Shown here: positions 1-64,000 of the stretch, piece by piece
Layout: each line of letters opens with the position of its first letter
Position numbering within the stretch: position 1 is the stretch's first letter
Assembly: GCA_044222185.1 (NCBI GenBank)
Contig: JBGANV010000004.1
Coordinates: forward strand, 192,001 to 256,000
DNA length: 64,000 bases
Direction of reading: 5' to 3'
From: Planctomycetota bacterium
GTDB taxonomy: Bacteria; Planctomycetota; GCA-002687715; CAIWVZ01
Notes under the pieces: generated by a model
Told to the model about the DNA's origin: nothing
What the model saw: only the letters and a program-made list of their open reading frames with translations
Database searches by the model: none
Made by a program: the position numbers and the translations under genes

Positions 1-2
1 AG

Positions 3-560
3 TCGGAAGCGATCCGCCGCGGACTGGCCAACGTCACGGTCCAGACGTGCGACATGAACGTGTTCGACCCGGGACGGACGTTCGACCGCATCGTGTCCAT
101 CGAGATGTTCGAGCACATGCGGAACTACGAGGTGCTGTTGTCGCGCATCGCTCGCTGGATGCGATCGCAGGCGACGCTCTTCATCCACGTGTTCTGTCAC
201 CGCACGGCCGCCTATCCGTTCGAGGTCGGCGGCGCCGCCGATTGGATGGCGCGCGAGTTCTTCACGGGCGGGCTGATGCCCAGCGCGGATTTCATCCCGC
301 GGTTTCGGGGCGAGCTCATCCACGAGGCGACGCATCTCGTCGGCGGTGAGCACTACCAGAAGACGGCCGAGGCGTGGCTTGCCAACACGGATGCCCGTGC
401 GGACGCGGCGCTCGCGGCGTTGTCGGATGGCGTGAAGCCTTCGGAGGCGGCGCTGCGACTGCAGCGACGGCGGATCTTCTACATGGCCTGCGCCGAGCTC
501 TTCGGCTTCGCCGGGGGCCGGGAGTGGCTCGTCGCGCACCACGTGTTTCGCAAGGCGTGA
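3..560 (+). CDS. Cyclopropane-fatty-acyl-phospholipid synthase-like SAM methyltransferase (5'-truncated by window edge)
   Basis: Frame is open from the window start. It contains FDRIVSIEMFEHM, FFTGGLMPS, HYQKTAEAW and CAELFG..GGREW, typical of the CFA/CMAS-like family. Confidence 0.85.
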   Translation, partial: SEAIRRGLANVTVQTCDMNVFDPGRTFDRIVSIEMFEHMRNYEVLLSRIARWMRSQATLFIHVFCHRTAAYPFEVGGAADWMAREFFTGGLMPSADFIPRFRGELIHEATHLVGGEHYQKTAEAWLANTDARADAALAALSDGVKPSEAALRLQRRRIFYMACAELFGFAGGREWLVAHHVFRKA

Positions 561-579
561 CGGGAGCGCAGCGGCGTGG

Positions 580-1830
580 TCACCATTCGATGCCGAGGCC
601 GCGCGCGACGTCGACGGCCGAGCGCAGGCCGTCCTCGTGGAAGCCGAACCCCAGATGGGCACCGGCGAACCAGGTGCGACGGCGTCCGTTCAGCGCGCGC
701 AGCGCTGCGCGGGCTGCTGCGGCGGCGGGAGTGCCCAACGGGTGTTCGAACGTCGTGCGATGGGCCACGTCGGCGTCTCCCAAGGGAGCCTCGGCGTTCA
801 GCGTGACCGACCACGGCGTGCGCGTCGGCAGCGACTGGAGGCGGGTCATGGCGTAGGTGATCGGGACGCCGACCTCGGGCGCGCGGCAGTCGCGGACGCG
901 GTAGTTCCACGAGGCCGCGGCTGCGGCGGATCGGGGAAGGAACGTGGGGTCGCGGTGGAGCACCAGCGGGTTCGTCGCGTACTCGAACGCGGCGAGAGCC
1001 GTCCGCTCCTCGGGCGCGGCGTCCTGCAGGAGCCGCAGGGTCATGTCCGCGTGCACGGCGAACACGACGGCATCGAACCGGAGGTGCTCGCCGGCGGCGG
1101 TCACGGTCACGCCGTCGTCGTCACGCCGGACGGCGGCCACGGGCGTCGCCGTGCGCACGCGCGGCCCCAGGATCCCGAGGAGTTTGCGGACGTAGGTTCG
1201 GCTCCCACCCGTGACGGTGCGCCACCGCGGTCGTCCGCCGAACGCGAGCAGCCCGTGGTTGTCGTAGAAGCGGAACAACTCGCCGATGGGAAACTCGCCG
1301 GTGCGACGGGCCGACGTCGACCAGATGGCGGCGGTCATCGGCGCGAGGAAGTGTCGTTCGAAGTCGTCACTCAGGGCCGCCCGGCGCCGCCACACGTCCA
1401 GCGGCATGGCCGCCATCGCCGGATCGTTCAGGGCCGCTCGCGCGCGCCGGAAGAAGCGGCGGAACCCCATCACGGTGCGCCAGAACGCAGGCTTCAGGAC
1501 GTTCGACGGTTTCGCGAGCAGCGCCCGGAGCGACGTCGTCGCGAACTCGATCTTGCAGCGCTCGCAAGCGACGCTGAACGACATGTCGGACGCTCGTGTC
1601 GGGACGTCGAGCTCGGCGAACAGCCGTGTGAGCAGCGGATAGGTGCGTTCGTTGTAGACGATGAACCCTACGTCGATGGGGATCGTGGTCTCGCCGTCGA
1701 CGACGTCGATCGTGCGTGCGTGACCGCCGGCCAGCGGCTCGCGCTCGAACACCGTGACGTCGTGACTGCGACGAAGGATGTAGGCCGCGCCGAGTCCCGA
1801 GATGCCGGCGCCGATCACCGCGATACGCAT
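580..1830 (-). CDS. FAD-dependent oxidoreductase (COG2907-type, usually found beside CFA synthases)
   Basis: N-terminal IAVIGAGISG dinucleotide motif, plus GGHART, DVGFIVYN..YP, SDMSFSV and C-terminal GFGFHEDG. Confidence 0.9.
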   Translation of the reverse strand: MRIAVIGAGISGLGAAYILRRSHDVTVFEREPLAGGHARTIDVVDGETTIPIDVGFIVYNERTYPLLTRLFAELDVPTRASDMSFSVACERCKIEFATTSLRALLAKPSNVLKPAFWRTVMGFRRFFRRARAALNDPAMAAMPLDVWRRRAALSDDFERHFLAPMTAAIWSTSARRTGEFPIGELFRFYDNHGLLAFGGRPRWRTVTGGSRTYVRKLLGILGPRVRTATPVAAVRRDDDGVTVTAAGEHLRFDAVVFAVHADMTLRLLQDAAPEERTALAAFEYATNPLVLHRDPTFLPRSAAAAASWNYRVRDCRAPEVGVPITYAMTRLQSLPTRTPWSVTLNAEAPLGDADVAHRTTFEHPLGTPAAAAARAALRALNGRRRTWFAGAHLGFGFHEDGLRSAVDVARGLGIEW

Positions 1831-1944
1831 GGCGCGAGCGTAGCAGCCCGTTGATCGAGTGTCGCCGTCACGCGCGGTGCGAAGGTCGGCGGTGACGCGC
1901 CGCAGGCTTCTCGTTCCGCCGGACGGGCGTTATGAAGCGCGACG

Positions 1945-2487
1945 ATGCTGCAACCCGGCGACTTCGCTCCCGACGTCTCGGTCCTCACGGTCGATGGAGC
2001 TTCCGCGACACTCGCTTCGTTCCGAACGGGCCCCGTCACGATCTTCGAGTTCGTGCGTCACCTGGGTTGAATCTTCTGCCGCGAACAGCTCGGTGAGCTG
2101 AAGTCCAGGAAGGCCGCGTTCGACGAGCGCGGTGCGACGATCGTCGTCGTCTCCCTCGCGAGCCCTTCGGCGACGAAGGCGTTCGCGACGACGCAGGAGC
2201 TGCCGTTCACCTGCGTCTCGTCTGCGGACGGTGCGGCGCATCGCGCGTTCGGCCTTCGCAAGGGCCGGTTGTGCGAGCTCCTCGGGTGGTCCGTGATTCG
2301 GGCCGGCATCCGCTCGTTCTTCGCCGGCCATCGCGCCGGCCTGCCCGCGGGCGACATGACGATTCTCCCGGGCACGTTCGCCGTCGACGGGGCCGGGCGA
2401 GTGGTCTTCGTGCACTACGGCCGCACCAGCGCTGACCATTTGCGCGCAGATGCGTCGCTCGCGCGGCTCGACGCCGTGCGGCGATAG
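1945..2487 (+). CDS. Selenocysteine-containing peroxiredoxin-like (AhpC/TSA, SelL/PRXL2-related) redoxin with UxxC motif
   Basis: ATG1945 reads MLQPGDFAPDVSVLTVDG...FVRHLG-TGA(2068-2070)-IFCREQL... and continues in frame into the 2269-2487 ORF (PGTFAVDGAGRVVFVHYG). The TGA occupies the first Cys position of the CxxC motif. Confidence 0.85.
2071..2112 (+). promoter_or_regulatory. Putative bacterial SECIS element
   Basis: Hairpin CAGCTC(2086-2091)-GGT-GAGCTG(2095-2100) with a G-containing apical loop about 21 nt after the UGA. A lower stem TTCTG/CAGGA is possible. Confidence 0.65.
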
Positions 2488-2646
2488 ACGCGCGGTATGT
2501 CTCGGTCCGGGCTCCGTTCGTCGCGCGGCGACTCGCGCACGGTGACGCGCGTTGACTCGACCACGGGGCCGCCGAGTACACTGTGGCCGCGCCCAGGCGA
2601 ACGCGCGGTTCGCACGTCCCCCGACCTTCGAAAGCAGGGTTCGACC

Positions 2647-3150
2647 ATGGTCACCAATCGATCGAGTGGTTTCATTCTCGTCGCGTTGCTCGTCACGTCC
2701 GTGGCGGCGGCGCAGTTTCCCATCGGGGCCGTCGGGTTCAGTTGGAGCGGCACGACGACTCCCAGCGCCGGGAACTTCTGTTGGGGTTTCAGCTGCGCGC
2801 CCGATTCCGTCACGGTGGCCGTCGGCGAGACCGTCACGATTCGCGTGCGTGGCGATTACCAGCAGCCTTACGCGATAGGTTTCTCCACTTCGGCCACACG
2901 CTGCATCACGATCCCCGGCGTGCTCCACAACCTCATTCTCGATGATCCGATCACGGTCGTGTGGACCGGCTTCCTCGTCGTGGGCAGTCCGATCCTCGCG
3001 TGCCCGTCGGGGACGGACGCGGTGACCGTCGTCATCCCGCCGTTCTTCCCGTCCGGGACGACGTTCGCGCTTCAGGCCGTGGCCGGCACGCTCGGGCCGG
3101 CCGGAAGTCAGCTTTCGTTCACGTCCGCACTTGCCGTGACCGTCAGCTGA
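2647..3150 (+). CDS. Secreted hypothetical protein, essentially a standalone copy of the shared C-terminal domain
   Basis: Signal peptide ending ...VAAAQ. C-terminus VIPPFFPSGTTFALQAV...FTSALAVTVS. Confidence 0.7.
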   Translation: MVTNRSSGFILVALLVTSVAAAQFPIGAVGFSWSGTTTPSAGNFCWGFSCAPDSVTVAVGETVTIRVRGDYQQPYAIGFSTSATRCITIPGVLHNLILDDPITVVWTGFLVVGSPILACPSGTDAVTVVIPPFFPSGTTFALQAVAGTLGPAGSQLSFTSALAVTVS

Positions 3151-3168
3151 GGCGTGCTTCGCGGGCGT

Positions 3169-4632
3169 TCACGGGGTGCGACCCGTGAGCGCCATCGCCT
3201 CGGTGTCGATCCACGTGTTCCAGGCTGCCTGCAATTCGTCCAGGCCCATGCCGAAGGCCTCTCGCGACACGGCGTCGATGGCTGCCGGCAGGTTCGCGCG
3301 TGCCGTGCCTGCCTTCGCCAGGAACCGCGTGAAGCTCGGCGCGAAACGCGGGTCCTCACGCAGGAACGTGATGATCAGCGCGCTCTGCATGCGTGCGTCG
3401 AGATGATCTGGGCCCGTCGTCTTGCGCCATGGGTGGCGGTCGTCGTCGAGTGCCCACTGACTCAGATCGTCGAATCCGATCCCGTTCATGACGCTCGCGA
3501 ACGAAGCGCGGCGGCCGCGCGCGGCGACCTCGGCGCACGTGTGCAGGTGCGCGCGCGACAGCTGGACGTAGTCCGCGACACCCTCCTGCAGCCACTTGCC
3601 GCCGCCGGGGATGAACAGCCGGTTCTCGAAGATCTCGTGCGTCGCTTCGTGAACGAGGATCGGATCCTCCGGACCGCGATACCACGTCACGAACGTGTCG
3701 CCGCCCTGGTGCCCGAGCCGAACGTCGGACGGCCGGCACCGGTCGTACTCCGCCTCGCTCTTGAAGAGGATCAGCGGCATGAGCCGCCGCTCGCGCGCTT
3801 CGGTGAACGGAAACGCCTCGCGCACCTTCTCGTGATTGCGCTCGAGGCGGCGCAGCAGCGAAGCGCCGGCGTCGATCGTCGAGAGGACGATGTAGTGTTG
3901 GGTACGCGTGATCTGCTTCAGCACGGGTAGCTCGTCACCCTCGTAGGCGAAGGACTTCACGTACGAATCGAAGCGCGCCTTGGCCTCGGCGTCCGTCCAG
4001 CGCTCGTCCCGCAGGGCCCCGACGTGGTGAATCCCGTGCTGGAACAGGTCCAGGACGCGCGCTTCGACGTCCGGCGAAGCAGCCGGCGCGCTGAGGACCT
4101 GAAGGATCCAACCGCGCGACGCCGCGATTCCGGCAAGCACGTAGAGCCGGCCCTGGTCGGCGCCGGTCGCGAGCTTCGTGAGTCGGCCCTGCGCATACCC
4201 GGCGAGTGGTGTTCCGCCGTAGTCGCCTCGCCAGGTCTCGATGTCACCGATGCGTGCGACGAGTCCGCGATGCGTGAACGCATCGCGCAACTCCTCCGCG
4301 CAGGGTTCGCTCGACTGATGCGAGCAGAATGCGACCGCCGGCGTTCGGACGCTCGTCTTCAGCAGCCACAACAGCGACTCCGGTTCGGAGATCAGGAAGT
4401 CGTTCACGGGAACGATCTGGAGGAGAAACTCCACTTCCGAACCGAGAAGCTCGCCGCGCCACGAACGCGACTTGATGCGCCCGCCGCCGTCCGAGGTGAC
4501 GGCGTTGGTGAGAGGCGGGAGCGCCAGTGTGAGCGAGTGACCGGTCTCGACAGGCACGGTCTCCACGCCCTGCGCTGCGACGAGCGGGAGGATGAGAAGG
4601 ACGGCCGCAAGCACCTTGTTGGTCGGGAACAT
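3169..4632 (-). CDS. Secreted zincin-like (peptidase MA/DUF1570-like) protein
   Basis: Signal peptide. HEATH followed by WLQEGVADYV gives the gluzincin HExxH...E pattern. Confidence 0.65.
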   Translation of the reverse strand: MFPTNKVLAAVLLILPLVAAQGVETVPVETGHSLTLALPPLTNAVTSDGGGRIKSRSWRGELLGSEVEFLLQIVPVNDFLISEPESLLWLLKTSVRTPAVAFCSHQSSEPCAEELRDAFTHRGLVARIGDIETWRGDYGGTPLAGYAQGRLTKLATGADQGRLYVLAGIAASRGWILQVLSAPAASPDVEARVLDLFQHGIHHVGALRDERWTDAEAKARFDSYVKSFAYEGDELPVLKQITRTQHYIVLSTIDAGASLLRRLERNHEKVREAFPFTEARERRLMPLILFKSEAEYDRCRPSDVRLGHQGGDTFVTWYRGPEDPILVHEATHEIFENRLFIPGGGKWLQEGVADYVQLSRAHLHTCAEVAARGRRASFASVMNGIGFDDLSQWALDDDRHPWRKTTGPDHLDARMQSALIITFLREDPRFAPSFTRFLAKAGTARANLPAAIDAVSREAFGMGLDELQAAWNTWIDTEAMALTGRTP

Positions 4633-4861
4633 GCCCTTCCCATCGCAAGTGCGGGGCCCAATGCCCGGTCACCCCGGCTGACGACCCGTCGATCGATCCG
4701 AAGTCCATCGGCGCCAATGGTCTGCGGTGGACGAGAAGCCGGGAACCCGGCCCCGGTTGACGCGGCCACGAACGCTACGTGTGAGTAACGCGTGCCGGTC
4801 CGGAACGCTGAGAACGCGTCCATCGCGCAGCGGGGCAAGGCGCGCTATCTCATGGCCCATC

Positions 4862-5560
4862 ATGTTCACCTTCCGCCTCGCTTCCGATCGTGGCCATGCC
4901 AACCATGGGTGGCTGGATACCTGGCACTCGTTCTCCTTCGCGAACTACTTCGACCCCGAGCACATGGGGTTCCGCGTGCTCCGCGTGATCAACGAGGATC
5001 GCGTCGCGGCGGAGAAGGGGTTCGGGATGCATCCGCACCGCGACATGGAGATCGTCACCTACGTGCTCAGCGGCAAGCTCGAGCACCGCGACAGCATGGG
5101 GAACGGCGAGGTGATCCAGGCTGGCGAGGTGCAGCAGATGACCGCGGGCACGGGAGTCATGCACAGCGAGTTCAACCCGAGCACGACGGAAGCCGTTCAC
5201 CTCTATCAGATCTGGCTTCTGCCGGATCAGCGCGGACGTGAGCCGCGGTACGCCCAGCGATCGTTCCCCAAGGCGGACCGCGCCGGACGGTGGCAGCTGA
5301 TCGTCTCCCCGGACGGCCGAGGCGGATCGCTCCCGATTCACCAGGATGCGACGATCGAACTGGCCGAGCTCGCGGCCGGCGCCAAACTGGCGCGGCCGTT
5401 CGCCACTGGCCGTCACGGCTGGTTGCAGGTGCTGCGTGGGTCGCTCGAGGCGGCCGGTCGCACGCTTTCGGCAGGGGACGCCGTCGCCATCTCCACCGAA
5501 CCGTCGATCACGCTCGTCGCGAAGGACGCCGCCGAGGTCATGATGTTCGACCTGCCGTGA
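4862..5560 (+). CDS. Pirin family protein (YhhW-like)
   Basis: RGHANHGWLDTWHSFSF, GFGMHPHRDMEIVTYV and MTAGTGVMHSE motifs. Confidence 0.95.
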   Translation: MFTFRLASDRGHANHGWLDTWHSFSFANYFDPEHMGFRVLRVINEDRVAAEKGFGMHPHRDMEIVTYVLSGKLEHRDSMGNGEVIQAGEVQQMTAGTGVMHSEFNPSTTEAVHLYQIWLLPDQRGREPRYAQRSFPKADRAGRWQLIVSPDGRGGSLPIHQDATIELAELAAGAKLARPFATGRHGWLQVLRGSLEAAGRTLSAGDAVAISTEPSITLVAKDAAEVMMFDLP

Positions 5561-5582
5561 GGCGGCGCGGACGCGAGCCGTT

Positions 5583-6821
5583 TCAGAACGGCTGGAACTC
5601 GATCAGGATCGCGCTCGACATGAGGCCGACTCCGCTCGGCGTCGACGGGTCGAGCGAGGCTCCCGCGACGTAGAGCTGCAAGCCGGACAGGGCGCCGACG
5701 GGGTCACCGGCAAATCCGAATGCGGTGCCGTCCGGGCCCAACGTCCCGAGGAATCCTCCGGTGAACGGCGGGATGTCCGTGGCGAGCGTCGTCGTGAAGA
5801 CGAAGTCGGGATCGAGCGGGACGAACAGCGAGCCCACGTTGAAGCCCGTGTTGCCGAGCGACGCGGCAAGCACGTAGGGCGCTCCCGGCCGTGCGCCGTC
5901 GCGGAAATTCAGCGACATCGACGACGTGATCGCCGCGTACCCGCTGTGCCAGAGCCCGTTGAAGCGCGTGGAGAGGATTTCCTGGCTGCCTTGCGCGGTC
6001 GTGTAGCCCGCGGCGACGTACATCTCCAACCCGTCCGACGACGGCGCCGCGCCGTAGACGCCGAGCGATGGTCCGACGGTGTCGAATTCGGGCAAGTGCA
6101 CGGAGCTCGTGAACGGAGCACTGCGATTCACGCGCGTCGCGCGAAACACCTGGATCCGGCTCACGGGCGAGGGGAGGAACTCGGTGTAGGTCAGCGTCAG
6201 GCCGTCGGCCGAGACGTGAACGTCGCGGTGCGTGTTCGCGTTGGCGAGGCCGGTGACGATGGTCGGCGTGCCGAACGGAACGCTCGTGTTTGGTCGCGTG
6301 GCAACCGCGATCGCGTTGTTGGGCGTCGCAGGTGCGCCCCAGCCCGTCGTGAGCATGTAGATCTCGAGTTCGTCGCCCGTGATCGACGGAGACGATTCGC
6401 TTCCGGAGGAGTTCAGCTCCGTGACGAACGTCGGCGTGCCCCAGGGTGCCGCCGTCGACGGTCGCGTCGACTTCATCACGTCGAAGCCGCCCACGCCTCC
6501 CGCTCGGTTGCTCGCGAGGTAGATCTCCAGTCCGCTCGTCGTGATGAACGGGTTGTCGTCCGTCGCGCTGCCGCCGAGGGCCGCTTCGAGAACGGGTGTG
6601 GTCCAAGGCGACGTGCGCGACGCGCGCGTCGCCGAGTAGATCTCCCAGTTCGAGCTTCGGAACGACGCGAAGTACAGCGTCAGGTCGTCGGCGGAAAGCT
6701 GCGGCGACGTGTCGGCGGCAGTGCTGTTGACGGCCGTTTCGAGAACAGGCACGGACCAGACGCTCTGCGCTGAAGCAACGCAGGCGAACAGGGCGAGACA
6801 GAGGACGAGCGATGAACGCAT
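5583..6821 (-). CDS. Secreted PD40/WD40-like beta-propeller protein with shared C-terminal domain
   Basis: Signal peptide. Repeated NS...D..P.LS.D.L.LYFAS units. Confidence 0.75.
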   Translation of the reverse strand: MRSSLVLCLALFACVASAQSVWSVPVLETAVNSTAADTSPQLSADDLTLYFASFRSSNWEIYSATRASRTSPWTTPVLEAALGGSATDDNPFITTSGLEIYLASNRAGGVGGFDVMKSTRPSTAAPWGTPTFVTELNSSGSESSPSITGDELEIYMLTTGWGAPATPNNAIAVATRPNTSVPFGTPTIVTGLANANTHRDVHVSADGLTLTYTEFLPSPVSRIQVFRATRVNRSAPFTSSVHLPEFDTVGPSLGVYGAAPSSDGLEMYVAAGYTTAQGSQEILSTRFNGLWHSGYAAITSSMSLNFRDGARPGAPYVLAASLGNTGFNVGSLFVPLDPDFVFTTTLATDIPPFTGGFLGTLGPDGTAFGFAGDPVGALSGLQLYVAGASLDPSTPSGVGLMSSAILIEFQPF

Positions 6822-6912
6822 GCTGGCGGCTCCTGTTTGTTCGAGCGGTTGGGCGAAGCCGCCAGGATAGAGTTCGCGCCGTGGCCGGGCAAATCGGCGC
6901 GGCGGCGCGACG

Positions 6913-8751
6913 TCAGCGGAGACGGTCCGGTCGAGTCTCTCGTTCCGGATTGTTCGGAGTCTGGGTCGCTGGCTGACCGAGTTTCTTGATTTCGGCGTGG
7001 TTCAGCAGGAACTCGCGCCGCTTGTCGGCAAAGACGCGCAGGCTGGCCGTCATTCGGCGCGCGCCGGCGCGTGCTTCCCCCTTGGGCTCGGCGGGCGGCG
7101 CATCGGCGACCGCGGCGACGAACGCTTCGTACGTCGACAGCTTGCGCGTATCGGCCTTCACCTCCGCATCGATCAGCTCGCGGTACTTCGCGACCACCGG
7201 GCCGAGCGTCTTCCAGTCGAGCCACGTGGAGGCGATGTCGCGGACGTAGCGCAGGTAGCGCTCGCGGAGCGCTGGCACGGCGAGCAGCCTGCTTCGAAGC
7301 GGCTTCCCCGCATCCTTGGCGCCGACGAGCGGATCGAGCGTGACGCCACCCGCGCCTCCGGGGCCTCGCCCCATGCCACGCCGGCCGCCCTCGCCGCGCT
7401 GCGGCTGACCGCCGTCGGAGGGACGCGGAGGTTGCATGCCCTCGCCGCCCGGAGGTGTGCCGCCCGGTGCCGGCGCTCCGTCGTCACCCGGGCCCATTCC
7501 TGGTGGCGGGCGCATGCCCCCCATGCCGCCCGGTGGCCCGAATCCGCCGCCACTGGTGAAGACTTCATTCATGTCGTGCGGCAGGATGTGGAACTTCCCG
7601 TCCGCGCCTTCGAAGATGCTGTAGTCGCTGGCGCGGACCCAATACCCGTCCCCGTTCACGCACACGACCTCGAGCGCGAGGAACTTCAGGGCGCCATCGA
7701 TGTCGAAGATCGGCGTCAACGCCTCCTCGAGTTTGTCGAGCGGCGTCTCCGTGAGGACCTTGCACAGCCGAATGAGGTCCTTCCATGCCTTCGGATGGTC
7801 GTCCGATTTGATCTCGTAGCGGGCCTTGTAGTCCTCGACCTTCTCGCCGACGTAATCCAGGCCGCCCGCACCGCGCGGGCTGCCGGGGACCTTCCAGCGC
7901 GCGCCCTTCTGCCCCGCGAAGTTCTCCGCGATGAACGTCCGGTCGAACTGCTGCGCGCTCGTGTACACGCCCCAGCTTTCGCCGTTGATCACGACGCGCA
8001 CGAAGTTGGCCTTGGGAGCGGGGAGGTACTGACGGGCGATGTGCGAGTACAGCACCGTGTGGAGGAACGAGGCGTCCTCGTGCGCGTTCAAGAGGTTCAG
8101 GCTCTTGTAGCCGAGCAGGCGTTGCTTGGGGTCGCCATGGTCGAGCGACACGTCGAGCGAACGCTTGTGACCTGCGCTGACCATGAAGAGCGATGACGCG
8201 CCGCGGAAGTGCACGCCGACGTTCGGATACTTCTTGCCGTCGACGGTGAGAGTCGCCGGCACGTCCACGTCCGTGTGGATGAAGTCTCCGAGTTCGGCCT
8301 CCCACTCGGGGTTCTCGAAATCGAGGAAGATCGTTCGCAGGGCGGATTCGTCGTAGAGCGACACGGAGGCGGCGACTGGCTTCACGTCCGAAACGGCGAC
8401 CTTCGGGCCCGGCTTCGCCTCTGGCTCATCGGCCCCGAATCCGCCGGGAGGGCCGAACCCGCGTCGACCGCCGCGCTGTGTGCGCTCCGATTTGATGGAC
8501 TCGCGCGCGGCCTTGCGCTCCTCCGCGTTGAGCTTGCCGTCGCCGTCCTTGTCGAAGGTCGCGACGAGCTTGCGATCCTGTCCCATGGGGCCGCCCGGCC
8601 CTCCGGGTCCGCCCATCCCGGGTCGCCCCATCCCGCCTGGGGGTCCGAAGCCCTCTGGACCGCCAGGTGGGTCCTGTGCAATCACCGACAGGCCGAGAGC
8701 GAGGACGGAGAGGACGATGCGCCAGGAGTTCGGAGTGATGGGGCAGTGCAT
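6913..8751 (-). CDS. CotH kinase family protein with EF-hand-like motif and Gly/Pro-rich linkers
   Basis: VGVHFRGASS, KRSL, LNLLN, NGDGY and ILPHDMNE motifs. DKDGDGKLNAEE EF-hand-like loop. Signal peptide. Confidence 0.85.
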   Translation of the reverse strand: MHCPITPNSWRIVLSVLALGLSVIAQDPPGGPEGFGPPGGMGRPGMGGPGGPGGPMGQDRKLVATFDKDGDGKLNAEERKAARESIKSERTQRGGRRGFGPPGGFGADEPEAKPGPKVAVSDVKPVAASVSLYDESALRTIFLDFENPEWEAELGDFIHTDVDVPATLTVDGKKYPNVGVHFRGASSLFMVSAGHKRSLDVSLDHGDPKQRLLGYKSLNLLNAHEDASFLHTVLYSHIARQYLPAPKANFVRVVINGESWGVYTSAQQFDRTFIAENFAGQKGARWKVPGSPRGAGGLDYVGEKVEDYKARYEIKSDDHPKAWKDLIRLCKVLTETPLDKLEEALTPIFDIDGALKFLALEVVCVNGDGYWVRASDYSIFEGADGKFHILPHDMNEVFTSGGGFGPPGGMGGMRPPPGMGPGDDGAPAPGGTPPGGEGMQPPRPSDGGQPQRGEGGRRGMGRGPGGAGGVTLDPLVGAKDAGKPLRSRLLAVPALRERYLRYVRDIASTWLDWKTLGPVVAKYRELIDAEVKADTRKLSTYEAFVAAVADAPPAEPKGEARAGARRMTASLRVFADKRREFLLNHAEIKKLGQPATQTPNNPERETRPDRLR

Positions 8752-8843
8752 GCGGGTTCTCAACGGTTCATGATGCGAACACTTTCGCGCGTTCCAGGTT
8801 CCGAGGGGCGCGGCTGGCGGGCCTTACGGCCTACCGATCTCGT

Positions 8844-11396
8844 TCACTGGACGGGCGCAGCGAGGGCGCTGCGCGTTCGGGGCCGCCGGAGGAGCGATCC
8901 CACGAGGAGCGCCCCAGCGCCGGATGCGATCAGGAGGTCTCGCCGCCATCCGGGCGGCCGGAACCGCAGGCGAAGCCGCTGTGCTCCCTCGCCGACTGCG
9001 ATGGCGCGAAGTGCCACGTCGGCCCGGAGTACGGGCAGGGCCTGCTCGTCGCCGTTCGGAAACGTGGACGTGCACGTCCAGCCCGGCATGTACGAGTCCG
9101 AAACCACGACCCACCCCCGCGGGCCCGGTCCGACGTCGATCGTGAGATCGCCCGCCAGCGATGCCGCCACGTCGACCGCGCGTGCGACCGGTGGCTCGTC
9201 CGTCGCGTCCTCCGTGCCGGACGAAGCCGGCGGTAGCAGGACGACGTTCCGCGGATCGACGGCGCTTCGCCGCAGCATCGACGCTGCAGCCTCGTCGGTT
9301 GCGTGGCGGGCGCTGCGTGCGAACCACGCCCGGGGCAGCACGGATCCCGTCTCGTAGATCCACAGGTCGGCGTTCGACGTGCCCACGGGAGGATGCACGA
9401 GGCGCAGATCGGCCGACGGCATGGGGCGCGCCGCGACGAGGTAGCGGACGCGCGTGAGCGCCAGGATCGGTGAGTCCGCGTTGGCCAGGGCCACCCCCGT
9501 GATCCCCGACTCACGCTGCACCGCGGCGACACCGTCCCACAGCGCGAGCCACCATCGGGGAATCAACTCGCGGTAGCCCTGCGCGTCGGCGAGTCCGCGA
9601 ACGATGCCCAGGTTGGGCACCAGCAGCGAGTCCTTGTCGGTGAATGCCGCCTCCGCCGTTTCACTGACCCGCATGAACCGATCGGGGCCGAGATGTTCGC
9701 GAAGCCAAGTCAGTCCCGGCGTGTCGGTGAAGATCCCCTGGCGCGACACGGGAAGCGTGACCGGTACGAAGCAGGCCGCGAGTTCCACGGCCACGGCCAT
9801 GGGCGCGACTCGGGATATCCAGGCGCGCCTCGCGGGCCCGGCGGACTTGTCGCGCATCAGCCACCACGCACAGATCGTGGCGAGCGAGACCGCGAGGAGG
9901 TCGGCTCGCAGGTCTTCCAGCGGCGTGCGGATGACAGGTTCGTAGATCTCCAGGGGCTTGGACGGATCGAGCCCGAACTGCGCGTCGGCGCCGGCTGCGC
10001 GGAGTGCGCGAAGTGCGAGGAGGCCGCAGCTCCCGGGCGCGGCGAATGAGGCGATCGCGCCGATGCCGGAGGCGATCGCCACGATCATTGCGAGGACGCG
10101 GACGCTCGGGAGGATCCAACGGCGCCGACGATCGGCTGCGGGCTCCAGGATGTGATCGAGTCCGAAGGCGGCGAGCGCGGGTATGGCAACGCATACGAGA
10201 GCGACGCCGCGCGCCGGTGCCCCCACCGCGAAGACCGGGAGCGAACCGCACGCGCGGATGACGGCCTGGGGGCAGGACCACGCGACGCCGACGGCGCCCA
10301 TGCACACGATCGCGACCGCCTGGGGACTTCGCGTCGACATCATCCCCACGAGCGCCAGGACGAGGACGACGACTCCGCAGAAGACGGTGCGCTCGCTCCA
10401 GTTCACGATGCCCGGCGGCGTCATCGCGGGACCTTCGCCGAGCGCGATGCGCACGGCCGGCTGGTCGGGCCAGTGACCCGGACGCATGGGGCTTCCGAGC
10501 GTCCGCGGCATGGCGAGTCCGGTCCAGGCTGCCGGGCGAAATCGGCCGTCGACCAACGCATCGATGGATGGAGATCCGCGGGCCGTGGCTTCGCGGACAT
10601 CGAGCGTCGTCCCGAGCTGCGGCATGGCCAGGGCGACTCCCAGCGCGCAATGGCCCGCGGCCAACGCGAGCCTCGAGCCACCGGTTCGCCTGTCCGTCGA
10701 CGGCTGGACGGCGGCGATCCACCGCACCAGTCCATAGATGCCGACGGCCGCCGTGCCCAGGATCGCGAGCTGCGGAAAGCCCGCGAGCCACATGAGCGCC
10801 GTTGCCGCAGCGAGAGCCGGCTGGTTCCAGCGCGAGCGACCGCCGAGGATCCCCTCGAGGAAGAACAGTGCGACGGGCAACCACGCAGCCGTCGCCACGA
10901 TGGGTGTGTTCTGGATGTGCGCCGCCATCCAACCCGAGAGCATGAAGCCGAGCCCGGCCATCGACGCCGCGGGACCGGAGCGACCACATCGGAGCAGGAA
11001 TCCCATGAGGCCGAGCCCTGCGATCAGGGCATGGAGCGCCGCATCCACGACCAGCGAGTCCTCGAGTGGGACGAGCAGCAGCAGCCAGTTCACGGGGTAG
11101 AAGACGCCGGTGAGCGGGTTGGCTGCGTGCGAGAGCCCGCCGAGGATTCCGTCGTTCCACAGGGGCAGCCGACCGTCCCGGAGTTCCCGGCGGAAATACC
11201 ACCGGTCCGGGTAGATCAGGTTGACCTTGTCGTTGATCGAGTAGTTGAAGGGCTGCGACCCTGCTTCGACTGCCGGCACGCGCGTCCACGGGATGTCGTG
11301 TGCCGACGGATGCCGGGGGAGGAACACCCTGTCGGTCCCGATCACCAACGTCACGCCCGTGGCGGCGACCAGGATCAGCGGAATCGCGCATTTCAT
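8844..11396 (-). CDS. YfhO-family multi-pass membrane protein (GT-C-like glycosyltransferase)
   Basis: LPLWN..ILGG...ANP..VFYP, many TM helices, and C-terminal VVSDSYMPGW...LRFRP followed by a final TM. Confidence 0.8.
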   Translation of the reverse strand: MKCAIPLILVAATGVTLVIGTDRVFLPRHPSAHDIPWTRVPAVEAGSQPFNYSINDKVNLIYPDRWYFRRELRDGRLPLWNDGILGGLSHAANPLTGVFYPVNWLLLLVPLEDSLVVDAALHALIAGLGLMGFLLRCGRSGPAASMAGLGFMLSGWMAAHIQNTPIVATAAWLPVALFFLEGILGGRSRWNQPALAAATALMWLAGFPQLAILGTAAVGIYGLVRWIAAVQPSTDRRTGGSRLALAAGHCALGVALAMPQLGTTLDVREATARGSPSIDALVDGRFRPAAWTGLAMPRTLGSPMRPGHWPDQPAVRIALGEGPAMTPPGIVNWSERTVFCGVVVLVLALVGMMSTRSPQAVAIVCMGAVGVAWSCPQAVIRACGSLPVFAVGAPARGVALVCVAIPALAAFGLDHILEPAADRRRRWILPSVRVLAMIVAIASGIGAIASFAAPGSCGLLALRALRAAGADAQFGLDPSKPLEIYEPVIRTPLEDLRADLLAVSLATICAWWLMRDKSAGPARRAWISRVAPMAVAVELAACFVPVTLPVSRQGIFTDTPGLTWLREHLGPDRFMRVSETAEAAFTDKDSLLVPNLGIVRGLADAQGYRELIPRWWLALWDGVAAVQRESGITGVALANADSPILALTRVRYLVAARPMPSADLRLVHPPVGTSNADLWIYETGSVLPRAWFARSARHATDEAAASMLRRSAVDPRNVVLLPPASSGTEDATDEPPVARAVDVAASLAGDLTIDVGPGPRGWVVVSDSYMPGWTCTSTFPNGDEQALPVLRADVALRAIAVGEGAQRLRLRFRPPGWRRDLLIASGAGALLVGSLLRRPRTRSALAAPVQ

Positions 11397-11474
11397 GCCG
11401 CGCGAGACATTACCCTATGCCCGTCGATCCGGCGCGGTTGGCGCCGCCGCATCCCCACCGGATTGAACTCGGCC

Positions 11475-12557
11475 ATGCAGGACCCAATCGTCGAATCCGT
11501 GCGCGCGCACGAGGCGTTTCCGGCCGAGATCGGGGCCATCCAGTGCTCCCGATGGCTGAAGCGCGGGTCGCTGTGCACGACGCTCGCGCTGAATGTCCGC
11601 CGCGGGCGGGCGGTGCTGAAGCACTTCCCATTCGACCTCGGGGTCTCGATTCCGCAGGCGGCGGATCCGCGGATCCGGTCGTTGCCAAGCTGGCTCGCGG
11701 TGCCTCCGTACTTCTCCTCGATGTCGGAGCGGCTGCGGCGTGCGGCGAACGGAATCGGTGACGCCGCCCCGAACGTCCTCGGGGAAGGCGTGGTGGCGGA
11801 CGGTGCGCGCTTCGTCGTCTTGTCGTGGATCGAGGGCGAGACGATGGATACCTGCGTCCAACGTGAGCGGTCTTGCGGGCGATCGATCTCGGCGGGTCTC
11901 GGCGCGTTGGCGCGGGTGCTTCACGCCGCGAACCCGGCGACGGACGACGGCGGTCGTTCCTGGGATTCGCTCGTCGCCGAGTGGCTCCACGCGGTGGTCG
12001 ACGGACTGCCCGGGCTCGCCGTCGGCGCGAGCGATCGGTGGCGCATGCGTGTCGCCGTCGAAACGATCGCAGCGCGTCTCGGTGGCATGGACCCGGGGCC
12101 TCGCGTGCTCGTGCACGGCGACCTGAACCCGAGCAACGTCATCGTGGATCCGAACGGCGCGATCACCGGGCTCATCGACTTCGAGCTGGCATGCGATGCT
12201 CCCGCGTCCGTCGACTTCCGCTTCCTCGACGCTCTGGATGCGGACGCATTCCTCGACGGCTACGGCGTGGCCGCGGCGCGCCGCAGCGACGCGCGGTGGC
12301 TCGGCGTCGTTCACGACCTGTTGTGGCAGGGCATCGCCATGTTGACCGCGTCGCGCTGCACTCCGTTGGACCTGGGCGCCGACTACTGGACTCCGTACGT
12401 GGCGCAGTTCGCCTACCTGATGGGAGTCGCAGCTCACGAGCCGCTGCGGCTCGGCCAGGAGGCGCGACGCCTGGCGTTTCACCGCCGGTGTCTCCGCCGG
12501 TGCGGGACCCGCATCGCGCGGGCAATCGCCACTCAGAGCGGCCGCGTGACGTCGTAG
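11475..12557 (+). CDS. Aminoglycoside phosphotransferase / kinase-like family protein
   Basis: LVHGDLNPSNVIV and GLIDFE motifs. The ORF-track N-terminal extension overlaps the YfhO gene and was discarded. Confidence 0.75.
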   Translation: MQDPIVESVRAHEAFPAEIGAIQCSRWLKRGSLCTTLALNVRRGRAVLKHFPFDLGVSIPQAADPRIRSLPSWLAVPPYFSSMSERLRRAANGIGDAAPNVLGEGVVADGARFVVLSWIEGETMDTCVQRERSCGRSISAGLGALARVLHAANPATDDGGRSWDSLVAEWLHAVVDGLPGLAVGASDRWRMRVAVETIAARLGGMDPGPRVLVHGDLNPSNVIVDPNGAITGLIDFELACDAPASVDFRFLDALDADAFLDGYGVAAARRSDARWLGVVHDLLWQGIAMLTASRCTPLDLGADYWTPYVAQFAYLMGVAAHEPLRLGQEARRLAFHRRCLRRCGTRIARAIATQSGRVTS

Positions 12558-13339
12558 GTGTGGTAGCCGCCCGATCCACCGCGGGCGTGGAACACCCACG
12601 TATCCTCCGCGATCCTGCAGGAGAGTCCGCGCTCGGTGAACCACGTCTCCCAGCTGCGGCGCTTCGAATGGAAATCGTCGAACGCAGACAGGTAGTCGCG
12701 CAGCGTCGCGAGGTGCTCGACGCCCGTGAGGAGGCAGAAGCCGCTGGGCGCGCCGCTGCGGGAGCGGCCCGAGAACGCATGCTGGACCCGGGAGGCATAG
12801 CGCACGATCCGTTCGAGGCTCGGTGCCGGTGCGCCGGCTCTCGCACCGCGTGAGCCCGCGTGCTCGGCGATCGCCGGGAACTCGTCCGGGATCACGACCG
12901 TAGGGTGCGGAGCAGAACGCAGGTGGCCGCGGAGTCGTGCCAACCAGCCGGGTGTGGTGATCACGTCGCTGTTCAGGAGGCAGATGGCGTCGTCCGATTC
13001 GCTCACGCGATCGAGCCCGACGAGGCTCCCTCGTGCCCAACCGGCGTTGTCATCGCGACGCACGACGACGAGTCGCGGATCCGCCGCGGCCGTACGTTCG
13101 AGCCACTCCCGCGTTTCGTCGGTGCTGCCGTTGTCGACGACGAGCAACCGGTACGCCGTGTCCGTGAAGCGGAGTATCGACTCGATCGCGGGCCGCGTCG
13201 TCGTCTCCAGGTGATTCCACGCCACGAGGACGATCGCGGTGGTCGGAGCGGCGAGACCGGGTCGGCCCGGCGGCGCGGCAGCGGTCCTGCCGCGCTCACC
13301 CGCGCCGCTGCCGCCGCTGCCGCCCTCGATTCCGTTCAC
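12533..13339 (-). CDS. Glycosyltransferase family 2
   Basis: IVLVAWN, LVVDNGSTDET, N.GWARG, LLNSDV...PGWL and SGFCLL motifs. Confidence 0.85.
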   Translation of the reverse strand: MNGIEGGSGGSGAGERGRTAAAPPGRPGLAAPTTAIVLVAWNHLETTTRPAIESILRFTDTAYRLLVVDNGSTDETREWLERTAAADPRLVVVRRDDNAGWARGSLVGLDRVSESDDAICLLNSDVITTPGWLARLRGHLRSAPHPTVVIPDEFPAIAEHAGSRGARAGAPAPSLERIVRYASRVQHAFSGRSRSGAPSGFCLLTGVEHLATLRDYLSAFDDFHSKRRSWETWFTERGLSCRIAEDTWVFHARGGSGGYHTYDVTRPL

Positions 13340-13394
13340 GGCGCCGGCTCCGACGCCGTGCCGGCGGAAGCCTCGAACGGGGCGGCGCCCTGGC

Positions 13395-14423
13395 TCACGG
13401 CAGGATCGTCGACGTGAACTGATCCGCGATGCTGAAGTGGGAGAGGGTCGCCTGATCGACGAGTCCGACCGCGAAGTACAGCGTCAGGCCGACGTACTGC
13501 TGATCGTTGGGAATCGTGACCGGCACGGTCACGATCTCATTCGGCGCGAGGAAGTACGTGGAGATGATCGCGTAGAACGGGGAGCCGACCGGCAGAGTCA
13601 CCCCGCCGGAGATCGTCGGGCCCGGCGTCGTCGAGAAGACGAGGCAGCCGTAGCAGCCCGTGCCACCGGACTCGACGAACGTCACGGTGTTGCCGATGCG
13701 GGGCTCGCCCACCATCCATCCACCAGCCGCGCACGAGGTCGTGGTGCCGATCGTTCCGCTGCCGCCCTGGGCGCCCGCCTGGAACTTGAACGCGCCCGTC
13801 GTGCGCATGCTGCCCGGAGGATTCACCGAAAGCGAGTGCGAGAACGCCGTGTTCGTGAGCGTCGACACTCCCGGTCCGTCGATGTGGAGGACGAAGGTCG
13901 CCGGTCCGATGACCCACGACCCTGGAGGCGCGCCGATCGTGTCCGCCGCCGGGTTGGAGATCCCGCCGTGGATGTTGGGACGCGTCAGGCTGAAACCGAA
14001 CGCCCCGAAGCAGCCGAAGGTCACGTTGTTGTTGCCGTCGCGATTGTCCACGTCGACGTTCAGGGCGAACGCCGGCGCTGCGCCGCCCGAACCCGTCTGC
14101 GAGACGAGAGTCACGGCGGAGACGGCGAGGTACGGCAGGTTGCCGTAGATGTGCGTGATGATCGGATTCTGGACGCCGACGGTGACCGGCGAGGTGTTGC
14201 TCACGACGAGCGTGAGGTTCTGTGAAACGTGGTCGTAGGAATACGAGAGCGTTCCCGTGGCGACCGTGCCGTCGCTCAAGGTCGGGGGGTTGGCGCCGCC
14301 CTGACAGCCGTTGGAGCCGAGGCCGCCAATGCTGCCGACGTCGGCCTGTGCGAGGAGGGGTGATCCGGCTGCGAGGATGAACCCGAGCGCGGCCAACGAG
14401 GTGAGGGGTCGCTTCGATGACAT
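13395..14423 (-). CDS. Secreted hypothetical protein with shared C-terminal domain
   Basis: Signal peptide ending LLAQ. Beta-rich sequence ending IPNDQQYVGLTLYF...FTSTILP. Confidence 0.75.
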   Translation of the reverse strand: MSSKRPLTSLAALGFILAAGSPLLAQADVGSIGGLGSNGCQGGANPPTLSDGTVATGTLSYSYDHVSQNLTLVVSNTSPVTVGVQNPIITHIYGNLPYLAVSAVTLVSQTGSGGAAPAFALNVDVDNRDGNNNVTFGCFGAFGFSLTRPNIHGGISNPAADTIGAPPGSWVIGPATFVLHIDGPGVSTLTNTAFSHSLSVNPPGSMRTTGAFKFQAGAQGGSGTIGTTTSCAAGGWMVGEPRIGNTVTFVESGGTGCYGCLVFSTTPGPTISGGVTLPVGSPFYAIISTYFLAPNEIVTVPVTIPNDQQYVGLTLYFAVGLVDQATLSHFSIADQFTSTILP

Positions 14424-14811
14424 CGACGATTGCTCCGTTCAGGTGTGCGTGTCGGACACGCGAGGGTTTGTCCAAGCGCTGGCTCCGTTGCCCGCGCCCG
14501 CTCTCGTTCTGGGGCGCGAACCTATCTCAATGGAAAGCCGGCACGAAAGGGGCTGTTGAATTTTCGGACGTGCTGCCAGCGGCCGGTCCCGCCGGGCTGA
14601 ACACGAATCCATCCATTCGTGCTCAGGAAGTGCCTGGGGAGCCCGCAAGCGGGTCGAAGGCCCGGAGGAACGCGGCGCTGCAGGCACGTTTGCCATCGCC
14701 GGACCCTTTCGTGCGTCGTGCCCGGTCGACGTGGTCGATTGACTGCGGGCGACGTCGGTCCTTTAATCGTGCGTCGATGACGCACCACGGCCGAGCACGC
14801 CAGACATCCCG

Positions 14812-16371
14812 ATGAGCAGGGGCACCGGTGAAGCACGCACGGCCCGCGATCGACCCACGCGCATTGGGTTCGTGAATCTGCACGCGCGTACGGACAACTG
14901 GCCGCACATGGTCATGGTGCCGCAGGGAATCATGGCGCTTTCCGCCGCCGTGAAACGTGCCTTTCCAACGGACGTCGACGTCCGGCTCCACGACATGACG
15001 TTGACGGAGGGCGGCGTCTCGTTGGAGACCGAGGTCGAGCGATTCCTTCGCGAATTCGATCCGGACATCGTCGGGATCCGGGGATTCACCTGTCAGGCGG
15101 CCGAGTTTCCAGTCGTCGCGGCTCTCGCGAAACGAAGGCGTCCCGACGTCGTCGTGATCGCCGGCGGTCCGCACGCCAGCACGAAGTCGCGGACGCTCTT
15201 CGACGAGCCGGCCATCGACTTCGTCGTGCCGTTCGAGGGCGACGTCACCTTCGTCGAACTCGTCGCGGCGCTTCGCGACGGGACGGATCCCACCTCGGTT
15301 CCAGGCGTCGCGTGGGACGACGGCGGGGTCACCCGCGAAGCTCCGCCAAGGCCGCTGATCCAGGACCTCGATGCCCTGCCCTTCCCCGACTACTCCATCA
15401 TCGACCTCGATCGCTACCAGGGTCCGTGCACGATGACGGGGCTTTGGCCCCGCGGGCGATACTCGTCGATCTTCACGTCGCGGGGTTGCCACTACCAGTG
15501 CGCGTACTGCCACGACAACTTCGGCAAGCGTGTCCGATATCGCTCCGTCGACGACGTGATCGACGAGATGGCCTGGCTGATCGACACCCACGGCGTCACC
15601 GAGTTCCAGATCATCGACGACATCTTCAACGCGGACGAAGAGCGTGCGATCCGGATCTTCGACAGGATCGTGCGCGCGGGTTGGAAGATCCACCTGGCGT
15701 TTCCCAACGGCTTGCGCGGGGACGTCATGACCGAGCCGTTCGTCGCAGCGGCGCGGGCGGCTGGGGCGTATTACTGGGGTCTGGCAGTGGAGTCGGCGTC
15801 GCCGCGCATCCAGAAGCTCGTGAAGAAGTTCAACAAGCTCGACCGACTCGCAGAGAGCATCGCGATGTCGCGCCGCTACGGCGTGCTCACGGCGACGTTC
15901 AACATGCTGGGCTTCCCCACGGAAACTCCGCAGGAGATGGAGGCGACGATCCGCTTCAATCTGGAGACGAAGCCGCACATCGCGTGGTTCTTCCTCGTGA
16001 TGCCGTTCGAGGGGACGACGTTGCACGAGATCGTGAGCGATGCCGCGCTGCCGACTCCGGACCGCGGCGCCGTCCTCACGTTCTCCAACTATTTCGAGGA
16101 TGGCCACCCGTGGTTCACGACCATCAGCCGCCCGGACATCCAGCAGGTGATCGTGGAGGCGTACCGCCGCGTGTACTTCGAGCCCGAGCGCATGGCGCAG
16201 TACGCCGACCTCATCACGCACGGGCACGACCCGGCGCAGCTCCTCGAGTTCATCGAGAACCGCTTGCGAGCGACGGGGCTCGATCGCACGACGGTCTCGC
16301 CGGAGGTCCTGGTGCACATTCGGCGCCTGGAACTCGCGAAGGTTGCCGCGCGTGAGGCGGTGAGCCGCTGA
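14812..16371 (+). CDS. B12-binding radical SAM protein (class B methyltransferase-like)
   Basis: PDIVGI, IAGGPHAS and EGD in the B12 domain. TSRGCHYQCAYC (CxxxCxxC), IIDDIF, MLGFPTET. Confidence 0.9.
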   Translation: MSRGTGEARTARDRPTRIGFVNLHARTDNWPHMVMVPQGIMALSAAVKRAFPTDVDVRLHDMTLTEGGVSLETEVERFLREFDPDIVGIRGFTCQAAEFPVVAALAKRRRPDVVVIAGGPHASTKSRTLFDEPAIDFVVPFEGDVTFVELVAALRDGTDPTSVPGVAWDDGGVTREAPPRPLIQDLDALPFPDYSIIDLDRYQGPCTMTGLWPRGRYSSIFTSRGCHYQCAYCHDNFGKRVRYRSVDDVIDEMAWLIDTHGVTEFQIIDDIFNADEERAIRIFDRIVRAGWKIHLAFPNGLRGDVMTEPFVAAARAAGAYYWGLAVESASPRIQKLVKKFNKLDRLAESIAMSRRYGVLTATFNMLGFPTETPQEMEATIRFNLETKPHIAWFFLVMPFEGTTLHEIVSDAALPTPDRGAVLTFSNYFEDGHPWFTTISRPDIQQVIVEAYRRVYFEPERMAQYADLITHGHDPAQLLEFIENRLRATGLDRTTVSPEVLVHIRRLELAKVAAREAVSR

Positions 16372-18300
16372 TCAAGGCGCGCGATCGTCGAAGAGGAGCA
16401 TGCGCCGGGATTCGACGGCCGTGGACTCGTCCGCGGATCGCGCCACGCTCCACGCGATGCCGATGGGGTTCTGGCCGCTCAGGCTCCCCGGCGGAAGTGG
16501 CCAGGCGAACTCCATCCCCGGGGCGAGCGCCCTGCACCCGGAGAGCCGCGCACGCACGGCCAAACCGCTCCTCATCGGGTCGAGTGCCGGTGCCGCATCG
16601 AACGCAAACCGACGTCCGGGGATCTGCAGCCGGATCACCGGATGCGCCGCCGGATCCCGCACCTCGAATGCGAACGACGGCTCGGCGTCCGTGACGCGGA
16701 CGACGGCGAGACGCGCGGGGTCGATCGGGTCGAACGCGGCGCCGGCCCCCGCGGTCGTGTCGTCCTCGAAGACCGTAACGGCTCGCGGCAGGGGTTCAGG
16801 CGTGAAGCGGACGAATCGGATGGCACGAACCGAAGGGTTCATCGACCAGCCTCGGGTTGCGATGACGCGCTCCAGGTCCGGGGCCCACGTCGCCTCCGTG
16901 CCGGTGACGAAAGGGACGACGTCGACCGGCCTCGTGACGAACGGCGGACGCATCGCACGTTCCACGTGTCGGTCGAGACTCGGGGCGCCGACACACTCGG
17001 ATGGAATCCCGAACGCCACGATGGGCGCGCCGACCGGTGCGTTCCACGCCTCGACCAGGAGCGCCTCCCGCACCGCGGTCACCTGATCACCGGCGAGCAC
17101 GTACGCGTGAAGGTTCGTGAGCAGCGCGGCAGCCTGGACGACGACGAGTGCGCCGCACGCGAGCCAGCGGGGCCGATTCCCGGCTGACGCGTCCGAAGGC
17201 GAAGCTCCACACGCCACGAGCGGCGGGATGAGGGCCCAGATGAAGTACGCCGGTCGCGAGTTCAGGAGTGACGGCTCCGAGAAGAACACCCGCAACACCG
17301 GCAGCCACGCGGCGAAGGCCATGGTGATTCCGAGCACCGTGAGGCGCAGGAGAGGCACTCGGAGCTCGCGCGTCGCGGCGAACCGGTGGATCACGCCGAG
17401 TGCCGCCGCCGCCTGAACCACCGCGAATGCCGCGAACACGACGGGGCCCGCGAGCGCCCTGTTCAGCGGCGCGAGCACCATGAGGACCGTTGTCGGGAGC
17501 CGCTCGAACACGTGCAGGTCGCGCGCGTAGTCGTCGAGGCTGGTCCACCCCGCGTAGTTCGTGCCGATCGCGCGGCCGAAGATGCACTCGCGCAGGACGA
17601 AGTACCCCGCAAGCCCGATCGCAGACAGCGCGCCGATGGCCGTCGCGTCGCGGAGGCGCGACGAGCCCGCGTGGTCGCGCGGTGCGACGGCGGCGGCGAT
17701 CGTCAGGACGAGCGGAAGGAGCACCGCCTGCTCGCGGCACAGAAATGCGGCCCAGCCCGCGACGACGGCCGTCGCGAGGGTCGAGCGCCGCCGATCGAGG
17801 ACCCAGGCAAGCGTGCGTTCGACCGAAACGAGGCTGAACGTCAGGGCGAGCACCAGGCTCTGTTGGATGATCCAGCTCGTGGCTTCGATCTGCCCGGGCG
17901 CGAGAGCGAACAGGACGCCGGCCAGGACGCCCGCGCGACGACGACCGGGGCCGCAGAGCCGGTCCGTGATCGACCGGACGATGAGCGCGCTGATCGCATG
18001 GAAGACGATGCCATGCACACGGAACGCCACGGCGCTCGGCCCGAACGCCCAGGCGACGAGGCCCCACGACAGAGCCGGGATCGGGCGCCAGAGATCTCCG
18101 CCCTCGTAGGCGGTCGGCCAGACGAGGTGATCGAACCAGCGCGCGACGTCGAGCGAGCCGTCGGCGTGCGTGAGCGTCGCGAGCCAGAAGTCATCCTTCA
18201 GGAAACCGACGCCGAGGGTCGTCAGGTGGGGGAGCACGGCCGCCAGGACGACGGCGCAAGAGCCACGGTCCACGAGCCGGGAGAGTGCGGATGCCTGCAC
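16372..18300 (-). CDS. Multi-pass membrane protein, PMT/GT-C-like glycosyltransferase
   Basis: FLKDD, WRP, LFALAP.QIEA.SWI and CREQA motifs. About 11 hydrophobic segments. Confidence 0.65.
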   Translation of the reverse strand: MQASALSRLVDRGSCAVVLAAVLPHLTTLGVGFLKDDFWLATLTHADGSLDVARWFDHLVWPTAYEGGDLWRPIPALSWGLVAWAFGPSAVAFRVHGIVFHAISALIVRSITDRLCGPGRRRAGVLAGVLFALAPGQIEATSWIIQQSLVLALTFSLVSVERTLAWVLDRRRSTLATAVVAGWAAFLCREQAVLLPLVLTIAAAVAPRDHAGSSRLRDATAIGALSAIGLAGYFVLRECIFGRAIGTNYAGWTSLDDYARDLHVFERLPTTVLMVLAPLNRALAGPVVFAAFAVVQAAAALGVIHRFAATRELRVPLLRLTVLGITMAFAAWLPVLRVFFSEPSLLNSRPAYFIWALIPPLVACGASPSDASAGNRPRWLACGALVVVQAAALLTNLHAYVLAGDQVTAVREALLVEAWNAPVGAPIVAFGIPSECVGAPSLDRHVERAMRPPFVTRPVDVVPFVTGTEATWAPDLERVIATRGWSMNPSVRAIRFVRFTPEPLPRAVTVFEDDTTAGAGAAFDPIDPARLAVVRVTDAEPSFAFEVRDPAAHPVIRLQIPGRRFAFDAAPALDPMRSGLAVRARLSGCRALAPGMEFAWPLPPGSLSGQNPIGIAWSVARSADESTAVESRRMLLFDDRAP

Positions 18301-18335
18301 GCGGCGGCGAGTCTACTCGACTCGCGCCGGGGGGG

Positions 18336-21300
18336 TCAGTGGCGGCCGACGTCGAAGTTCAGCGTGCGGAACGGCTCGACGACGATCGGCGCGGTCCGCA
18401 TCGAGCCGTCTTCGAACCAGAGCGTGATCCGGTGACGACCTGCAGGCAGGACCGTCAGCAGCGACTCGCCCAGGCGGACCCCGCACGTCGCGTAGACGCG
18501 CTCGCCGAGTTCGGAGCGGACGTCGATCTGGGTCGGCAGAGTGCTCCGCGTTGCGCTGCTCGACGTGGTTTGGATCGAGAGCAGCCCAGCCGCCGTCATG
18601 CGGATCTGGCCGCACTCGGCGATGCCCGGGCGCTCGCGCCGCAGGACGACGCTGCCGGACGCCACCCACGTCTGCAGTTCGCCGTTGCGCCACGATGCGA
18701 GGACTGGTTTGTAGGAGGTGCCGGGACGGAGCCCGACCGCCGTGAACGATCCATCCGCTTCGAGCGTGACGCCCTGGAGGATGAACTCGGCGCCGTGGGC
18801 GAAGCCGAGCGACGAGGCTTGCGGGAGGGATCCGCCGTCGATGTGCAAGCGGCCACGCAGCGTCACCGTGGTCTGGTCGACGCCGCGGCCTGCGCCCCCG
18901 AGGGGCAGGACGAGGGTCATGGGGGTTTCCCCTGGGACGACATCCGGCACGATGGCGAAAGTCGGTGCCGCGGCGTCGCCACCGCGCACGGCGAGCTGCA
19001 GGCGTTCGCTCGGGAGGTTGCGGAGCTTGAAGAACCCCCCGTCGCGGGACGTGGACATGGCGCACCAGGAATCCGACGGAGGCACCTGACCTGCGAGGTC
19101 TTCGGCGATCTCCTCGACGGTGCGCGGCGCCCCGGGTTGGACCATCGCCATGACGAGCGCTCCGACGACGGGCCGTCCGTGTTCGTCGACCACCTTCCCG
19201 GTGAGTGCGACCTCGTCCTGGAGCGTGATCGTGATGGCTGGCTCATCGACGCCACGACCCGGAGTGACCAGGCCGGTGAACGCTCGGGCCCGCCCCGGAG
19301 CGCGCGCGTAGATGCGCACGGCACGCGGCGGTTCGGAGGGAGCCTGCGCGGGGAACGTGAGCCGTGCACGACCCTTCGCATCCGTCCGCAAGGGCTGTTC
19401 TGCTTCCGTTCGCGGAACGATGAACATCTTCGTCGAGAGCGCGACGTCCGCGATCGGCGCGCCCGCGCGGTCGACGACGCTGACCTGGATGCCCAGAGGC
19501 TCGCCGATGACGACGTCACCCGCTGCCGACGATTCGCCGGACCGAACGGCGACGCGGCGAGCGGCGTCCGTGCCGAACCGCGTCCACGGCGCGGTGATCT
19601 GGATCTCGACCGAGTCTTCGCCGCTTCCGACGGGCAGTCCGTCGAGCGAGAAATAGCCGTCGGCGTCCGTGATCGTCGCTCCGCGCATCGCCGCGAGGGC
19701 GGCGGGCAGCGCGAGCCCGTCGTCGTAATGAGGCGTGCGTGCAACACGTGCCGCGGCGACGGGGCGGCCGTCGCTCGTCACGACGCGACCGTGCACCACT
19801 GCCGGCTGCGTGGCGAGCAGGGTGATTGCCGTGGACTCGCCCTCTCCGGCCAGCTCGACTTCGGCGACGACGGGCGCATACCCCGGAGCGATGGCGCCGA
19901 TCATGCACCGGCGTCCTTCCTCGAGGTGGTCGAAACGGAACGTACCGTCCGCGTGTGCCACCACGCTCGTCGCTCCCCGCGCGTCCTCCGTGTCGTTCAG
20001 CCACCGGACGTCGGGCCCGGGAATCGCCAGCTTGTGACGGTCCGGCCAGTGGAAGATCGTCGCGCCCGCGATCGGGGATCTCGTCACCGAGTCGTTGATC
20101 GTTCCGGTGACGGCGCACCCGCGGCCGAGCGTGATGCGGGCGTAGCGGCCGCGCGTCGGATCCGCCTCGGGGAGCCTGGAGCACGTGGGCGCGAATCCCC
20201 TGGCCGTGACGACCAGGCGGTCCGCGATCTGCTGGCGTGTCTGCCGGAGGGCTTCCGTCTCAGGGATCTCGTTCAGCTCGAACGTGCCGCCGCTGCTGGT
20301 CGTCGCCGTCCGGTGGATCTCGATTCCCGAGAAGTATGCAATCCAGTCGATGGATGCGCCCGATACCGGCGTGCCGGCCGCGTCGGTGACGAGGCCCGTC
20401 GCCGGCCGGTCGGCGGCGAGGGTCACGGCGATGTGCCCCCCGAGGTGGCGGGACTCCATCACGGTCGGCGCGGCGCGACGCGCACGAACGTAGAGGTTCA
20501 CGAGTCCGCCGGCGGCCGTGGCGGGGAGCGTGAACTCCCCCTGGTCGTTGGTCGTCGCGCGCACGACGCCGCGGAGTGCGGGAGCGGACGGATCGTCGGA
20601 CACGGCGCGGATGATGTCGAGCGGGTACGCGATGACGTCGGCGTCGGCGATGGGGTTTCCCTCGGTGTCGAGAACCACTCCGGTCGTCGTGGCGAGCGGG
20701 CCGGGGTGCGGCACGACTCGCGCGGTGGACGGGGTCGCCGAGCTCGTATCCGGGTCCGTGGCCGCGGCGGAGGGCACGGCCGGGGCTGGCTCGCCTGCGG
20801 CGACCTGGGCGGTGCGGGTCTGCGGGGCCGACGTCAGGACGTGACCAGCCCACCAGATTCCGGTGACGAGCGTGGCGCCGAATAGGAGCGCCGGGAGCCA
20901 GCGCATCAGCACCACCGTTGCGGTCCCGGTTCCCGCAGCGACGGCGGAGGCCTTCGGCGGCAGGCGGATGAGCAGCGGTGCCAGTGTCATGGGCCAGGAG
21001 TCGCCGTGGCGCTCAGCCATCCGCTCCCGAAGCTGAGCGATCGCCCGCTTCAGGCGACTGCGGATCGTCCCCGCCGGCTCCCCCAGCCGGGCCGCGATCT
21101 GGTGCGGCTCGAGGTCGTCGAAGTACCGCAGCAGCACCGTCGTCCGGTACGGCTCGTCCAGTTCCAGGACGAGGCTCGTGAGTGACCTCTGGCGTTCGGC
21201 TCGGGCGACGACGTCCGGCGCCGCGGCTGCTGGCAAACCCGTTGGGGCGAGGCGCTCGCGCCGCGCGCGCCGGCCGCCACTACGCAGGGCCATCAGCGAC

Positions 21301-21500
21301 AGGTTGCGGATGACCGCCGCGATCCAACCCCGTGGCGATTGGTCATGCCGGGGCGGGCGTTCGATGGCAGCAAGGCAGGCCGTCTGAACGATGTCCTCGG
21401 CGAGGTTCGCGTCCCCCACGAGGCGGCGCGCAAGTGCGTGCGCCCATTGGCGGTTGGCGAGGAGGACGTCCAGCCCGTGGTTCTGCGACTCGACGGTCAT
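18336..21500 (-). CDS. ECF sigma-70 factor with TM helix and large extracytoplasmic carboxypeptidase-regulatory-like repeats
   Basis: Sigma2 motif AEDIVQ and sigma4 motif LDEPYR..VLLRY...GTIRSRLKRA. One TM helix, then repeated G.V.D..G.PI..A.V units. Confidence 0.85.
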   Translation of the reverse strand: MTVESQNHGLDVLLANRQWAHALARRLVGDANLAEDIVQTACLAAIERPPRHDQSPRGWIAAVIRNLSLMALRSGGRRARRERLAPTGLPAAAAPDVVARAERQRSLTSLVLELDEPYRTTVLLRYFDDLEPHQIAARLGEPAGTIRSRLKRAIAQLRERMAERHGDSWPMTLAPLLIRLPPKASAVAAGTGTATVVLMRWLPALLFGATLVTGIWWAGHVLTSAPQTRTAQVAAGEPAPAVPSAAATDPDTSSATPSTARVVPHPGPLATTTGVVLDTEGNPIADADVIAYPLDIIRAVSDDPSAPALRGVVRATTNDQGEFTLPATAAGGLVNLYVRARRAAPTVMESRHLGGHIAVTLAADRPATGLVTDAAGTPVSGASIDWIAYFSGIEIHRTATTSSGGTFELNEIPETEALRQTRQQIADRLVVTARGFAPTCSRLPEADPTRGRYARITLGRGCAVTGTINDSVTRSPIAGATIFHWPDRHKLAIPGPDVRWLNDTEDARGATSVVAHADGTFRFDHLEEGRRCMIGAIAPGYAPVVAEVELAGEGESTAITLLATQPAVVHGRVVTSDGRPVAAARVARTPHYDDGLALPAALAAMRGATITDADGYFSLDGLPVGSGEDSVEIQITAPWTRFGTDAARRVAVRSGESSAAGDVVIGEPLGIQVSVVDRAGAPIADVALSTKMFIVPRTEAEQPLRTDAKGRARLTFPAQAPSEPPRAVRIYARAPGRARAFTGLVTPGRGVDEPAITITLQDEVALTGKVVDEHGRPVVGALVMAMVQPGAPRTVEEIAEDLAGQVPPSDSWCAMSTSRDGGFFKLRNLPSERLQLAVRGGDAAAPTFAIVPDVVPGETPMTLVLPLGGAGRGVDQTTVTLRGRLHIDGGSLPQASSLGFAHGAEFILQGVTLEADGSFTAVGLRPGTSYKPVLASWRNGELQTWVASGSVVLRRERPGIAECGQIRMTAAGLLSIQTTSSSATRSTLPTQIDVRSELGERVYATCGVRLGESLLTVLPAGRHRITLWFEDGSMRTAPIVVEPFRTLNFDVGRH

Positions 21501-21896
21501 GTCGCCTCACAGATTGCCACCTCTGGTCACGCCGTTGCAACGAGCGGCGGCCGAATACGCCATGAGCATGTCACGGTGTTGTATCGACGTCGGCCGGGCG
21601 GAATACGGCCCGGAGGGCGACGCTCGAAGGTCCCGTATGGAACCTCCGACGCAGAGGCGCGTCTCTGCGTGGCGTGGCCGGCGGTTCCGGCGCTCGTGAA
21701 CCCCCCCCCAGGTGCGCGGCGTTCTCAGCCGTGCAGGCTGACCGCCAGGTTGGTTGGGGGTGCGACACGTCCGCCCGCCGGCCCGTGTGCGATGGAGTGG
21801 CGGCACGGCTTCGCGGCCCTTCGCCGCGGAATCGTCCGACATGGATTCGAAGAGAATCGTCCGTCGGCCGTCAAAGGAGATGGAGATCGGCGTGTC

Positions 21897-23540
21897 ATGA
21901 CCAAAACGACGTTCTGGTTCGCATGGGCATTCCTGTTCTGCACGTGGGCGGGTGTGGTCGCGCAGGACGCCAAGTCAGGCACCTACGAGGACAAGCGATA
22001 CGGCTTCAAGATGAAGCTCCCCGACAAGTGGGGCGCGGTCCCGGTCGGCATCGACGAGAAGTGGATCGTCTGCAAGTACCTCTGCGACAAGAGCTATCAG
22101 CCCAAGAAGGGCGAGTTCTTCATGGATCACAAGCCGCAGCTGCGGGTGATCGTCTTCGCCGAGGACGCCACGAAGTTCAAAGGCCCGAAGATCGAGACCG
22201 AGGAGACCTCGGGAGGTCGGACGATCTCGGTTTCGCAGACGGAGGTTCCCTTCCGCGACTACAAGGACTATCTGAAGCGCAATCTGCAGGAGGGCTTCTT
22301 CTTCTCCAGCGAGAAGCAGGCGCAGAGCGCGACGATCCCGTGCTGGCAGTACGAGGTGAAGATCGAGAAGCTCACCGTGCCGCGGCGCCTCGTGACGTGG
22401 GTGTTCAAGGGCGACGCCGCCGAGTACGCCGTCGAGTTCGAGGTCCTCGAGGACCACTACGAGAAGCTCCTCCCGACGTTCATGTCGACCCTCCAGTCGT
22501 TCCGCTTCATTCCCAGGGAGTCGTCCGCCGTCGGCAACGTCGGCGCGACGACGGGCGGCGGCGTGAAGGAAGTGGACCTCATGGGGCGGGGCCGCGAGGA
22601 GTGGAAGAAGCTTCCGGCGAAAGAGCGCGCCGACAAGCGCAAGAGCACGGAGGAGAGCCGCTTCCACAAGGCGAAGCAGGGGCTCCCGGCCGGATGGACC
22701 ACGCAGACGACTCCGCACTTCCTCGTGCTGACGCACGCGGACGCGAAGTACACCCAGAAGGTCGTGGATGCGGCCGAGGCCTGTCGCAAATGGCTCGACG
22801 ACACCCTCGGAGGCGTGAGCGACGAATACGTGCTCAAGGCGATCATCCGGGTCTGCGCCGATCAGAACGAAGCCCGCGCGTACGTCTCCGACTCCACGGA
22901 CTCGTACAACGCCGCGAAGCGCGAAGTGGTGACCTACAAGGACGCGTCCATGGGGAGCCGATCGGGCTTCGAGCGTTTGTTCAGCGGCCTGTATCGATCC
23001 TATCTGTACGACAAGGACCCCTACCTGCTCATGAGCACGCCGGACTGGCTCGACGACGGGATGGCGCAGCTGATGTCGGCGGCGACTCCCAAGGGGCAAC
23101 GCCTCGAGACCGCCTCCGACACCTGGGAGGCCGACCGTGTGCGCGAGGCGATGAAGGGCGGCAAGGGGTGGACGGCACGCGCGCTGATCGAGATGCCTGC
23201 AGACAAGTTCCGCGGCAGCGAATTCGGCTCGAACGCCGTCATGTCGGGCCGGCTCGTCCGCACGCTGTTGACGACGAAAGAGAAGTTCCTCTCGGACTTC
23301 ATCGTGCGTTACTACAAGGCCGTCATCGAAGTCTCGGCCGAAATGAACAAGGACGACCGGATGACGATTCGCGGCGCCGACGAGACGGAAGAGCAGGAAG
23401 AGGCGCGGTTGAAGGAGCGCAAGCAGGCCGGCACCAAGCGTGCCGCCGAGCTACGCAAGGCGGTCCACGAGAAGGTGCTCACCTGGACCGACAAGGAATG
23501 GGGCGTGGTCGAGGCTGCGTTCGCCGCCGCCATCAAGTGA
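21897..23540 (+). CDS. Secreted hypothetical protein with degenerate zincin-like domain
   Basis: RBS AGGAGA/GGAG and signal peptide. TPHFLV and PDWLDDGMA are present but HExxH is not. Confidence 0.7.
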   Translation: MTKTTFWFAWAFLFCTWAGVVAQDAKSGTYEDKRYGFKMKLPDKWGAVPVGIDEKWIVCKYLCDKSYQPKKGEFFMDHKPQLRVIVFAEDATKFKGPKIETEETSGGRTISVSQTEVPFRDYKDYLKRNLQEGFFFSSEKQAQSATIPCWQYEVKIEKLTVPRRLVTWVFKGDAAEYAVEFEVLEDHYEKLLPTFMSTLQSFRFIPRESSAVGNVGATTGGGVKEVDLMGRGREEWKKLPAKERADKRKSTEESRFHKAKQGLPAGWTTQTTPHFLVLTHADAKYTQKVVDAAEACRKWLDDTLGGVSDEYVLKAIIRVCADQNEARAYVSDSTDSYNAAKREVVTYKDASMGSRSGFERLFSGLYRSYLYDKDPYLLMSTPDWLDDGMAQLMSAATPKGQRLETASDTWEADRVREAMKGGKGWTARALIEMPADKFRGSEFGSNAVMSGRLVRTLLTTKEKFLSDFIVRYYKAVIEVSAEMNKDDRMTIRGADETEEQEEARLKERKQAGTKRAAELRKAVHEKVLTWTDKEWGVVEAAFAAAIK

Positions 23541-23556
23541 CGCAGGGGGAACCGAC

Positions 23557-25137
23557 GTGAGATCATCGTTTGGAAGCGTTGCAGTCACGGCCGCCGTCGT
23601 GGCGTTCGCGTGCGTCGTCGTCGCCAGTGCGCAGGATGCGGTGCAACTCACTGACGGCCGCTTCGTCACCGGACCACCGATGACGCGCACGCCCAATGGG
23701 GTCGTCATCCACTACAAGAACGGCGACGTCACGATTCCCAAGACGCTCGTCCGCGAGGCCGCCGTTTCGAAAGTCGAGGGCGTCGAGCCCGACAAGGCGT
23801 CGCCGGAAGCCGCCGAGAAGATCGCGCAGGGCCTCGTCAACTTCGAAGGCAAATGGCTGAAGAAGGACCAGGTCGACAAGATCATCGAAGGGCGCAAGAT
23901 CGGGCGCACGAAGAAGATCAAGGAGGCGATGGATCATCGCGAGTGGCGCAACCGCTACACGTCGCAGACCGAGAACTTCGCCTTCGAGTACACGATCGAC
24001 CAGGAGGTGATGAAGGGCTACTCCGAGCTGATGGAGGTCTACTTCAAGCGCTTCACCAAGGAGTGGAAGATCACGCGCCCGGCGGGCATGGGGAAGCTGA
24101 AGGTCTGCTTCTACCACGACGAGGACACGTTCCATCAAGTGGGCGGCGCTTCACCCGGTGTGCTCGGCTACTTCAAGTTCGTGAAGCCCGAGGAGCTCAA
24201 CTTCTTCTACGACCGCACGGACGAGGAGCTCACCATGGCGGTCATGTTCCACGAGACGAACCACTACCTCACGCACCTGATCGATCCGACGTTCCAGTAC
24301 CCGATCTGGATCAACGAGTCGCTTGCCGAGTACTACGGCGCGAGCAAGTGGGACCCGAAGACGAAGACGATGGACATCGGCCGGATCCAGGATGGCCGGC
24401 TGGCGGTGATCCAGGACCACATCCTCGGAGACAACTGGCAGAAGCTCGACGCGCTGATGCGCCTGAAGCACGGCGAGTTCGACGCGAATCACTACGCCTG
24501 GGGCTGGTCCTTCGTCCATTACCTGATGTCGAACAAGAAGTACGCCGAGAAGTTCAAGGCGTTCTACATCGCGCTGGCCAAGGAGAAGGGCATCAAGCGA
24601 TCCAGCGAGGGGCAATTCAAGACCGTCGAGCCCGACGAGGTTCAACGCGTGCTCATGCAGTACCTCGGGGTGAAGGACATCGCCACGCTCGAGAAGGAGT
24701 GGCACGAGTACATCAAGAGCCTGAAGCAGACCTCAGCACACGGCTTGGCGGAGGCCGGCGAACTGTTCCTCATGTTCGACGCCCCGCTGAAGGCCCAGAA
24801 GTTCCTGAAACAGGCCATCGAAAAGGGCGACGACAACGCCAAGACCTGGTTCAACCTCGCACGAACGTACTCGCGAAAGAGCAAGTACGACGAGGCCGCG
24901 GATGCGATGAAGAAGGCGATCGAGCGGGATCCGCTCAACGGCCTCTTCTACCTCGAGGCGGCTCGCGCCGAGCAGGGGAAGGCCAACCACTCGTCCACGG
25001 ACGAATCGACGCGGCTGAAGCAGCTCGCACTCGAAGTCGAGCCGGACAACTTCGACGTCATCCAGCAGGTGATGATGGACGAGGCCGTGCGGAAGAAGTT
25101 CGGCGAGGAGCGGGAAAAGAGCAAGGGCGGGAGCTGA
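23557..25137 (+). CDS. Secreted DUF1570/peptidase MA-like protein with C-terminal TPR repeats
   Basis: FHETNH, WINESLAEYY and YAWGWSFVHYL motifs. TPR-like AKTWFNLA...AIERDP. Confidence 0.8.
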   Translation: MRSSFGSVAVTAAVVAFACVVVASAQDAVQLTDGRFVTGPPMTRTPNGVVIHYKNGDVTIPKTLVREAAVSKVEGVEPDKASPEAAEKIAQGLVNFEGKWLKKDQVDKIIEGRKIGRTKKIKEAMDHREWRNRYTSQTENFAFEYTIDQEVMKGYSELMEVYFKRFTKEWKITRPAGMGKLKVCFYHDEDTFHQVGGASPGVLGYFKFVKPEELNFFYDRTDEELTMAVMFHETNHYLTHLIDPTFQYPIWINESLAEYYGASKWDPKTKTMDIGRIQDGRLAVIQDHILGDNWQKLDALMRLKHGEFDANHYAWGWSFVHYLMSNKKYAEKFKAFYIALAKEKGIKRSSEGQFKTVEPDEVQRVLMQYLGVKDIATLEKEWHEYIKSLKQTSAHGLAEAGELFLMFDAPLKAQKFLKQAIEKGDDNAKTWFNLARTYSRKSKYDEAADAMKKAIERDPLNGLFYLEAARAEQGKANHSSTDESTRLKQLALEVEPDNFDVIQQVMMDEAVRKKFGEEREKSKGGS

Positions 25138-25221
25138 GCCCCCGCCCCCGTCATTCGTGCGGGCCGAGGCCCGCCGCTTGCGCGTTCGCGCCGCGAGACG
25201 CGGCGCGCCGCAGGTTCGCGG

Positions 25222-27174
25222 TCAGAAGATGTTGAACGCGAACGTGAAGTTGGAGCCGAGCCACGGAACCGTGCTCGACCACATGCTCATACCGCTCTGC
25301 GGCCCGTAGGCCTGCAGAATGTTCGTCCCGAGCTTCACGTGGAGGCCGTTCGACGTCTTGATCGGGTCGTTCGGGAACGACACGGGGTTGTACATGACGA
25401 CCTGCATGTAGACGTCGAGCCCCATGAGTGCAGGCGTGTTGGGGATCGGCGCATTCGGCACCGACGTCAACGTGACGGGGATCCACAGTGCCGTCGTGAA
25501 GTCCACGAGCACCACGTCCGTCACGAGGTTGTTGGTGGCCCCGATCGTCGCCCAGAGCGGCGACGTACCGACCAGCGCATAGCACTCGGCGATCTGGACC
25601 GTCACCGAGCACGAGCTACCCGCGCCCAGGTCGTCCGTGAGGTGGAACGTGAAGACCCACGTCCCCGAGTTGGCGTTGTTCGGCGTCCAGTGCAACGTCG
25701 TCTGCGCCGGCTGGCCCGTGGTCGGGAGCGGCGTCGTGAACGAGATTGCAGCCGGAAGCTGAGTGTTCGTTCCGTTCTTGGCGACGCCCGTGAGCGACAA
25801 CGTCACGAACTGATTTGGGCCACCGTTCTGCGCCTCGCCCGCGATCGTGATCGAGAGCGGCGTGCCGACGTTGCCCATGACCGGTCCGATCGGCGTCGGC
25901 GCGATGCAGTGCGGAGCGCCGACCCAGTTCGCCTGGACGACGTTCGAATTCTGCGTCTGCGCGTTCGTCGGGTCGACGTAGCTCGCCTGGATGTTGTCCA
26001 GTCCGACGCCGTTCGCGCCCGTGTACGTGAAACTCGCCTGACCCTGCGCGTTCGTGAGAGCCGCTCCGGAGGTGCCGGCGTTCGGTCCCGTCACGACGCT
26101 GAACGACACGCTCGTGTTCGGAAGCGGCGCGCTGTTCGCCTGCGTGACGGTCGCCGTCACCGTGTGCGTCTGGCCGATGTTGTGCGTCGCAGAGGGCGGC
26201 TGGAGGCTGATGGTGCCGACGCCAGGGGGCGGCGCGAATCCACCGCAGATCCGGACGACGCTGTCGCCGCCGATCGTCACGCCGCTGTTGAGGCGGGTGC
26301 CATCCTGCGTCAGGTAGAGGCAGCCGTCGGCTCCGACCTGCGCCAGGTCGCCGCGGAAACCGCCGGACGCGAACAGGCTGACGGTGCCCGGCTGCGTGTA
26401 ATCGTTGCCGGGGAAGTCGATGCGCTGCATCGTCCCGTCCAGGTTGTTGGTGACGACGAACTGAGGTGAGGCCGCGTGGAACGCGATGCCGTCCGGCTCG
26501 GAGGGCAGGATCACGTGCTGAACGAGCGACCCGTCGCTCGTACGCAGGATCGTCACCCCGAAGCTGCCGAACGTGCCGCTTCCCGAGCGATTGGCGCAAA
26601 ACAGGAACGCGCCGGTCGGGTCGAAGAACACGCCGTCGACGAACTGTCCCTGGAGGACGGTGGAGAAGATGGACGACGTCGTGAGGTTGGGGTCGACGCG
26701 GACCATTTCTCCGCCCGCGCCGACGTACACGAGGTCGCTCGTGACGGGATCGACCGCGATGCCGAGGGCGTTGCCGCCCGGGCCGAATGGACCGCCTGCC
26801 GGCGCGCCGGTCGCCTCGTTCTGGCGAGTGATTCCGCCCGTGGTGTTCGAGTACATGAACCCGTTCGGGTGGTTGGTCAGGCCGCAGCCCACGTTCGACG
26901 GCACGAAGTTGACGAGCGAATGGACCGTGGTCCCGCCGATGTTCGTCGTGAGCGTCGCGCTGAACCGGCCGAGCGACCCGTTGCCGGCAACGCACGGTGT
27001 CACCCAGAGGTCGCCATTCGGCGCGAACGCGACGCCGCCGAAGAACCCGGGTGCCGTGGCGTACAGCTCCTGCGTGAAGCCGGGCTGGAGGAATGTGAAT
27101 GATTGGGCGTGCGCGGCCGTGGCGAGCACGACTGCGGCGAGAAAGAAGGATGCTCGATCGAAAGATCGCATCAT
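25222..27174 (-). CDS. Secreted beta-propeller + Big_1/Ig-like domain protein with shared C-terminal domain
   Basis: Signal peptide ending AHAQ. GIAVDP/DGIAF propeller repeats. Big_1-like THTVTATV...TNAQGQASFTYT. Confidence 0.75.
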   Translation of the reverse strand: MMRSFDRASFFLAAVVLATAAHAQSFTFLQPGFTQELYATAPGFFGGVAFAPNGDLWVTPCVAGNGSLGRFSATLTTNIGGTTVHSLVNFVPSNVGCGLTNHPNGFMYSNTTGGITRQNEATGAPAGGPFGPGGNALGIAVDPVTSDLVYVGAGGEMVRVDPNLTTSSIFSTVLQGQFVDGVFFDPTGAFLFCANRSGSGTFGSFGVTILRTSDGSLVQHVILPSEPDGIAFHAASPQFVVTNNLDGTMQRIDFPGNDYTQPGTVSLFASGGFRGDLAQVGADGCLYLTQDGTRLNSGVTIGGDSVVRICGGFAPPPGVGTISLQPPSATHNIGQTHTVTATVTQANSAPLPNTSVSFSVVTGPNAGTSGAALTNAQGQASFTYTGANGVGLDNIQASYVDPTNAQTQNSNVVQANWVGAPHCIAPTPIGPVMGNVGTPLSITIAGEAQNGGPNQFVTLSLTGVAKNGTNTQLPAAISFTTPLPTTGQPAQTTLHWTPNNANSGTWVFTFHLTDDLGAGSSCSVTVQIAECYALVGTSPLWATIGATNNLVTDVVLVDFTTALWIPVTLTSVPNAPIPNTPALMGLDVYMQVVMYNPVSFPNDPIKTSNGLHVKLGTNILQAYGPQSGMSMWSSTVPWLGSNFTFAFNIF

Positions 27175-27515
27175 GACGTCTCTCATTTGGGATGGAGTGA
27201 CCGGTCGGACTTCGAACCGGGGAGCGCGAATCCTATTGCCTCGTGGCGCTCGCGCGCAAGGCGCGTGGCGCGACGCGACATGCGCGCGAACCTTCTCGTG
27301 CGAATAGCCTTGCAGCGGATCGGCTTTCTCTCGGAAACCCGTCACGGCACACGGCGCATCGAGCGGCGCCGTGCGAGCCTGCCCGGATGCGCGCGGCGGC
27401 CCGTCGCGCTCCGCGGAGGTGGGAACAGGTGCTGTCGACGACCGCGCCCAGGTCGGTGTAAGCGTGGTTCTACAGAGGACTTTCGTCGACACGAGCCGGT
27501 GCGACCCGCGCGCCG

Positions 27516-28055
27516 TCACCGGGTCGTGTCGCGCGGCGGCGGTCGTACGCCGCCGAACTCCCATGAGTCCTCCGTGGGCGCATTCACCCAGGGCCTGCCC
27601 GCGAGCGCGGCTTCGATCTGTCCGTGATGATGAACGCAGTGGTTGGACGCGAGTCTCAGCCAGCGCCACGCCGCGAATTCGCCCTTCTCGGGATGAAGGC
27701 AACCCGTGAGGAGGCGTTCCCGTGGAAGGTCCTCGACGAAGTGGATGAGCGTTCGCCGTGCGCCGAGAAAAAGTCCGCCGCTCACGTCGGCAGGCCGACG
27801 CGAGTAGTCGAGGTTGCGTGCCCAATCGTCCTGCTCGAAGCTTTCAACCGGGCTCCTTGGTTCTGCGGCCGCGCGGCAGAACCGCCAGAGGTTCACCATC
27901 TCGCAATCGGCCAGGTGCGCGAGGAGCTGGCGGACCGTCCACTTGCCCGGCGCGTAGGCGCGTGCCTGGTCTGCGGCGTTCAACTTGAAGAAGGGCGCGA
28001 CGAGGTCTTGCGTCTCGCGGAGGCGGTTGGCGAGGAATCGGGCGTCGACTTCCAT
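27516..28055 (-). CDS. DinB family protein
   Basis: YAPGKWTVRQLLAHLADCE and H..HH motifs. Confidence 0.85.
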   Translation of the reverse strand: MEVDARFLANRLRETQDLVAPFFKLNAADQARAYAPGKWTVRQLLAHLADCEMVNLWRFCRAAAEPRSPVESFEQDDWARNLDYSRRPADVSGGLFLGARRTLIHFVEDLPRERLLTGCLHPEKGEFAAWRWLRLASNHCVHHHGQIEAALAGRPWVNAPTEDSWEFGGVRPPPRDTTR

Positions 28056-28138
28056 GGTCGGACTCCTTTCAGAGGCCGGGAGCGTACGGCGCGGGGGGTA
28101 CAGGGTCCGTGGTTCGCCCGGGTACCATCCCCGCGCCC

Positions 28139-29971
28139 ATGGCCGAGCCGTCCGAACCTCCTCCGTTGCGCGTGCGCCTTCGTGACGGGGTCGTGGCGCT
28201 GAAGCACGCGCTCAGGCTCTGCATCGAGACCGCCCCCACCGCGGCCCTCGGAACGGCGGCTCTCGCGGCGGTGTCTTCGCTCCTCCCGCTCGCGACGATG
28301 TGGCTCATGAAGCTGACCGTCGATGCGGTCGTCATCGCCATGAACGCGCCGGACAAGGACGCCGCGTTCCGGCCCGTGATGTGGCTCGCCGCCGCGAGCG
28401 CGGGCGTGACGGTGCTCGGGCGCCTCGTCTCGACCGTCGACGAGATCGTCACCCTGACCTTCGGCACGAAAGTGTCGAACCGCGTCGCCGACCTCGTGAA
28501 CGAGAAGGCGCTCGGCTTGGACGTGGCGGCATTCGAGCGGCCGGAGGTTTACGACCTCATCCATCGGGCCCAGCAGGAAGCGCCGGGCCGCCCGGCCGCT
28601 CTCGCCCGCGGCATCCTCGATACGTTTCGCTCCGTGATCGGGATCGTTGCGTCCTTGGGCGTGACCTGGACGCTCCACCCGCTGGTGCCGTCGTTCCTCC
28701 TCGTCATCACGCTGCCGCTCGTGTTCGTGCGTTGGAAGCGCAGTCGCGAGACCCTCCGCCTCTCGGCCGCGCTCGCTCCGAAGTCGCGCCTCGCGCAGTA
28801 CCTCACTTCGCTGCTGCTCGGGCCGATCGCCGCCAAGGAAGTCCGGACGTTCGGTTTCGGAGCCGCGCTCGCGCGCCGATCCCGTGCCGTGCGCGATGAG
28901 GTTTTCGGCGAGCAGCTCGCGCTGCAGCGCCGGACGGGCATCAGCCAGACGGCGTTCGCCATCCCCGGCGCGGCTGCCTTCTTCGGCATCCAGGCATGGA
29001 TCGCCTGGCGCGCCGTCCACGGCGCCATCACGCTGGGCGACCTCACGCTCTACACGCAAGCCGCCCAGGCCGTGGCTGGAGGGTTCTTCATGTTGTTCTT
29101 CGCGATCACCGGGGCGGGGGAGAACGTGGGGTTCTTCAAGAGCTTCCGCGACTTCCTCGCACTCGCGCCGACGGTTTGCGACAGGCCGGACGCGCGACCG
29201 ATCGAACACCCCGTGCGCGGCGCGCTGGCCGCTCGTGGCGTCACCTACCGGTACGCCGGCGCGCAGGTCGCGGCGGTCTCGGACGTCACGGTGGAGATCG
29301 CCGCGGGCGAGCACGTGGCGATCGTCGGGCGCAACGGCTCGGGCAAGACGACGCTGCTGAAACTCCTCACGCGCCTCTACGATCCCACGACCGGGCGCGT
29401 CGAGCTGGACGGTGTGGACGTGCGCTCGCTCCGGCTCGGCGACGTGCGGCGCGCGATCGGCGTCCTCTTCCAGGACTTCGTTCGCTACGACATGACGATG
29501 GACGAGAACGTGGCGCTCGCGCTGCCCGAGGGCGCGATCGATCGTCGGGCCCGGATCGATCGGGCACTCGAGGCGAGCGGGGCCGATGCGGTCGCGAAGC
29601 GGCTGCCCGAGGGGTCGGCGACGACGCTCGGCCAGCGATTCAACCAGGCCCGGGATCTCTCGGCGGGTGAGTGGCAACGGGTCGCGCTCGCGCGGCTGTG
29701 GGCGAAAGACTCCCGCATCGTCCTCTTGGATGAGCCCACCTCGGCATTGGACGGCGCCGCCGAGGCCGATTTCTCGCGACGTCTCGCCGAGGCGCTGGCT
29801 GGCCGCACGGCGGTGATCGTCAGTCACCGCTGGTCCACGGTCCGCGCCGCCGACCGCGTGATCGTCCTGGAGGGCGGGCGAGTGGTGGAGGAAGGCCGGC
29901 CCGCCGACCTCATCTCCCACGACGGCCCGCTCGCGCGACTGTTCGGCGCGCAGATCGCCACGGCGTCGTGA
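28139..29971 (+). CDS. ABC exporter, fused permease/ATPase (probable QhpF-like)
   Basis: N-terminal TM domain, Walker A GRNGSGKT, signature LSAGEWQR, Walker B LLDEPT. It lies upstream of the qhp genes. Confidence 0.9.
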   Translation: MAEPSEPPPLRVRLRDGVVALKHALRLCIETAPTAALGTAALAAVSSLLPLATMWLMKLTVDAVVIAMNAPDKDAAFRPVMWLAAASAGVTVLGRLVSTVDEIVTLTFGTKVSNRVADLVNEKALGLDVAAFERPEVYDLIHRAQQEAPGRPAALARGILDTFRSVIGIVASLGVTWTLHPLVPSFLLVITLPLVFVRWKRSRETLRLSAALAPKSRLAQYLTSLLLGPIAAKEVRTFGFGAALARRSRAVRDEVFGEQLALQRRTGISQTAFAIPGAAAFFGIQAWIAWRAVHGAITLGDLTLYTQAAQAVAGGFFMLFFAITGAGENVGFFKSFRDFLALAPTVCDRPDARPIEHPVRGALAARGVTYRYAGAQVAAVSDVTVEIAAGEHVAIVGRNGSGKTTLLKLLTRLYDPTTGRVELDGVDVRSLRLGDVRRAIGVLFQDFVRYDMTMDENVALALPEGAIDRRARIDRALEASGADAVAKRLPEGSATTLGQRFNQARDLSAGEWQRVALARLWAKDSRIVLLDEPTSALDGAAEADFSRRLAEALAGRTAVIVSHRWSTVRAADRVIVLEGGRVVEEGRPADLISHDGPLARLFGAQIATAS

Positions 29972-30091
29972 CGGACGGCGATCGCGTGCGAGCTGATGGG
30001 CTCGATTGACGGTGACAAGAGGCCGGGGTACGGTCGCCAGCTGCGTCGCGCGAGGCTGTGGTGTCCTCCCGCGGCCGAGTGATGGAGGCGG

Positions 30092-30844
30092 ATGGACCCG
30101 ACGACGCCGGACGAATGGGCACGGACGCTCAAGGATGAGTGGGAAGAGCGGGCCAGGTCTGCCTCGCGCGACTTCTTCATCGCGTCGCACGCGGAGTGGA
30201 ACCGGCCGGACGTGTGGGATCGACAGGCCGCGATCGATGCGTCGTGGCCCGTCGCTTGGCTCGACCGGGCGAAGCTGGCGGACGACGACGTGTTGGAAGT
30301 CGGTTGTGGGGTCGGGCGTCTCGTTCCGTACATCGCTCCGCTCGTTCGGTCCTACACCGGCTTCGACGTCGCCTGCGGCCACGTCGCCGAGGCTCGCAGA
30401 CGATCGAGCGGTTTCGAGAACGTGCGCTTCTTCGAGAGCGATGGCCTCGGGATTCCAGCGGGCGCATCCGACCGGAAATACGGCCTGATCTTCGCTCACG
30501 CGGTGTTCATCCACTGCCCACGGGTAGTGATCGAGAGCCTGATTCGCGCGGCGATCGAAGCCCTCGGTCCCGATGGAGAGCTCCGGTTCCAGCTCGCGGC
30601 CGACACCGCTGACCTGGACGGAATCCAGTCCATCGAAGCTTCCGAATCCGCGCGTGTCATCGCGGAGAAGATCGAACGGTTCGACCTGCCCGACCGCCAC
30701 CTCATGGATGAGCGTCACTACGCCGGCGAGCGATTCACGTTTTCGGCCGCGCGCGAGTTCGTCGAAGGGTTCGGCCTGGAGCGGGCCGACGTTTTTCGCT
30801 TCGATCGGGCATTCATCTACGGGCGCCTGGTGAATCGAGGCTGA
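30092..30844 (+). CDS. Class I SAM-dependent methyltransferase
   Basis: Motif I VLEVGCGVGR, followed by GFDV and VFIH. Confidence 0.8.
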   Translation: MDPTTPDEWARTLKDEWEERARSASRDFFIASHAEWNRPDVWDRQAAIDASWPVAWLDRAKLADDDVLEVGCGVGRLVPYIAPLVRSYTGFDVACGHVAEARRRSSGFENVRFFESDGLGIPAGASDRKYGLIFAHAVFIHCPRVVIESLIRAAIEALGPDGELRFQLAADTADLDGIQSIEASESARVIAEKIERFDLPDRHLMDERHYAGERFTFSAAREFVEGFGLERADVFRFDRAFIYGRLVNRG

Positions 30845-30925
30845 CGGCGGTCGAGAGCTCGCGAGGGCCCGTGTCCGGACCGGTTTGCAGCTCCGACGAC
30901 CCTCCTATAGACTGCCGCCCTCCTC

Positions 30926-32929
30926 ATGAAACCGCGTCGACTGATCGTGTGGCTTTTCATCGCGCTGGCAGCGTTCGGAGGGCGGACGGTTTCGGGGCAG
31001 GAGTCGCGGTCGCGTGACGACCGGGCGTCGCGCCCGAGCGGCGCCGAATCGCGTCCGGGCGAAGATGCCGAGGGGGACGAGGCGGCCCGTGCCGCCAAGA
31101 AGAAACGGGACGAGCAGCCCAAACGCGGCATACCCGTCACCGAGCGTCTCCTGTTTGCCCACTGCACGGCGTGTCACGCCACGGAGGAGCGCGACGGACA
31201 GAAGTACCTCAGCCGCATCTCCTACCTGCGCAAGTCGCCGGAGGGCTGGGAGCTCTCGGTCAAGCGCATGATCCGGCAGCACAACCTCTCGATGACGCCG
31301 GACGACGCACGCGAGATCGTCGCCTACCTGTCGAACGACCACGGATTGACGCGCGCCGAGGCGGAGCGCGGGCTCGCGGAATCCGAGCGTCGCGTCCACT
31401 GGTCCGATGCGAGCGCCGACAAGGAGTTTCGCGAGACGTGCGGGGCGTGTCATTCGCTCGGGCGTGTCTACGGCGAGCAGCGTGATCTGGACGAGTGGAA
31501 GCTCCTCAAGCTCACGCACCTCGCCTTCTTTCCCCTGGCCGACTTCCAGGCATTCCGCGGCAACCAGCGCATGGGCGGCGACGACGGCGTCAACTTCGAC
31601 CGCATGTCCGAGTCGGAGATCGAGGAGTACTTCGAGCGCCGCCGGGAGCAGCAGCGCAGCATGCCCGACCGGGCCGACAAGGTGATGGAGAAACTCGCGA
31701 AGGACCAACCACTCTTCAGCAAGGGCTGGGAGGATTGGACCGTGAGCCGTCGCGAGGTCCCGCTGCAGGGAACGTGGTCTGTCGTTGGTCATGAGGTCAC
31801 GCGTGGTGACATCCGCGGGAGCGTGACGATCCGCCGGACGGACAAGGACACCTACGAGACGACCTGGACGCTCACCTACGGCGACGGCGCGACCGTTCGC
31901 CGGGAAGGCAAGGCCTACCTCTATGCGGGCTACTCGTGGCGCGGCCGGTCCAAGCGGCCCGACGGCGCGCCGCGCGAGCCCGAGACGCTGAAGGAAGTGC
32001 TCCTCCTGAACGACGACTGGAACGTCCTGAAGGGGCGGTGCTTCACCGGCGGCTACGACGAACTGGGCGCCGACGTCACGCTGCGGCGCGAGACGGGGGC
32101 GACGGCCTTGCTCACGATCGAGGAGGGCGTCGTGACCGCGCCGGCGAAGGGCGCCAAGGTCGACGTCGTCGGGCAGATGTTCCCCGCGGACGTGGCGGCA
32201 AGCGACTTCCACCTCGGGACGGGCATCACGGTGACGGCGGCGGAACGGATCGGGCAGGACCGCGTCCGCCTGACCGTCGACGTGCTCGCGAACGCCGAGT
32301 TGGGGCGCCGCGCCATCTCGTTCCGCGCCGTGCCGGGTCCCAAGGTCCTGACCGTCTACGACACGATCGACTACATCAAGGTGACGCCGGAGCAGGGCTT
32401 CTCACGCATCGGCGGTGCGGGTCATCCCAAGCAACTCGAGCGCTTCGAGGCCGTCGCCATGTGTCGCGGGAAGGACCAGAAGCCCTACACGGACGACGAC
32501 TTTGCCGTGAAGGTCGTACCGGCCCGCTGGCGCATCGAGGAGTTCGCCGTGCGCGAGAACGACGACGACGCCCAGTTCGTCGGCGAGATCGACTCGAAGA
32601 CTGGCGTGTTCACCCCGGCTCTCGAAGGGCCGAACCCCAAGCGCAAGTACAAAGCCAACAACATCGGCGACGTCTACGTGGTGGCGGAAGCGACGATCGT
32701 GACGCCGGAAGCGTACAAGCCGCCCGAGTCGCGGCCGTCGACGGACACGGCGTCCACCTCACGGCCGGAATCGCGCTCGGAGTCCCGCGCCTCGACGCGT
32801 CCAGCCACGCGACCCGCCATCGCCTACGACCCCAAGCTCCTCACGAAGGAGATGAAGGCTCGAGGACGACTCCTCGTGACGGTGCCGCTCTACGTGAAGT
32901 GGGACCGTTACGTGTGGGATCAGCGCTGA
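30926..32929 (+). CDS. qhpA: Quinohemoprotein amine dehydrogenase alpha subunit (diheme cytochrome c)
   Basis: Two CxxCH motifs (CTACH, CGACH), plus SRIS..RKSPEGW...VKRM, YAGYSWRG, RIGG and GPNPKR...NNIGD. Confidence 0.92.
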   Translation: MKPRRLIVWLFIALAAFGGRTVSGQESRSRDDRASRPSGAESRPGEDAEGDEAARAAKKKRDEQPKRGIPVTERLLFAHCTACHATEERDGQKYLSRISYLRKSPEGWELSVKRMIRQHNLSMTPDDAREIVAYLSNDHGLTRAEAERGLAESERRVHWSDASADKEFRETCGACHSLGRVYGEQRDLDEWKLLKLTHLAFFPLADFQAFRGNQRMGGDDGVNFDRMSESEIEEYFERRREQQRSMPDRADKVMEKLAKDQPLFSKGWEDWTVSRREVPLQGTWSVVGHEVTRGDIRGSVTIRRTDKDTYETTWTLTYGDGATVRREGKAYLYAGYSWRGRSKRPDGAPREPETLKEVLLLNDDWNVLKGRCFTGGYDELGADVTLRRETGATALLTIEEGVVTAPAKGAKVDVVGQMFPADVAASDFHLGTGITVTAAERIGQDRVRLTVDVLANAELGRRAISFRAVPGPKVLTVYDTIDYIKVTPEQGFSRIGGAGHPKQLERFEAVAMCRGKDQKPYTDDDFAVKVVPARWRIEEFAVRENDDDAQFVGEIDSKTGVFTPALEGPNPKRKYKANNIGDVYVVAEATIVTPEAYKPPESRPSTDTASTSRPESRSESRASTRPATRPAIAYDPKLLTKEMKARGRLLVTVPLYVKWDRYVWDQR

Positions 32930-34374
32930 TGAACTACGCGACCACGTTGCACCGGCGCTTCGAAGGCGATGGCGTGCGCTACGTATACGTCGCGCCCGCG
33001 GCGTCCATCCTCCGCTTGGACGACGTCTCCGCTGCGGTGATCGATGCCTTTCCCGCCACGGGCCGCGACGAGGCGACATGGCTCGCGACGCTGCCCGCGG
33101 GACCGCAGGCCGACGAGGCCCGGGCCGCGTTCCGCGACCTCGTCGCCATGGGGATCATCCGCCGCCAGGGCGAGATGCCCGTGCCTGTCGAGACCGCGCC
33201 GCCTCAGCCCTACCCCTTGGCGACGCTCGTTCTGAACGTCACCAACAAGTGCAACCTCGCGTGCACGTACTGCTACGAGTACGGCGAGGACAAGATCGCC
33301 GACGCGAAGAAGGCCGACGGCACGCCGAAGGCCTCCATGATGACGCCGCAGATCGCGCGCGACTCCGTGGACATGTTGTTCCGGCAGTCGGATGGCCGCG
33401 GTGAAGTGACGCTGACGTTCTTCGGTGGCGAGACGCTGCTGAACTTCGGAGCGATCCGCGCGGCCGTCAGCCGCGCCGAGGAGCTGGCGGCGACGGCGAA
33501 GCGCCGCGTGAACTTCGCGCTCACGACCAACGCCACGCTCCTCGACGACGAGATCAGCGAGTACCTGATCGGACACCGCTTCGGCGTGAACATCTCCGTC
33601 GACGGCGCGAAAGAAGAGCACGACCGCCACCGCACGTTCAAGAGCGGGCTCGGTTCCTACGAGACGATCGTCCCGCGGATCCGCCGGCACATCGAACGCA
33701 ACCGCGCCGCGCGCGGGCGGCCCGTCGGTGCGCGCGTCACGCTCACGACGGGATTCTCGGGGCTTCGCGGCATCTACGACCATCTCGTGCGCGACATCGG
33801 ATTCGACGAGGCCGGGTTCGCGCCGGTGACGTCGGCTCCAGGGCGTGACTACGCGCTGTCGGACGCGAGTTACGGCCGGCTTCTCTCCGAGTTCGCCGAC
33901 CTCGCGGTCGACTACACGGAATCCGCGTTGCGCAACGAGCGGCACGGCTTCTCGAACCTGAACGATCTCCTGCGTGAGCTCCACCTGGGCATCAACAAGG
34001 CTCATCCGTGCGGCGCGGGGCTCGGGCTTCTCGGGGTTTCGACCGAGGGCGAGCTGGGGCTGTGCCACCGGTTCGTGGAATCGGGCAAGCACGAGGTGGG
34101 GTCGGTCTCGAGCGGGATCGACGAACTGCGCCGATCGACGTTCCTCGCGCAGTCGCACGTCTCGAAGAAGATCGCGTGCCACGACTGCTTCGCGCGACCC
34201 ACGTGCGCCGGCGGCTGCTACCACGAGGCCTACGTTCGCTACGCCGATCCGACGGCACCGAACCTCCACTACTGTGATTGGATTCGCGCGTGGACCGATC
34301 TCGGGCTTCGAACCTACGCGCTGATCGCCAACCGCAACCCCGCGTTCTTCGCCCGTTTCGAGGGTGCATCATGA
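32929..34374 (+). CDS. qhpD: QHNDH maturation radical SAM/SPASM enzyme
   Basis: LNVTNKCNLACTYCY, FFGGETL and SPASM cysteines (CGAG..CHRF..C..C.....CAGGCYH...C). Its start overlaps the qhpA stop (TGATG). Confidence 0.92.
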   Translation: MNYATTLHRRFEGDGVRYVYVAPAASILRLDDVSAAVIDAFPATGRDEATWLATLPAGPQADEARAAFRDLVAMGIIRRQGEMPVPVETAPPQPYPLATLVLNVTNKCNLACTYCYEYGEDKIADAKKADGTPKASMMTPQIARDSVDMLFRQSDGRGEVTLTFFGGETLLNFGAIRAAVSRAEELAATAKRRVNFALTTNATLLDDEISEYLIGHRFGVNISVDGAKEEHDRHRTFKSGLGSYETIVPRIRRHIERNRAARGRPVGARVTLTTGFSGLRGIYDHLVRDIGFDEAGFAPVTSAPGRDYALSDASYGRLLSEFADLAVDYTESALRNERHGFSNLNDLLRELHLGINKAHPCGAGLGLLGVSTEGELGLCHRFVESGKHEVGSVSSGIDELRRSTFLAQSHVSKKIACHDCFARPTCAGGCYHEAYVRYADPTAPNLHYCDWIRAWTDLGLRTYALIANRNPAFFARFEGAS

Positions 34375-34694
34375 GACACATCGTTCCCATCAACGTGAAG
34401 GCACGGCGACTCGCCCGGCTGGTCGGTGACGAGGCCGACGCGGCGCGCGGCATGGCGTGGCCGGATCCGCCGTATGGTTGCACGACGATCTTCGCGCCCG
34501 GGTGGGAGGTCGACTCGAGCGGAGGCACGCACGGGCTCTGCACGCCGATCGAGCGCGATCTCTACGACTGCTACCACTCGTGCTATTGGCCGGCGCAGGT
34601 GCCCGACGCGCTGACGAATTTCCCGCACTGGGCCCAGAGCTGCGGCGCGCCCGTCAGCGACTGGGGTTCGATCGACCTCGTCTTCCCACAGTGA
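34371..34694 (+). CDS. qhpC: QHNDH gamma subunit precursor (CTQ cofactor peptide)
   Basis: 27-aa leader MRHIVPINVKARRL..., then GCTTIFAPGWEVD...LCTPIERDLYDCYHSCYWPAQVPD. Crosslinking residues have the canonical spacing. Confidence 0.92.
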   Translation: MRHIVPINVKARRLARLVGDEADAARGMAWPDPPYGCTTIFAPGWEVDSSGGTHGLCTPIERDLYDCYHSCYWPAQVPDALTNFPHWAQSCGAPVSDWGSIDLVFPQ

Positions 34695-35851
34695 GATCGC
34701 ACGTGCCCAGAGCCTTCTCGATCGCGTTCGTGCTCCTGATCGCCGTCTGCGCAGGTCTTGCCCAGGACTCGAAACCCACGGCCGCCGCCTCGCGGCCCTC
34801 AGGCAAGCGGTTCTTCTGGTTCCGCATGTGGCCCGACTTCCTCGTGAAGTTCGACCCGGTGACGGACACGATCGCAGCCAAGGTGAAGACGCGTCATGGG
34901 ATCGGCTACGACGTCGAACTCACCTTCGACAAGAAGCAGATCCTCGTCGTCACGGACAAGGAGGCTCGGGTCGAAGTGATCGACCTCGCGAAGGCTGCCG
35001 TCGTGGACGAGCACTCGTTCATACAGGAAGGGTTCATCGTCCGCATCCAGGAGATCCGTCAGACCCCGACGCCGTCCCAGTGGTACATCCACATGGACAA
35101 GATCAAGGCGCTCAAGGATCGCTTCGAGCAGAAAGAGAGCGAGTGGATCCTCTTCGACATGTCGACGAAGAAGGCGATCGGCAAGCCGATGAAGGAGCTG
35201 CCGGAGGCGATCCGGCGCGGCGGGCGGATCTCGCCAGATGGCACGCGGTGGCACGTGCGAGGCAAGGACCTCGTCATCGTCGACCCGAAGACCCTGAAGG
35301 AAGAGGGCAAGATCGAGCTGTCGCAGCCCCTGTATGGCGGGATGGGACCGATCTCGCTCGCCAGCGACGATCTGTACGACGGCAAGGTGCCGGGGCGCAT
35401 GAAGGCGATCTACACCATGCGCGATCCCGTCATGACCAATCGATCGCTGGCCGGGCTGATCGAGCTGGATCTGGTCAACTTCAAGATCCTGGACGTGCAG
35501 GAGTGGGGGTGGAATCCGCGCGTGGGCGGGTTCCGCGGTCCGCTCATGACGCAGGATCGGACGAGGCTCGTGACCGAGCGCCGCTCGCGGGGTGGCGGCG
35601 GTGATGATGCTCAGGAGCCCGAGGTCACGCTTGCGACCTACGAACTCGCAACGGGCCGCAAGATCCTCGAAGGGACGGCGAAGCTCCCGCGCTCGGCCGT
35701 GTACCTCTCGGCCGTCGCACCCGATGGCTCGAAGACCTACTTCATGGGTCGCGGCCACGAGTTCATCGTGCTCGACGCCAGGCATCAGTATTTGAAGACC
35801 GTCGAACTCGAGGGCGAGATCGACGGACCCGTCTACCCGATCGACGAGTGA
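34691..35851 (+). CDS. qhpB: QHNDH beta subunit-like beta-propeller
   Basis: Position after qhpC with a GTGA overlap, signal peptide, YVTN-like propeller repeats (ISPDG, VAPDGSKTY). The sequence is divergent. Confidence 0.7.
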   Translation: MRSHVPRAFSIAFVLLIAVCAGLAQDSKPTAAASRPSGKRFFWFRMWPDFLVKFDPVTDTIAAKVKTRHGIGYDVELTFDKKQILVVTDKEARVEVIDLAKAAVVDEHSFIQEGFIVRIQEIRQTPTPSQWYIHMDKIKALKDRFEQKESEWILFDMSTKKAIGKPMKELPEAIRRGGRISPDGTRWHVRGKDLVIVDPKTLKEEGKIELSQPLYGGMGPISLASDDLYDGKVPGRMKAIYTMRDPVMTNRSLAGLIELDLVNFKILDVQEWGWNPRVGGFRGPLMTQDRTRLVTERRSRGGGGDDAQEPEVTLATYELATGRKILEGTAKLPRSAVYLSAVAPDGSKTYFMGRGHEFIVLDARHQYLKTVELEGEIDGPVYPIDE

Positions 35852-36501
35852 ACCTCGCCCCCGGGCCGATGCCGCACGTCACGCTCATCGACAGCGGGGT
35901 GAATCCGCTCCATCCCCACGTGCGGGGCATGGGCGAGATTCTGCTCGGGCCGACGATCCGCGGTGATGGATCGTTCGGTCTGGCTGGCTCGGAGATCGAC
36001 GAGATCGGACACGGAACCGCGGCGGCGGCCGCCATATTGGATCTGGCGCCGGGCACCGTGATCCGGTCGATCCGCGTGTTCGTGGAACGGCTCAGTTGCC
36101 CGTTCACGAACATCCTCCGCGCGATCGAGATCGCGGTCGCGGACGGCCCGTCGCTCATCAACTTGAGCCTGGGTACGACGCGGCCGGATTGGAACGAGGC
36201 TCTGATGCGGCTCGTGGATCAGGCGGCGCGCCGCGGATGCACGTTGGTCGCTCCCGCCATGGTCGAGGGCATTCCCAGCCTGCCCGGCGCGCTCGATGGC
36301 GTCGTGGCAGCGATCGACGACGCGGATGTCCCGCGATCCGAACCCGTGCGCGTGGACGACCCACGACGGACGATCTTCCGTGCGTCTCCGTTTCCTCGGG
36401 ACATTCCCGGAGTTCCGCGTCGCGCGAATCTGCGGGGGCCGAGCTTCGCGGCTGCGAACGTCACGGGGTTTCTGGCTCGGCAACAAGCAGGCCGAGTCTG
36501 A
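35848..36501 (+). CDS. qhpE: Small subtilisin-like leader peptidase
   Basis: S8 triad motifs LIDSG, GHGT and GPSFAA, plus INLSLG. It is the last gene of the qhp operon. Confidence 0.82.
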   Translation: MNLAPGPMPHVTLIDSGVNPLHPHVRGMGEILLGPTIRGDGSFGLAGSEIDEIGHGTAAAAAILDLAPGTVIRSIRVFVERLSCPFTNILRAIEIAVADGPSLINLSLGTTRPDWNEALMRLVDQAARRGCTLVAPAMVEGIPSLPGALDGVVAAIDDADVPRSEPVRVDDPRRTIFRASPFPRDIPGVPRRANLRGPSFAAANVTGFLARQQAGRV

Positions 36502-37789
36502 CGAGCTCGAGGAGGGCCTGTCGCACGGTCGCGGGCGTCAGGACGAAGAGGCGCGGATTCATCCGCGCCCGCGCCACGGCGTCGTCCAGGGCGCACGGGG
36601 CGGAGACGAGATCGAGCAGGTCCGGGACCTGAATCGAGCCGAGACTCACGAGGATCGGGCCGTCCGCGCTCGCCCGGACTCCGCGCGCGGGCGTCATCGA
36701 CGAGCCCGCTTGGACGAAAGTGTCCGCTTCGTGAAGCGCCGGCGAGCGGGCGAGTCGTTGAACGCGGGCCGGCACTGCGACCCGTGCGCGCGCCGCGGCG
36801 ATGCGGCGCCGCCAGAATGGAGCGCCATCGAAGCGAGTCTGCCTCGCGTAGAACGCGAGCGCTTGATCGGCGTGGCTCCGAAAGAGAGTCCGCTCCCACT
36901 CGAAGCGATGCGCGACGAGCGCCTGTGCGTGACGAGGCTGGTGGAGCGCCGTGTTCACGCAGAGCGCCGTGTGCTCGGCGGACGCAAGAGCCTTCTCCAC
37001 GCCCTGACCCGACAGGGGGTCGATCGTGCACGCGGCGTCGCCCGCGAGCCATGCGGCACCAAGCGGACGGCGCAGCGTGGGCGTGGCAATCGCTCCCTGG
37101 ATTCCGCGGCCGGTGAATCCCGCGGCCGCAAGCCGCGACGCGGCGATGGCTGCGCGGAAGTGCGCGTCGCGTCCTTCATCCCGTACCTCGTCTGCGTCGG
37201 CGAACAGCGTGAGGGTGCGAGAGCCGCCGGCACACGTGACGCGCCAGAGCCACCCTTGGGGCACCGCTTCGATGGCGCTGTCGAGGCTCGTGCCGTCGTG
37301 GTCGCGGATCTCCGTGATGGCGACGGTGGGCGGCAGGGCCTCGGCGATGGCGTGCGCTGCAGTCGATTCGGAAGTGGCGCGGCCAGTGGCGTACACCACG
37401 ATGCGGGCATCGTGGTCGCCGCCGTCGTCGATCGTCACGCCGCGCGCCGACGCGGCCTCGCGAAGTGCGGCGTCCAGTCGTTCGCGATCGACCTGAAGGC
37501 CGCGCGCCGGGCCCGCGAGGCTGCGGCGCATGGGCCGCTCGTGTTCCCAGAGGATGGCGCGTTCCGCCGGGCCTTCGCGCGCGGCCGCCATGAGCGCCTC
37601 GCCCAGCCCCAGTCGCTCTGCCAGTGCGCGCGCCGCCGGATCGAGCAGCTCGTCCGGGATCGCATGCCGCCCCGCGCGATGCACGAGCCGCACGCGCCGC
37701 CCGAACCCCGCCAGCAGGAACGCGACCGTCGCCCCCGCAGGACCCGCTCCCACGACGACGACGTCGGCCGCTGTGCTCGCTGGTTGCAT
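36461..37789 (-). CDS. qhpG: FAD-dependent monooxygenase (QhpG/LodB-like tryptophan hydroxylase)
   Basis: VVVVGAGPAG, VDR..LD and AGDAA..IDPLSGQG motifs. It is adjacent and convergent to the qhp operon. Confidence 0.72.
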   Translation of the reverse strand: MQPASTAADVVVVGAGPAGATVAFLLAGFGRRVRLVHRAGRHAIPDELLDPAARALAERLGLGEALMAAAREGPAERAILWEHERPMRRSLAGPARGLQVDRERLDAALREAASARGVTIDDGGDHDARIVVYATGRATSESTAAHAIAEALPPTVAITEIRDHDGTSLDSAIEAVPQGWLWRVTCAGGSRTLTLFADADEVRDEGRDAHFRAAIAASRLAAAGFTGRGIQGAIATPTLRRPLGAAWLAGDAACTIDPLSGQGVEKALASAEHTALCVNTALHQPRHAQALVAHRFEWERTLFRSHADQALAFYARQTRFDGAPFWRRRIAAARARVAVPARVQRLARSPALHEADTFVQAGSSMTPARGVRASADGPILVSLGSIQVPDLLDLVSAPCALDDAVARARMNPRLFVLTPATVRQALLELVRLGLLVAEPETP

Positions 37790-37845
37790 GCGCCCGCGAT
37801 CTTAGACGGCCCTGCGCGGTGCCACTTCCCGCCTCTCGACCGTCC

Positions 37846-38083
37846 GTCGGAGCGCCGCGTCCACCGCCGTCTCGGCGGGGACCGGCAGGATCGCCGCGCG
37901 TCTCGCGCGGTCCGGCGGGCGCGGCTTGCGGCTCGGTGCGAGATCACCGATGGCTGCATGATCATCGAAAGTCCCGCGGCGGATCCACGCCCGCCGGCCC
38001 GGACGCCTCGGCTGCGCCTCGTTCGTCCGGCGATCCTGCCGATCGCGCCGCCGCTGACGCGACGGGACGATCGGCGCTCCGAC
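37846..38083. repeat. Nested-palindrome intergenic element, copy 1 (full)
   Basis: Terminal inverted repeat GTCGGAGCGCCG/CGGCGCTCCGAC. Inner IRs at 37883-37896/38028-38041 and 37912-37921/37988-37997. Confidence 0.85.
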
Positions 38084-38137
38084 TCGCGTTCGAAGAGCGG
38101 AAGGGTCGGGCCTGTCACCCTTTCGCGATCGGTCGGA

Positions 38138-38219
38138 GGAGCGCCGCGTCCACCGCCGTCTCGGCGGGGACCGGCAGGATCGCCGCGCGTCTCGCGCGGT
38201 CCGGCGGGCGCGGCTTGCG
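38138..38219. repeat. Nested-palindrome element, copy 2 (left part only)
   Basis: 82 nt identical to 37849-37930. Confidence 0.9.
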
Positions 38220-38270
38220 TGCGCACTCACGATCTCCGCCGGCTCTCGCGCTCGCACCCGCGATCGCGCG

Positions 38271-38876
38271 TCACACCTTCGCCACGAACGGCACTGAGAG
38301 CTTGTGCGGGCCGAAGGTGATCTCGATGGTGCCGTCATTCGGCTTCTTGCCGGCCGTGACCGCGATCGAGAGCCTGTCCGCCGCCTTCTCCGCCGCTGAA
38401 TGCGTCAGCGGCGCGACGATGCCACCCGTGCTGTTGGCGGCTCCGAAGGCATCCATCTTGGCGGCGCGCAGCGGCGCGGGGTCGAGGAAGACGAGCCCCC
38501 ACTTGTCCTTCGCCGGGTGTTCGATGGCGACATAGTAGAGCCCCGGCGGGACCTTCTGTCCGCCGATCGTCACCTCGACGCAGGTGTCGAAGCTCGTCCA
38601 CGCGTCCTTGCCGAATCGCCACCGCTTGGCGTCGGGCGACTCGAGTTGCTTCTCGTATTCGGACTTCCAATCGGGCTGTCCATATTGGAACCAGAACTCG
38701 CCGGCGATCGGGTTCGCGCGGTTGTCGCCGAAATACACCATGCGGGCAAAGCCGCGCTCGCCGGATTGCGCGAAGGGCTTCACTTCGCTGGCGGCGACGA
38801 AGGCGAGCGGCGCCGAGCCGAGAAGCATGAGGACGAAGAGGGGGATGGCAGATTGGCGCACGGGAAGTGACGTCAT
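38271..38876 (-). CDS. DUF2911-like secreted protein
   Basis: Signal peptide. QYGQP, WRFG and VTIGGQKVPPGLY motifs. Confidence 0.7.
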   Translation of the reverse strand: MTSLPVRQSAIPLFVLMLLGSAPLAFVAASEVKPFAQSGERGFARMVYFGDNRANPIAGEFWFQYGQPDWKSEYEKQLESPDAKRWRFGKDAWTSFDTCVEVTIGGQKVPPGLYYVAIEHPAKDKWGLVFLDPAPLRAAKMDAFGAANSTGGIVAPLTHSAAEKAADRLSIAVTAGKKPNDGTIEITFGPHKLSVPFVAKV

Positions 38877-39208
38877 GAACGCTCCGTCAGGGCAGGATGC
38901 GGCGCCGCGGCGGCCGTCGGGCGGCGGCAGCGCGGGTCCGCGTGGGGAGACAGCGTTCATGCAAACGGTGAGCCTCGTCACCAGCCGCGACATCGGTCGG
39001 ACAGGGCAGCGCAGTTCGCATAGGACGAGGCGACCCTTCCGGCCTCCACACCGGTCGCTGGCAAGGGCGAGGCGCCCTGCCGAAGGCGGGAGCGCGGGAT
39101 CGCGGCGCCTGTAGTGCGACGAGGCGCGGGTGAGCGGCTCCGCACGCCGAGCGGGCTCCAGGCAGTACCATGCCTGCGGTCGATCCCGGCCGAGGACCCA
39201 TTTCCCGC

Positions 39209-39646
39209 ATGGCGCACCCCGATCTGAACGCCCTCGCTGGCGCGCTCGTTCCCATGGCGAAGAAGCTCCTGGAAGAGCAAGGGGGGTTCCTGCCGTTTGG
39301 CGGCGTCGTCCAGGTCAGCGGCGAGGTCGTGCACCTCTCGGGAGTGAGCGACGGCAAGGCCCTGAAGGCGGACGCGATCATCGAGACCTACGAACTCAAC
39401 CTGCATGACCTCGCGCGGTCGGGCTCGATCCGCGCGAGCGCGCTCGTGATCGATGCGAAGGTGACGCGGCCTGGCGAGCAAAACCCCTCGGACGTGATCT
39501 GCGTGAGGCTCGAGCATGCGACCGGCGAAGCCTTGGAGATCTTCGTGCCGTATTGCGTCGTCACCCGCAGCTGCGTCGAATATCGCCCGCTCTTTGCCGC
39601 CCGCGGTCGCCGCACCGTGTTCGTGCCGGACGAGGCGGATCTTTAG
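39209..39646 (+). CDS. Hypothetical protein
   Basis: RBS GAGGA and protein-like composition (AKKLLEEQGGFLPFG...VRLEH...VPY). Confidence 0.65.
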   Translation: MAHPDLNALAGALVPMAKKLLEEQGGFLPFGGVVQVSGEVVHLSGVSDGKALKADAIIETYELNLHDLARSGSIRASALVIDAKVTRPGEQNPSDVICVRLEHATGEALEIFVPYCVVTRSCVEYRPLFAARGRRTVFVPDEADL

Positions 39647-39667
39647 CCGTGCGTCGAGCTCGATCTT

Positions 39668-39897
39668 CGGAGCGCCGCGTCCACCGCCGTCACGGCGGGG
39701 ACCGGCAGGATCGCCGCGCGTCCCGCGCGGTCCGGCGGGCGTTGCATGCGGTTCGGTGCGAGGTCACTGACATCGGCATGATCATCGTCCGGCCCATTGC
39801 CAATCGACGCCCGTTGGCCCGGGCGACCTCGCGGCGCTGGGGCCGCCCGGCGATCCTGCCGCGCGTACTCGCGGCGCTGCGGTCGTGCGGCGCTCCG
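39668..39897. repeat. Nested-palindrome element, copy 3 (full, diverged)
   Basis: Terminal IR CGGAGCGCCGC/GCGGCGCTCCG. The same inner IR occurs at 39703-39716/39848-39861. The left about 75 nt are nearly identical to copy 1. Confidence 0.85.
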
Positions 39898-40051
39898 GTG
39901 TCGGCGGATCGCCGCGCGTCTTGTGCGGGCCAACTGGCGGCGACCGTGGCTCGGCGTGCGAGAATGCGACCCAAACATGGACGCGAACACGAGGCAACCT
40001 GAACGCATGAGTCCGGTGGCACCGCCGACGAAGGATGATCGACGCGAAGAG

Positions 40052-40687
40052 ATGCGAGAGCCTCGCCTGTGGTGGTTTCTTCCGAGCGTAGCGATTGCCG
40101 GCTGGCTTACCTGGCGAGCGGCGGAATCGGGCCTGGAACTCACCGCCAAGGTGGCCGCAGCCAGCGGGTGTTTGGGGCTCCTGGCACTCGTGGTTCACCG
40201 CGGGAGGAAGCGGTGGCTCGGTCTCTGCGCCGGGTTCGCGTGCGTCTCCGGCACCGGGCTTGCCATTCTCTCGGTCGGGTTCTTTGCGCTGGTAGGCGAA
40301 GCGCCGATCTCGTCGGAAGCGGAGTGGCCGTCCGCGCTGACGTCGATCGCCGCCCTCGACGGAGCCGATCGTGCGAGCGCGCACGCGGCCGACCTTGGAG
40401 GCTACATCGACACGGAGGCTGCGTGGTGCATCCGCATCGATGCCCGCCTTCTGCCGGAGGCGCAGCGGCTTGCTGGCGTCGAACCGATCGAGCCGTCATC
40501 GATCCCGCGGTGCTTCTGGACGGCGTTTCCCCGCGCATGGCACCCGACCGCTCGCGCAGGGCAGCGGTGCTTCGCGACGCCAGGGTTTCCCGTCGACTCG
40601 ACGCGCCCCGGCGGCGTATTCCTGATGGCCGTGTTCGATCCGGGGACGGGCTTCCTTCACGTCTGGGAGAAGCGCAACTTCGGGTGA
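40052..40687 (+). CDS. Hypothetical membrane protein (start uncertain)
   Basis: Three N-terminal hydrophobic segments. The ORF fills the gap up to the convergent methyltransferase gene. Confidence 0.5.
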   Translation: MREPRLWWFLPSVAIAGWLTWRAAESGLELTAKVAAASGCLGLLALVVHRGRKRWLGLCAGFACVSGTGLAILSVGFFALVGEAPISSEAEWPSALTSIAALDGADRASAHAADLGGYIDTEAAWCIRIDARLLPEAQRLAGVEPIEPSSIPRCFWTAFPRAWHPTARAGQRCFATPGFPVDSTRPGGVFLMAVFDPGTGFLHVWEKRNFG

Positions 40688-40718
40688 CGGCGCGCGGCAG
40701 TCCGCGACGACCCTCACC

Positions 40719-41816
40719 TCATCCGGCCGCGAACGGCAACTCGCCCGCAGGGGCAGGCTCGGCCTCGCGCAGCGGCGCGCGTGAGTGGGAGGCGATCCAG
40801 CGATCGTCGCCCGCGGGCTCGACCCCGTCGACGCGCAGGAATTCGAGATCGACTTCCTGTTCCGTGATGACGGGGAAACCATAGGTGGCGTTCGTGTAGC
40901 CGATCTCTTTTCCCGCGGCGAGACGTTCGGCGACGAAGGCGGCGTGGTCGGCGAAGCGTCGTTGGGTTCGGTCGCGTCCCACGTCGGCGGCGGCACGGAG
41001 GGATCGGGCGATCGACGGAGCCAGGGCGACGTCGCGCTCGATGCCGATGCTCGACCGCCCCGAAGCGACGGCGGCCGCCAGCGTGGTGCCGACGCCGGCG
41101 AACGGATCGAGGACCGTGTCACCCGCCATCGACAGCATCTGAATGAGCCGATACGGCACCTCGAACGGGAACGCCGCGCTGCGCTCCCGCATCTCCGGAT
41201 CCCCGAGCGTCTGGCGTGTGCCGGTGAGGCTCGTCCACACGTCCGAGAACCAGGCGTTGCGCTCCTCCCAGAAGAACGCGCTGCGCCGCCGCGCGAGCTT
41301 CTCGGCCGGAGACGCGAAGACGCGCTTCGGGCCCTTGCGAAAGATCAGGATGTACTCGTGCTCGTACGTGACGTACGCGCCCGCAGGCAGCATCCCCGAG
41401 CCCATGAACTTGTTCGGTGCGTTCGTCGGCTTGCGCCAGAGGATGTCGGGCAGCGCGATGAAGCCCGCCGCCTGCATCGCCTGCGAGATCCGCGCATGGT
41501 TCGTGTAGAGCCGAAACTCACCCTCGATGGTGCGCGTGGCGTCGCCGACGTTGATGCACACGAATCCGCCGTCGGCGACGGCGCGGAACGCCGCGCGCCA
41601 CACGTCATCGAGGATCACGTGCATCCTCTCGAACGCCGCGCCACCATCTCCCGCGTCGAGCGCCTGGGCCACGCGCGGATCGAGAGCCGAGAAGATCCCG
41701 TCCCACATCTCGATCATGGGATACGGCGGCGACGTCACGAGGAGCTGCACCATCCCCGGCTCGGTGAACTCCAGCGCACGCGCGTCGCCGACGATCAGCC
41801 GATGGTGCGTCTTCAT
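40719..41816 (-). CDS. Site-specific DNA methyltransferase (beta-class, probably N4-cytosine), orphan
   Basis: Motif IV VTSPPY precedes motif I VLDPFAGVGTT. Confidence 0.9.
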   Translation of the reverse strand: MKTHHRLIVGDARALEFTEPGMVQLLVTSPPYPMIEMWDGIFSALDPRVAQALDAGDGGAAFERMHVILDDVWRAAFRAVADGGFVCINVGDATRTIEGEFRLYTNHARISQAMQAAGFIALPDILWRKPTNAPNKFMGSGMLPAGAYVTYEHEYILIFRKGPKRVFASPAEKLARRRSAFFWEERNAWFSDVWTSLTGTRQTLGDPEMRERSAAFPFEVPYRLIQMLSMAGDTVLDPFAGVGTTLAAAVASGRSSIGIERDVALAPSIARSLRAAADVGRDRTQRRFADHAAFVAERLAAGKEIGYTNATYGFPVITEQEVDLEFLRVDGVEPAGDDRWIASHSRAPLREAEPAPAGELPFAAG

Positions 41817-41830
41817 GGGCGAGTCAGGCT

Positions 41831-43348
41831 TCACGGCAACACGGTGAACTCGAGCGCGTCCGTCAGCACCACGCCCGTGGGCGCCAACGGGTCCAGCGAT
41901 GCGAACTGAACCCAGGCTCGCGCGCACGCGAAGATCGGATCGGTGGGAACGGGGAACGTGATCTCTGCGCATCCGCTGGAGTCGGCGGGCACGGGGAGGA
42001 AGAACCCCGGATCCGGGTCGACCCACAGGTTGCCGGCCGGCGGCAGCGGGTAGGGGAGCGGCTGCCCGAGCCCGACCGAGAAGCTGCTGCTGGTTCCCAG
42101 GAGCAGGTAGGCCGTCGTGAACGGGTAGGTGTTCGCCGTCGCGAGCGTCACGGTCGCTCGATGCGATGGCGCGTAGCCGTTGGCGCTCACCTTCATCACG
42201 CTGTTGAACCCCACGCCGCCGACGCCGAAGAGATACGGATCGGGGCGCAGCTGCCCGCGAAGCTCGCCCTGCGGGAAGGCGGTCGTCGCGACGCTGACGT
42301 ACAACCGCGCGCGGTAGAGGTCGTTCACCTGCGACGGCGTGAGCGCGAGCGTTCCATTCCAACTCGTCGGCCCACCTGCGAGCGTGGCGACGAGCGCGCC
42401 GTTGCCCCCGTCCGGCCCGCGATTGACGGTCACGGCCGGCGGTGAGCCGGCGAACGCCGACGTTTCCACGTGGTAGACGAGCTGGGACGTCACGGGATCG
42501 AACTCGCCCCAGCCGCACCCCGTCGCCGACGTGGCCGCCGGGGGAACGACGTGGGTGCCAGACAACGGGATCGAGAAGGAAGCGTGCGCGGGCGTCACGG
42601 CCCCGCGGATCTCCCCGGCCGGAAACGCGGGCGATTCCACGCTGATGTAGGTGTTGGTCGCGAGCAACTGGACGACCTCAGCCGGGCTCAGGGCCTCGGA
42701 TACACCGCAGAAGTGGCCATCGGCCCCCGTCAGCTCGACGGCGACGGGGCCGTTCGAGCCAGGGGCTCCGATCCTGAGCCGAGCCGCCGAGGCCGGAGCG
42801 ACCCCGGTCGTGCGCACGTCGAAAACGAGCACGCCGTCCGGCTCGTTCAGGCGGATCGTCGCCCTCCCGGTGGCCGTGCTTGCGGTCGGTGGGACGACCT
42901 GGGCGCCAGTGAGCGTGGCTTCGTAGTAGGTCTTCTTGACGGGCTGGAGCTGGCCCCGCACCTCACCGGCGGGGAACGCCGGCGTGAACGCGATGACGTG
43001 GAGCCCCTCCTCGTGCGCCGCGAGCGCCTGCGCCGGGGTGAGCGCGCCGGTCGTTCCGTCGAAGACCACGGGCCCACCGGCCAGGGTGAACAGGGTCGGG
43101 CCGTTCGATCCCGCAGATCCCAGCCGGATCTCCGCGGACCCGGCGAAAGCTCCGATCAGCACGAAGTAGTAGGTGATCGTGTGGGACGGCTCGTTCAGGG
43201 TGAAAACGCCGACGCCACCCGCGGTCGACGCCGTCGGCGGGACGACGTTCTGACCGCTGACGACGGTTTCGAGCTGCCACTGACCGAGCGAGATCGTGGT
43301 GAGAAGCCCTATCGACACGAGGGCACGAGCAAGGACGCGTGGAACCAT
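41831..43348 (-). CDS. Secreted triple-CHRD-domain protein with shared C-terminal domain
   Basis: Three repeats of L.G..VVPP.AS.A.G...G.NGP...FP.GE.RG. Signal peptide. Confidence 0.85.
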   Translation of the reverse strand: MVPRVLARALVSIGLLTTISLGQWQLETVVSGQNVVPPTASTAGGVGVFTLNEPSHTITYYFVLIGAFAGSAEIRLGSAGSNGPTLFTLAGGPVVFDGTTGALTPAQALAAHEEGLHVIAFTPAFPAGEVRGQLQPVKKTYYEATLTGAQVVPPTASTATGRATIRLNEPDGVLVFDVRTTGVAPASAARLRIGAPGSNGPVAVELTGADGHFCGVSEALSPAEVVQLLATNTYISVESPAFPAGEIRGAVTPAHASFSIPLSGTHVVPPAATSATGCGWGEFDPVTSQLVYHVETSAFAGSPPAVTVNRGPDGGNGALVATLAGGPTSWNGTLALTPSQVNDLYRARLYVSVATTAFPQGELRGQLRPDPYLFGVGGVGFNSVMKVSANGYAPSHRATVTLATANTYPFTTAYLLLGTSSSFSVGLGQPLPYPLPPAGNLWVDPDPGFFLPVPADSSGCAEITFPVPTDPIFACARAWVQFASLDPLAPTGVVLTDALEFTVLP

Positions 43349-43779
43349 GGCGGCACTCCTGGGCCGGGGGAACGCGGCCGACGTGGGTGTGCACTGTACG
43401 CGGGATCGGCCTGCCCCTCCGCATCCCAAAGTCGATGCAACGCCGGCGGCACCGCCGGCATTTTTCAGAACTGAGCCCGCCGCGTGGCTCGACCGTGTGT
43501 GTTCCGCCGAGCGCCCGCTGTTGGTGCGCTTCCACGGTCGACCCGCCGGCGGGTTCGTTCTCCCTCGTCTCGTTCGCCACTCGCCGTTCCGCGTTCGCGG
43601 GTAGACTGCCGTTACCCGAAAAAAGCCCGGCACTGTCATTTCAGGAAGTGCCACGACGCTTTGTCGAACGGAAAGGGAACGGAACCCGGCGGCGCCAGAT
43701 CCCCATGGGCGGATCGGACGCGAGGCTCGGGGTATGGATCCAATCTCTTTCGCGTGCGGCCGGAGAAAGGCGCAATGAG

Positions 43780-44469
43780 ATGGATCGGGTGGCTCAGGAT
43801 GTAGCGAATTGGATTCGGGCCGTCGCCAAGCCGGCGAACGTGGTGATCGGACCGCCCACGGATGGTGGAAGCGAGCTGACGATCTCCCTGCACCTCCACG
43901 GCATGCGACATGATCTGTCGGCGGCGATGCCGCGCAGCTCAGCGACGAAGCATGCCGTGCCACTCAGCGTCGTGGTGCGGTTCCTCGTGTGCGTCTCGTC
44001 TCCGGATCCAGCGGCGGCCCTCGCGATGCTCAGCACCGTCGTCTTCGCGGCCCTCGAAAAGCCCGGATTCCGCCTGGATCTGGATCCACCGCCGCCCGAG
44101 TTCTGGTTGGCTCACGGGGTTCGGCCGCAGCCGTCGTTCATCATCGAGGCGCCGTGCGTGCACGAGCGCCCCGGTCGCCAGGCCAAGCCGGTGCGCGAGG
44201 TGGTGCTCAAGGGCACTCCGCTCCGCACGCTCGAGGGCGTCGTCGTCGACAAGCAGGACAAGCCGATCAGCGGCGTTACCGTCGACCTCCCCGCGCTCGA
44301 ACTGACCGTTCGCACCGACAACAAGGGCCGCTTCATCTTCGCGGCCGTACCCAGGGACCTCGGCACGAAGACCTTCCGCTTGCGCGCTCGCGGCAAGGAG
44401 ATCTCCGTGCGCGCGCCGAGCCCGACGGCGCCGATGCCTTTCACAATCCGCTTCCCAGATTTGGAGTGA
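43780..44469 (+). CDS. CIS Pvc16/DUF4255-like terminator-cap protein fused to a carboxypeptidase-regulatory-like domain
   Basis: First gene before the sheath. FW...G..PQPSF motif and C-terminal G.VVD....PISG...RTDNKGRFIF. Confidence 0.65.
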   Translation: MDRVAQDVANWIRAVAKPANVVIGPPTDGGSELTISLHLHGMRHDLSAAMPRSSATKHAVPLSVVVRFLVCVSSPDPAAALAMLSTVVFAALEKPGFRLDLDPPPPEFWLAHGVRPQPSFIIEAPCVHERPGRQAKPVREVVLKGTPLRTLEGVVVDKQDKPISGVTVDLPALELTVRTDNKGRFIFAAVPRDLGTKTFRLRARGKEISVRAPSPTAPMPFTIRFPDLE

Positions 44470-44473
44470 TGAC

Positions 44474-45673
44474 ATGCCGAACTACATGACACCCGGGGTC
44501 TACGTCGAGGAGATCTCGACGGGACCGCGACCGATCCAGGCCGTCGGCACGAGCACGGCCGGGTTCGTCGGAGTTGCGCCCAACGCGACGGCGCACGTGA
44601 ACGAGGCGTTCGCCGTCACGAACTGGTCGCAGTTCCTGCGGGAGTTCGTGGGCAAGGCCACCAAGTCCACTCCGCTCTCCCACGCGGTGTTCGGCTTCTT
44701 CAACAACGGCGGCCAGCGCTGCTACGTCGTCAACATCGGAGACGCGAAGACGATCGGCGGCGGGGCCTCGGGCAAGAAGGGCATCCAGGTTCTCGAATCG
44801 ATCGACGAGATCGCCATCGTCGCCGCGCCCGGGTACTCGGACGCCGCGTCCTACGACATGCTCATCTCGCATGCCGAAGGGCTGAAGGATCGGGTGGCCG
44901 TGCTCGACGCGCCGAAAGACGTGGCGAACATCGACCTCCTGAAGCAGGTCGCCGTGGCAACGCCCACGGGCGCTGGCGCAGCCGCTGCGTCCGCGGCCGC
45001 CACCGCAGGGCTTCGCCCGCGGCAATCCGACCAGGGTTTCGGTGCGTTCTACTTCCCGTGGATCTACGTGCGCGATCCGCTCTCGCCGGACGATCTCGTC
45101 GCCGTGCCTCCGAGCGGTCACCTCGCGGGCATCTACGCCCGAACGGACGCCACTCGCGGTGTGCACAAGGCGCCGGCCAATGAAGCCATTCGCGGCGCGT
45201 TGAACCTGACCTACCGCATCAGTCGCCAGGAGCAGGGCGAGCTGAACCAGCTCGGCGTCAACTGCCTGCGGTTCTTCCCGAAGGAAGGCATCCGGGTGTG
45301 GGGCGCGCGCACGCTCGCCGATGGGGCGGGCGAGTGGCGGTATCTGAACGTGCGCCGGCTGTTCAACATGATCGAGAACTCGATCATGAACAGCACGCGG
45401 TGGGTGGTGTTCGAACCGAACGATCGCACCCTGTGGAAGGCGATTCGCCGCGACATCACGGCGTTCCTCACGTTGCTCTGGCGCGATGGCGCGCTCATGG
45501 GCGCGACGCCGGAAGAAGCGTTCTTCGTCCAGTGCGACGAGGAGACGAACCCGCCCGAGAGCATAGACGAAGGACGCGTGGTCACCATGATCGGCGTGGC
45601 CCCCGTGAAGCCCGCCGAGTTCATCATCTTCCGCATCGGCCAGCACGCCGGCGGTGCACAGGTCGAAGTCTGA
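44474..45673 (+). CDS. Contractile tail sheath protein
   Basis: TPGVYVEE, VPPSGHLAG, RGVHKAPANE, VWGARTL, WRYLNVRR and VKPAEF motifs. Confidence 0.97.
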   Translation: MPNYMTPGVYVEEISTGPRPIQAVGTSTAGFVGVAPNATAHVNEAFAVTNWSQFLREFVGKATKSTPLSHAVFGFFNNGGQRCYVVNIGDAKTIGGGASGKKGIQVLESIDEIAIVAAPGYSDAASYDMLISHAEGLKDRVAVLDAPKDVANIDLLKQVAVATPTGAGAAAASAAATAGLRPRQSDQGFGAFYFPWIYVRDPLSPDDLVAVPPSGHLAGIYARTDATRGVHKAPANEAIRGALNLTYRISRQEQGELNQLGVNCLRFFPKEGIRVWGARTLADGAGEWRYLNVRRLFNMIENSIMNSTRWVVFEPNDRTLWKAIRRDITAFLTLLWRDGALMGATPEEAFFVQCDEETNPPESIDEGRVVTMIGVAPVKPAEFIIFRIGQHAGGAQVEV

Positions 45674-45690
45674 GATAGGGAGCTCCTACC

Positions 45691-46152
45691 ATGCCGCAAC
45701 CAGCCCCAGCCGGAGCCCAGCCGGGACAGTTCACCGATCCCTACCGGGCCTACAACTTCAAGGTCGAGATCCAGGGCGTGACGGAAGGTCACTTCACGCA
45801 GTGCCAGGGACTCGAGGTCGACGTGCAGGTCATCCAGTACCGCGAGGCCGGCACGAGTCAGATCGTCCATCAGATTCCGGGTCGTGTCGACTACGCGGGC
45901 ATAACGCTCAAGTACGGCGTGACGAACTCGAAGGACCTGTGGGACTGGCTCATGACGGCCGTGCGCGGAAAGGTCGAACGCCGCAACGTGTCGGTCGTCA
46001 TGCTCGGACCCGACGGCGTCGACCCGGTCCTGCGTTGGGATCTGATCAACGCATGGCCGTCCCGCTGGAAGGGCGTCGGCTTCGACGCCCTCTCGCAGGA
46101 GATGGCCATCGAATCGTTGACGCTGGTCTTCGAGTCGCTCGACCGAGGATGA
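45691..46152 (+). CDS. Tail tube protein (T4 gp19-like)
   Basis: DPYRAYNFKVEI, YREAG, ITLKYG, AWPSRW and AIESLTL motifs. Confidence 0.95.
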   Translation: MPQPAPAGAQPGQFTDPYRAYNFKVEIQGVTEGHFTQCQGLEVDVQVIQYREAGTSQIVHQIPGRVDYAGITLKYGVTNSKDLWDWLMTAVRGKVERRNVSVVMLGPDGVDPVLRWDLINAWPSRWKGVGFDALSQEMAIESLTLVFESLDRG

Positions 46153-46155
46153 TCC

Positions 46156-47442
46156 ATGCCGGGCCCGCGACTATCGACGAGGGTTCTCCTCGTTGCCGCC
46201 CGTTGGCTTCAACGCGCGGCGACGGCGCTGATGCGTCGGGCCGCGGCGCGCGAGGCCGGCGAGCAGTCGGAGTCGGCGGGCACGCCTGAGACTCCCGCTG
46301 CCGATGGCTCGGGCGAGGGACCGCCGGCCCATTGGCTTGCGAGGGTGGCGACGATGACGCCGATCGCCGCCGGCGGACACGTCGTCGCGCCCGAGGCGAC
46401 ACCTCTCACGGACACGCCGACGGAAGAACCGGTCGTGATTCGACCGCGGCACGACCCGTCGCCGGTGCAACGCGGCGCTCCGTCGCCAGCGACCACGCCC
46501 GCCCCGCAGGTCGAGACTCGCGCACCCAGTCGCGTCGCACCGCGCGTGGAAGGTCCCGCGCGCGAATCGACGGAAAGCCCGTTGGCGAAGCGACCGGTGC
46601 CGCCGGACGTCGCATCGGCGCCGCGCAATGCAATCGCCCCCGACCAGTCGGAGCGAAGCGCGCCGCACACCGCGGCCGCCACCGAAGGCGGAACGACGAG
46701 GGCTCGTCCGCCTCACATGACTCCCGCCCAGCGCGCTCGCCCGGCGCGAGAGGCACCCGCACCGAGCATTGAATCCCCGAGGCCGGCACCGGCGCGCCCG
46801 GCAGCTCATGCGCCCGAGGAATCCGTCGTCGACCCGTCGCGGATGAGCCGCCCCGTCGATCGCGAGCCCGCACGGCGTTCTCCCGTACACGTGACGGCGT
46901 CGCCATCGAGCGAACATCCGCCCGTGCCCGTGCGCAGGCAGCTCGGTGCCGGCGAGACGACCACGAAACCGGCACCGCCGGCGCGATCGACGGTCGACGT
47001 GACGGCGTCGCCAGCTCGGCGAGACCAGGAGTTCCAATCGCCGTGTTCCGAGCCCTCCGTCCGCAACTCACCGCGACGAATGGCGCCGGCCGGCGACCCA
47101 GCGGCACGGGCGACGACTTCGCGCACGCCGGTTTCGGATCCGCTCGTTCCGCCGACCCGCGCGCAGCGGCCTCGCCCCGAGCTCGCGATGCCCGGTGACG
47201 ACCATCGCGCGCGGCGATCACCCGACATGCCACCGCGCGCTCCGGCGGAGACGCTCCTCCCGGGTGCGCCCGTCTGGCCCTCGCACTTGCCGGCCGACGT
47301 CGAGATCTCGGACGACCGATGGCCAAGCCTGCTGGCGCCCTCTGCACCGCGTCCCGAGGTGCTGGCCGAGCGCGCGGAGCGGGAGCGAGCGCGCCAGCGC
47401 CGGCTTCTTGCCGAGCAGCGAGGTGAATCATGGAGCGCGTAG
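46156..47442 (+). CDS. Pro/Arg/Ala-rich low-complexity CIS protein (tape-measure candidate)
   Basis: Tightly coupled between the tube and initiator genes. Disordered composition with a helical C-terminal tail (WPSL...RRLLAEQRG). Confidence 0.55.
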   Translation: MPGPRLSTRVLLVAARWLQRAATALMRRAAAREAGEQSESAGTPETPAADGSGEGPPAHWLARVATMTPIAAGGHVVAPEATPLTDTPTEEPVVIRPRHDPSPVQRGAPSPATTPAPQVETRAPSRVAPRVEGPARESTESPLAKRPVPPDVASAPRNAIAPDQSERSAPHTAAATEGGTTRARPPHMTPAQRARPAREAPAPSIESPRPAPARPAAHAPEESVVDPSRMSRPVDREPARRSPVHVTASPSSEHPPVPVRRQLGAGETTTKPAPPARSTVDVTASPARRDQEFQSPCSEPSVRNSPRRMAPAGDPAARATTSRTPVSDPLVPPTRAQRPRPELAMPGDDHRARRSPDMPPRAPAETLLPGAPVWPSHLPADVEISDDRWPSLLAPSAPRPEVLAERAERERARQRRLLAEQRGESWSA

Positions 47443-48200
47443 CGTTCCTCATCGAGCCCGGCGCGACGCGGATCGGGTGTCTGCTGAACCCCGAGTCGCT
47501 CACGGTCCGCCGCCTCTCGGGAATCACCAAGCGCGAGACCGCGGGCGGGGCCATCGCGGGCCGTGGCCTGTCGGACGACGTCCTGCAGTTCACCGGCGGA
47601 GGCACGACGGAGATCGATCTCGCCCTTCTCTTCGACATCGGGCTCGCCGGGTCCACGATCGCATCGTGCGACGTTCGCGATCTCACGGCCCCTCTGTGGC
47701 AGCTGTCCGAAAACGCGTCGGAAGACGGCTCGTACGGCTGCCCGCCGACCGTGCGCTTCGTGTGGGGGAAGGGCTGGAACATCCCGGGTGTCATCGCTGC
47801 CGTCTCCGAGAGACTCGACGATTTCTCCGCCGACGGCATCCCGCGACGCTCGTGGCTTCGGCTGCGCCTCATCCGCGTCCCCGAGCCCGCGCCGCGAACG
47901 GCTGGCCTCGGCCAACCGCTGATCATTCCGCAGCTGCCGGACGTGCTCGAAGCGCAGCCGGCCGTGCCCGCCGACGATGCACCCGTCCACGAGGTTCTCG
48001 GTGGGACGGTCGAGTCCGAGGGCTCGGACGCGAACATCGTGCGGGGCGATCGCATCGACACGATCGCGTTCCGCTACTGCGGAGATCCGGCGGCGTGGCG
48101 GCTGATCGCCTACATGAACGACCTGGTCGATCCGCTGCGCATCGCTGCGGGCACGCTCCTCCGCTTGCCGCAGGCCCTCGCCGCGAGGGTGAAGTCGTGA
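47430..48200 (+). CDS. CIS tube-initiator protein with LysM-like C-terminus (Afp7/Pvc7-like)
   Basis: LNPESL, LLFD, PPTVRFVWG and GDRIDTIA...GDPAAWRLIA..N...DP motifs. Confidence 0.85.
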   Translation: MERVAFLIEPGATRIGCLLNPESLTVRRLSGITKRETAGGAIAGRGLSDDVLQFTGGGTTEIDLALLFDIGLAGSTIASCDVRDLTAPLWQLSENASEDGSYGCPPTVRFVWGKGWNIPGVIAAVSERLDDFSADGIPRRSWLRLRLIRVPEPAPRTAGLGQPLIIPQLPDVLEAQPAVPADDAPVHEVLGGTVESEGSDANIVRGDRIDTIAFRYCGDPAAWRLIAYMNDLVDPLRIAAGTLLRLPQALAARVKS

Positions 48201-49714
48201 CCGTCGCGCTGGAGCCCGTTCGCGCGGTCGTCGAGGTCGACGGTCGCGCGATCGGAGAGGCCGATGCGCGTGCGCTGACGCAGGTCACCGTGCACCAAAG
48301 CCTCAGCCTGCCCGCCGTGTGCGAGCTGGTCTTCGTCGATCCCACGGGAGACATGGCCCGTTTGGGTGTGCGCGCCGGTGCCACGCTGTCGGTTCGCACC
48401 GCGGACGTCGGCGCGGCGTTGTTCGTCGGCGAGGTCACCGGCGTGACCTTCTCGTTCGGCCCGACGGCGTCGCGGGAAGTGCGCGTTCGTGCTTACGACG
48501 CGCTGCACCGGATGCGGAAGTCGCAGCCCACGCGCGTCCACCTCGACGTGAACACCGCGGGGCTTGCGCGGGAGCTTGCGGGCTCCTCGGGGCTCACCGT
48601 CCAAGCAGACGACGTAGGCCCCACCTGGCCCCGCATCCTCCAATGGGAGATGTCGGACCTGGACCTGCTCACGGACGTCGCGGCCCACTCCGGTCTCCAC
48701 TTCGTCGCCGACGACGAGACGCTCACGCTCGTCACGGCCGAGGGTCGCGGTGAGGCCGTCGCACTCACGCTGGGCGAGGAGCTGATCGAGGCCACGCTCG
48801 ACGTGAATGGCGACCCGGCCTGCCGAACGGTTGGCGTCTTCGGGTGGAATTGCCTGCGGAACGAACCCCATCGCGCGTCTGCGTCGGAGGCGCCCGTGGG
48901 ACATTCCATCGACCTCGCGTTCCGCCCCGATCTGATCGACGTCGATGGCGAACGGCGACTGGCGAACGTCTTCGTCACGGACGACGATCAGGCGCAGGCG
49001 GCCGCGAAGGCCGAGCTGTCGGCTCGCATCGCGCGCGAGGTGACCGTCACAGGCGCGGCACGCGGTGACGCGAAGCTCAGACCAGCGGCCAAGGTAGATC
49101 TGCGGGGGCTGGGAGAGTTCCTCGACGGCACCCACGTCGTGACGGCCGCGACCCACAGGATCCGCGCCCAGACGGGCTACGTGACCGAGTTCTCGACGAT
49201 GCCGCCCGCACCCCGTTCACGGTGCGTCGAGCCGATCCTCACCGTGGGCGTGGTCGCAAGCGTCCTCGATCCGGAACGGCTCGGGCGCGTGCAGGTGAAC
49301 CTGCCTGCGCTCGGTGACCTCGCGTCCGATTGGATGCAGGTCGTTCTGCCGGCGGCGGGCGATCGCAAGGGCCTCATCGCCGTGCCCGACGTCGGCGATC
49401 ACGTGCTCGTGGCGTTCGCGCGCGACGTGCTGGCGCAGGGGTTCGTCCTCGGCGGGCTGTTCGGCACCCGGGATCTGCCCGATGGCGCGCCTCGTGGAGG
49501 TTCGGTGCCCGTGTTCGCGTTCATGACCCCCGGTGGTCAGCGCGTTCGACTGGACGACGACGAAAAAAGCCTGCGCTTCGAGATCGCCGCGGGAAGCTTC
49601 GTGGAACTGAAGCCTGCAGCCGTGACGCTTCACGCGGCGGCCGATCTCCTGATCGAGGCACCGGGGCACGGGATCGTCATCAGGGGTCGCAAAGTCGACT
49701 TCAAGCAGAGCTGA
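48197..49714 (+). CDS. VgrG-like spike/hub (phage late control D + gp5 OB fold)
   Basis: Q..MSDLDLL, DPERLGRVQV, W..V...AG..KG...PDVGDHVLVAF and VLGGL motifs. Confidence 0.9.
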   Translation: MTVALEPVRAVVEVDGRAIGEADARALTQVTVHQSLSLPAVCELVFVDPTGDMARLGVRAGATLSVRTADVGAALFVGEVTGVTFSFGPTASREVRVRAYDALHRMRKSQPTRVHLDVNTAGLARELAGSSGLTVQADDVGPTWPRILQWEMSDLDLLTDVAAHSGLHFVADDETLTLVTAEGRGEAVALTLGEELIEATLDVNGDPACRTVGVFGWNCLRNEPHRASASEAPVGHSIDLAFRPDLIDVDGERRLANVFVTDDDQAQAAAKAELSARIAREVTVTGAARGDAKLRPAAKVDLRGLGEFLDGTHVVTAATHRIRAQTGYVTEFSTMPPAPRSRCVEPILTVGVVASVLDPERLGRVQVNLPALGDLASDWMQVVLPAAGDRKGLIAVPDVGDHVLVAFARDVLAQGFVLGGLFGTRDLPDGAPRGGSVPVFAFMTPGGQRVRLDDDEKSLRFEIAAGSFVELKPAAVTLHAAADLLIEAPGHGIVIRGRKVDFKQS

Positions 49715-49715
49715 C

Positions 49716-50063
49716 ATGCACTTTCTCACCGAGGATCTCGTGATCGTGTGCCAGCACCAGACGGGGCACGTGGACGTGCCGCCGTCGCAGGATTGGGTCA
49801 CGATCGAGTCGCGTCGGGTGATCATCGAGCCGGATCCGGAAGGGCGGCCCATCTCTGGGTGCCTGAACTTCAACCCGGCGGCCGGCATCCGCCCGTGCAA
49901 GACGACGCTGCCCGTGCGCGCCGGTTACTCCGAGTGGATCAAGATCGATGGACACCGCGTGTCCCTGGATTCGGTCGTCGGGTTCACGGATGGGACGCCG
50001 CCGCGCATCGTCGATTACATCGTTCGCGCACCGGGGCAGTGTCTCGTGTCGGAGATCCCGTGA
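49716..50063 (+). CDS. PAAR-like spike tip protein
   Basis: 115 aa directly after the spike gene. C-x-H...GC...PC is a potential Zn site. Confidence 0.65.
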   Translation: MHFLTEDLVIVCQHQTGHVDVPPSQDWVTIESRRVIIEPDPEGRPISGCLNFNPAAGIRPCKTTLPVRAGYSEWIKIDGHRVSLDSVVGFTDGTPPRIVDYIVRAPGQCLVSEIP

Positions 50064-50491
50064 GCGCCCCGCGTTGGAGAGGCTGGAGGTTCGAGCAACC
50101 AGCGATCGACATGCCCGACGAGGCGGCCGGGCTCTCCACCTCGGCGTCCGGCGGCATCGAGACGGTCGACGGTCACGCGGCCGTCCGCCAATCGCTGCTC
50201 ATGCTGCTGTCGACCACGCCGGGCGAGCGCGTCATGCGCCCTGATTACGGGTGCGACCTGCGGCGACTCGTGTTTTCGCCCAACGACGACACGACCGCGG
50301 GACTCGCGATCCACTACGTTCGACAGGCGGTCGCGCGATTCGAGCCGCGCGTCAAGGTTCTGCGGATCGACGCCGTGCGCGTCGAGTCCGAACCCGGCCG
50401 CCTCGACCTCGTGCTCGAGTATTGCCTCCGCTCGACGCTCGAGCGCAACACGCTGACGTTCAACATCGGCCTGTCCGGAGATCAGACGTGA
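50060..50491 (+). CDS. Baseplate wedge gp25/GPW family
   Basis: LSTTPGERVMRPDYGC and FEPRV motifs. Confidence 0.93.
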   Translation: MSAPRWRGWRFEQPAIDMPDEAAGLSTSASGGIETVDGHAAVRQSLLMLLSTTPGERVMRPDYGCDLRRLVFSPNDDTTAGLAIHYVRQAVARFEPRVKVLRIDAVRVESEPGRLDLVLEYCLRSTLERNTLTFNIGLSGDQT

Positions 50492-53067
50492 CGGCGTCCT
50501 TCGAATCACCGAACCTCGACGATCGCACGTTCCAGCAGTTGATGGACGAGGCGGTGGCCCGCGCGAAGCAGGCGTGCCCGTCGTGGACGGACTTCTCACC
50601 GGGCGACCCCGGTGTCACGTTGCTCGAGCTCTTTGCATTCCTCACGGAGACGCTGATCTATCGGCTAAATCGCGTGCCCGAGAAGGCGTACGTGGAGTTC
50701 CTCCGGCTGCTCGGCGTGCGACTCGCGCCTCCGTCTTCGGCCGCTGCCACGCTCGTGTTCTCGCGCGCCCGGGCCGGGGATCGGCCGCTCGTGATTCCGC
50801 GCGGAACCCGCGTGACGGTGTCGCGCACCGGCGCTGGAGCCGAGCCCCCCGTCTTCACCACGGATCGGGAGGTCTCGATCCCGGCGGGCGCCACCGACGT
50901 CAAGGTGAATGCGCATCACGCGGATCTCGTGGAAGGCGAGCTGCTCGGAACTTCGACCGGCGCGCCCGGCCAGACGTTCACGGTGAAGCGCGCGCCGATC
51001 ATCGCGCCCAGCGGAGATGAACTCGATTTCGTGCTCGGCGTCGAGGCGGCCGCAGGCGAACTCGTCGATCGAAAGAACGCGGTCTCGTTCGGCGAAAAGG
51101 CCTACGCGATCTGGCGCGAGGTGGAGAACTTCGGGTCCACGTCGCCCGACTCTCTGGCATTCGTGGTGGATCGCGCGACCGGGCGCGTGACTTTCGGTGC
51201 CGGCGTTCGCGGCGCACGCCCCGGGGAGACCGCCGTTCGAGGATTGGCGGCCATCCCGGCAGCGGGCCGACAGATTCGCTGCTGGTACCGCTGCGGCGGT
51301 GGCGTCGCCGGGAACGTGGCCGCGGGAATGCTGACGGTGCTGAAGGACCCCATCGCCGGCGTGACCGTCACGAACCCTGCACTGGCGACGGGCGGGCGCG
51401 CCGCGGAGACGCTGCAGAACGCGCTGGTGCGCGGCCCCCAGGAGTTCCGATCGCTGGAGCGCGCGGTCACCGCCGACGACTTCGAGCTGCTCGCCATCCG
51501 TTCGTCGGGAGCCGTGTCGCGCGCGAAGGCGTCGAATCTCGCGGATACGTGGGCGCACGCGGTGCCGGGGACCGTCGAGGTCGTCCTCGTGCCGGCCGTG
51601 CCCGCCGATGCGGCACCGCGCGGTGTCGTCACACGTGCGACGCTCGCGGAGCGCGAGACCGAAGGTGCCCGCGCCCGAATCCAGGAGGCGCTCGACGCGC
51701 GACGCACGCTGGGTACGAACTGCCGCGTGACCTGGGCCCGCTACAAGGCCGTCACCGTGACGGCGCGCGTCGTCATTCATCGAGAGGAGGACCCGGAGGC
51801 GATCCGTCGGACCCTGCTCGAGAGGCTCCACCGCGCCATCAACCCCGTCTCCACGTCCGCGGATCACCAGGGGTGGCGCTTCGGCCAGCCGCTTCGCGTG
51901 TCCACGGTCTACGACCTGGCGCTTTCGGAGCCGGGAGTGAAGTTCGCCGACGGTGTCGCGCTCGTCGTCGACGAGGTCCCTGCGGGCGCCGTCACGTGCC
52001 TCGCGCGAGACGGCCACCAGCCGCGGACGTGTTTCGCGACGGCGGGCGACTCGCTCTTCCGGACCGGAAACGACGCGGACGGCTGGGAGCGCGTGGGGCG
52101 GTTCGACGGCGAGACGGTCAACGTGGTCGAGACGCACGAGGGCATGGCGGGCGTGGTCGGGTGTGCAACGTCACTCGGCGACGCGGACGGCAGCTCGCGG
52201 ATCCGCGTCTCGACGGACTGCGGCGAGACCTGGCGCGTGGCGGCGCAGTTCGCGTTTCCGGTCAACGATCTCGCGTGGATGACGCGGGACCAGGTCCCCG
52301 TGCTTCTCATGGCGACCGAGAAGGGGCTTTACGAGATCGCACTCAAGGACGGCGCGACGCCGCTTCAGATACTCGTCGTCGACAGCGCGCAAGACCTGGG
52401 CATGACTGCCGTCGCGGTGGCCGTCGACCCACGCGGTGCCGTCACCGTCGCGGTCGCTGCCCGGCAGACGCGGGGCGTCTTCATCTCCGGGCGAGGCGGG
52501 GAGCCCAAGTCGTTCCGCCCCGCACCCGGGCTCGAGGGGGCGGACATCGCCGCACTCGAGGTGCAACGCGACGGCCCGCGCTCGTTCCTCTGGGCCGGGT
52601 TCTCCGCCGAGATGGGCGAAGAGGGGCGCGGCTGCTCGCGGCGCGAGATTCGCGCATCCGAGGATGCACCAGCGACGTGGGAACCAGTGGCCAAGGGATG
52701 GAGCGGCGGGAGCTGCAACGCGCTGGCGTTCCTCCCCGATGCCGTCGTTGCGGCCACGCGGCGCGCGGGCGTGCTGCGACTGCCGGCCGGACCGGGAGGC
52801 GGCGCCTGGGAACCGTGCGACATCAACTGCGGGCTTCCACTGCGCGACAAGTCCCGCCTTCACCCGGTGGACGCCGTCGCGGCGAGCCCAGCGGGCGTCG
52901 TCCTCGCTGGCGGTCCCGTCGGTGTCTTTCGGACCCAGGACGGCGGAAAGAGCTGGGTCGCGCGGTCGACCCGAGAACACACGGATCGGGTGACGATCCC
53001 CGAGAACTGGCTCTTCTGCAGCGGCGATCACACGCTGACAGTCGTCAGCGAGGACGCGGCGACGTGA
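50488..53067 (+). CDS. Baseplate J-like protein with C-terminal BNR/Asp-box beta-propeller
   Basis: PNLDDRTF, WTD.SPGDPGVTLLELFA, GNV.AG and RAVTADDFE motifs. The last third carries STDCGETW and TQDGGKSW. Confidence 0.9.
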   Translation: MTASFESPNLDDRTFQQLMDEAVARAKQACPSWTDFSPGDPGVTLLELFAFLTETLIYRLNRVPEKAYVEFLRLLGVRLAPPSSAAATLVFSRARAGDRPLVIPRGTRVTVSRTGAGAEPPVFTTDREVSIPAGATDVKVNAHHADLVEGELLGTSTGAPGQTFTVKRAPIIAPSGDELDFVLGVEAAAGELVDRKNAVSFGEKAYAIWREVENFGSTSPDSLAFVVDRATGRVTFGAGVRGARPGETAVRGLAAIPAAGRQIRCWYRCGGGVAGNVAAGMLTVLKDPIAGVTVTNPALATGGRAAETLQNALVRGPQEFRSLERAVTADDFELLAIRSSGAVSRAKASNLADTWAHAVPGTVEVVLVPAVPADAAPRGVVTRATLAERETEGARARIQEALDARRTLGTNCRVTWARYKAVTVTARVVIHREEDPEAIRRTLLERLHRAINPVSTSADHQGWRFGQPLRVSTVYDLALSEPGVKFADGVALVVDEVPAGAVTCLARDGHQPRTCFATAGDSLFRTGNDADGWERVGRFDGETVNVVETHEGMAGVVGCATSLGDADGSSRIRVSTDCGETWRVAAQFAFPVNDLAWMTRDQVPVLLMATEKGLYEIALKDGATPLQILVVDSAQDLGMTAVAVAVDPRGAVTVAVAARQTRGVFISGRGGEPKSFRPAPGLEGADIAALEVQRDGPRSFLWAGFSAEMGEEGRGCSRREIRASEDAPATWEPVAKGWSGGSCNALAFLPDAVVAATRRAGVLRLPAGPGGGAWEPCDINCGLPLRDKSRLHPVDAVAASPAGVVLAGGPVGVFRTQDGGKSWVARSTREHTDRVTIPENWLFCSGDHTLTVVSEDAAT

Positions 53068-53077
53068 TGGTGATCGA

Positions 53078-53638
53078 ATGAAGACGGACGACATCATCCT
53101 CCTGCTGCCGGCGGTGTATCAGCGCGCACTCGCGCCGGGTTCGCCGCTGCGAGCCGTGCTCTCCGTGATGCAGGGGCTCCACGAGCCCGTCGAGGCATCG
53201 CTCGCGACGCTCGACGCCGACTTCGATCCGCTCAGGGCGCCGCCGGCGTTCCTGCCGTTCCTCGCGCGATGGCTCGACCTCACGCGGCTGTTCGACGACC
53301 CCGATCGGGGGAGCGACGCCGAAAGACGGTCCATCCAACGACGACGCATGGCTTCCGTTGGAGACGGCCCGCTGCGCACGCTGATTGCGGCCGGCGCCGA
53401 GCTCAGTCGCCGACGGGGCACGCCGGCGGGGCTGATTCGCTGCCTCGAACTCGCGACCGGAGTCCGCGGATTCCGCCTCGACGAGGGGCCGGCCGATGCT
53501 CTCGGTCGTCCCCGCCCCTTCCATTTCCGGGTCCGCGCGCCGCTCGAGTCACGGCGCCATCAGGTCCTCATCGAACGAATCATCACATCGGAGAAGCCGG
53601 CTCACGTCACTCACGAGTTGGCGTTCGAGACGCGCTGA
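53078..53638 (+). CDS. Phage tail protein I-like baseplate protein
   Basis: LPAVYQ, FDP..AP..FLPFLARW, RGT..GL and EKPAH motifs. Confidence 0.88.
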   Translation: MKTDDIILLLPAVYQRALAPGSPLRAVLSVMQGLHEPVEASLATLDADFDPLRAPPAFLPFLARWLDLTRLFDDPDRGSDAERRSIQRRRMASVGDGPLRTLIAAGAELSRRRGTPAGLIRCLELATGVRGFRLDEGPADALGRPRPFHFRVRAPLESRRHQVLIERIITSEKPAHVTHELAFETR

Positions 53639-53652
53639 ACAGGAGCAGAGCC

Positions 53653-55200
53653 ATGCCGAGCCCATTTGCCATCACACCGTCGGCCGACACCGTCGCGATC
53701 GATGCGAATCGCAGGGGAGAAGTCGCGTTCACCGTGTCGAACACGTCGGCGGCCCCCGTGCGCAGCCGGGGGAAGGTCGTTGCCGGCGACCCGGCTCAAC
53801 AGGCCTGGTACTCGCTCGCGGGGAACCCGGAGCGCCCGCTCAAGCCCGGCGAGACCACGCAGTACGTCGTCCGCGTCGCGTTGCCGCAGACGGCGACGGA
53901 GGGCACGTACCAGTTCCGCCTGGATGCCGTCTCCGTCGAGAACCCCGACGAGATGTTCACCACGGGGCAGCCCGTCGGGTTCACGTTCAAACCGCCCGCG
54001 GAGCCGCCCAAGAAGCCGTTCCCCTGGTGGATCCTCGCCGTCGTCGGCGGAGCGCTGCTCATCATCGGCGTCGTCCTCTTCTTCGTTCTACGGAACACGG
54101 ACGTCACGGTCCCCGATCTGAAGAACATGACGTACGAGGAGGCCGTGGACGCGTTGACGCAGGCCGGGCTCGAAGCGGAGGAGATCCAGGTCGTGGCCGG
54201 CGGACCGGAGAACAAGGTCAGCGGGCAGGACCCCGCGCCGGATACGCAGGTCCCGAAGAACTCGGTGGTGAAGGTCACGCACGAAGCAGCCTTCGTCGAA
54301 GTGCCGGCACTCGTGCGCACGCAGATCGATGACGTGGCCGAGGCGCTCAAGGCGCGCAAGCTCGCGCAGGGCACGGTGGCCGAAGTGAAGCGTGACGTGA
54401 GCAAGGCCGGCCTGGTGCTCGAGCAGGATCCGGCGGCCGGCACGCGCGTTCCCGCGGGGACGGCCGTCGCCGTCGTCGCCGAAGCCCCGTTGCGCAAAGT
54501 CCCGACGGACCTCGTGGGAAAGAAGACCCGAGAAGTCGTCGAGAGGCTGAGCGCCGATTTCGAAGTGAAGGTCGGCGACCCGAAGCGCAGTGATCGGACG
54601 AAGGCCGGGCAGGTGCTCGCCTCCGACCCGCGCGGCGGCACCGTCCTGCAGCGCGGCGACGTCGTCAATCTGGACGTCGAGGCCGGGAATCTCACGCTCA
54701 TGAGCGTGGTGGGACTGGCCCCGGACAAGGCGATCGAAGAGCTCCGCACGAAGCAGGGGTTGAAGTCGAAGATCGGTGCGCCGGCGCTCTTGCCCGTGGG
54801 CGCGCCGGGCGTGGTGGGGAAGATCGGCTACACGAATCCACCACCAAACAGCGACGTCGCGGAGACGGACACGATCGAGATCATCCCCATCGGCGCCGAG
54901 GCGAAGATGCCCGACGGACTCATCGGCCTGGTGCGAGACCAGGCGGAGGCGGCCGTCACGCGTGCGCACCTGAAGCCTGTCGTGCGCCTGCAATTCGATC
55001 GGCTGAACAGCAACAAGGTGCTGCGGATCGATCCCGCCGCGAACACGCGCTTGCTGGCCGAGTCGCCAGTGACGATCTACGTCGGTTCGAGCCACGTCCG
55101 CTTCCCGCGCCCCGGCCTGGTCGATGCCGGCATGCTCACCGACGTCGTCATCCCGGTCGGCGGGACCGGCCCCGTTCGTCGCGCGACGGGCGGCCACTGA
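53653..55200 (+). CDS. Bitopic membrane protein: N-terminal Ig-like domain, TM helix, five PASTA repeats
   Basis: RBS AGGAG and no signal peptide. TM KKPFPWWILAVVGGALLIIGVVLFFVL. Five VP.L.G...A...L...V..QDP..G..V units. Confidence 0.85.
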   Translation: MPSPFAITPSADTVAIDANRRGEVAFTVSNTSAAPVRSRGKVVAGDPAQQAWYSLAGNPERPLKPGETTQYVVRVALPQTATEGTYQFRLDAVSVENPDEMFTTGQPVGFTFKPPAEPPKKPFPWWILAVVGGALLIIGVVLFFVLRNTDVTVPDLKNMTYEEAVDALTQAGLEAEEIQVVAGGPENKVSGQDPAPDTQVPKNSVVKVTHEAAFVEVPALVRTQIDDVAEALKARKLAQGTVAEVKRDVSKAGLVLEQDPAAGTRVPAGTAVAVVAEAPLRKVPTDLVGKKTREVVERLSADFEVKVGDPKRSDRTKAGQVLASDPRGGTVLQRGDVVNLDVEAGNLTLMSVVGLAPDKAIEELRTKQGLKSKIGAPALLPVGAPGVVGKIGYTNPPPNSDVAETDTIEIIPIGAEAKMPDGLIGLVRDQAEAAVTRAHLKPVVRLQFDRLNSNKVLRIDPAANTRLLAESPVTIYVGSSHVRFPRPGLVDAGMLTDVVIPVGGTGPVRRATGGH

Positions 55201-55204
55201 GGCG

Positions 55205-55678
55205 ATGTCCGGCACCCGCATCGCCATCGTCGTGCTCGTGCTGATCGCCATCTTCGTGGCGGTCGCGTTGTTCGTCGGCCTGGGGCGCGACGATGGCGGA
55301 ACGGCCGTCGAGACGAAGGCGTGGCAGAAACGGCTGAAGAGTTTCGTCTCCGATCAGCAGAAGCTGCCGCTCTCGGACGTGAAGGGCGTCGGCGTGGACG
55401 GCGATCGCATCGTGCTCACCGCGGCAATCCCTGCAACCACTCTCACGATCCGAGAGAGCGACCAGAACCTGCGGTCCGCCCGGCTGCGCCTCCTCAGCGG
55501 TACCCGCGTGAAGGTCGAGGTCGTTCCCAAGGGTGCCGATCGCCCGCGCGTGAAGGCCGAGTTGAAGAACGTCAACGACGCGCTCGCCCTCCAGGTGTTT
55601 CGCGAAGGCGCCACGCTCGCGATCCTCGGCGGCGGCGCGGGCGCGTCGACCATCCTGCGGATCGAGCCGGCGGAGTGA
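55205..55678 (+). CDS. N-terminally membrane-anchored hypothetical protein, likely co-transcribed with the CIS
   Basis: Starts 4 nt after the PASTA gene stop. One N-terminal TM followed by a beta-rich domain. Confidence 0.7.
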   Translation: MSGTRIAIVVLVLIAIFVAVALFVGLGRDDGGTAVETKAWQKRLKSFVSDQQKLPLSDVKGVGVDGDRIVLTAAIPATTLTIRESDQNLRSARLRLLSGTRVKVEVVPKGADRPRVKAELKNVNDALALQVFREGATLAILGGGAGASTILRIEPAE

Positions 55679-55784
55679 ACCCGCGTCGATCGGGGCGCGG
55701 CCGAGGCCGCATGTCGTGATCGACGGAGATCGTCTGGCGATGCCCCTGTTGCGAGTCCGTGGCTTCACGCAGTAGGCTTTGCCG

Positions 55785-56117
55785 ATGAACGAGCCGGGAG
55801 AACCGCCGACGTCCCCACCTCCACCCGTCGGGAAGGCGCCACGCCAGGAAGGCTGTCTCTGGGCGCTGATCTCGCCGTTGATCTTCCTCTTCCTCGGCTG
55901 TGCGGCCATCGGGTTGCCGCTCGCCGCCGTGTCCGGCCTCATCATCGGCCCGGCGTGCTTGTTGTGGGACAAGGAAATGACGGGCGAGGCGCCGGAGGAA
56001 CGTCACCGCACCGGATGGGTGATGCTCGCGATCGGCGTGATCTCCGCGCTCATCATCTACGTGGTGCGACTGCGCACGAAGCTCGCGTCGGCGACGAAAT
56101 CCATCGCCGCGAAGTAG
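55785..56117 (+). CDS. Small membrane protein
   Basis: Three hydrophobic segments. Confidence 0.55.
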   Translation: MNEPGEPPTSPPPPVGKAPRQEGCLWALISPLIFLFLGCAAIGLPLAAVSGLIIGPACLLWDKEMTGEAPEERHRTGWVMLAIGVISALIIYVVRLRTKLASATKSIAAK

Positions 56118-56174
56118 GGCCGGCATCCGTCCTCCGCGGGAGGTACGGGACGACCGGCCCGTCCGCCGCGTCGC

Positions 56175-58007
56175 CTACTTGCCCTGGCGTTGCTTCAGCA
56201 GTCGCTCGAACTCCTGCTGCGCCTTGAGGCCGCCATCCATCGGGGGCGCCGAGAGTCCGAGGTTGCGGTCGTGTTCCACCGTGTACGTGTAGTTGAGGAA
56301 GAACGCCTTCTCGCCGTTGGCAGCGGCCGGCACCGACAGATCCCAGCGGAGGATGCCCATGGGACGCCCGAGCCGCAGGTAGCTCGGATCCTCGCTGAGC
56401 TTGGCGTTCATCTCGCCCAACGTGACGCTGAGGCTTTCGGTGCGGTCGGCATGCGGCAGCCGGTCATGCAGCCGGACGGTCACTGGCGTGGACTTGTAGT
56501 TCTCGATCACGAGCCGGTACTTCAATGTCGACATCTTGTTGCCGCCCTGGATCTTCTCCGACTTGTCCACCTGCTCGCGCCGCGTGCGGACTTGCGGATC
56601 GACGCCGAAGCCCACCACGAACGTCTGGCCGTGAGCGACCGAGTCGATCTCGCCGCGACCCACGAAGCTCCCATCCAGGTAGACGCTCATGGGGCCGCCG
56701 AGGAGGTCGAGCGGGCTCGAGTTGACGAGCTCGGCCTCGCGGTAGACGAACCCGGTGAGCACGGGGCTCGCCACGAAGTACGCCGTGCTCTTCAGCTTCA
56801 CAGCCGTGATCCGGACGAGCTGCTGTTCGTCGCGGCTGGCGAGGCTGACCCGCGTCTCCAGCGGATACGTGAGGCTCGGCCCCTCGACCGTCGCCGTCGC
56901 CTCGTCGTTGAGCGATTGGAGGATCTCGCGGCGTTCGAGCAACTCCATCGCCTGACCGGCGTTGGCGACCGCGTTCATCTCGAAGCTCGTGCTGAGGTTG
57001 TCGCTCGGGTTGAGCGCGGCGCGATTGGCGGCGACGGCCACCTGGCGACGGCTGCGGAGGTCGTTGAACTGGCCGACGACCGATCCCGGATCGGTCTTGG
57101 CGGCGGCCTGCGCCTCCGTCTGCAACGCGGGCCGCAGACTCACGGCGAAGGGTGCCATGGCTGGCGCGGCTGCGTTCAATCCAGGCGATGCGGTCGACAG
57201 CGTCAGCTCCACTCCCGCCCAGTCCTCGCCACTCATCTGGTGGATGAGAGCGTTGCACTCCACGTCGACCGAGGTCATGTCACCGCCCGTGCGGAAGTTG
57301 TAGGTCGGCGCCCAGCCGCAGCCGTTCACGAGGTAGCTGACTCGCAGAGGGGTTGGTTCGGCGCGTCGCTTTTCGACGAAGAGGACGCCTTCGCGAACGG
57401 TCTTCGTCGTGCCTTGGGCAAGCTCGGCGCGCTGGCGCGTGAGGAGGTTCGACTGCGCTTCGAGGTCCCGGGATTCCTTCGCGAGCGTCAGGCTCTCCTC
57501 GGTCGCCTTCTTGCGCTGATCGAAGTTGAAGAGAACGAGCCGTTCGAGTGCCTCGGGGTTGAGGATGCCCTTCGACATCTCGGCCGTGGCTGCCGGCGCG
57601 ACGAAGTTCTCGAGCTTCTCCAATGACGCGAGCCGTCGCTGCACCAGCTCCTGGCCCTTGGCGACTGCCGCTATCTTCTCCGCGAGGAGCTGCAGCTTGG
57701 CGTCGATCTCGCGGACGGCCTCCCGGGGCTCTTCGCTCACGGCGCTCGACCGGAACCGCACGGCCCGGACCTCGAGGCCGTCGACGGACTCGGCGAACAG
57801 GCTGCTGGGTACGACCTGGTCGGGGAGGCCCGACACGACCACTTCGCGGGCGCCGGCGGGGCCGTCGATCGTGAGCGTCCGCGTGACGAGTGCCTGCCCG
57901 CCGCGGAACAGTGTGACGCTGTCGACCTTTCCGGGCACTGCGGGTCCCTGGGAAAACGCTACCGCCGCGAGCGCGACGTGAATCAGAACGATGCGCGAGT
58001 ACGCCAT
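56175..58007 (-). CDS. DUF4140/DUF4139 (mucoidy inhibitor MuiA-like) protein
   Basis: VDSVTLF...A.VTR, SYLV..GWAPTY, Q.SGEDW..VELTLST and VGFGVD motifs. Confidence 0.88.
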   Translation of the reverse strand: MAYSRIVLIHVALAAVAFSQGPAVPGKVDSVTLFRGGQALVTRTLTIDGPAGAREVVVSGLPDQVVPSSLFAESVDGLEVRAVRFRSSAVSEEPREAVREIDAKLQLLAEKIAAVAKGQELVQRRLASLEKLENFVAPAATAEMSKGILNPEALERLVLFNFDQRKKATEESLTLAKESRDLEAQSNLLTRQRAELAQGTTKTVREGVLFVEKRRAEPTPLRVSYLVNGCGWAPTYNFRTGGDMTSVDVECNALIHQMSGEDWAGVELTLSTASPGLNAAAPAMAPFAVSLRPALQTEAQAAAKTDPGSVVGQFNDLRSRRQVAVAANRAALNPSDNLSTSFEMNAVANAGQAMELLERREILQSLNDEATATVEGPSLTYPLETRVSLASRDEQQLVRITAVKLKSTAYFVASPVLTGFVYREAELVNSSPLDLLGGPMSVYLDGSFVGRGEIDSVAHGQTFVVGFGVDPQVRTRREQVDKSEKIQGGNKMSTLKYRLVIENYKSTPVTVRLHDRLPHADRTESLSVTLGEMNAKLSEDPSYLRLGRPMGILRWDLSVPAAANGEKAFFLNYTYTVEHDRNLGLSAPPMDGGLKAQQEFERLLKQRQGK

Positions 58008-58302
58008 GATGGATCTCCGATGAACTTCCGCCGACGTGATTGGCGACGTGAGGATCCTACGAATCACGTCGAATGACGCGCGTCACGGCCCCGTAACGAG
58101 TGGCGGGGACGAGCGGATTCTGCGGCGTGCATCCGCGGTCCGCGGACTGCACGCGGGCGTCGGCCGACGCCATCGGCCGCACCTCCTCGCGGGCGTTTCG
58201 ATCGTCGGTGAGACCGTCGCAGGCGATGCGCGAATCCCGCTCCGCTGCCCGCGGGAACGATCGAGACAGGCTGCTGGCTCGAGACCCTGACTGGGACGCG
58301 CG

Positions 58303-58635
58303 TCAGACCTCGGGCTGGGTCACTGGAGCCGGCACCGTCGGCCCGCTCGCGCGGCAGATCGCGTCACACAGCTCGTCGCTGCGCCGGCGTTCGAAGGAGC
58401 TGACGACGGCATAGAGCACGACTCCGGCGATCGACAGGAGGATGCCCAGCCCCTTCGCCCGGGCGCTTCCCGCTCCGCCGCCGAGCCGCGCGCCGGCGGC
58501 GAGGCCGATGAGGAACGTCGACGCCAACATCGCCCTCGACCGCGCCACGGACATGACGAACCATCGAGACCTGACGGATTCGGGGATGAGTCGACGGGGG
58601 TCGAAGTGTGTGGCGGGAGGCGGGGGGATGGTCAT
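58303..58635 (-). CDS. Possible small membrane protein
   Basis: Two hydrophobic segments. No family recognised and the start is uncertain. Confidence 0.35.
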   Translation of the reverse strand: MTIPPPPATHFDPRRLIPESVRSRWFVMSVARSRAMLASTFLIGLAAGARLGGGAGSARAKGLGILLSIAGVVLYAVVSSFERRRSDELCDAICRASGPTVPAPVTQPEV

Positions 58636-59123
58636 ACGGAGGACTCGGTCGTTGGTAGGACTGGGCGTCCCAGGCAATCTCAGTCGTCGCGCGACGAAAG
58701 GCCGCGATTCGGGCGACGTCGCCGTGATTTCCGTCATTTCTGTGCCGCCTGCCGGACTGGTCCGGGTCCCGGTTGGCAAACACCTGCGCTTCGGAGGTCA
58801 CCGTGCCCCCGTCAGCGAGATGTCGACGACCGATCCGGGGGCGCGGTTGACGATGCTCTGCGCGCCCGCGGGCGCGCACACTCGGACGGCGATCGTGTTC
58901 ACGAGGTCGCGACACGACACGTCTGACACCGCGACGAACGACGGCTCGTTTCGGGCCGCAGGGAGGTCGGCGGCGACGTCGTCGGTTTCGACTGCGGACC
59001 GACCACGGCCTCACTCGACGAGCCGTAGGCTGCGCGATGGCCGTGACGTCGTGCGACGAGCCACCGGCAGGTCGGAGTCCGCGATCGTCGGAGTGTTCTC
59101 CGCAGACCTGCGGCGGCCCGGTC

Positions 59124-59903
59124 TCAGAAGATCCCTTTGATGACCGCGACGATGGCGAAGATCAGCATGAACAACGCCCAGATCAAAGCCAGCACCGAGG
59201 TGATGAGGGCGCCCAGCGCGTCCGTGATGCTGACGAGGATGATGGGCACGAACCCATGGAGGAACGCCAGGAGCAAGCCAGCGACGACGGTCATCAGGAA
59301 GAGAATCACGAGGCCCTTGTTCTTCAGGAACGTCGGGTGGGCGAAGACCAGCAGCCCGCCGCTGACGAGCTTGAGCGTGAGAGTGAGCCCGAGTGTCGCG
59401 GCGGCACCGCCGCGGTTGAAGAACCCGAACAGCGCGAGATAGGCGATCGTGCCGAACGGGGCCGCGAGGAACAGACCCACCATCAAAAGCAGGAGCTCCA
59501 ATGCCACGAGCAGCATCACGAACGATCCGATGATCGTGACGATCGACACGATGAACGAGAGCACGACCTGGAGCTTGCCCGAGAGCCCCTGCGTGAGGAG
59601 CAGGCTGAGACCCATCAGGATCATCGCGTAGAGGAGAAGTCCGTCCACGAGCGCCAGGTACTTGATGCCGATCCCGGGAGGATCGGCCTTGGCGTTCATG
59701 CGACGCACCTCGTGCTTGAGATCGTCCTTGTCGACGTCGTCGTCATCGCTGACGTTCTGCTCGACCATGGAATCGAGTTGCGCCGTCGTCGCCTGGATCT
59801 TGCCCAGGAGCGAGTCCGCGCCGACGTCGATCAGGACGACGACGAATGCGAGCGCGGCCGCGATCCAGAACAGTGGTTTGCGGAGTCCGTCCATGGGCAT
59901 CAT
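59124..59903 (-). CDS. Multi-pass membrane hypothetical protein
   Basis: About 7 hydrophobic helices with PPGIGI.YLALVDG, APFGTIAY and FLHGFVP..LVSITDA. Its start overlaps the upstream stop (ATGA). Confidence 0.8.
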   Translation of the reverse strand: MMPMDGLRKPLFWIAAALAFVVVLIDVGADSLLGKIQATTAQLDSMVEQNVSDDDDVDKDDLKHEVRRMNAKADPPGIGIKYLALVDGLLLYAMILMGLSLLLTQGLSGKLQVVLSFIVSIVTIIGSFVMLLVALELLLLMVGLFLAAPFGTIAYLALFGFFNRGGAAATLGLTLTLKLVSGGLLVFAHPTFLKNKGLVILFLMTVVAGLLLAFLHGFVPIILVSITDALGALITSVLALIWALFMLIFAIVAVIKGIF

Positions 59904-60268
59904 CGAGCCTGGTGGCGCATCTGTTTCACGAGCAGCCAGGCCCCTGCGAACAGGTGCGAGAACGGACGGATTCTCAGTAGTGGCGCGAGCCAGGACCAGC
60001 CCGGGAGCGCGGCGACGACCGGAGCCACCACGTCGACGCCCCGAAGGATGCGCCCATCCGGCAGCATGAGATGGACGTCACGCGTGGTCGAATCCGCCGG
60101 CAACCCATGTCGCGCGATCAGGTCGGAGGCTTGCGACGCCGGGATCAGGTCGACGCGGCGGCGTGCGTCTCGGCGACGTATCCCGTCGGCGATCGAGCGG
60201 CACAGGGGGCAGGTGTCGTCATAGACCAGGACGAGCCTTTCGGCCGGTTCGGGCGCGGCCTCGTTCAC
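59900..60268 (-). CDS. DCC1-like thiol-disulfide oxidoreductase (DUF393)
   Basis: LVYDDTCPLC motif. GTG start overlaps the upstream stop. Confidence 0.8.
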   Translation of the reverse strand: MNEAAPEPAERLVLVYDDTCPLCRSIADGIRRRDARRRVDLIPASQASDLIARHGLPADSTTRDVHLMLPDGRILRGVDVVAPVVAALPGWSWLAPLLRIRPFSHLFAGAWLLVKQMRHQAR

Positions 60269-61086
60269 GGGCAGTTGCTGTATCCGCTGATGCGGTAGGG
60301 GGCGCACTCCAGCGGGTTGCCGAGGTCACGATCGTGTTTCGCCGCCTTGAAGCAGCCGAAGGAGGTATTGCCGTCGATCGCCGACCCGACGAGGCCCCAA
60401 ATGCCTCCGACGACCCACAGCGGGATCATCCAGTCGTGGAGGTAGATGCACTGGCGCGAATGGAACAACTCGTGCTTGATCAGCTCCTTGAACTCGCCGG
60501 TCCAGATCTGGACGGTCGTTCCGATCGTCGTGGCCGAGGCGGTGCCGGGCGTGCTCCATTCGACGTAGGGAACGCCGGCGAGGAACCCGATCCGCCCGTT
60601 CTTGCCGAACGAGCGGAAGATCCCGACGACGAAGAGCAGCATGCCGACCGCCGTCGTCACGAGCGAGAACGGGACCTTGCACGCCCAGGGAAGTATGGAG
60701 AAGAAGCCTCCGCCGACGCTCATCTCCTTGCCGATCCCGACGGCACCGCGATCGAGGACGCTGGAGAGGAACGTGGCGGCGATCATCCACATCGACCCGG
60801 TGAGGAAGAGCGCCTCTCGCGTGCCGAGCGCCTGGACCTTGGCGCAGTACAGGATGCCCGGAACGCCCTGTGAGAACACCAGGAAGAAGTGCGCGGCGGC
60901 TCCCGCGTTCTTCGCCGTGCCCACGTAGAAGCAGCTCCCGATGATGACACCGCCGATGAAGTCGATGATGAGCTCGCTCCAGCTGAACGCAGCCGCGATC
61001 GCCATGTTCAAGAGGGCAGCGATGATCGTGACCAGGGGGAAGAAGACGAACGCGCACAGGAAGTAGTTGTCGATGGAATGGCCCAT
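60265..61086 (-). CDS. Hydrophobic protein with C-terminal HExxH zincin-like motif
   Basis: HELFHSRQ...GNPLE..PY after several hydrophobic helices. Confidence 0.7.
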   Translation of the reverse strand: MGHSIDNYFLCAFVFFPLVTIIAALLNMAIAAAFSWSELIIDFIGGVIIGSCFYVGTAKNAGAAAHFFLVFSQGVPGILYCAKVQALGTREALFLTGSMWMIAATFLSSVLDRGAVGIGKEMSVGGGFFSILPWACKVPFSLVTTAVGMLLFVVGIFRSFGKNGRIGFLAGVPYVEWSTPGTASATTIGTTVQIWTGEFKELIKHELFHSRQCIYLHDWMIPLWVVGGIWGLVGSAIDGNTSFGCFKAAKHDRDLGNPLECAPYRISGYSNCP

Positions 61087-61117
61087 GATCGTGTTCCTTC
61101 AGGGACGGGTCGTGCGC

Positions 61118-62272
61118 TCAGAGCGCACCGAATCGCCACGCGCCGAGGAGAATGAAGCAAGCGAGCCCCAACAAGAGCCAGATGATGCAGAGGATCCACC
61201 CGGCGACGTCTTCGAACACGAGGGGGTCACTCGTGTGACGGTCGCCCGCGAACGAGTAAGCGATCACTTCCCAGGGGTTGTTGTAGTAGCTCATGGCCGT
61301 GATGGCCTCGCCGACGCCGATGCCCTTGATGGGCGACATGATGAGCGCGACGGGAATCCAGACGATGAACCACGCGAAGTGCGTGAGCGGGTAGAACGGG
61401 CCGGTGATCAGGTGCTGGAGCACGTGCACGCTCTCGTGCTTGCGCAGATCCGCCGAGTCTGCGGACATCACCGCGCCCTCCGAGAACGCGAACGCGTGGC
61501 CCGACGCGTTCGTCTTCAGGCTCAGTCCCTTCTCGTAGCAGACGTAGAAGCGGCGGAGCGCGCCCGTGTCGACCTTGCCGTGCCCGGCATAGAAGTTCCA
61601 CGAGGCGACGTGCGTCATGAGCCCGAGCAGATTGCCGATGGCTCCCCAGCCGCCGTTCGCGTGGGCGAGGAGCCAGCCGACCCACGCGGTGCTCCCGCGG
61701 AGGATCGCCGAGATGATCGCAGTGAGGCCTCCTGAGATCGCCAGCGCGACGCTCGTCGCTTCGACGTACGTGAGGTACTGCGACCAGGCGCGCCCCTTGG
61801 CTGGGATCTGGAAGGCGTAGACCCCTGCGACGACGAGCCCCGCCGCGATCGCGATGAACTCGAAGAAGCCGAGCACCTTCCAGCCGGCGTCGCCCGTGCC
61901 GCGAACCGCCGCGATGATCGCCATGAGCACTGCGATCGCCGCGAACACGAAGAAACCGGCGCCGACGACCGGCGGCGGCACGATCACGGCGAGGAGGATG
62001 CCGGCCACGCCGCCCGAGTACGCGCCGATGGCTCCGTAGAGGAGTCCCTCGATCGTGTTCCCGGCGACAGCGCCGGCGTCCTCGCCCTTGACGAGGCGGT
62101 GGATCAAGACCCATGCGAGGCCGAGCCCCGCGACGATGCCGATGATGATCCAGGCCTGCCCCCGGGGTTCGAATGCCGCGGACAGGTTGACCCCGAGCTG
62201 GCGCAGCTTCGCCAGGTCGAACGTGCGGATCTCGGCCTCGGGCCGCGCACACAGCGCTTTCAGCAGATCCAT
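61118..62272 (-). CDS. Hydrophobic, glycine-zipper-like protein with C-terminal HExxH zincin-like motif
   Basis: HESVHVLQ...YYNNPWEVIAY. Gly-rich helices such as GLLYGAIGAYSGGVAG. Confidence 0.72.
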   Translation of the reverse strand: MDLLKALCARPEAEIRTFDLAKLRQLGVNLSAAFEPRGQAWIIIGIVAGLGLAWVLIHRLVKGEDAGAVAGNTIEGLLYGAIGAYSGGVAGILLAVIVPPPVVGAGFFVFAAIAVLMAIIAAVRGTGDAGWKVLGFFEFIAIAAGLVVAGVYAFQIPAKGRAWSQYLTYVEATSVALAISGGLTAIISAILRGSTAWVGWLLAHANGGWGAIGNLLGLMTHVASWNFYAGHGKVDTGALRRFYVCYEKGLSLKTNASGHAFAFSEGAVMSADSADLRKHESVHVLQHLITGPFYPLTHFAWFIVWIPVALIMSPIKGIGVGEAITAMSYYNNPWEVIAYSFAGDRHTSDPLVFEDVAGWILCIIWLLLGLACFILLGAWRFGAL

Positions 62273-62454
62273 CGCTCGAATCTCATCCCTTCGGTGCCGG
62301 GCGACTCCGGTCTCTTCTCAGACTTCATTCCGGGAAGCGTCACGCTCCCTCGCGGAATGACAGGCCGTGACGTGGCGGCTGGTATTCGCGCTCAGGGAAC
62401 TACCGATCGGTGAGGTATGCTCCCGGCCGTCCAGTGGGACGAGGGGCGACATTC

Positions 62455-63186
62455 GTGACGAATCGATGGACGGGAAGACAGCTCGGGGTGCTCCGATTCC
62501 TGCTCGGGGCATTTGCGGCGATCGTCGGGATTCTGGCGGCGTTCGGCGTCGGAGTGGGCGAGAGCGGCGCCGTGCAGGGCCTCACGATCCTCGGAGCCGT
62601 GGGGCTGATCGTTTCGGTCGCGCCGATCCGCCTGATCGCACCCGCCCGCCCGTGGGCGTGGATCGCGACGCTCATCATCGCGTGGACGCTTGCCGCCACA
62701 GGATGCGGATTCCGTGCCGGGTTCGTCGCGATGTTCGTCGTCCTCCTTGCCTTCGATCCGGCGTGGGTGCCGCCTCGCGGCAGCGGCGTCGACGGAATCT
62801 TCTACGACGGCGCGTGTGGGCTGTGCCACCGCTTCGTCGCGCTCGTGATCGCCGAGGACCGGGATGCCGTGTTCTGGTTCGCACCGCTCGGGGGAACCAC
62901 CTTCGAGTCCATGGTGCCGGCCCATAGCCGGGTGACGCTGCCCGACAGCCTCGTGATCAGTACGGCCGACGGGCGTCTCCTGACGACCGCCGCGGCGGCC
63001 CGCCATGCTCTCGTGCGTCTCGGCGGCGTGTGGCGCGTGATCGGGGAAGTGCTCGGCGTCCTACCGCACGGCCTCTGCGAATGGGGCTATCGGCGCGTGG
63101 CGTCCGTGAGGCGGCGCCTGTTCGCCAGGCCCGAAAGCGCGTGCCCCGTTCTGCCCGCCCACCTGCGCGAGCGGTTTCGTCCATAG
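62455..63186 (+). CDS. Membrane-bound DCC1-like thiol-disulfide oxidoreductase (DUF393)
   Basis: N-terminal TMs, then FYDGACGLCH and Y..VA..R..LF...CP. Confidence 0.82.
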   Translation: MTNRWTGRQLGVLRFLLGAFAAIVGILAAFGVGVGESGAVQGLTILGAVGLIVSVAPIRLIAPARPWAWIATLIIAWTLAATGCGFRAGFVAMFVVLLAFDPAWVPPRGSGVDGIFYDGACGLCHRFVALVIAEDRDAVFWFAPLGGTTFESMVPAHSRVTLPDSLVISTADGRLLTTAAAARHALVRLGGVWRVIGEVLGVLPHGLCEWGYRRVASVRRRLFARPESACPVLPAHLRERFRP

Positions 63187-63237
63187 GTCGGCGCTCCGAC
63201 CTCGCGGGCGGCGCGGTACGGCGTTGCCGCCGCCCGC
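63185..63237. terminator. Tandem GC-rich hairpins between convergent genes
   Basis: AGGTCGG-CGCT-CCGACCT (63185-63202) and GCGGGCGGCG/CGCCGCCCGC (63204-63213/63228-63237). No U-tract. Confidence 0.35.
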
Positions 63238-63256
63238 TCCGCCGTGCGGGGACGCC

Positions 63257-64000
63257 TCAGCCTGCTCCCGCGCTCGCCGTCGCGTCGATGGTGAAAGGCT
63301 TCTGGGCTTCGAACGCCGCGTTGCGGGTTCCGGCCGTGAAGAACTTGGGTGTCTGGTCGCGAGGCATCCGGTTCGCGATCAGATCGCGGAAGTGCTCGTA
63401 GCCGCCCTTGTACCGACCCGCGTTCCACACGGCCTTCAGCTTCTCGGTGAACAAGCCGTTGCGGTCGCCGTCTCGTGACTCCTGGTTGTCCTGGCACCCG
63501 GAGATCAGGATCACCGATGCCTTCACCGTCACGGTCTCGGCCGGCGGGGTGTCCTTCTGGATCTGCGCGTAGAGCTTCTTGTTCGCCTTCTCGACGCGCT
63601 CGGCGATCGTGCGCGGCATCCCACGATGACGGGGCCCGCCTTCGAGGAACTCCGGGATCGCGCGCACGACGGATCCGCTGTGGCAGCTATCCGAGAGCGC
63701 GAACACGCGCACACCCGGCTTGAACTTTCCGAACAGGGTGTAGATCTCGTCGTCGATCAGCTCGCGGTCGTAGAGGCACCAGGTCTCATCGCGGCGATCG
63801 GGCTCATCGAAGTTCGTGTCGCGCACTTGCCCGCCGTGGCCGGAATAGGTGATGAAGAAGATGTCGCCCTTCTTCAGCGCCTTCGTCGCGCTCGTGATTG
63901 CGGCGATGACGTTCGCGGACGTGGCCGCCTTCGTCAGCAGCTGCGTCGTCGCGAAGCCGCCCTTCTTGGCCAACGCCTGCATGTCGTGCGCGTCGAACTC
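63257..64000 (-). CDS. Caspase-family protease (metacaspase, peptidase C14), 5'-truncated
   Basis: YSGHGGQ and SDSCHSG (His/Cys dyad), plus SGCQDNQ.S.DG..NGLFT. The frame is open to the window end. Confidence 0.92.
   Translation of the reverse strand, partial: EFDAHDMQALAKKGGFATTQLLTKAATSANVIAAITSATKALKKGDIFFITYSGHGGQVRDTNFDEPDRRDETWCLYDRELIDDEIYTLFGKFKPGVRVFALSDSCHSGSVVRAIPEFLEGGPRHRGMPRTIAERVEKANKKLYAQIQKDTPPAETVTVKASVILISGCQDNQESRDGDRNGLFTEKLKAVWNAGRYKGGYEHFRDLIANRMPRDQTPKFFTAGTRNAAFEAQKPFTIDATASAGAG

Follow-up and report, generated by a model that had tools for sequence, protein, structure and literature searches.

A compact and widespread contractile injection system without a linked ATPase or tail fibres, accompanied by conserved membrane proteins

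A ten-gene contractile injection operon

The window, that is the whole 64-kb stretch of planctomycete DNA analysed here, carries, at positions 43780-55678 of its + strand, an operon of tightly coupled genes for a contractile injection system (CIS). Ten core genes were identified by Pfam, NCBIfam, PHROGs and PDB sequence searches (Table 1). All of them are intact, lie on the + strand and are separated by gaps or overlaps of no more than 17 bases, in agreement with the preliminary description of this DNA. The single sheath gene and the single tube gene reported there each have one match in the source assembly (7.08 Mb, 93.8% complete), and the tube protein is the only PF06841 match of the genome. 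The absences listed in that description were confirmed as well: a Pfam scan of the 33 other window ORFs revealed no capsid, terminase, lysin or fibre, and no Tss protein or Afp15-type AAA+ ATPase. TssJLM and ClpV were not recognised within the window, and TssC (PF05943) was not found in a search of the whole genome.

The same gene order recurs in 28 further loci, spread over about a dozen phyla and belonging to a related-locus set of 70 that counts, beside 37 more distant loci, 28 whole and 5 partial compact ones. In a sheath tree of 61 rows, a branch with an SH-aLRT support of 100 sets the 29 compact rows apart from all others. Since the architecture is kept in 28 of the 28 related loci, the suggestion of a minimal CIS subtype holds, and the locus encodes a real, intact phage-tail-like injection machine instead of a truncated one.

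Table 1. Genes of the injection locus and its surroundings, in window coordinates
Gene	Position	Strand	Product	Main support
g1	43780..44469	+	Cap, Cis16/Afp16-like N-domain and C-terminal CarboxypepD_reg-like beta-sandwich	PF13620, E 2.9e-8
g2	44474..45673	+	Sheath, sole copy, 399 aa, short form	PF04984, PF17482; phrog_23, E 9e-70
g3	45691..46152	+	Tube, sole copy	PF06841, E 8.9e-38; TIGR02241
g4	46156..47442	+	Low-complexity P/A/R-rich protein	Position, shared motifs
g5	47430..48200	+	Tube initiator, Cis7/Afp7-like, LysM-like C-terminus	PF19266, E 3.8e-9
g6	48197..49714	+	VgrG-like spike, one contiguous ORF	PF04717, PF05954; NF033848, E 2.8e-50
g7	49716..50063	+	Probable PAAR-like spike tip	Invariant residues, Atlas clusters
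g8	50060..50491	+	gp25/TssE-like baseplate wedge protein	PF04965, E 6.1e-25
g9	50488..53067	+	Baseplate J (Cis11) with C-terminal 7-bladed Asp-box-type beta-propeller (~51955-53064)	TIGR02243, E 1.4e-89
g10	53078..53638	+	Short Cis12, Tail_P2_I type baseplate protein	PF09684; TIGR02242
g11	53653..55200	+	Bitopic membrane protein, PASTA repeats (Pfam counts 4)	PASTA, E 9.6e-39
g12	55205..55678 (most likely extent)	+	Small membrane protein, N-terminal anchor	ORF
g13	55779..56117	+	Small membrane protein	Sub-threshold TctB match
M1	59124..59903	-	Polytopic membrane protein, 259 aa, ~6-7 TM helices (by eye)	Conserved linkage
M2	60265-61086	-	Polytopic, HExxH motif	Accessory, subset of loci
M3	61118-62272	-	Polytopic, HExxH motif	Accessory, subset of loci

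For every core part tested (sheath, Cis11, Cis8, Cis12, Cis7 and Cis16), the closest solved structure is that of the cytoplasmic Streptomyces CIS, represented by the Streptomyces coelicolor system (CIS-Sc) of PDB entry 9GTP. The CIS-Sc sheath (8bky/9gtp) is the top PDB match of the g2 product with an E-value of 1.8e-111; those of g5 and g6 are 9gtp_P, a "LysM domain-containing protein" (E 5.8e-8), and 9gtr_q (E 6.3e-22). A profile built from 21 homologues of the cap, which is found in 27 of 29 loci, matches CIS-Sc Cis16 (9gts_0A, E 4.9e-6), and the g10 profile aligns end to end with chain 9gtp_E (190 aa, taken to be Cis12) in the baseplate entry of CIS-Sc (E 8.4e-15). The match of g9 to Cis11 (9gtp_1K, E 6e-66) covers residues 121-492 only. 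Its C-terminal part was modelled as a propeller (pLDDT 88.1, pTM 0.87) that Foldseek related to GH74 propellers (TMq 0.65-0.69) and also to WD40-like ones, sequence matches to sortilin and Ycf48 being insignificant. This extension is kept in every locus except L058, namely the 27 whose J coverage reaches 80% or more. A GH74-like propeller on the baseplate could serve as the glycan-binding receptor module of a released particle.

Two core products were assigned by other means. The g7 protein, found in 29 of 29 loci, has no match in Pfam, NCBIfam or PDB sequence searches; residues C12, H14, C49 and C61 do not vary among 27 sequences, and of the named Atlas clusters the protein comes closest to DUF4280 and PAAR_motif (0.91). 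The following gene may start at GTG 50060, overlapping the g7 stop, or at ATG 50111. The g4 protein, without a match in Pfam, NCBIfam or PHROGs, is probably the tape measure. A gene occupies its position in 28 of 28 loci, and the 27 products longer than 200 aa that were compared (267-659 aa) have an amphipathic N-terminus in common and, in most cases, a C-terminal WP.LP...EQ.G..W motif.

Membrane proteins at the end of the operon and beyond

The operon had been described as ending in a membrane protein with an ectodomain of the peptidoglycan-binding type, and g11 is indeed such a protein. It starts at 53653, not 53659, and consists of an Ig-like N-domain (residues ~3-112), a TM helix (~125-146) and the PASTA repeats. 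The N-domain, covered by no Pfam or NCBIfam model, was predicted as a beta-sandwich of PapD/ASH/MSP-like fold with the TM helix after it (pLDDT 95.5). Members of the g11 family, which counts 3386 representatives at E<=1e-3, accompany 28 of 28 loci, 23 of them within the flanks and the other five all just past the flank. The TM helix follows the N-domain in 148 of the best 150 representatives. Among 149 representatives, the N-part is free of Cys in 135 and the C-part contains at least two Cys in 88; K+R residues are more numerous before the TM helix than after it in 71, the reverse being seen in 32. The N-domain is probably cytoplasmic. Binding modules of extracytoplasmic type make up the ectodomains: 34 of 80 are PASTA, and Tectonin, CBM96, B_lectin and Laminin_G_3 also occur. 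They are freely swapped among homologues. Four tandem g11 copies occur in G048, and two to three in G049, G170, G204, G279 and G362. Tandem copies (2-4) with variable C-domains are thus frequent, a pattern that is also typical of effectors.

The preliminary description had counted two membrane-anchored proteins as partners of the system, which is true of g11 but not of g12: no homologue of the latter exists in the 70 loci and family searches gave no match, an Rz-like PHROG hit reaching an E-value of 0.0047. The small gene g13, 100 bases further on, has no homologue in the related loci and is doubtful as part of the operon. The extent first given to the locus was right for the core and too short for the conserved partners, which sit past 55678, at 59124-62272 on the - strand. 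The main one is M1. In each of the 18 other genomes that proved to encode it (8 from flanks, 10 of 10 from whole-genome searches), it is located at most ~10 kb from the CIS. M1 has no match in Pfam, NCBIfam or the PDB and, being polytopic, cannot be tube cargo. M2 and M3 were not matched by family searches either. A 69% identical M2/M3 pair lies upstream of the CIS in L032, and relatives of M3 are found directly 3' of gpI in L037, L038, L051 and L098; the M2/M3 query found nothing in 5 other clade genomes.

The ATPase question and the relation to known systems

A probe for AAA proteins was negative in all 33 compact loci (28 whole, 5 partial) and positive in 6 of the 37 others, where the ATPase lies each time upstream of the sheath. 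These six eCIS-linked ATPases, of 721-760 aa, gave only weak AAA-domain matches in the genome of the window, the best being to FtsH (E 5.9e-10), and one of them matched nothing. Among the genome's 16 best AAA ORFs, 15 have housekeeping functions. An orphan ATPase of 473 aa, a classic-clade AAA protein with a 230-aa N-domain of unrecognised kind, is encoded on contig C9 (45182-46603), ~1.1 kb from the contig end. Its full-length orthologues in the CIS-positive planctomycetes G044 (46% identity) and G417 (40% identity) bring to three the planctomycete genomes in which it co-occurs with a CIS; at E<=1e-40, 0 of 40 CIS-negative relatives possess one. Because of this co-occurrence, the absence of an ATPase, as initially proposed, can be stated firmly for the locus itself and as regards Afp15 orthologues, though not for every possible helper.

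CIS-Sc, of dbeCIS subtype IId, possesses the membrane protein CisA (Sco4242) and the effectors Sco4256-4258. As far as its published description goes, it shares with the window system one contiguous VgrG, one Cis11, a short Cis12 of 190 aa, the lack of a tail fibre or conventional tape measure, a bitopic N-in/C-out protein whose ectodomain is of sugar-binding type and whose gene comes right after those of the baseplate, and single-TM proteins with a common N-terminus and lectin C-domains. CisA, encoded just downstream of cis11 and cis12, is described as N-in/C-out and as required for firing. Sco4256-4258 reportedly resemble one another at the N-terminus, have a single TM helix and bear a sugar-binding domain of the ricin type; their loss is reported to leave the tube lumen empty and abolish function (Casu 2023). 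The compact clade is nevertheless a separate branch. The window sheath is 44-50% identical to four sampled actinobacterial sheaths (L056, L068, L070, L079), three of which are on the sheath tree, and measures 399 aa versus 534 aa in CIS-Sc. The window system has one tube gene where CIS-Sc has cis1a and cis1b, and it adds a propeller on Cis11, a beta-sandwich on the cap and the conserved partner M1. The N-part of g11 is folded, Ig-like and ~115 aa long, whereas that of CisA is described as largely unstructured and ~285 aa long. An ATPase is listed for the related Roseiflexus loci in the published record, unlike the compact clade with its lack of a linked gene.

In the published account of the T6SS-like CIS of haloarchaea (Halogeometricum borinquense), a membrane-bound mode correlates with a conserved membrane-protein gene beside the core cluster; the putative anchor, Hbor_38620, is given 6 TM helices and a cytoplasmic domain of ~150 residues. 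By this description M1 is comparable to it in kind, but the haloarchaeal system is archaeal, has an ATPase in its cluster and is described without a PASTA-type ectodomain. In the Anabaena tCIS, the fibre-position protein Cis13 reportedly binds the baseplate by its N-terminus and anchors the particle by a TM helix, and its baseplate proteins also carry extra domains. The sheath match is far weaker, however (191 bits versus 376 for the closest, CIS-Sc), and as described that system is anchored to thylakoids by a trimeric helical Cis13 fibre with a C-terminal TM helix and has a Cis19 crown and a Cis6 plug. Afp/PVC particles (subtype Ia) have in common with the operon the cap, sheath, tube, Afp7, Afp8, Afp9, PAAR and Afp11; their three sheath and two tube genes, long Afp12, Afp13 fibre and Afp15 ATPase, as reported (Chen 2019), have no counterpart here. 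Canonical T6SSs resemble it by their VgrG, PAAR and gp25/TssE homologues and by the proposed membrane-docked firing, but the sheath and baseplate of the window are of the phage/CIS type.

A proposed membrane-docked particle and the alternatives

The operon specifies a whole contractile injection particle that fires once and belongs to a compact lineage of its own. The best reading is a membrane-docked cytoplasmic CIS, to which a probability of about 0.5 can be given; we infer the tethering, as well as the binding partners, trigger and firing direction. The particle would be put together in the cytoplasm and its baseplate would dock onto the cytoplasmic membrane of the producer via g11 and M1. 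The Ig-like domain of g11 may bind the baseplate periphery from the cytoplasmic side, its PASTA or lectin ectodomain binding or sensing peptidoglycan or other envelope glycans in the periplasm. Firing at the membrane could be directed outward, in the manner of a T6SS, or could, as with the cytoplasmic CIS of Streptomyces, strike the producer itself once its envelope has come under stress. Without an Afp15/ClpV-type ATPase, ATP-driven cargo loading or sheath recycling would not take place.

It is possible, though doubtful, that g11 is instead a transmembrane effector carried by the particle in the manner of Sco4256-4258, M1 being an immunity or handling factor. In that case the N-domain would serve to load or package the protein, the TM helix to act on a membrane, and the sugar-binding C-domain to aim the protein or hold it in place. 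The architecture of g11 fits these effectors as they are described in print (Casu 2023), its variable copy number and swapped C-domains agree with such a role, and the operon contains no other conserved toxin-like gene. Against it, g11 occupies the CisA/fibre position, directly after Cis12, and its C-domains are binding modules, often Cys-rich, beside a Cys-free N-part, as would suit a protein that the producer itself inserts and exports. Moreover, the N-domain profile gave nothing significant in the 37 more distant loci, actinobacterial ones included (best E 0.031).

An ordinary extracellular CIS released by lysis, in which the J propeller replaces fibres and the membrane proteins serve for release, regulation or immunity, appears unlikely. 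Every part of a free particle is encoded, the propeller resembles glycan-binding or -cleaving GH74 propellers, and propeller lectins are reported in eCIS fibres (Nachmias 2026). The Foldseek matches are, however, equally good for generic WD40-type protein-binding propellers, and the window lacks a lysis cassette, its sole hint being the Rz-like match of the non-conserved g12. The nearest studied relatives are cytoplasmic, and this reading does not explain why a bitopic and a polytopic membrane protein are strictly co-inherited.

It is quite unlikely that the C9 orphan, or another unlinked or unassembled gene, provides an Afp15-like function in trans. The phyletic distribution of the orphan, its N-domain and the incompleteness of the assembly speak for this possibility. 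An orthologue of the orphan is nonetheless absent from four other g11-positive planctomycete genomes and from four non-planctomycete clade genomes, where only FtsH-like matches of 29-33% identity were seen. In G044, 2.8 Mb separate it from the CIS, its gene neighbourhood is not conserved, and it is shorter than the eCIS-linked ATPases, to which only the AAA domain aligns (25-29% identity). Finally, a decaying prophage tail or R-type tailocin is hardly conceivable, for although the sheath, tube, gp25, J and gpI families also occur in phage tails, the CIS-specific CIS_tube (PF19266), VgrG_rel and Cis16-type cap are present, the 64 kb contain no phage genes, and intact ORFs in identical order recur in 28 loci of many phyla.

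The system of the window has a precedent in the Streptomyces cytoplasmic CIS, with its membrane adaptor gene at the equivalent position. The compact type is a widespread yet undescribed one, devoid of the usual ATPase and tail fibres, and the conserved company of g11 and M1 suggests the cell membrane of the producer itself as its site of action.

The operon, its core genes and its relatives

The DNA has a GC content of about 68% and comes from contig C14 of a 16-contig assembly (7.08 Mb, 93.8% complete); a DUF1570 protein, of a family which we take to be typical of planctomycetes, was also detected in the window by Pfam scan. The thirteen ORFs of the operon (g1 to g13) follow one another on the same strand, and g1 to g12 are separated by gaps or overlaps of 17 bases at most. 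The operon is bordered upstream by a divergent CHRD gene and downstream by a convergent gene encoding a DUF4139 protein, and no phage-like, Tss-like or lysis-like gene was found by Pfam scan elsewhere in the 64-kb window, flanks included. The scan for promoter-like sites returned none, and terminator-like sites numbered 10 against 7.7 expected. The sequence occurs in DNA metagenomes of sludge, bioreactors and wastewater, and no RNA dataset is listed for it. Just upstream of the operon, the ORF calls of a DNA methylase and of the CHRD protein overlap, so that one of the two starts is probably wrong. The window also encodes a sigma-70 fusion whose architecture is unusual for an ECF-type sigma factor.

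Coordinates of the features discussed in the text (positions refer to the window unless a contig or an extracted locus, L###, is named)
Feature	Position	Strand	Description
CIS operon	43780-55678	+	13 successive ORFs, g1 to g13
g11	53653-55200	+	N-terminal beta-sandwich, one TM helix, PASTA repeats (four by Pfam)
M1	59124-59903	-	259-aa polytopic membrane protein of no known family, outside the operon
M2	60265-61086	-	polytopic membrane protein, HExxH motif HELFH
M3	61118-62272	-	polytopic membrane protein, HExxH motif HESVH plus NNPWE
DNA methylase	40719-42518	-	N6_N4_Mtase
CHRD protein	41831-43963	-	three CHRD domains
Sigma-70 fusion	18336-21500	-	1054 aa; sigma-70 regions 2 and 4, Big_1, three CarboxypepD_reg domains
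Orphan AAA ATPase	C9:45182-46603 (L022:9183-10604)		473 aa, classic-clade, unknown N-domain
STAND-type protein	contig C9, L022:688-4458	+	1256 aa, TIR-NB-ARC-WD40
eCIS_core/DUF4157 protein	C6:380108-380986 (L126:8109-8987)	-	PF13699, 26 bits, just past the cut-off
g11 paralogues in genome G048	C109:7618-12325 (L112, L117, L120, L121)		four tandem copies directly downstream of a Pyrinomonadaceae CIS operon

The preliminary description of this locus as a compact contractile injection system (CIS) is confirmed by family scans, and can be extended to a whole clade with its membrane partners. The tube protein (Afp1/5) is of the gp19 type (PF06841, E 8.9e-38), and the sheath (Afp2/3/4) combines PF04984 and PF17482, its PDB matches being CIS sheaths. 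The initiator (Afp7) belongs to the CIS_tube family PF19266 and the spike (Afp8) to VgrG (PF04717/PF05954), both with PDB matches as well; Afp9 is a gp25 protein (PF04965) and Afp11 a baseplate J protein (PF04865/TIGR02243), the latter also matched in the PDB. A Tail_P2_I protein and a protein with four PASTA stretches were also identified in the operon by the Pfam, NCBIfam and PHROGs scans. The Afp16 cap, or tail terminator, is present: a profile built on 21 homologues of g1 matches 9gts_0A (E 4.9e-6), an entry named 'Pvc16 N-terminal domain-containing protein' which corresponds to Cis16 of CIS-Sc, the cytoplasmic CIS of Streptomyces coelicolor. The g1 protein taken singly has no match to Pvc16_N in Pfam, and it bears an additional CarboxypepD_reg-like domain. 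Of the parts that Chen et al. 2019 count as the core backbone, Afp1/5, 2/3/4, 7, 8, 9, 11 and 16 were found, and Afp15 is missing from the locus.

Three further proteins of the particle deserve comment. The 115-aa product of g7, encoded 3' of VgrG, has no family match, and its profile finds nothing among PDB sequences, but C12, H14, C49 and C61 are invariant among 27 sequences and the nearest named Atlas clusters are PAAR-like (0.91), so that it is a probable, if unproven, PAAR-like protein. The low-complexity gene g4 has a counterpart at the same place in all 28 related loci described below; 27 of these products exceed 200 aa and were compared with each other. Their length varies between 267 and 659 aa, their N-terminus is amphipathic, and most carry a C-terminal WP.LP...EQ.G..W motif. 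By this position and pattern, g4 would encode the tape measure. The J protein (g9) aligns to Cis11 of CIS-Sc over residues 121-492 only. Its last ~370 residues are modelled as a seven-bladed propeller (pLDDT 88.1) which is closest in structure to GH74 Asp-box propellers, WD40-type propellers being nearly as close; a search of PDB sequences with this C-terminus returned only insignificant sortilin and Ycf48 matches (E 0.25-0.8). The extension is kept in the 27 loci where the J match covers 80% or more, L058 alone falling short. The propeller may bind either glycans or proteins.

A sheath scan of one genome per species gave 70 loci, against which all 13 proteins of the window were searched by tblastn. 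The order from cap to gpI is the same in 28 of these loci, and 5 more retain it in part; the sheaths of these related loci are 54-80% identical to that of the window. Going by their titles, the carriers belong to Planctomycetota, Gemmatimonadota, Acidobacteriota, Verrucomicrobiota, Actinomycetota, Cyanobacteriota, Chloroflexota, Gamma- and 'Delta'-proteobacteria, Nitrospirota, Dormibacteraeota and Desulfobacteraceae. In a sheath tree of 61 rows, from which 10 of the 70 loci are absent for want of a complete sheath ORF, 29 compact rows occupy one side of a branch with an SH-aLRT of 100, and the sister of the window is a planctomycete MAG (74% identity). The tree holds no dbeCIS reference sequences, and within it the compact clade branches apart from the actinobacterial rows. 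The compact CIS is a real subtype and not a broken locus. The system is rare in the lineage of the host: none of 4 genomes from its family gave a sheath match, and among 18 from its order there was one, weak match. Counting the host, at least 6 of the 401 Planctomycetota sampled have the g11 domain (10 candidates scored per genome). This patchy distribution suggests horizontal spread.

No description of this clade was found among publications on CIS in connection with Planctomycetota, a membrane anchor or the lack of an ATPase, although such loci may be listed in the supplements of dbeCIS and eCIStem or of the fibre catalogue published in 2026; titles and abstract beginnings concerning contractile injection systems with PASTA apparently include none on a CIS membrane anchor. 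In previous surveys, Afp15 is counted among eight core parts found in more than 85% of loci (Chen 2019), at least 10 core genes are required (Geller 2021), and fibre-less loci are left out as possibly intracellular (Nachmias 2026). By such criteria, a compact clade devoid of fibres and ATPase could easily be missed or set aside.

Membrane proteins associated with the system

The preliminary description placed two membrane-anchored proteins at the end of the operon; the first one, g11, is conserved, but g12 is not conserved in the related loci, and neither is g13. The N-terminal beta-sandwich of g11, modelled with a pLDDT of 95.5, is similar in fold to PapD-like chaperones and to ASH and MSP/VAP domains (TMq 0.44-0.54). 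The PASTA region (PF03793, E 9.6e-39) comprises 4 stretches, the first of which starts about 4 residues past the TM helix, and no kinase or transpeptidase domain is attached to it according to Pfam. The relatives of g11 have in common the N-domain, the TM helix and a KKFPWW-like motif, but their ectodomain is swapped: among 80 members scanned, 34 carry PASTA and 41 no Pfam domain, and Tectonin, CBM96, B_lectin, Laminin_G_3, thioredoxin and META domains are found in others. One protein (P0051) has a TIR domain N-terminal of a g11-type domain, located there at residues 374-516. The family is present in 23 of the 28 flanks, and the 5 remaining genomes all encode it too, just outside the extracted flank or, in one case, some 10 kb upstream. 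It is sometimes found in 2-4 tandem copies, the extreme case being the four paralogues of genome G048; two or three copies exist in several other genomes.

Of 1.84 billion representatives, a profile of the g11 N-domain retrieved 3386 at E<=1e-3, 833 of which reach E<=1e-30. In the PDB it found nothing meaningful (best match a GH61 protein, E 0.005), and among the ORFs of the 37 distant loci its best E was 0.031. Among the best 150 of the 3386 representatives, the domain stands at the very N-terminus in nearly all cases and is followed by a TM helix in 148. Cysteine is absent from the N-part in 135 of 149 of the best representatives and occurs at least twice in the C-part of 88, and basic residues favour the N-side in 71 of 149 and the opposite side in 32. 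Because of the position of the helix, the cysteine distribution and this basic bias, the predicted topology of g11 is most likely N-in/C-out. The complex prediction combining the g11 N-domain, the J propeller and Cis12 gave a median score of 0.27, for a mark of 0.32, and weighs neither for nor against a contact.

The second recurrent partner, M1, is found beside 8 loci by flank clustering and in 10 of 10 further carriers searched genome-wide. In these 10 carriers, 7 of which have a single full-length copy, the best match always lies 0.3-9.4 kb from the CIS locus, with placement on the same contig deduced from coordinates. M1 accompanies the CIS in all 18 other genomes where it was found. Searches of the PDB, Pfam and NCBIfam with M1 returned nothing. 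M2 and M3 recur in only 5 other loci: the pair is found at 69% identity upstream of the CIS in the planctomycete locus L032, relatives of M3 lie directly 3' of gpI in four Pyrinomonadaceae-type loci, and an M3 query had no match in 5 other genomes of the clade. A relationship of M2 and M3 to DUF4157/eCIS_core was discarded, the sole lead being an Atlas score of 0.81 and PF13699 matching neither protein. The only PF13699 protein of the genome is encoded on contig C6, in the dnaA-dnaN-gyrB region, where its neighbours are gyrB on one side and a PLD gene of the cardiolipin-synthase-like type on the other, with nothing CIS-like linked to it. The protein may be a CIS cargo encoded apart from the system, or have no relation to it. 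The AAA match close to this gene is DnaA.

CISs are sorted by their site of action into released particles, the membrane-anchored T6SS, thylakoid-anchored and cytoplasmic systems. The T6SS sheath family TssC (PF05943) has no match in the genome, the E. coli control being positive, and no Tss family, TssJLM complex or ClpV was recognised in the window, where only sub-threshold TssE and VgrG similarity was seen. Instead, each of the six core parts searched against solved structures finds its best match in CIS-Sc, a system of subtype IId to which 9GTP belongs. According to Casu 2023 and Casu 2025, CIS-Sc lacks fibres, has a short Cis12 and requires CisA. The latter is bitopic, with an N-in/C-out orientation and an ectodomain of a sugar-binding type, and its gene lies just downstream of cis11 and cis12. 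Likewise, no fibre-like gene was found here, and g11 comes directly after Cis12, as it does in most of the 28 loci. In contrast, CIS-Sc has two tube homologues, cis1a and cis1b (Casu 2023), whereas the whole genome studied here has a single PF06841 match. Particles of the Streptomyces type are free or transiently membrane-bound in the cytoplasm and fire on stress. In other reports, a conserved polytopic membrane protein marks the haloarchaeal T6SS-like CIS, and the Anabaena tCIS is anchored by a TM helix on the protein in the fibre position.

The same comparison offers a serious alternative, in which g11 would be an effector instead of a tether. Casu 2023 describes three single-TM proteins of CIS-Sc, Sco4256-4258, which share a common N-terminus, have ricin-type C-domains, behave as effectors and fill the tube lumen. 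Compared by these descriptions, g11 resembles Sco4256-4258 in architecture and CisA in position. The envelope-tethered subtype proposed in the preliminary description is partly supported: a real and compact subtype with no linked ATPase, tied to membrane proteins, stands, but its tethering is an inference. To our knowledge, CisA is the sole bacterial adaptor that has been studied, and that it touches the particle is not proven.

The missing ATPase

No AAA domain was found in the 13 proteins of the operon or in the 33 other ORFs of the window, where the single ATP-binding fold match is an ABC transporter. The genome contains 36 PF00004 matches, and 15 of the 16 best AAA ORFs are housekeeping proteins (FtsH, ClpX, RuvB, RarA, DnaX, sigma-54 activators, MoxR-like and Clp-like). 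The exception is the orphan ATPase, whose gene lies about 1.1 kb from one end of contig C9. A search with this protein matched none of the 33 compact loci and detected ATPase genes (721-760 aa) upstream of the sheath in 6 of the 37 other loci, which serve as a positive control. Conversely, the six eCIS-linked ATPases gave weak AAA-domain matches only in the genome of the window, one of them finding nothing. From these searches, an Afp15 orthologue is absent from the locus, in agreement with the preliminary description, as well as from the related loci, and none was detected in the assembly as a whole. That the C9 protein acts as an unlinked helper of the system is a minor possibility: full-length orthologues exist in two other CIS-positive planctomycete genomes (46% and 40% identity) and in none of 40 CIS-negative relatives, but neither in four other g11-positive planctomycete genomes nor in four non-planctomycete carriers, and its neighbours are not conserved. 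A STAND-type protein and a large Ser/Thr kinase are also encoded on contig C9, a few kb from this gene.

A variant of membrane-associated or cytoplasmic CIS

The compact clade is a variant of the membrane-associated or cytoplasmic CIS and not a new category. A bolder reading, to which we give roughly three chances in ten, is that of a widespread and unrecognised CIS class, requiring no ATPase, wired to the envelope by its own two-protein membrane module and fired once upon damage or contact. The first protein of the module would be a tether with a VAP-like Ig domain, which senses the condition of the peptidoglycan through its PASTA or lectin ectodomain, and the second one the dedicated polytopic protein; envelope damage or outside contact would then directly trigger single-shot firing at the inner membrane. 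If this were true, a minimal and horizontally mobile functional analogue of the T6SS, or an envelope-stress suicide device, would be present in at least 12 phyla.

What makes the clade valuable is that it spans many phyla, is simple, has cultured carriers (two are described as cultured strains) and comes with an unannotated marker domain. With 3386 representatives at 50% identity, the g11 N-domain family is large, and neither Pfam nor NCBIfam has a model for it, so that it could mark such systems in metagenomes. The absence of the ATPase bears on what Afp15-type ATPases are needed for. With an operon of ~12 kb, a single gene each for sheath and tube, no ATPase, a sensor-like PASTA ectodomain and a membrane partner whose folded, predicted cytoplasmic domain is open to modelling and mutation, the clade provides a simpler, cross-phylum system for the study of how cytoplasmic or fibre-less CISs find the membrane and of what triggers them.
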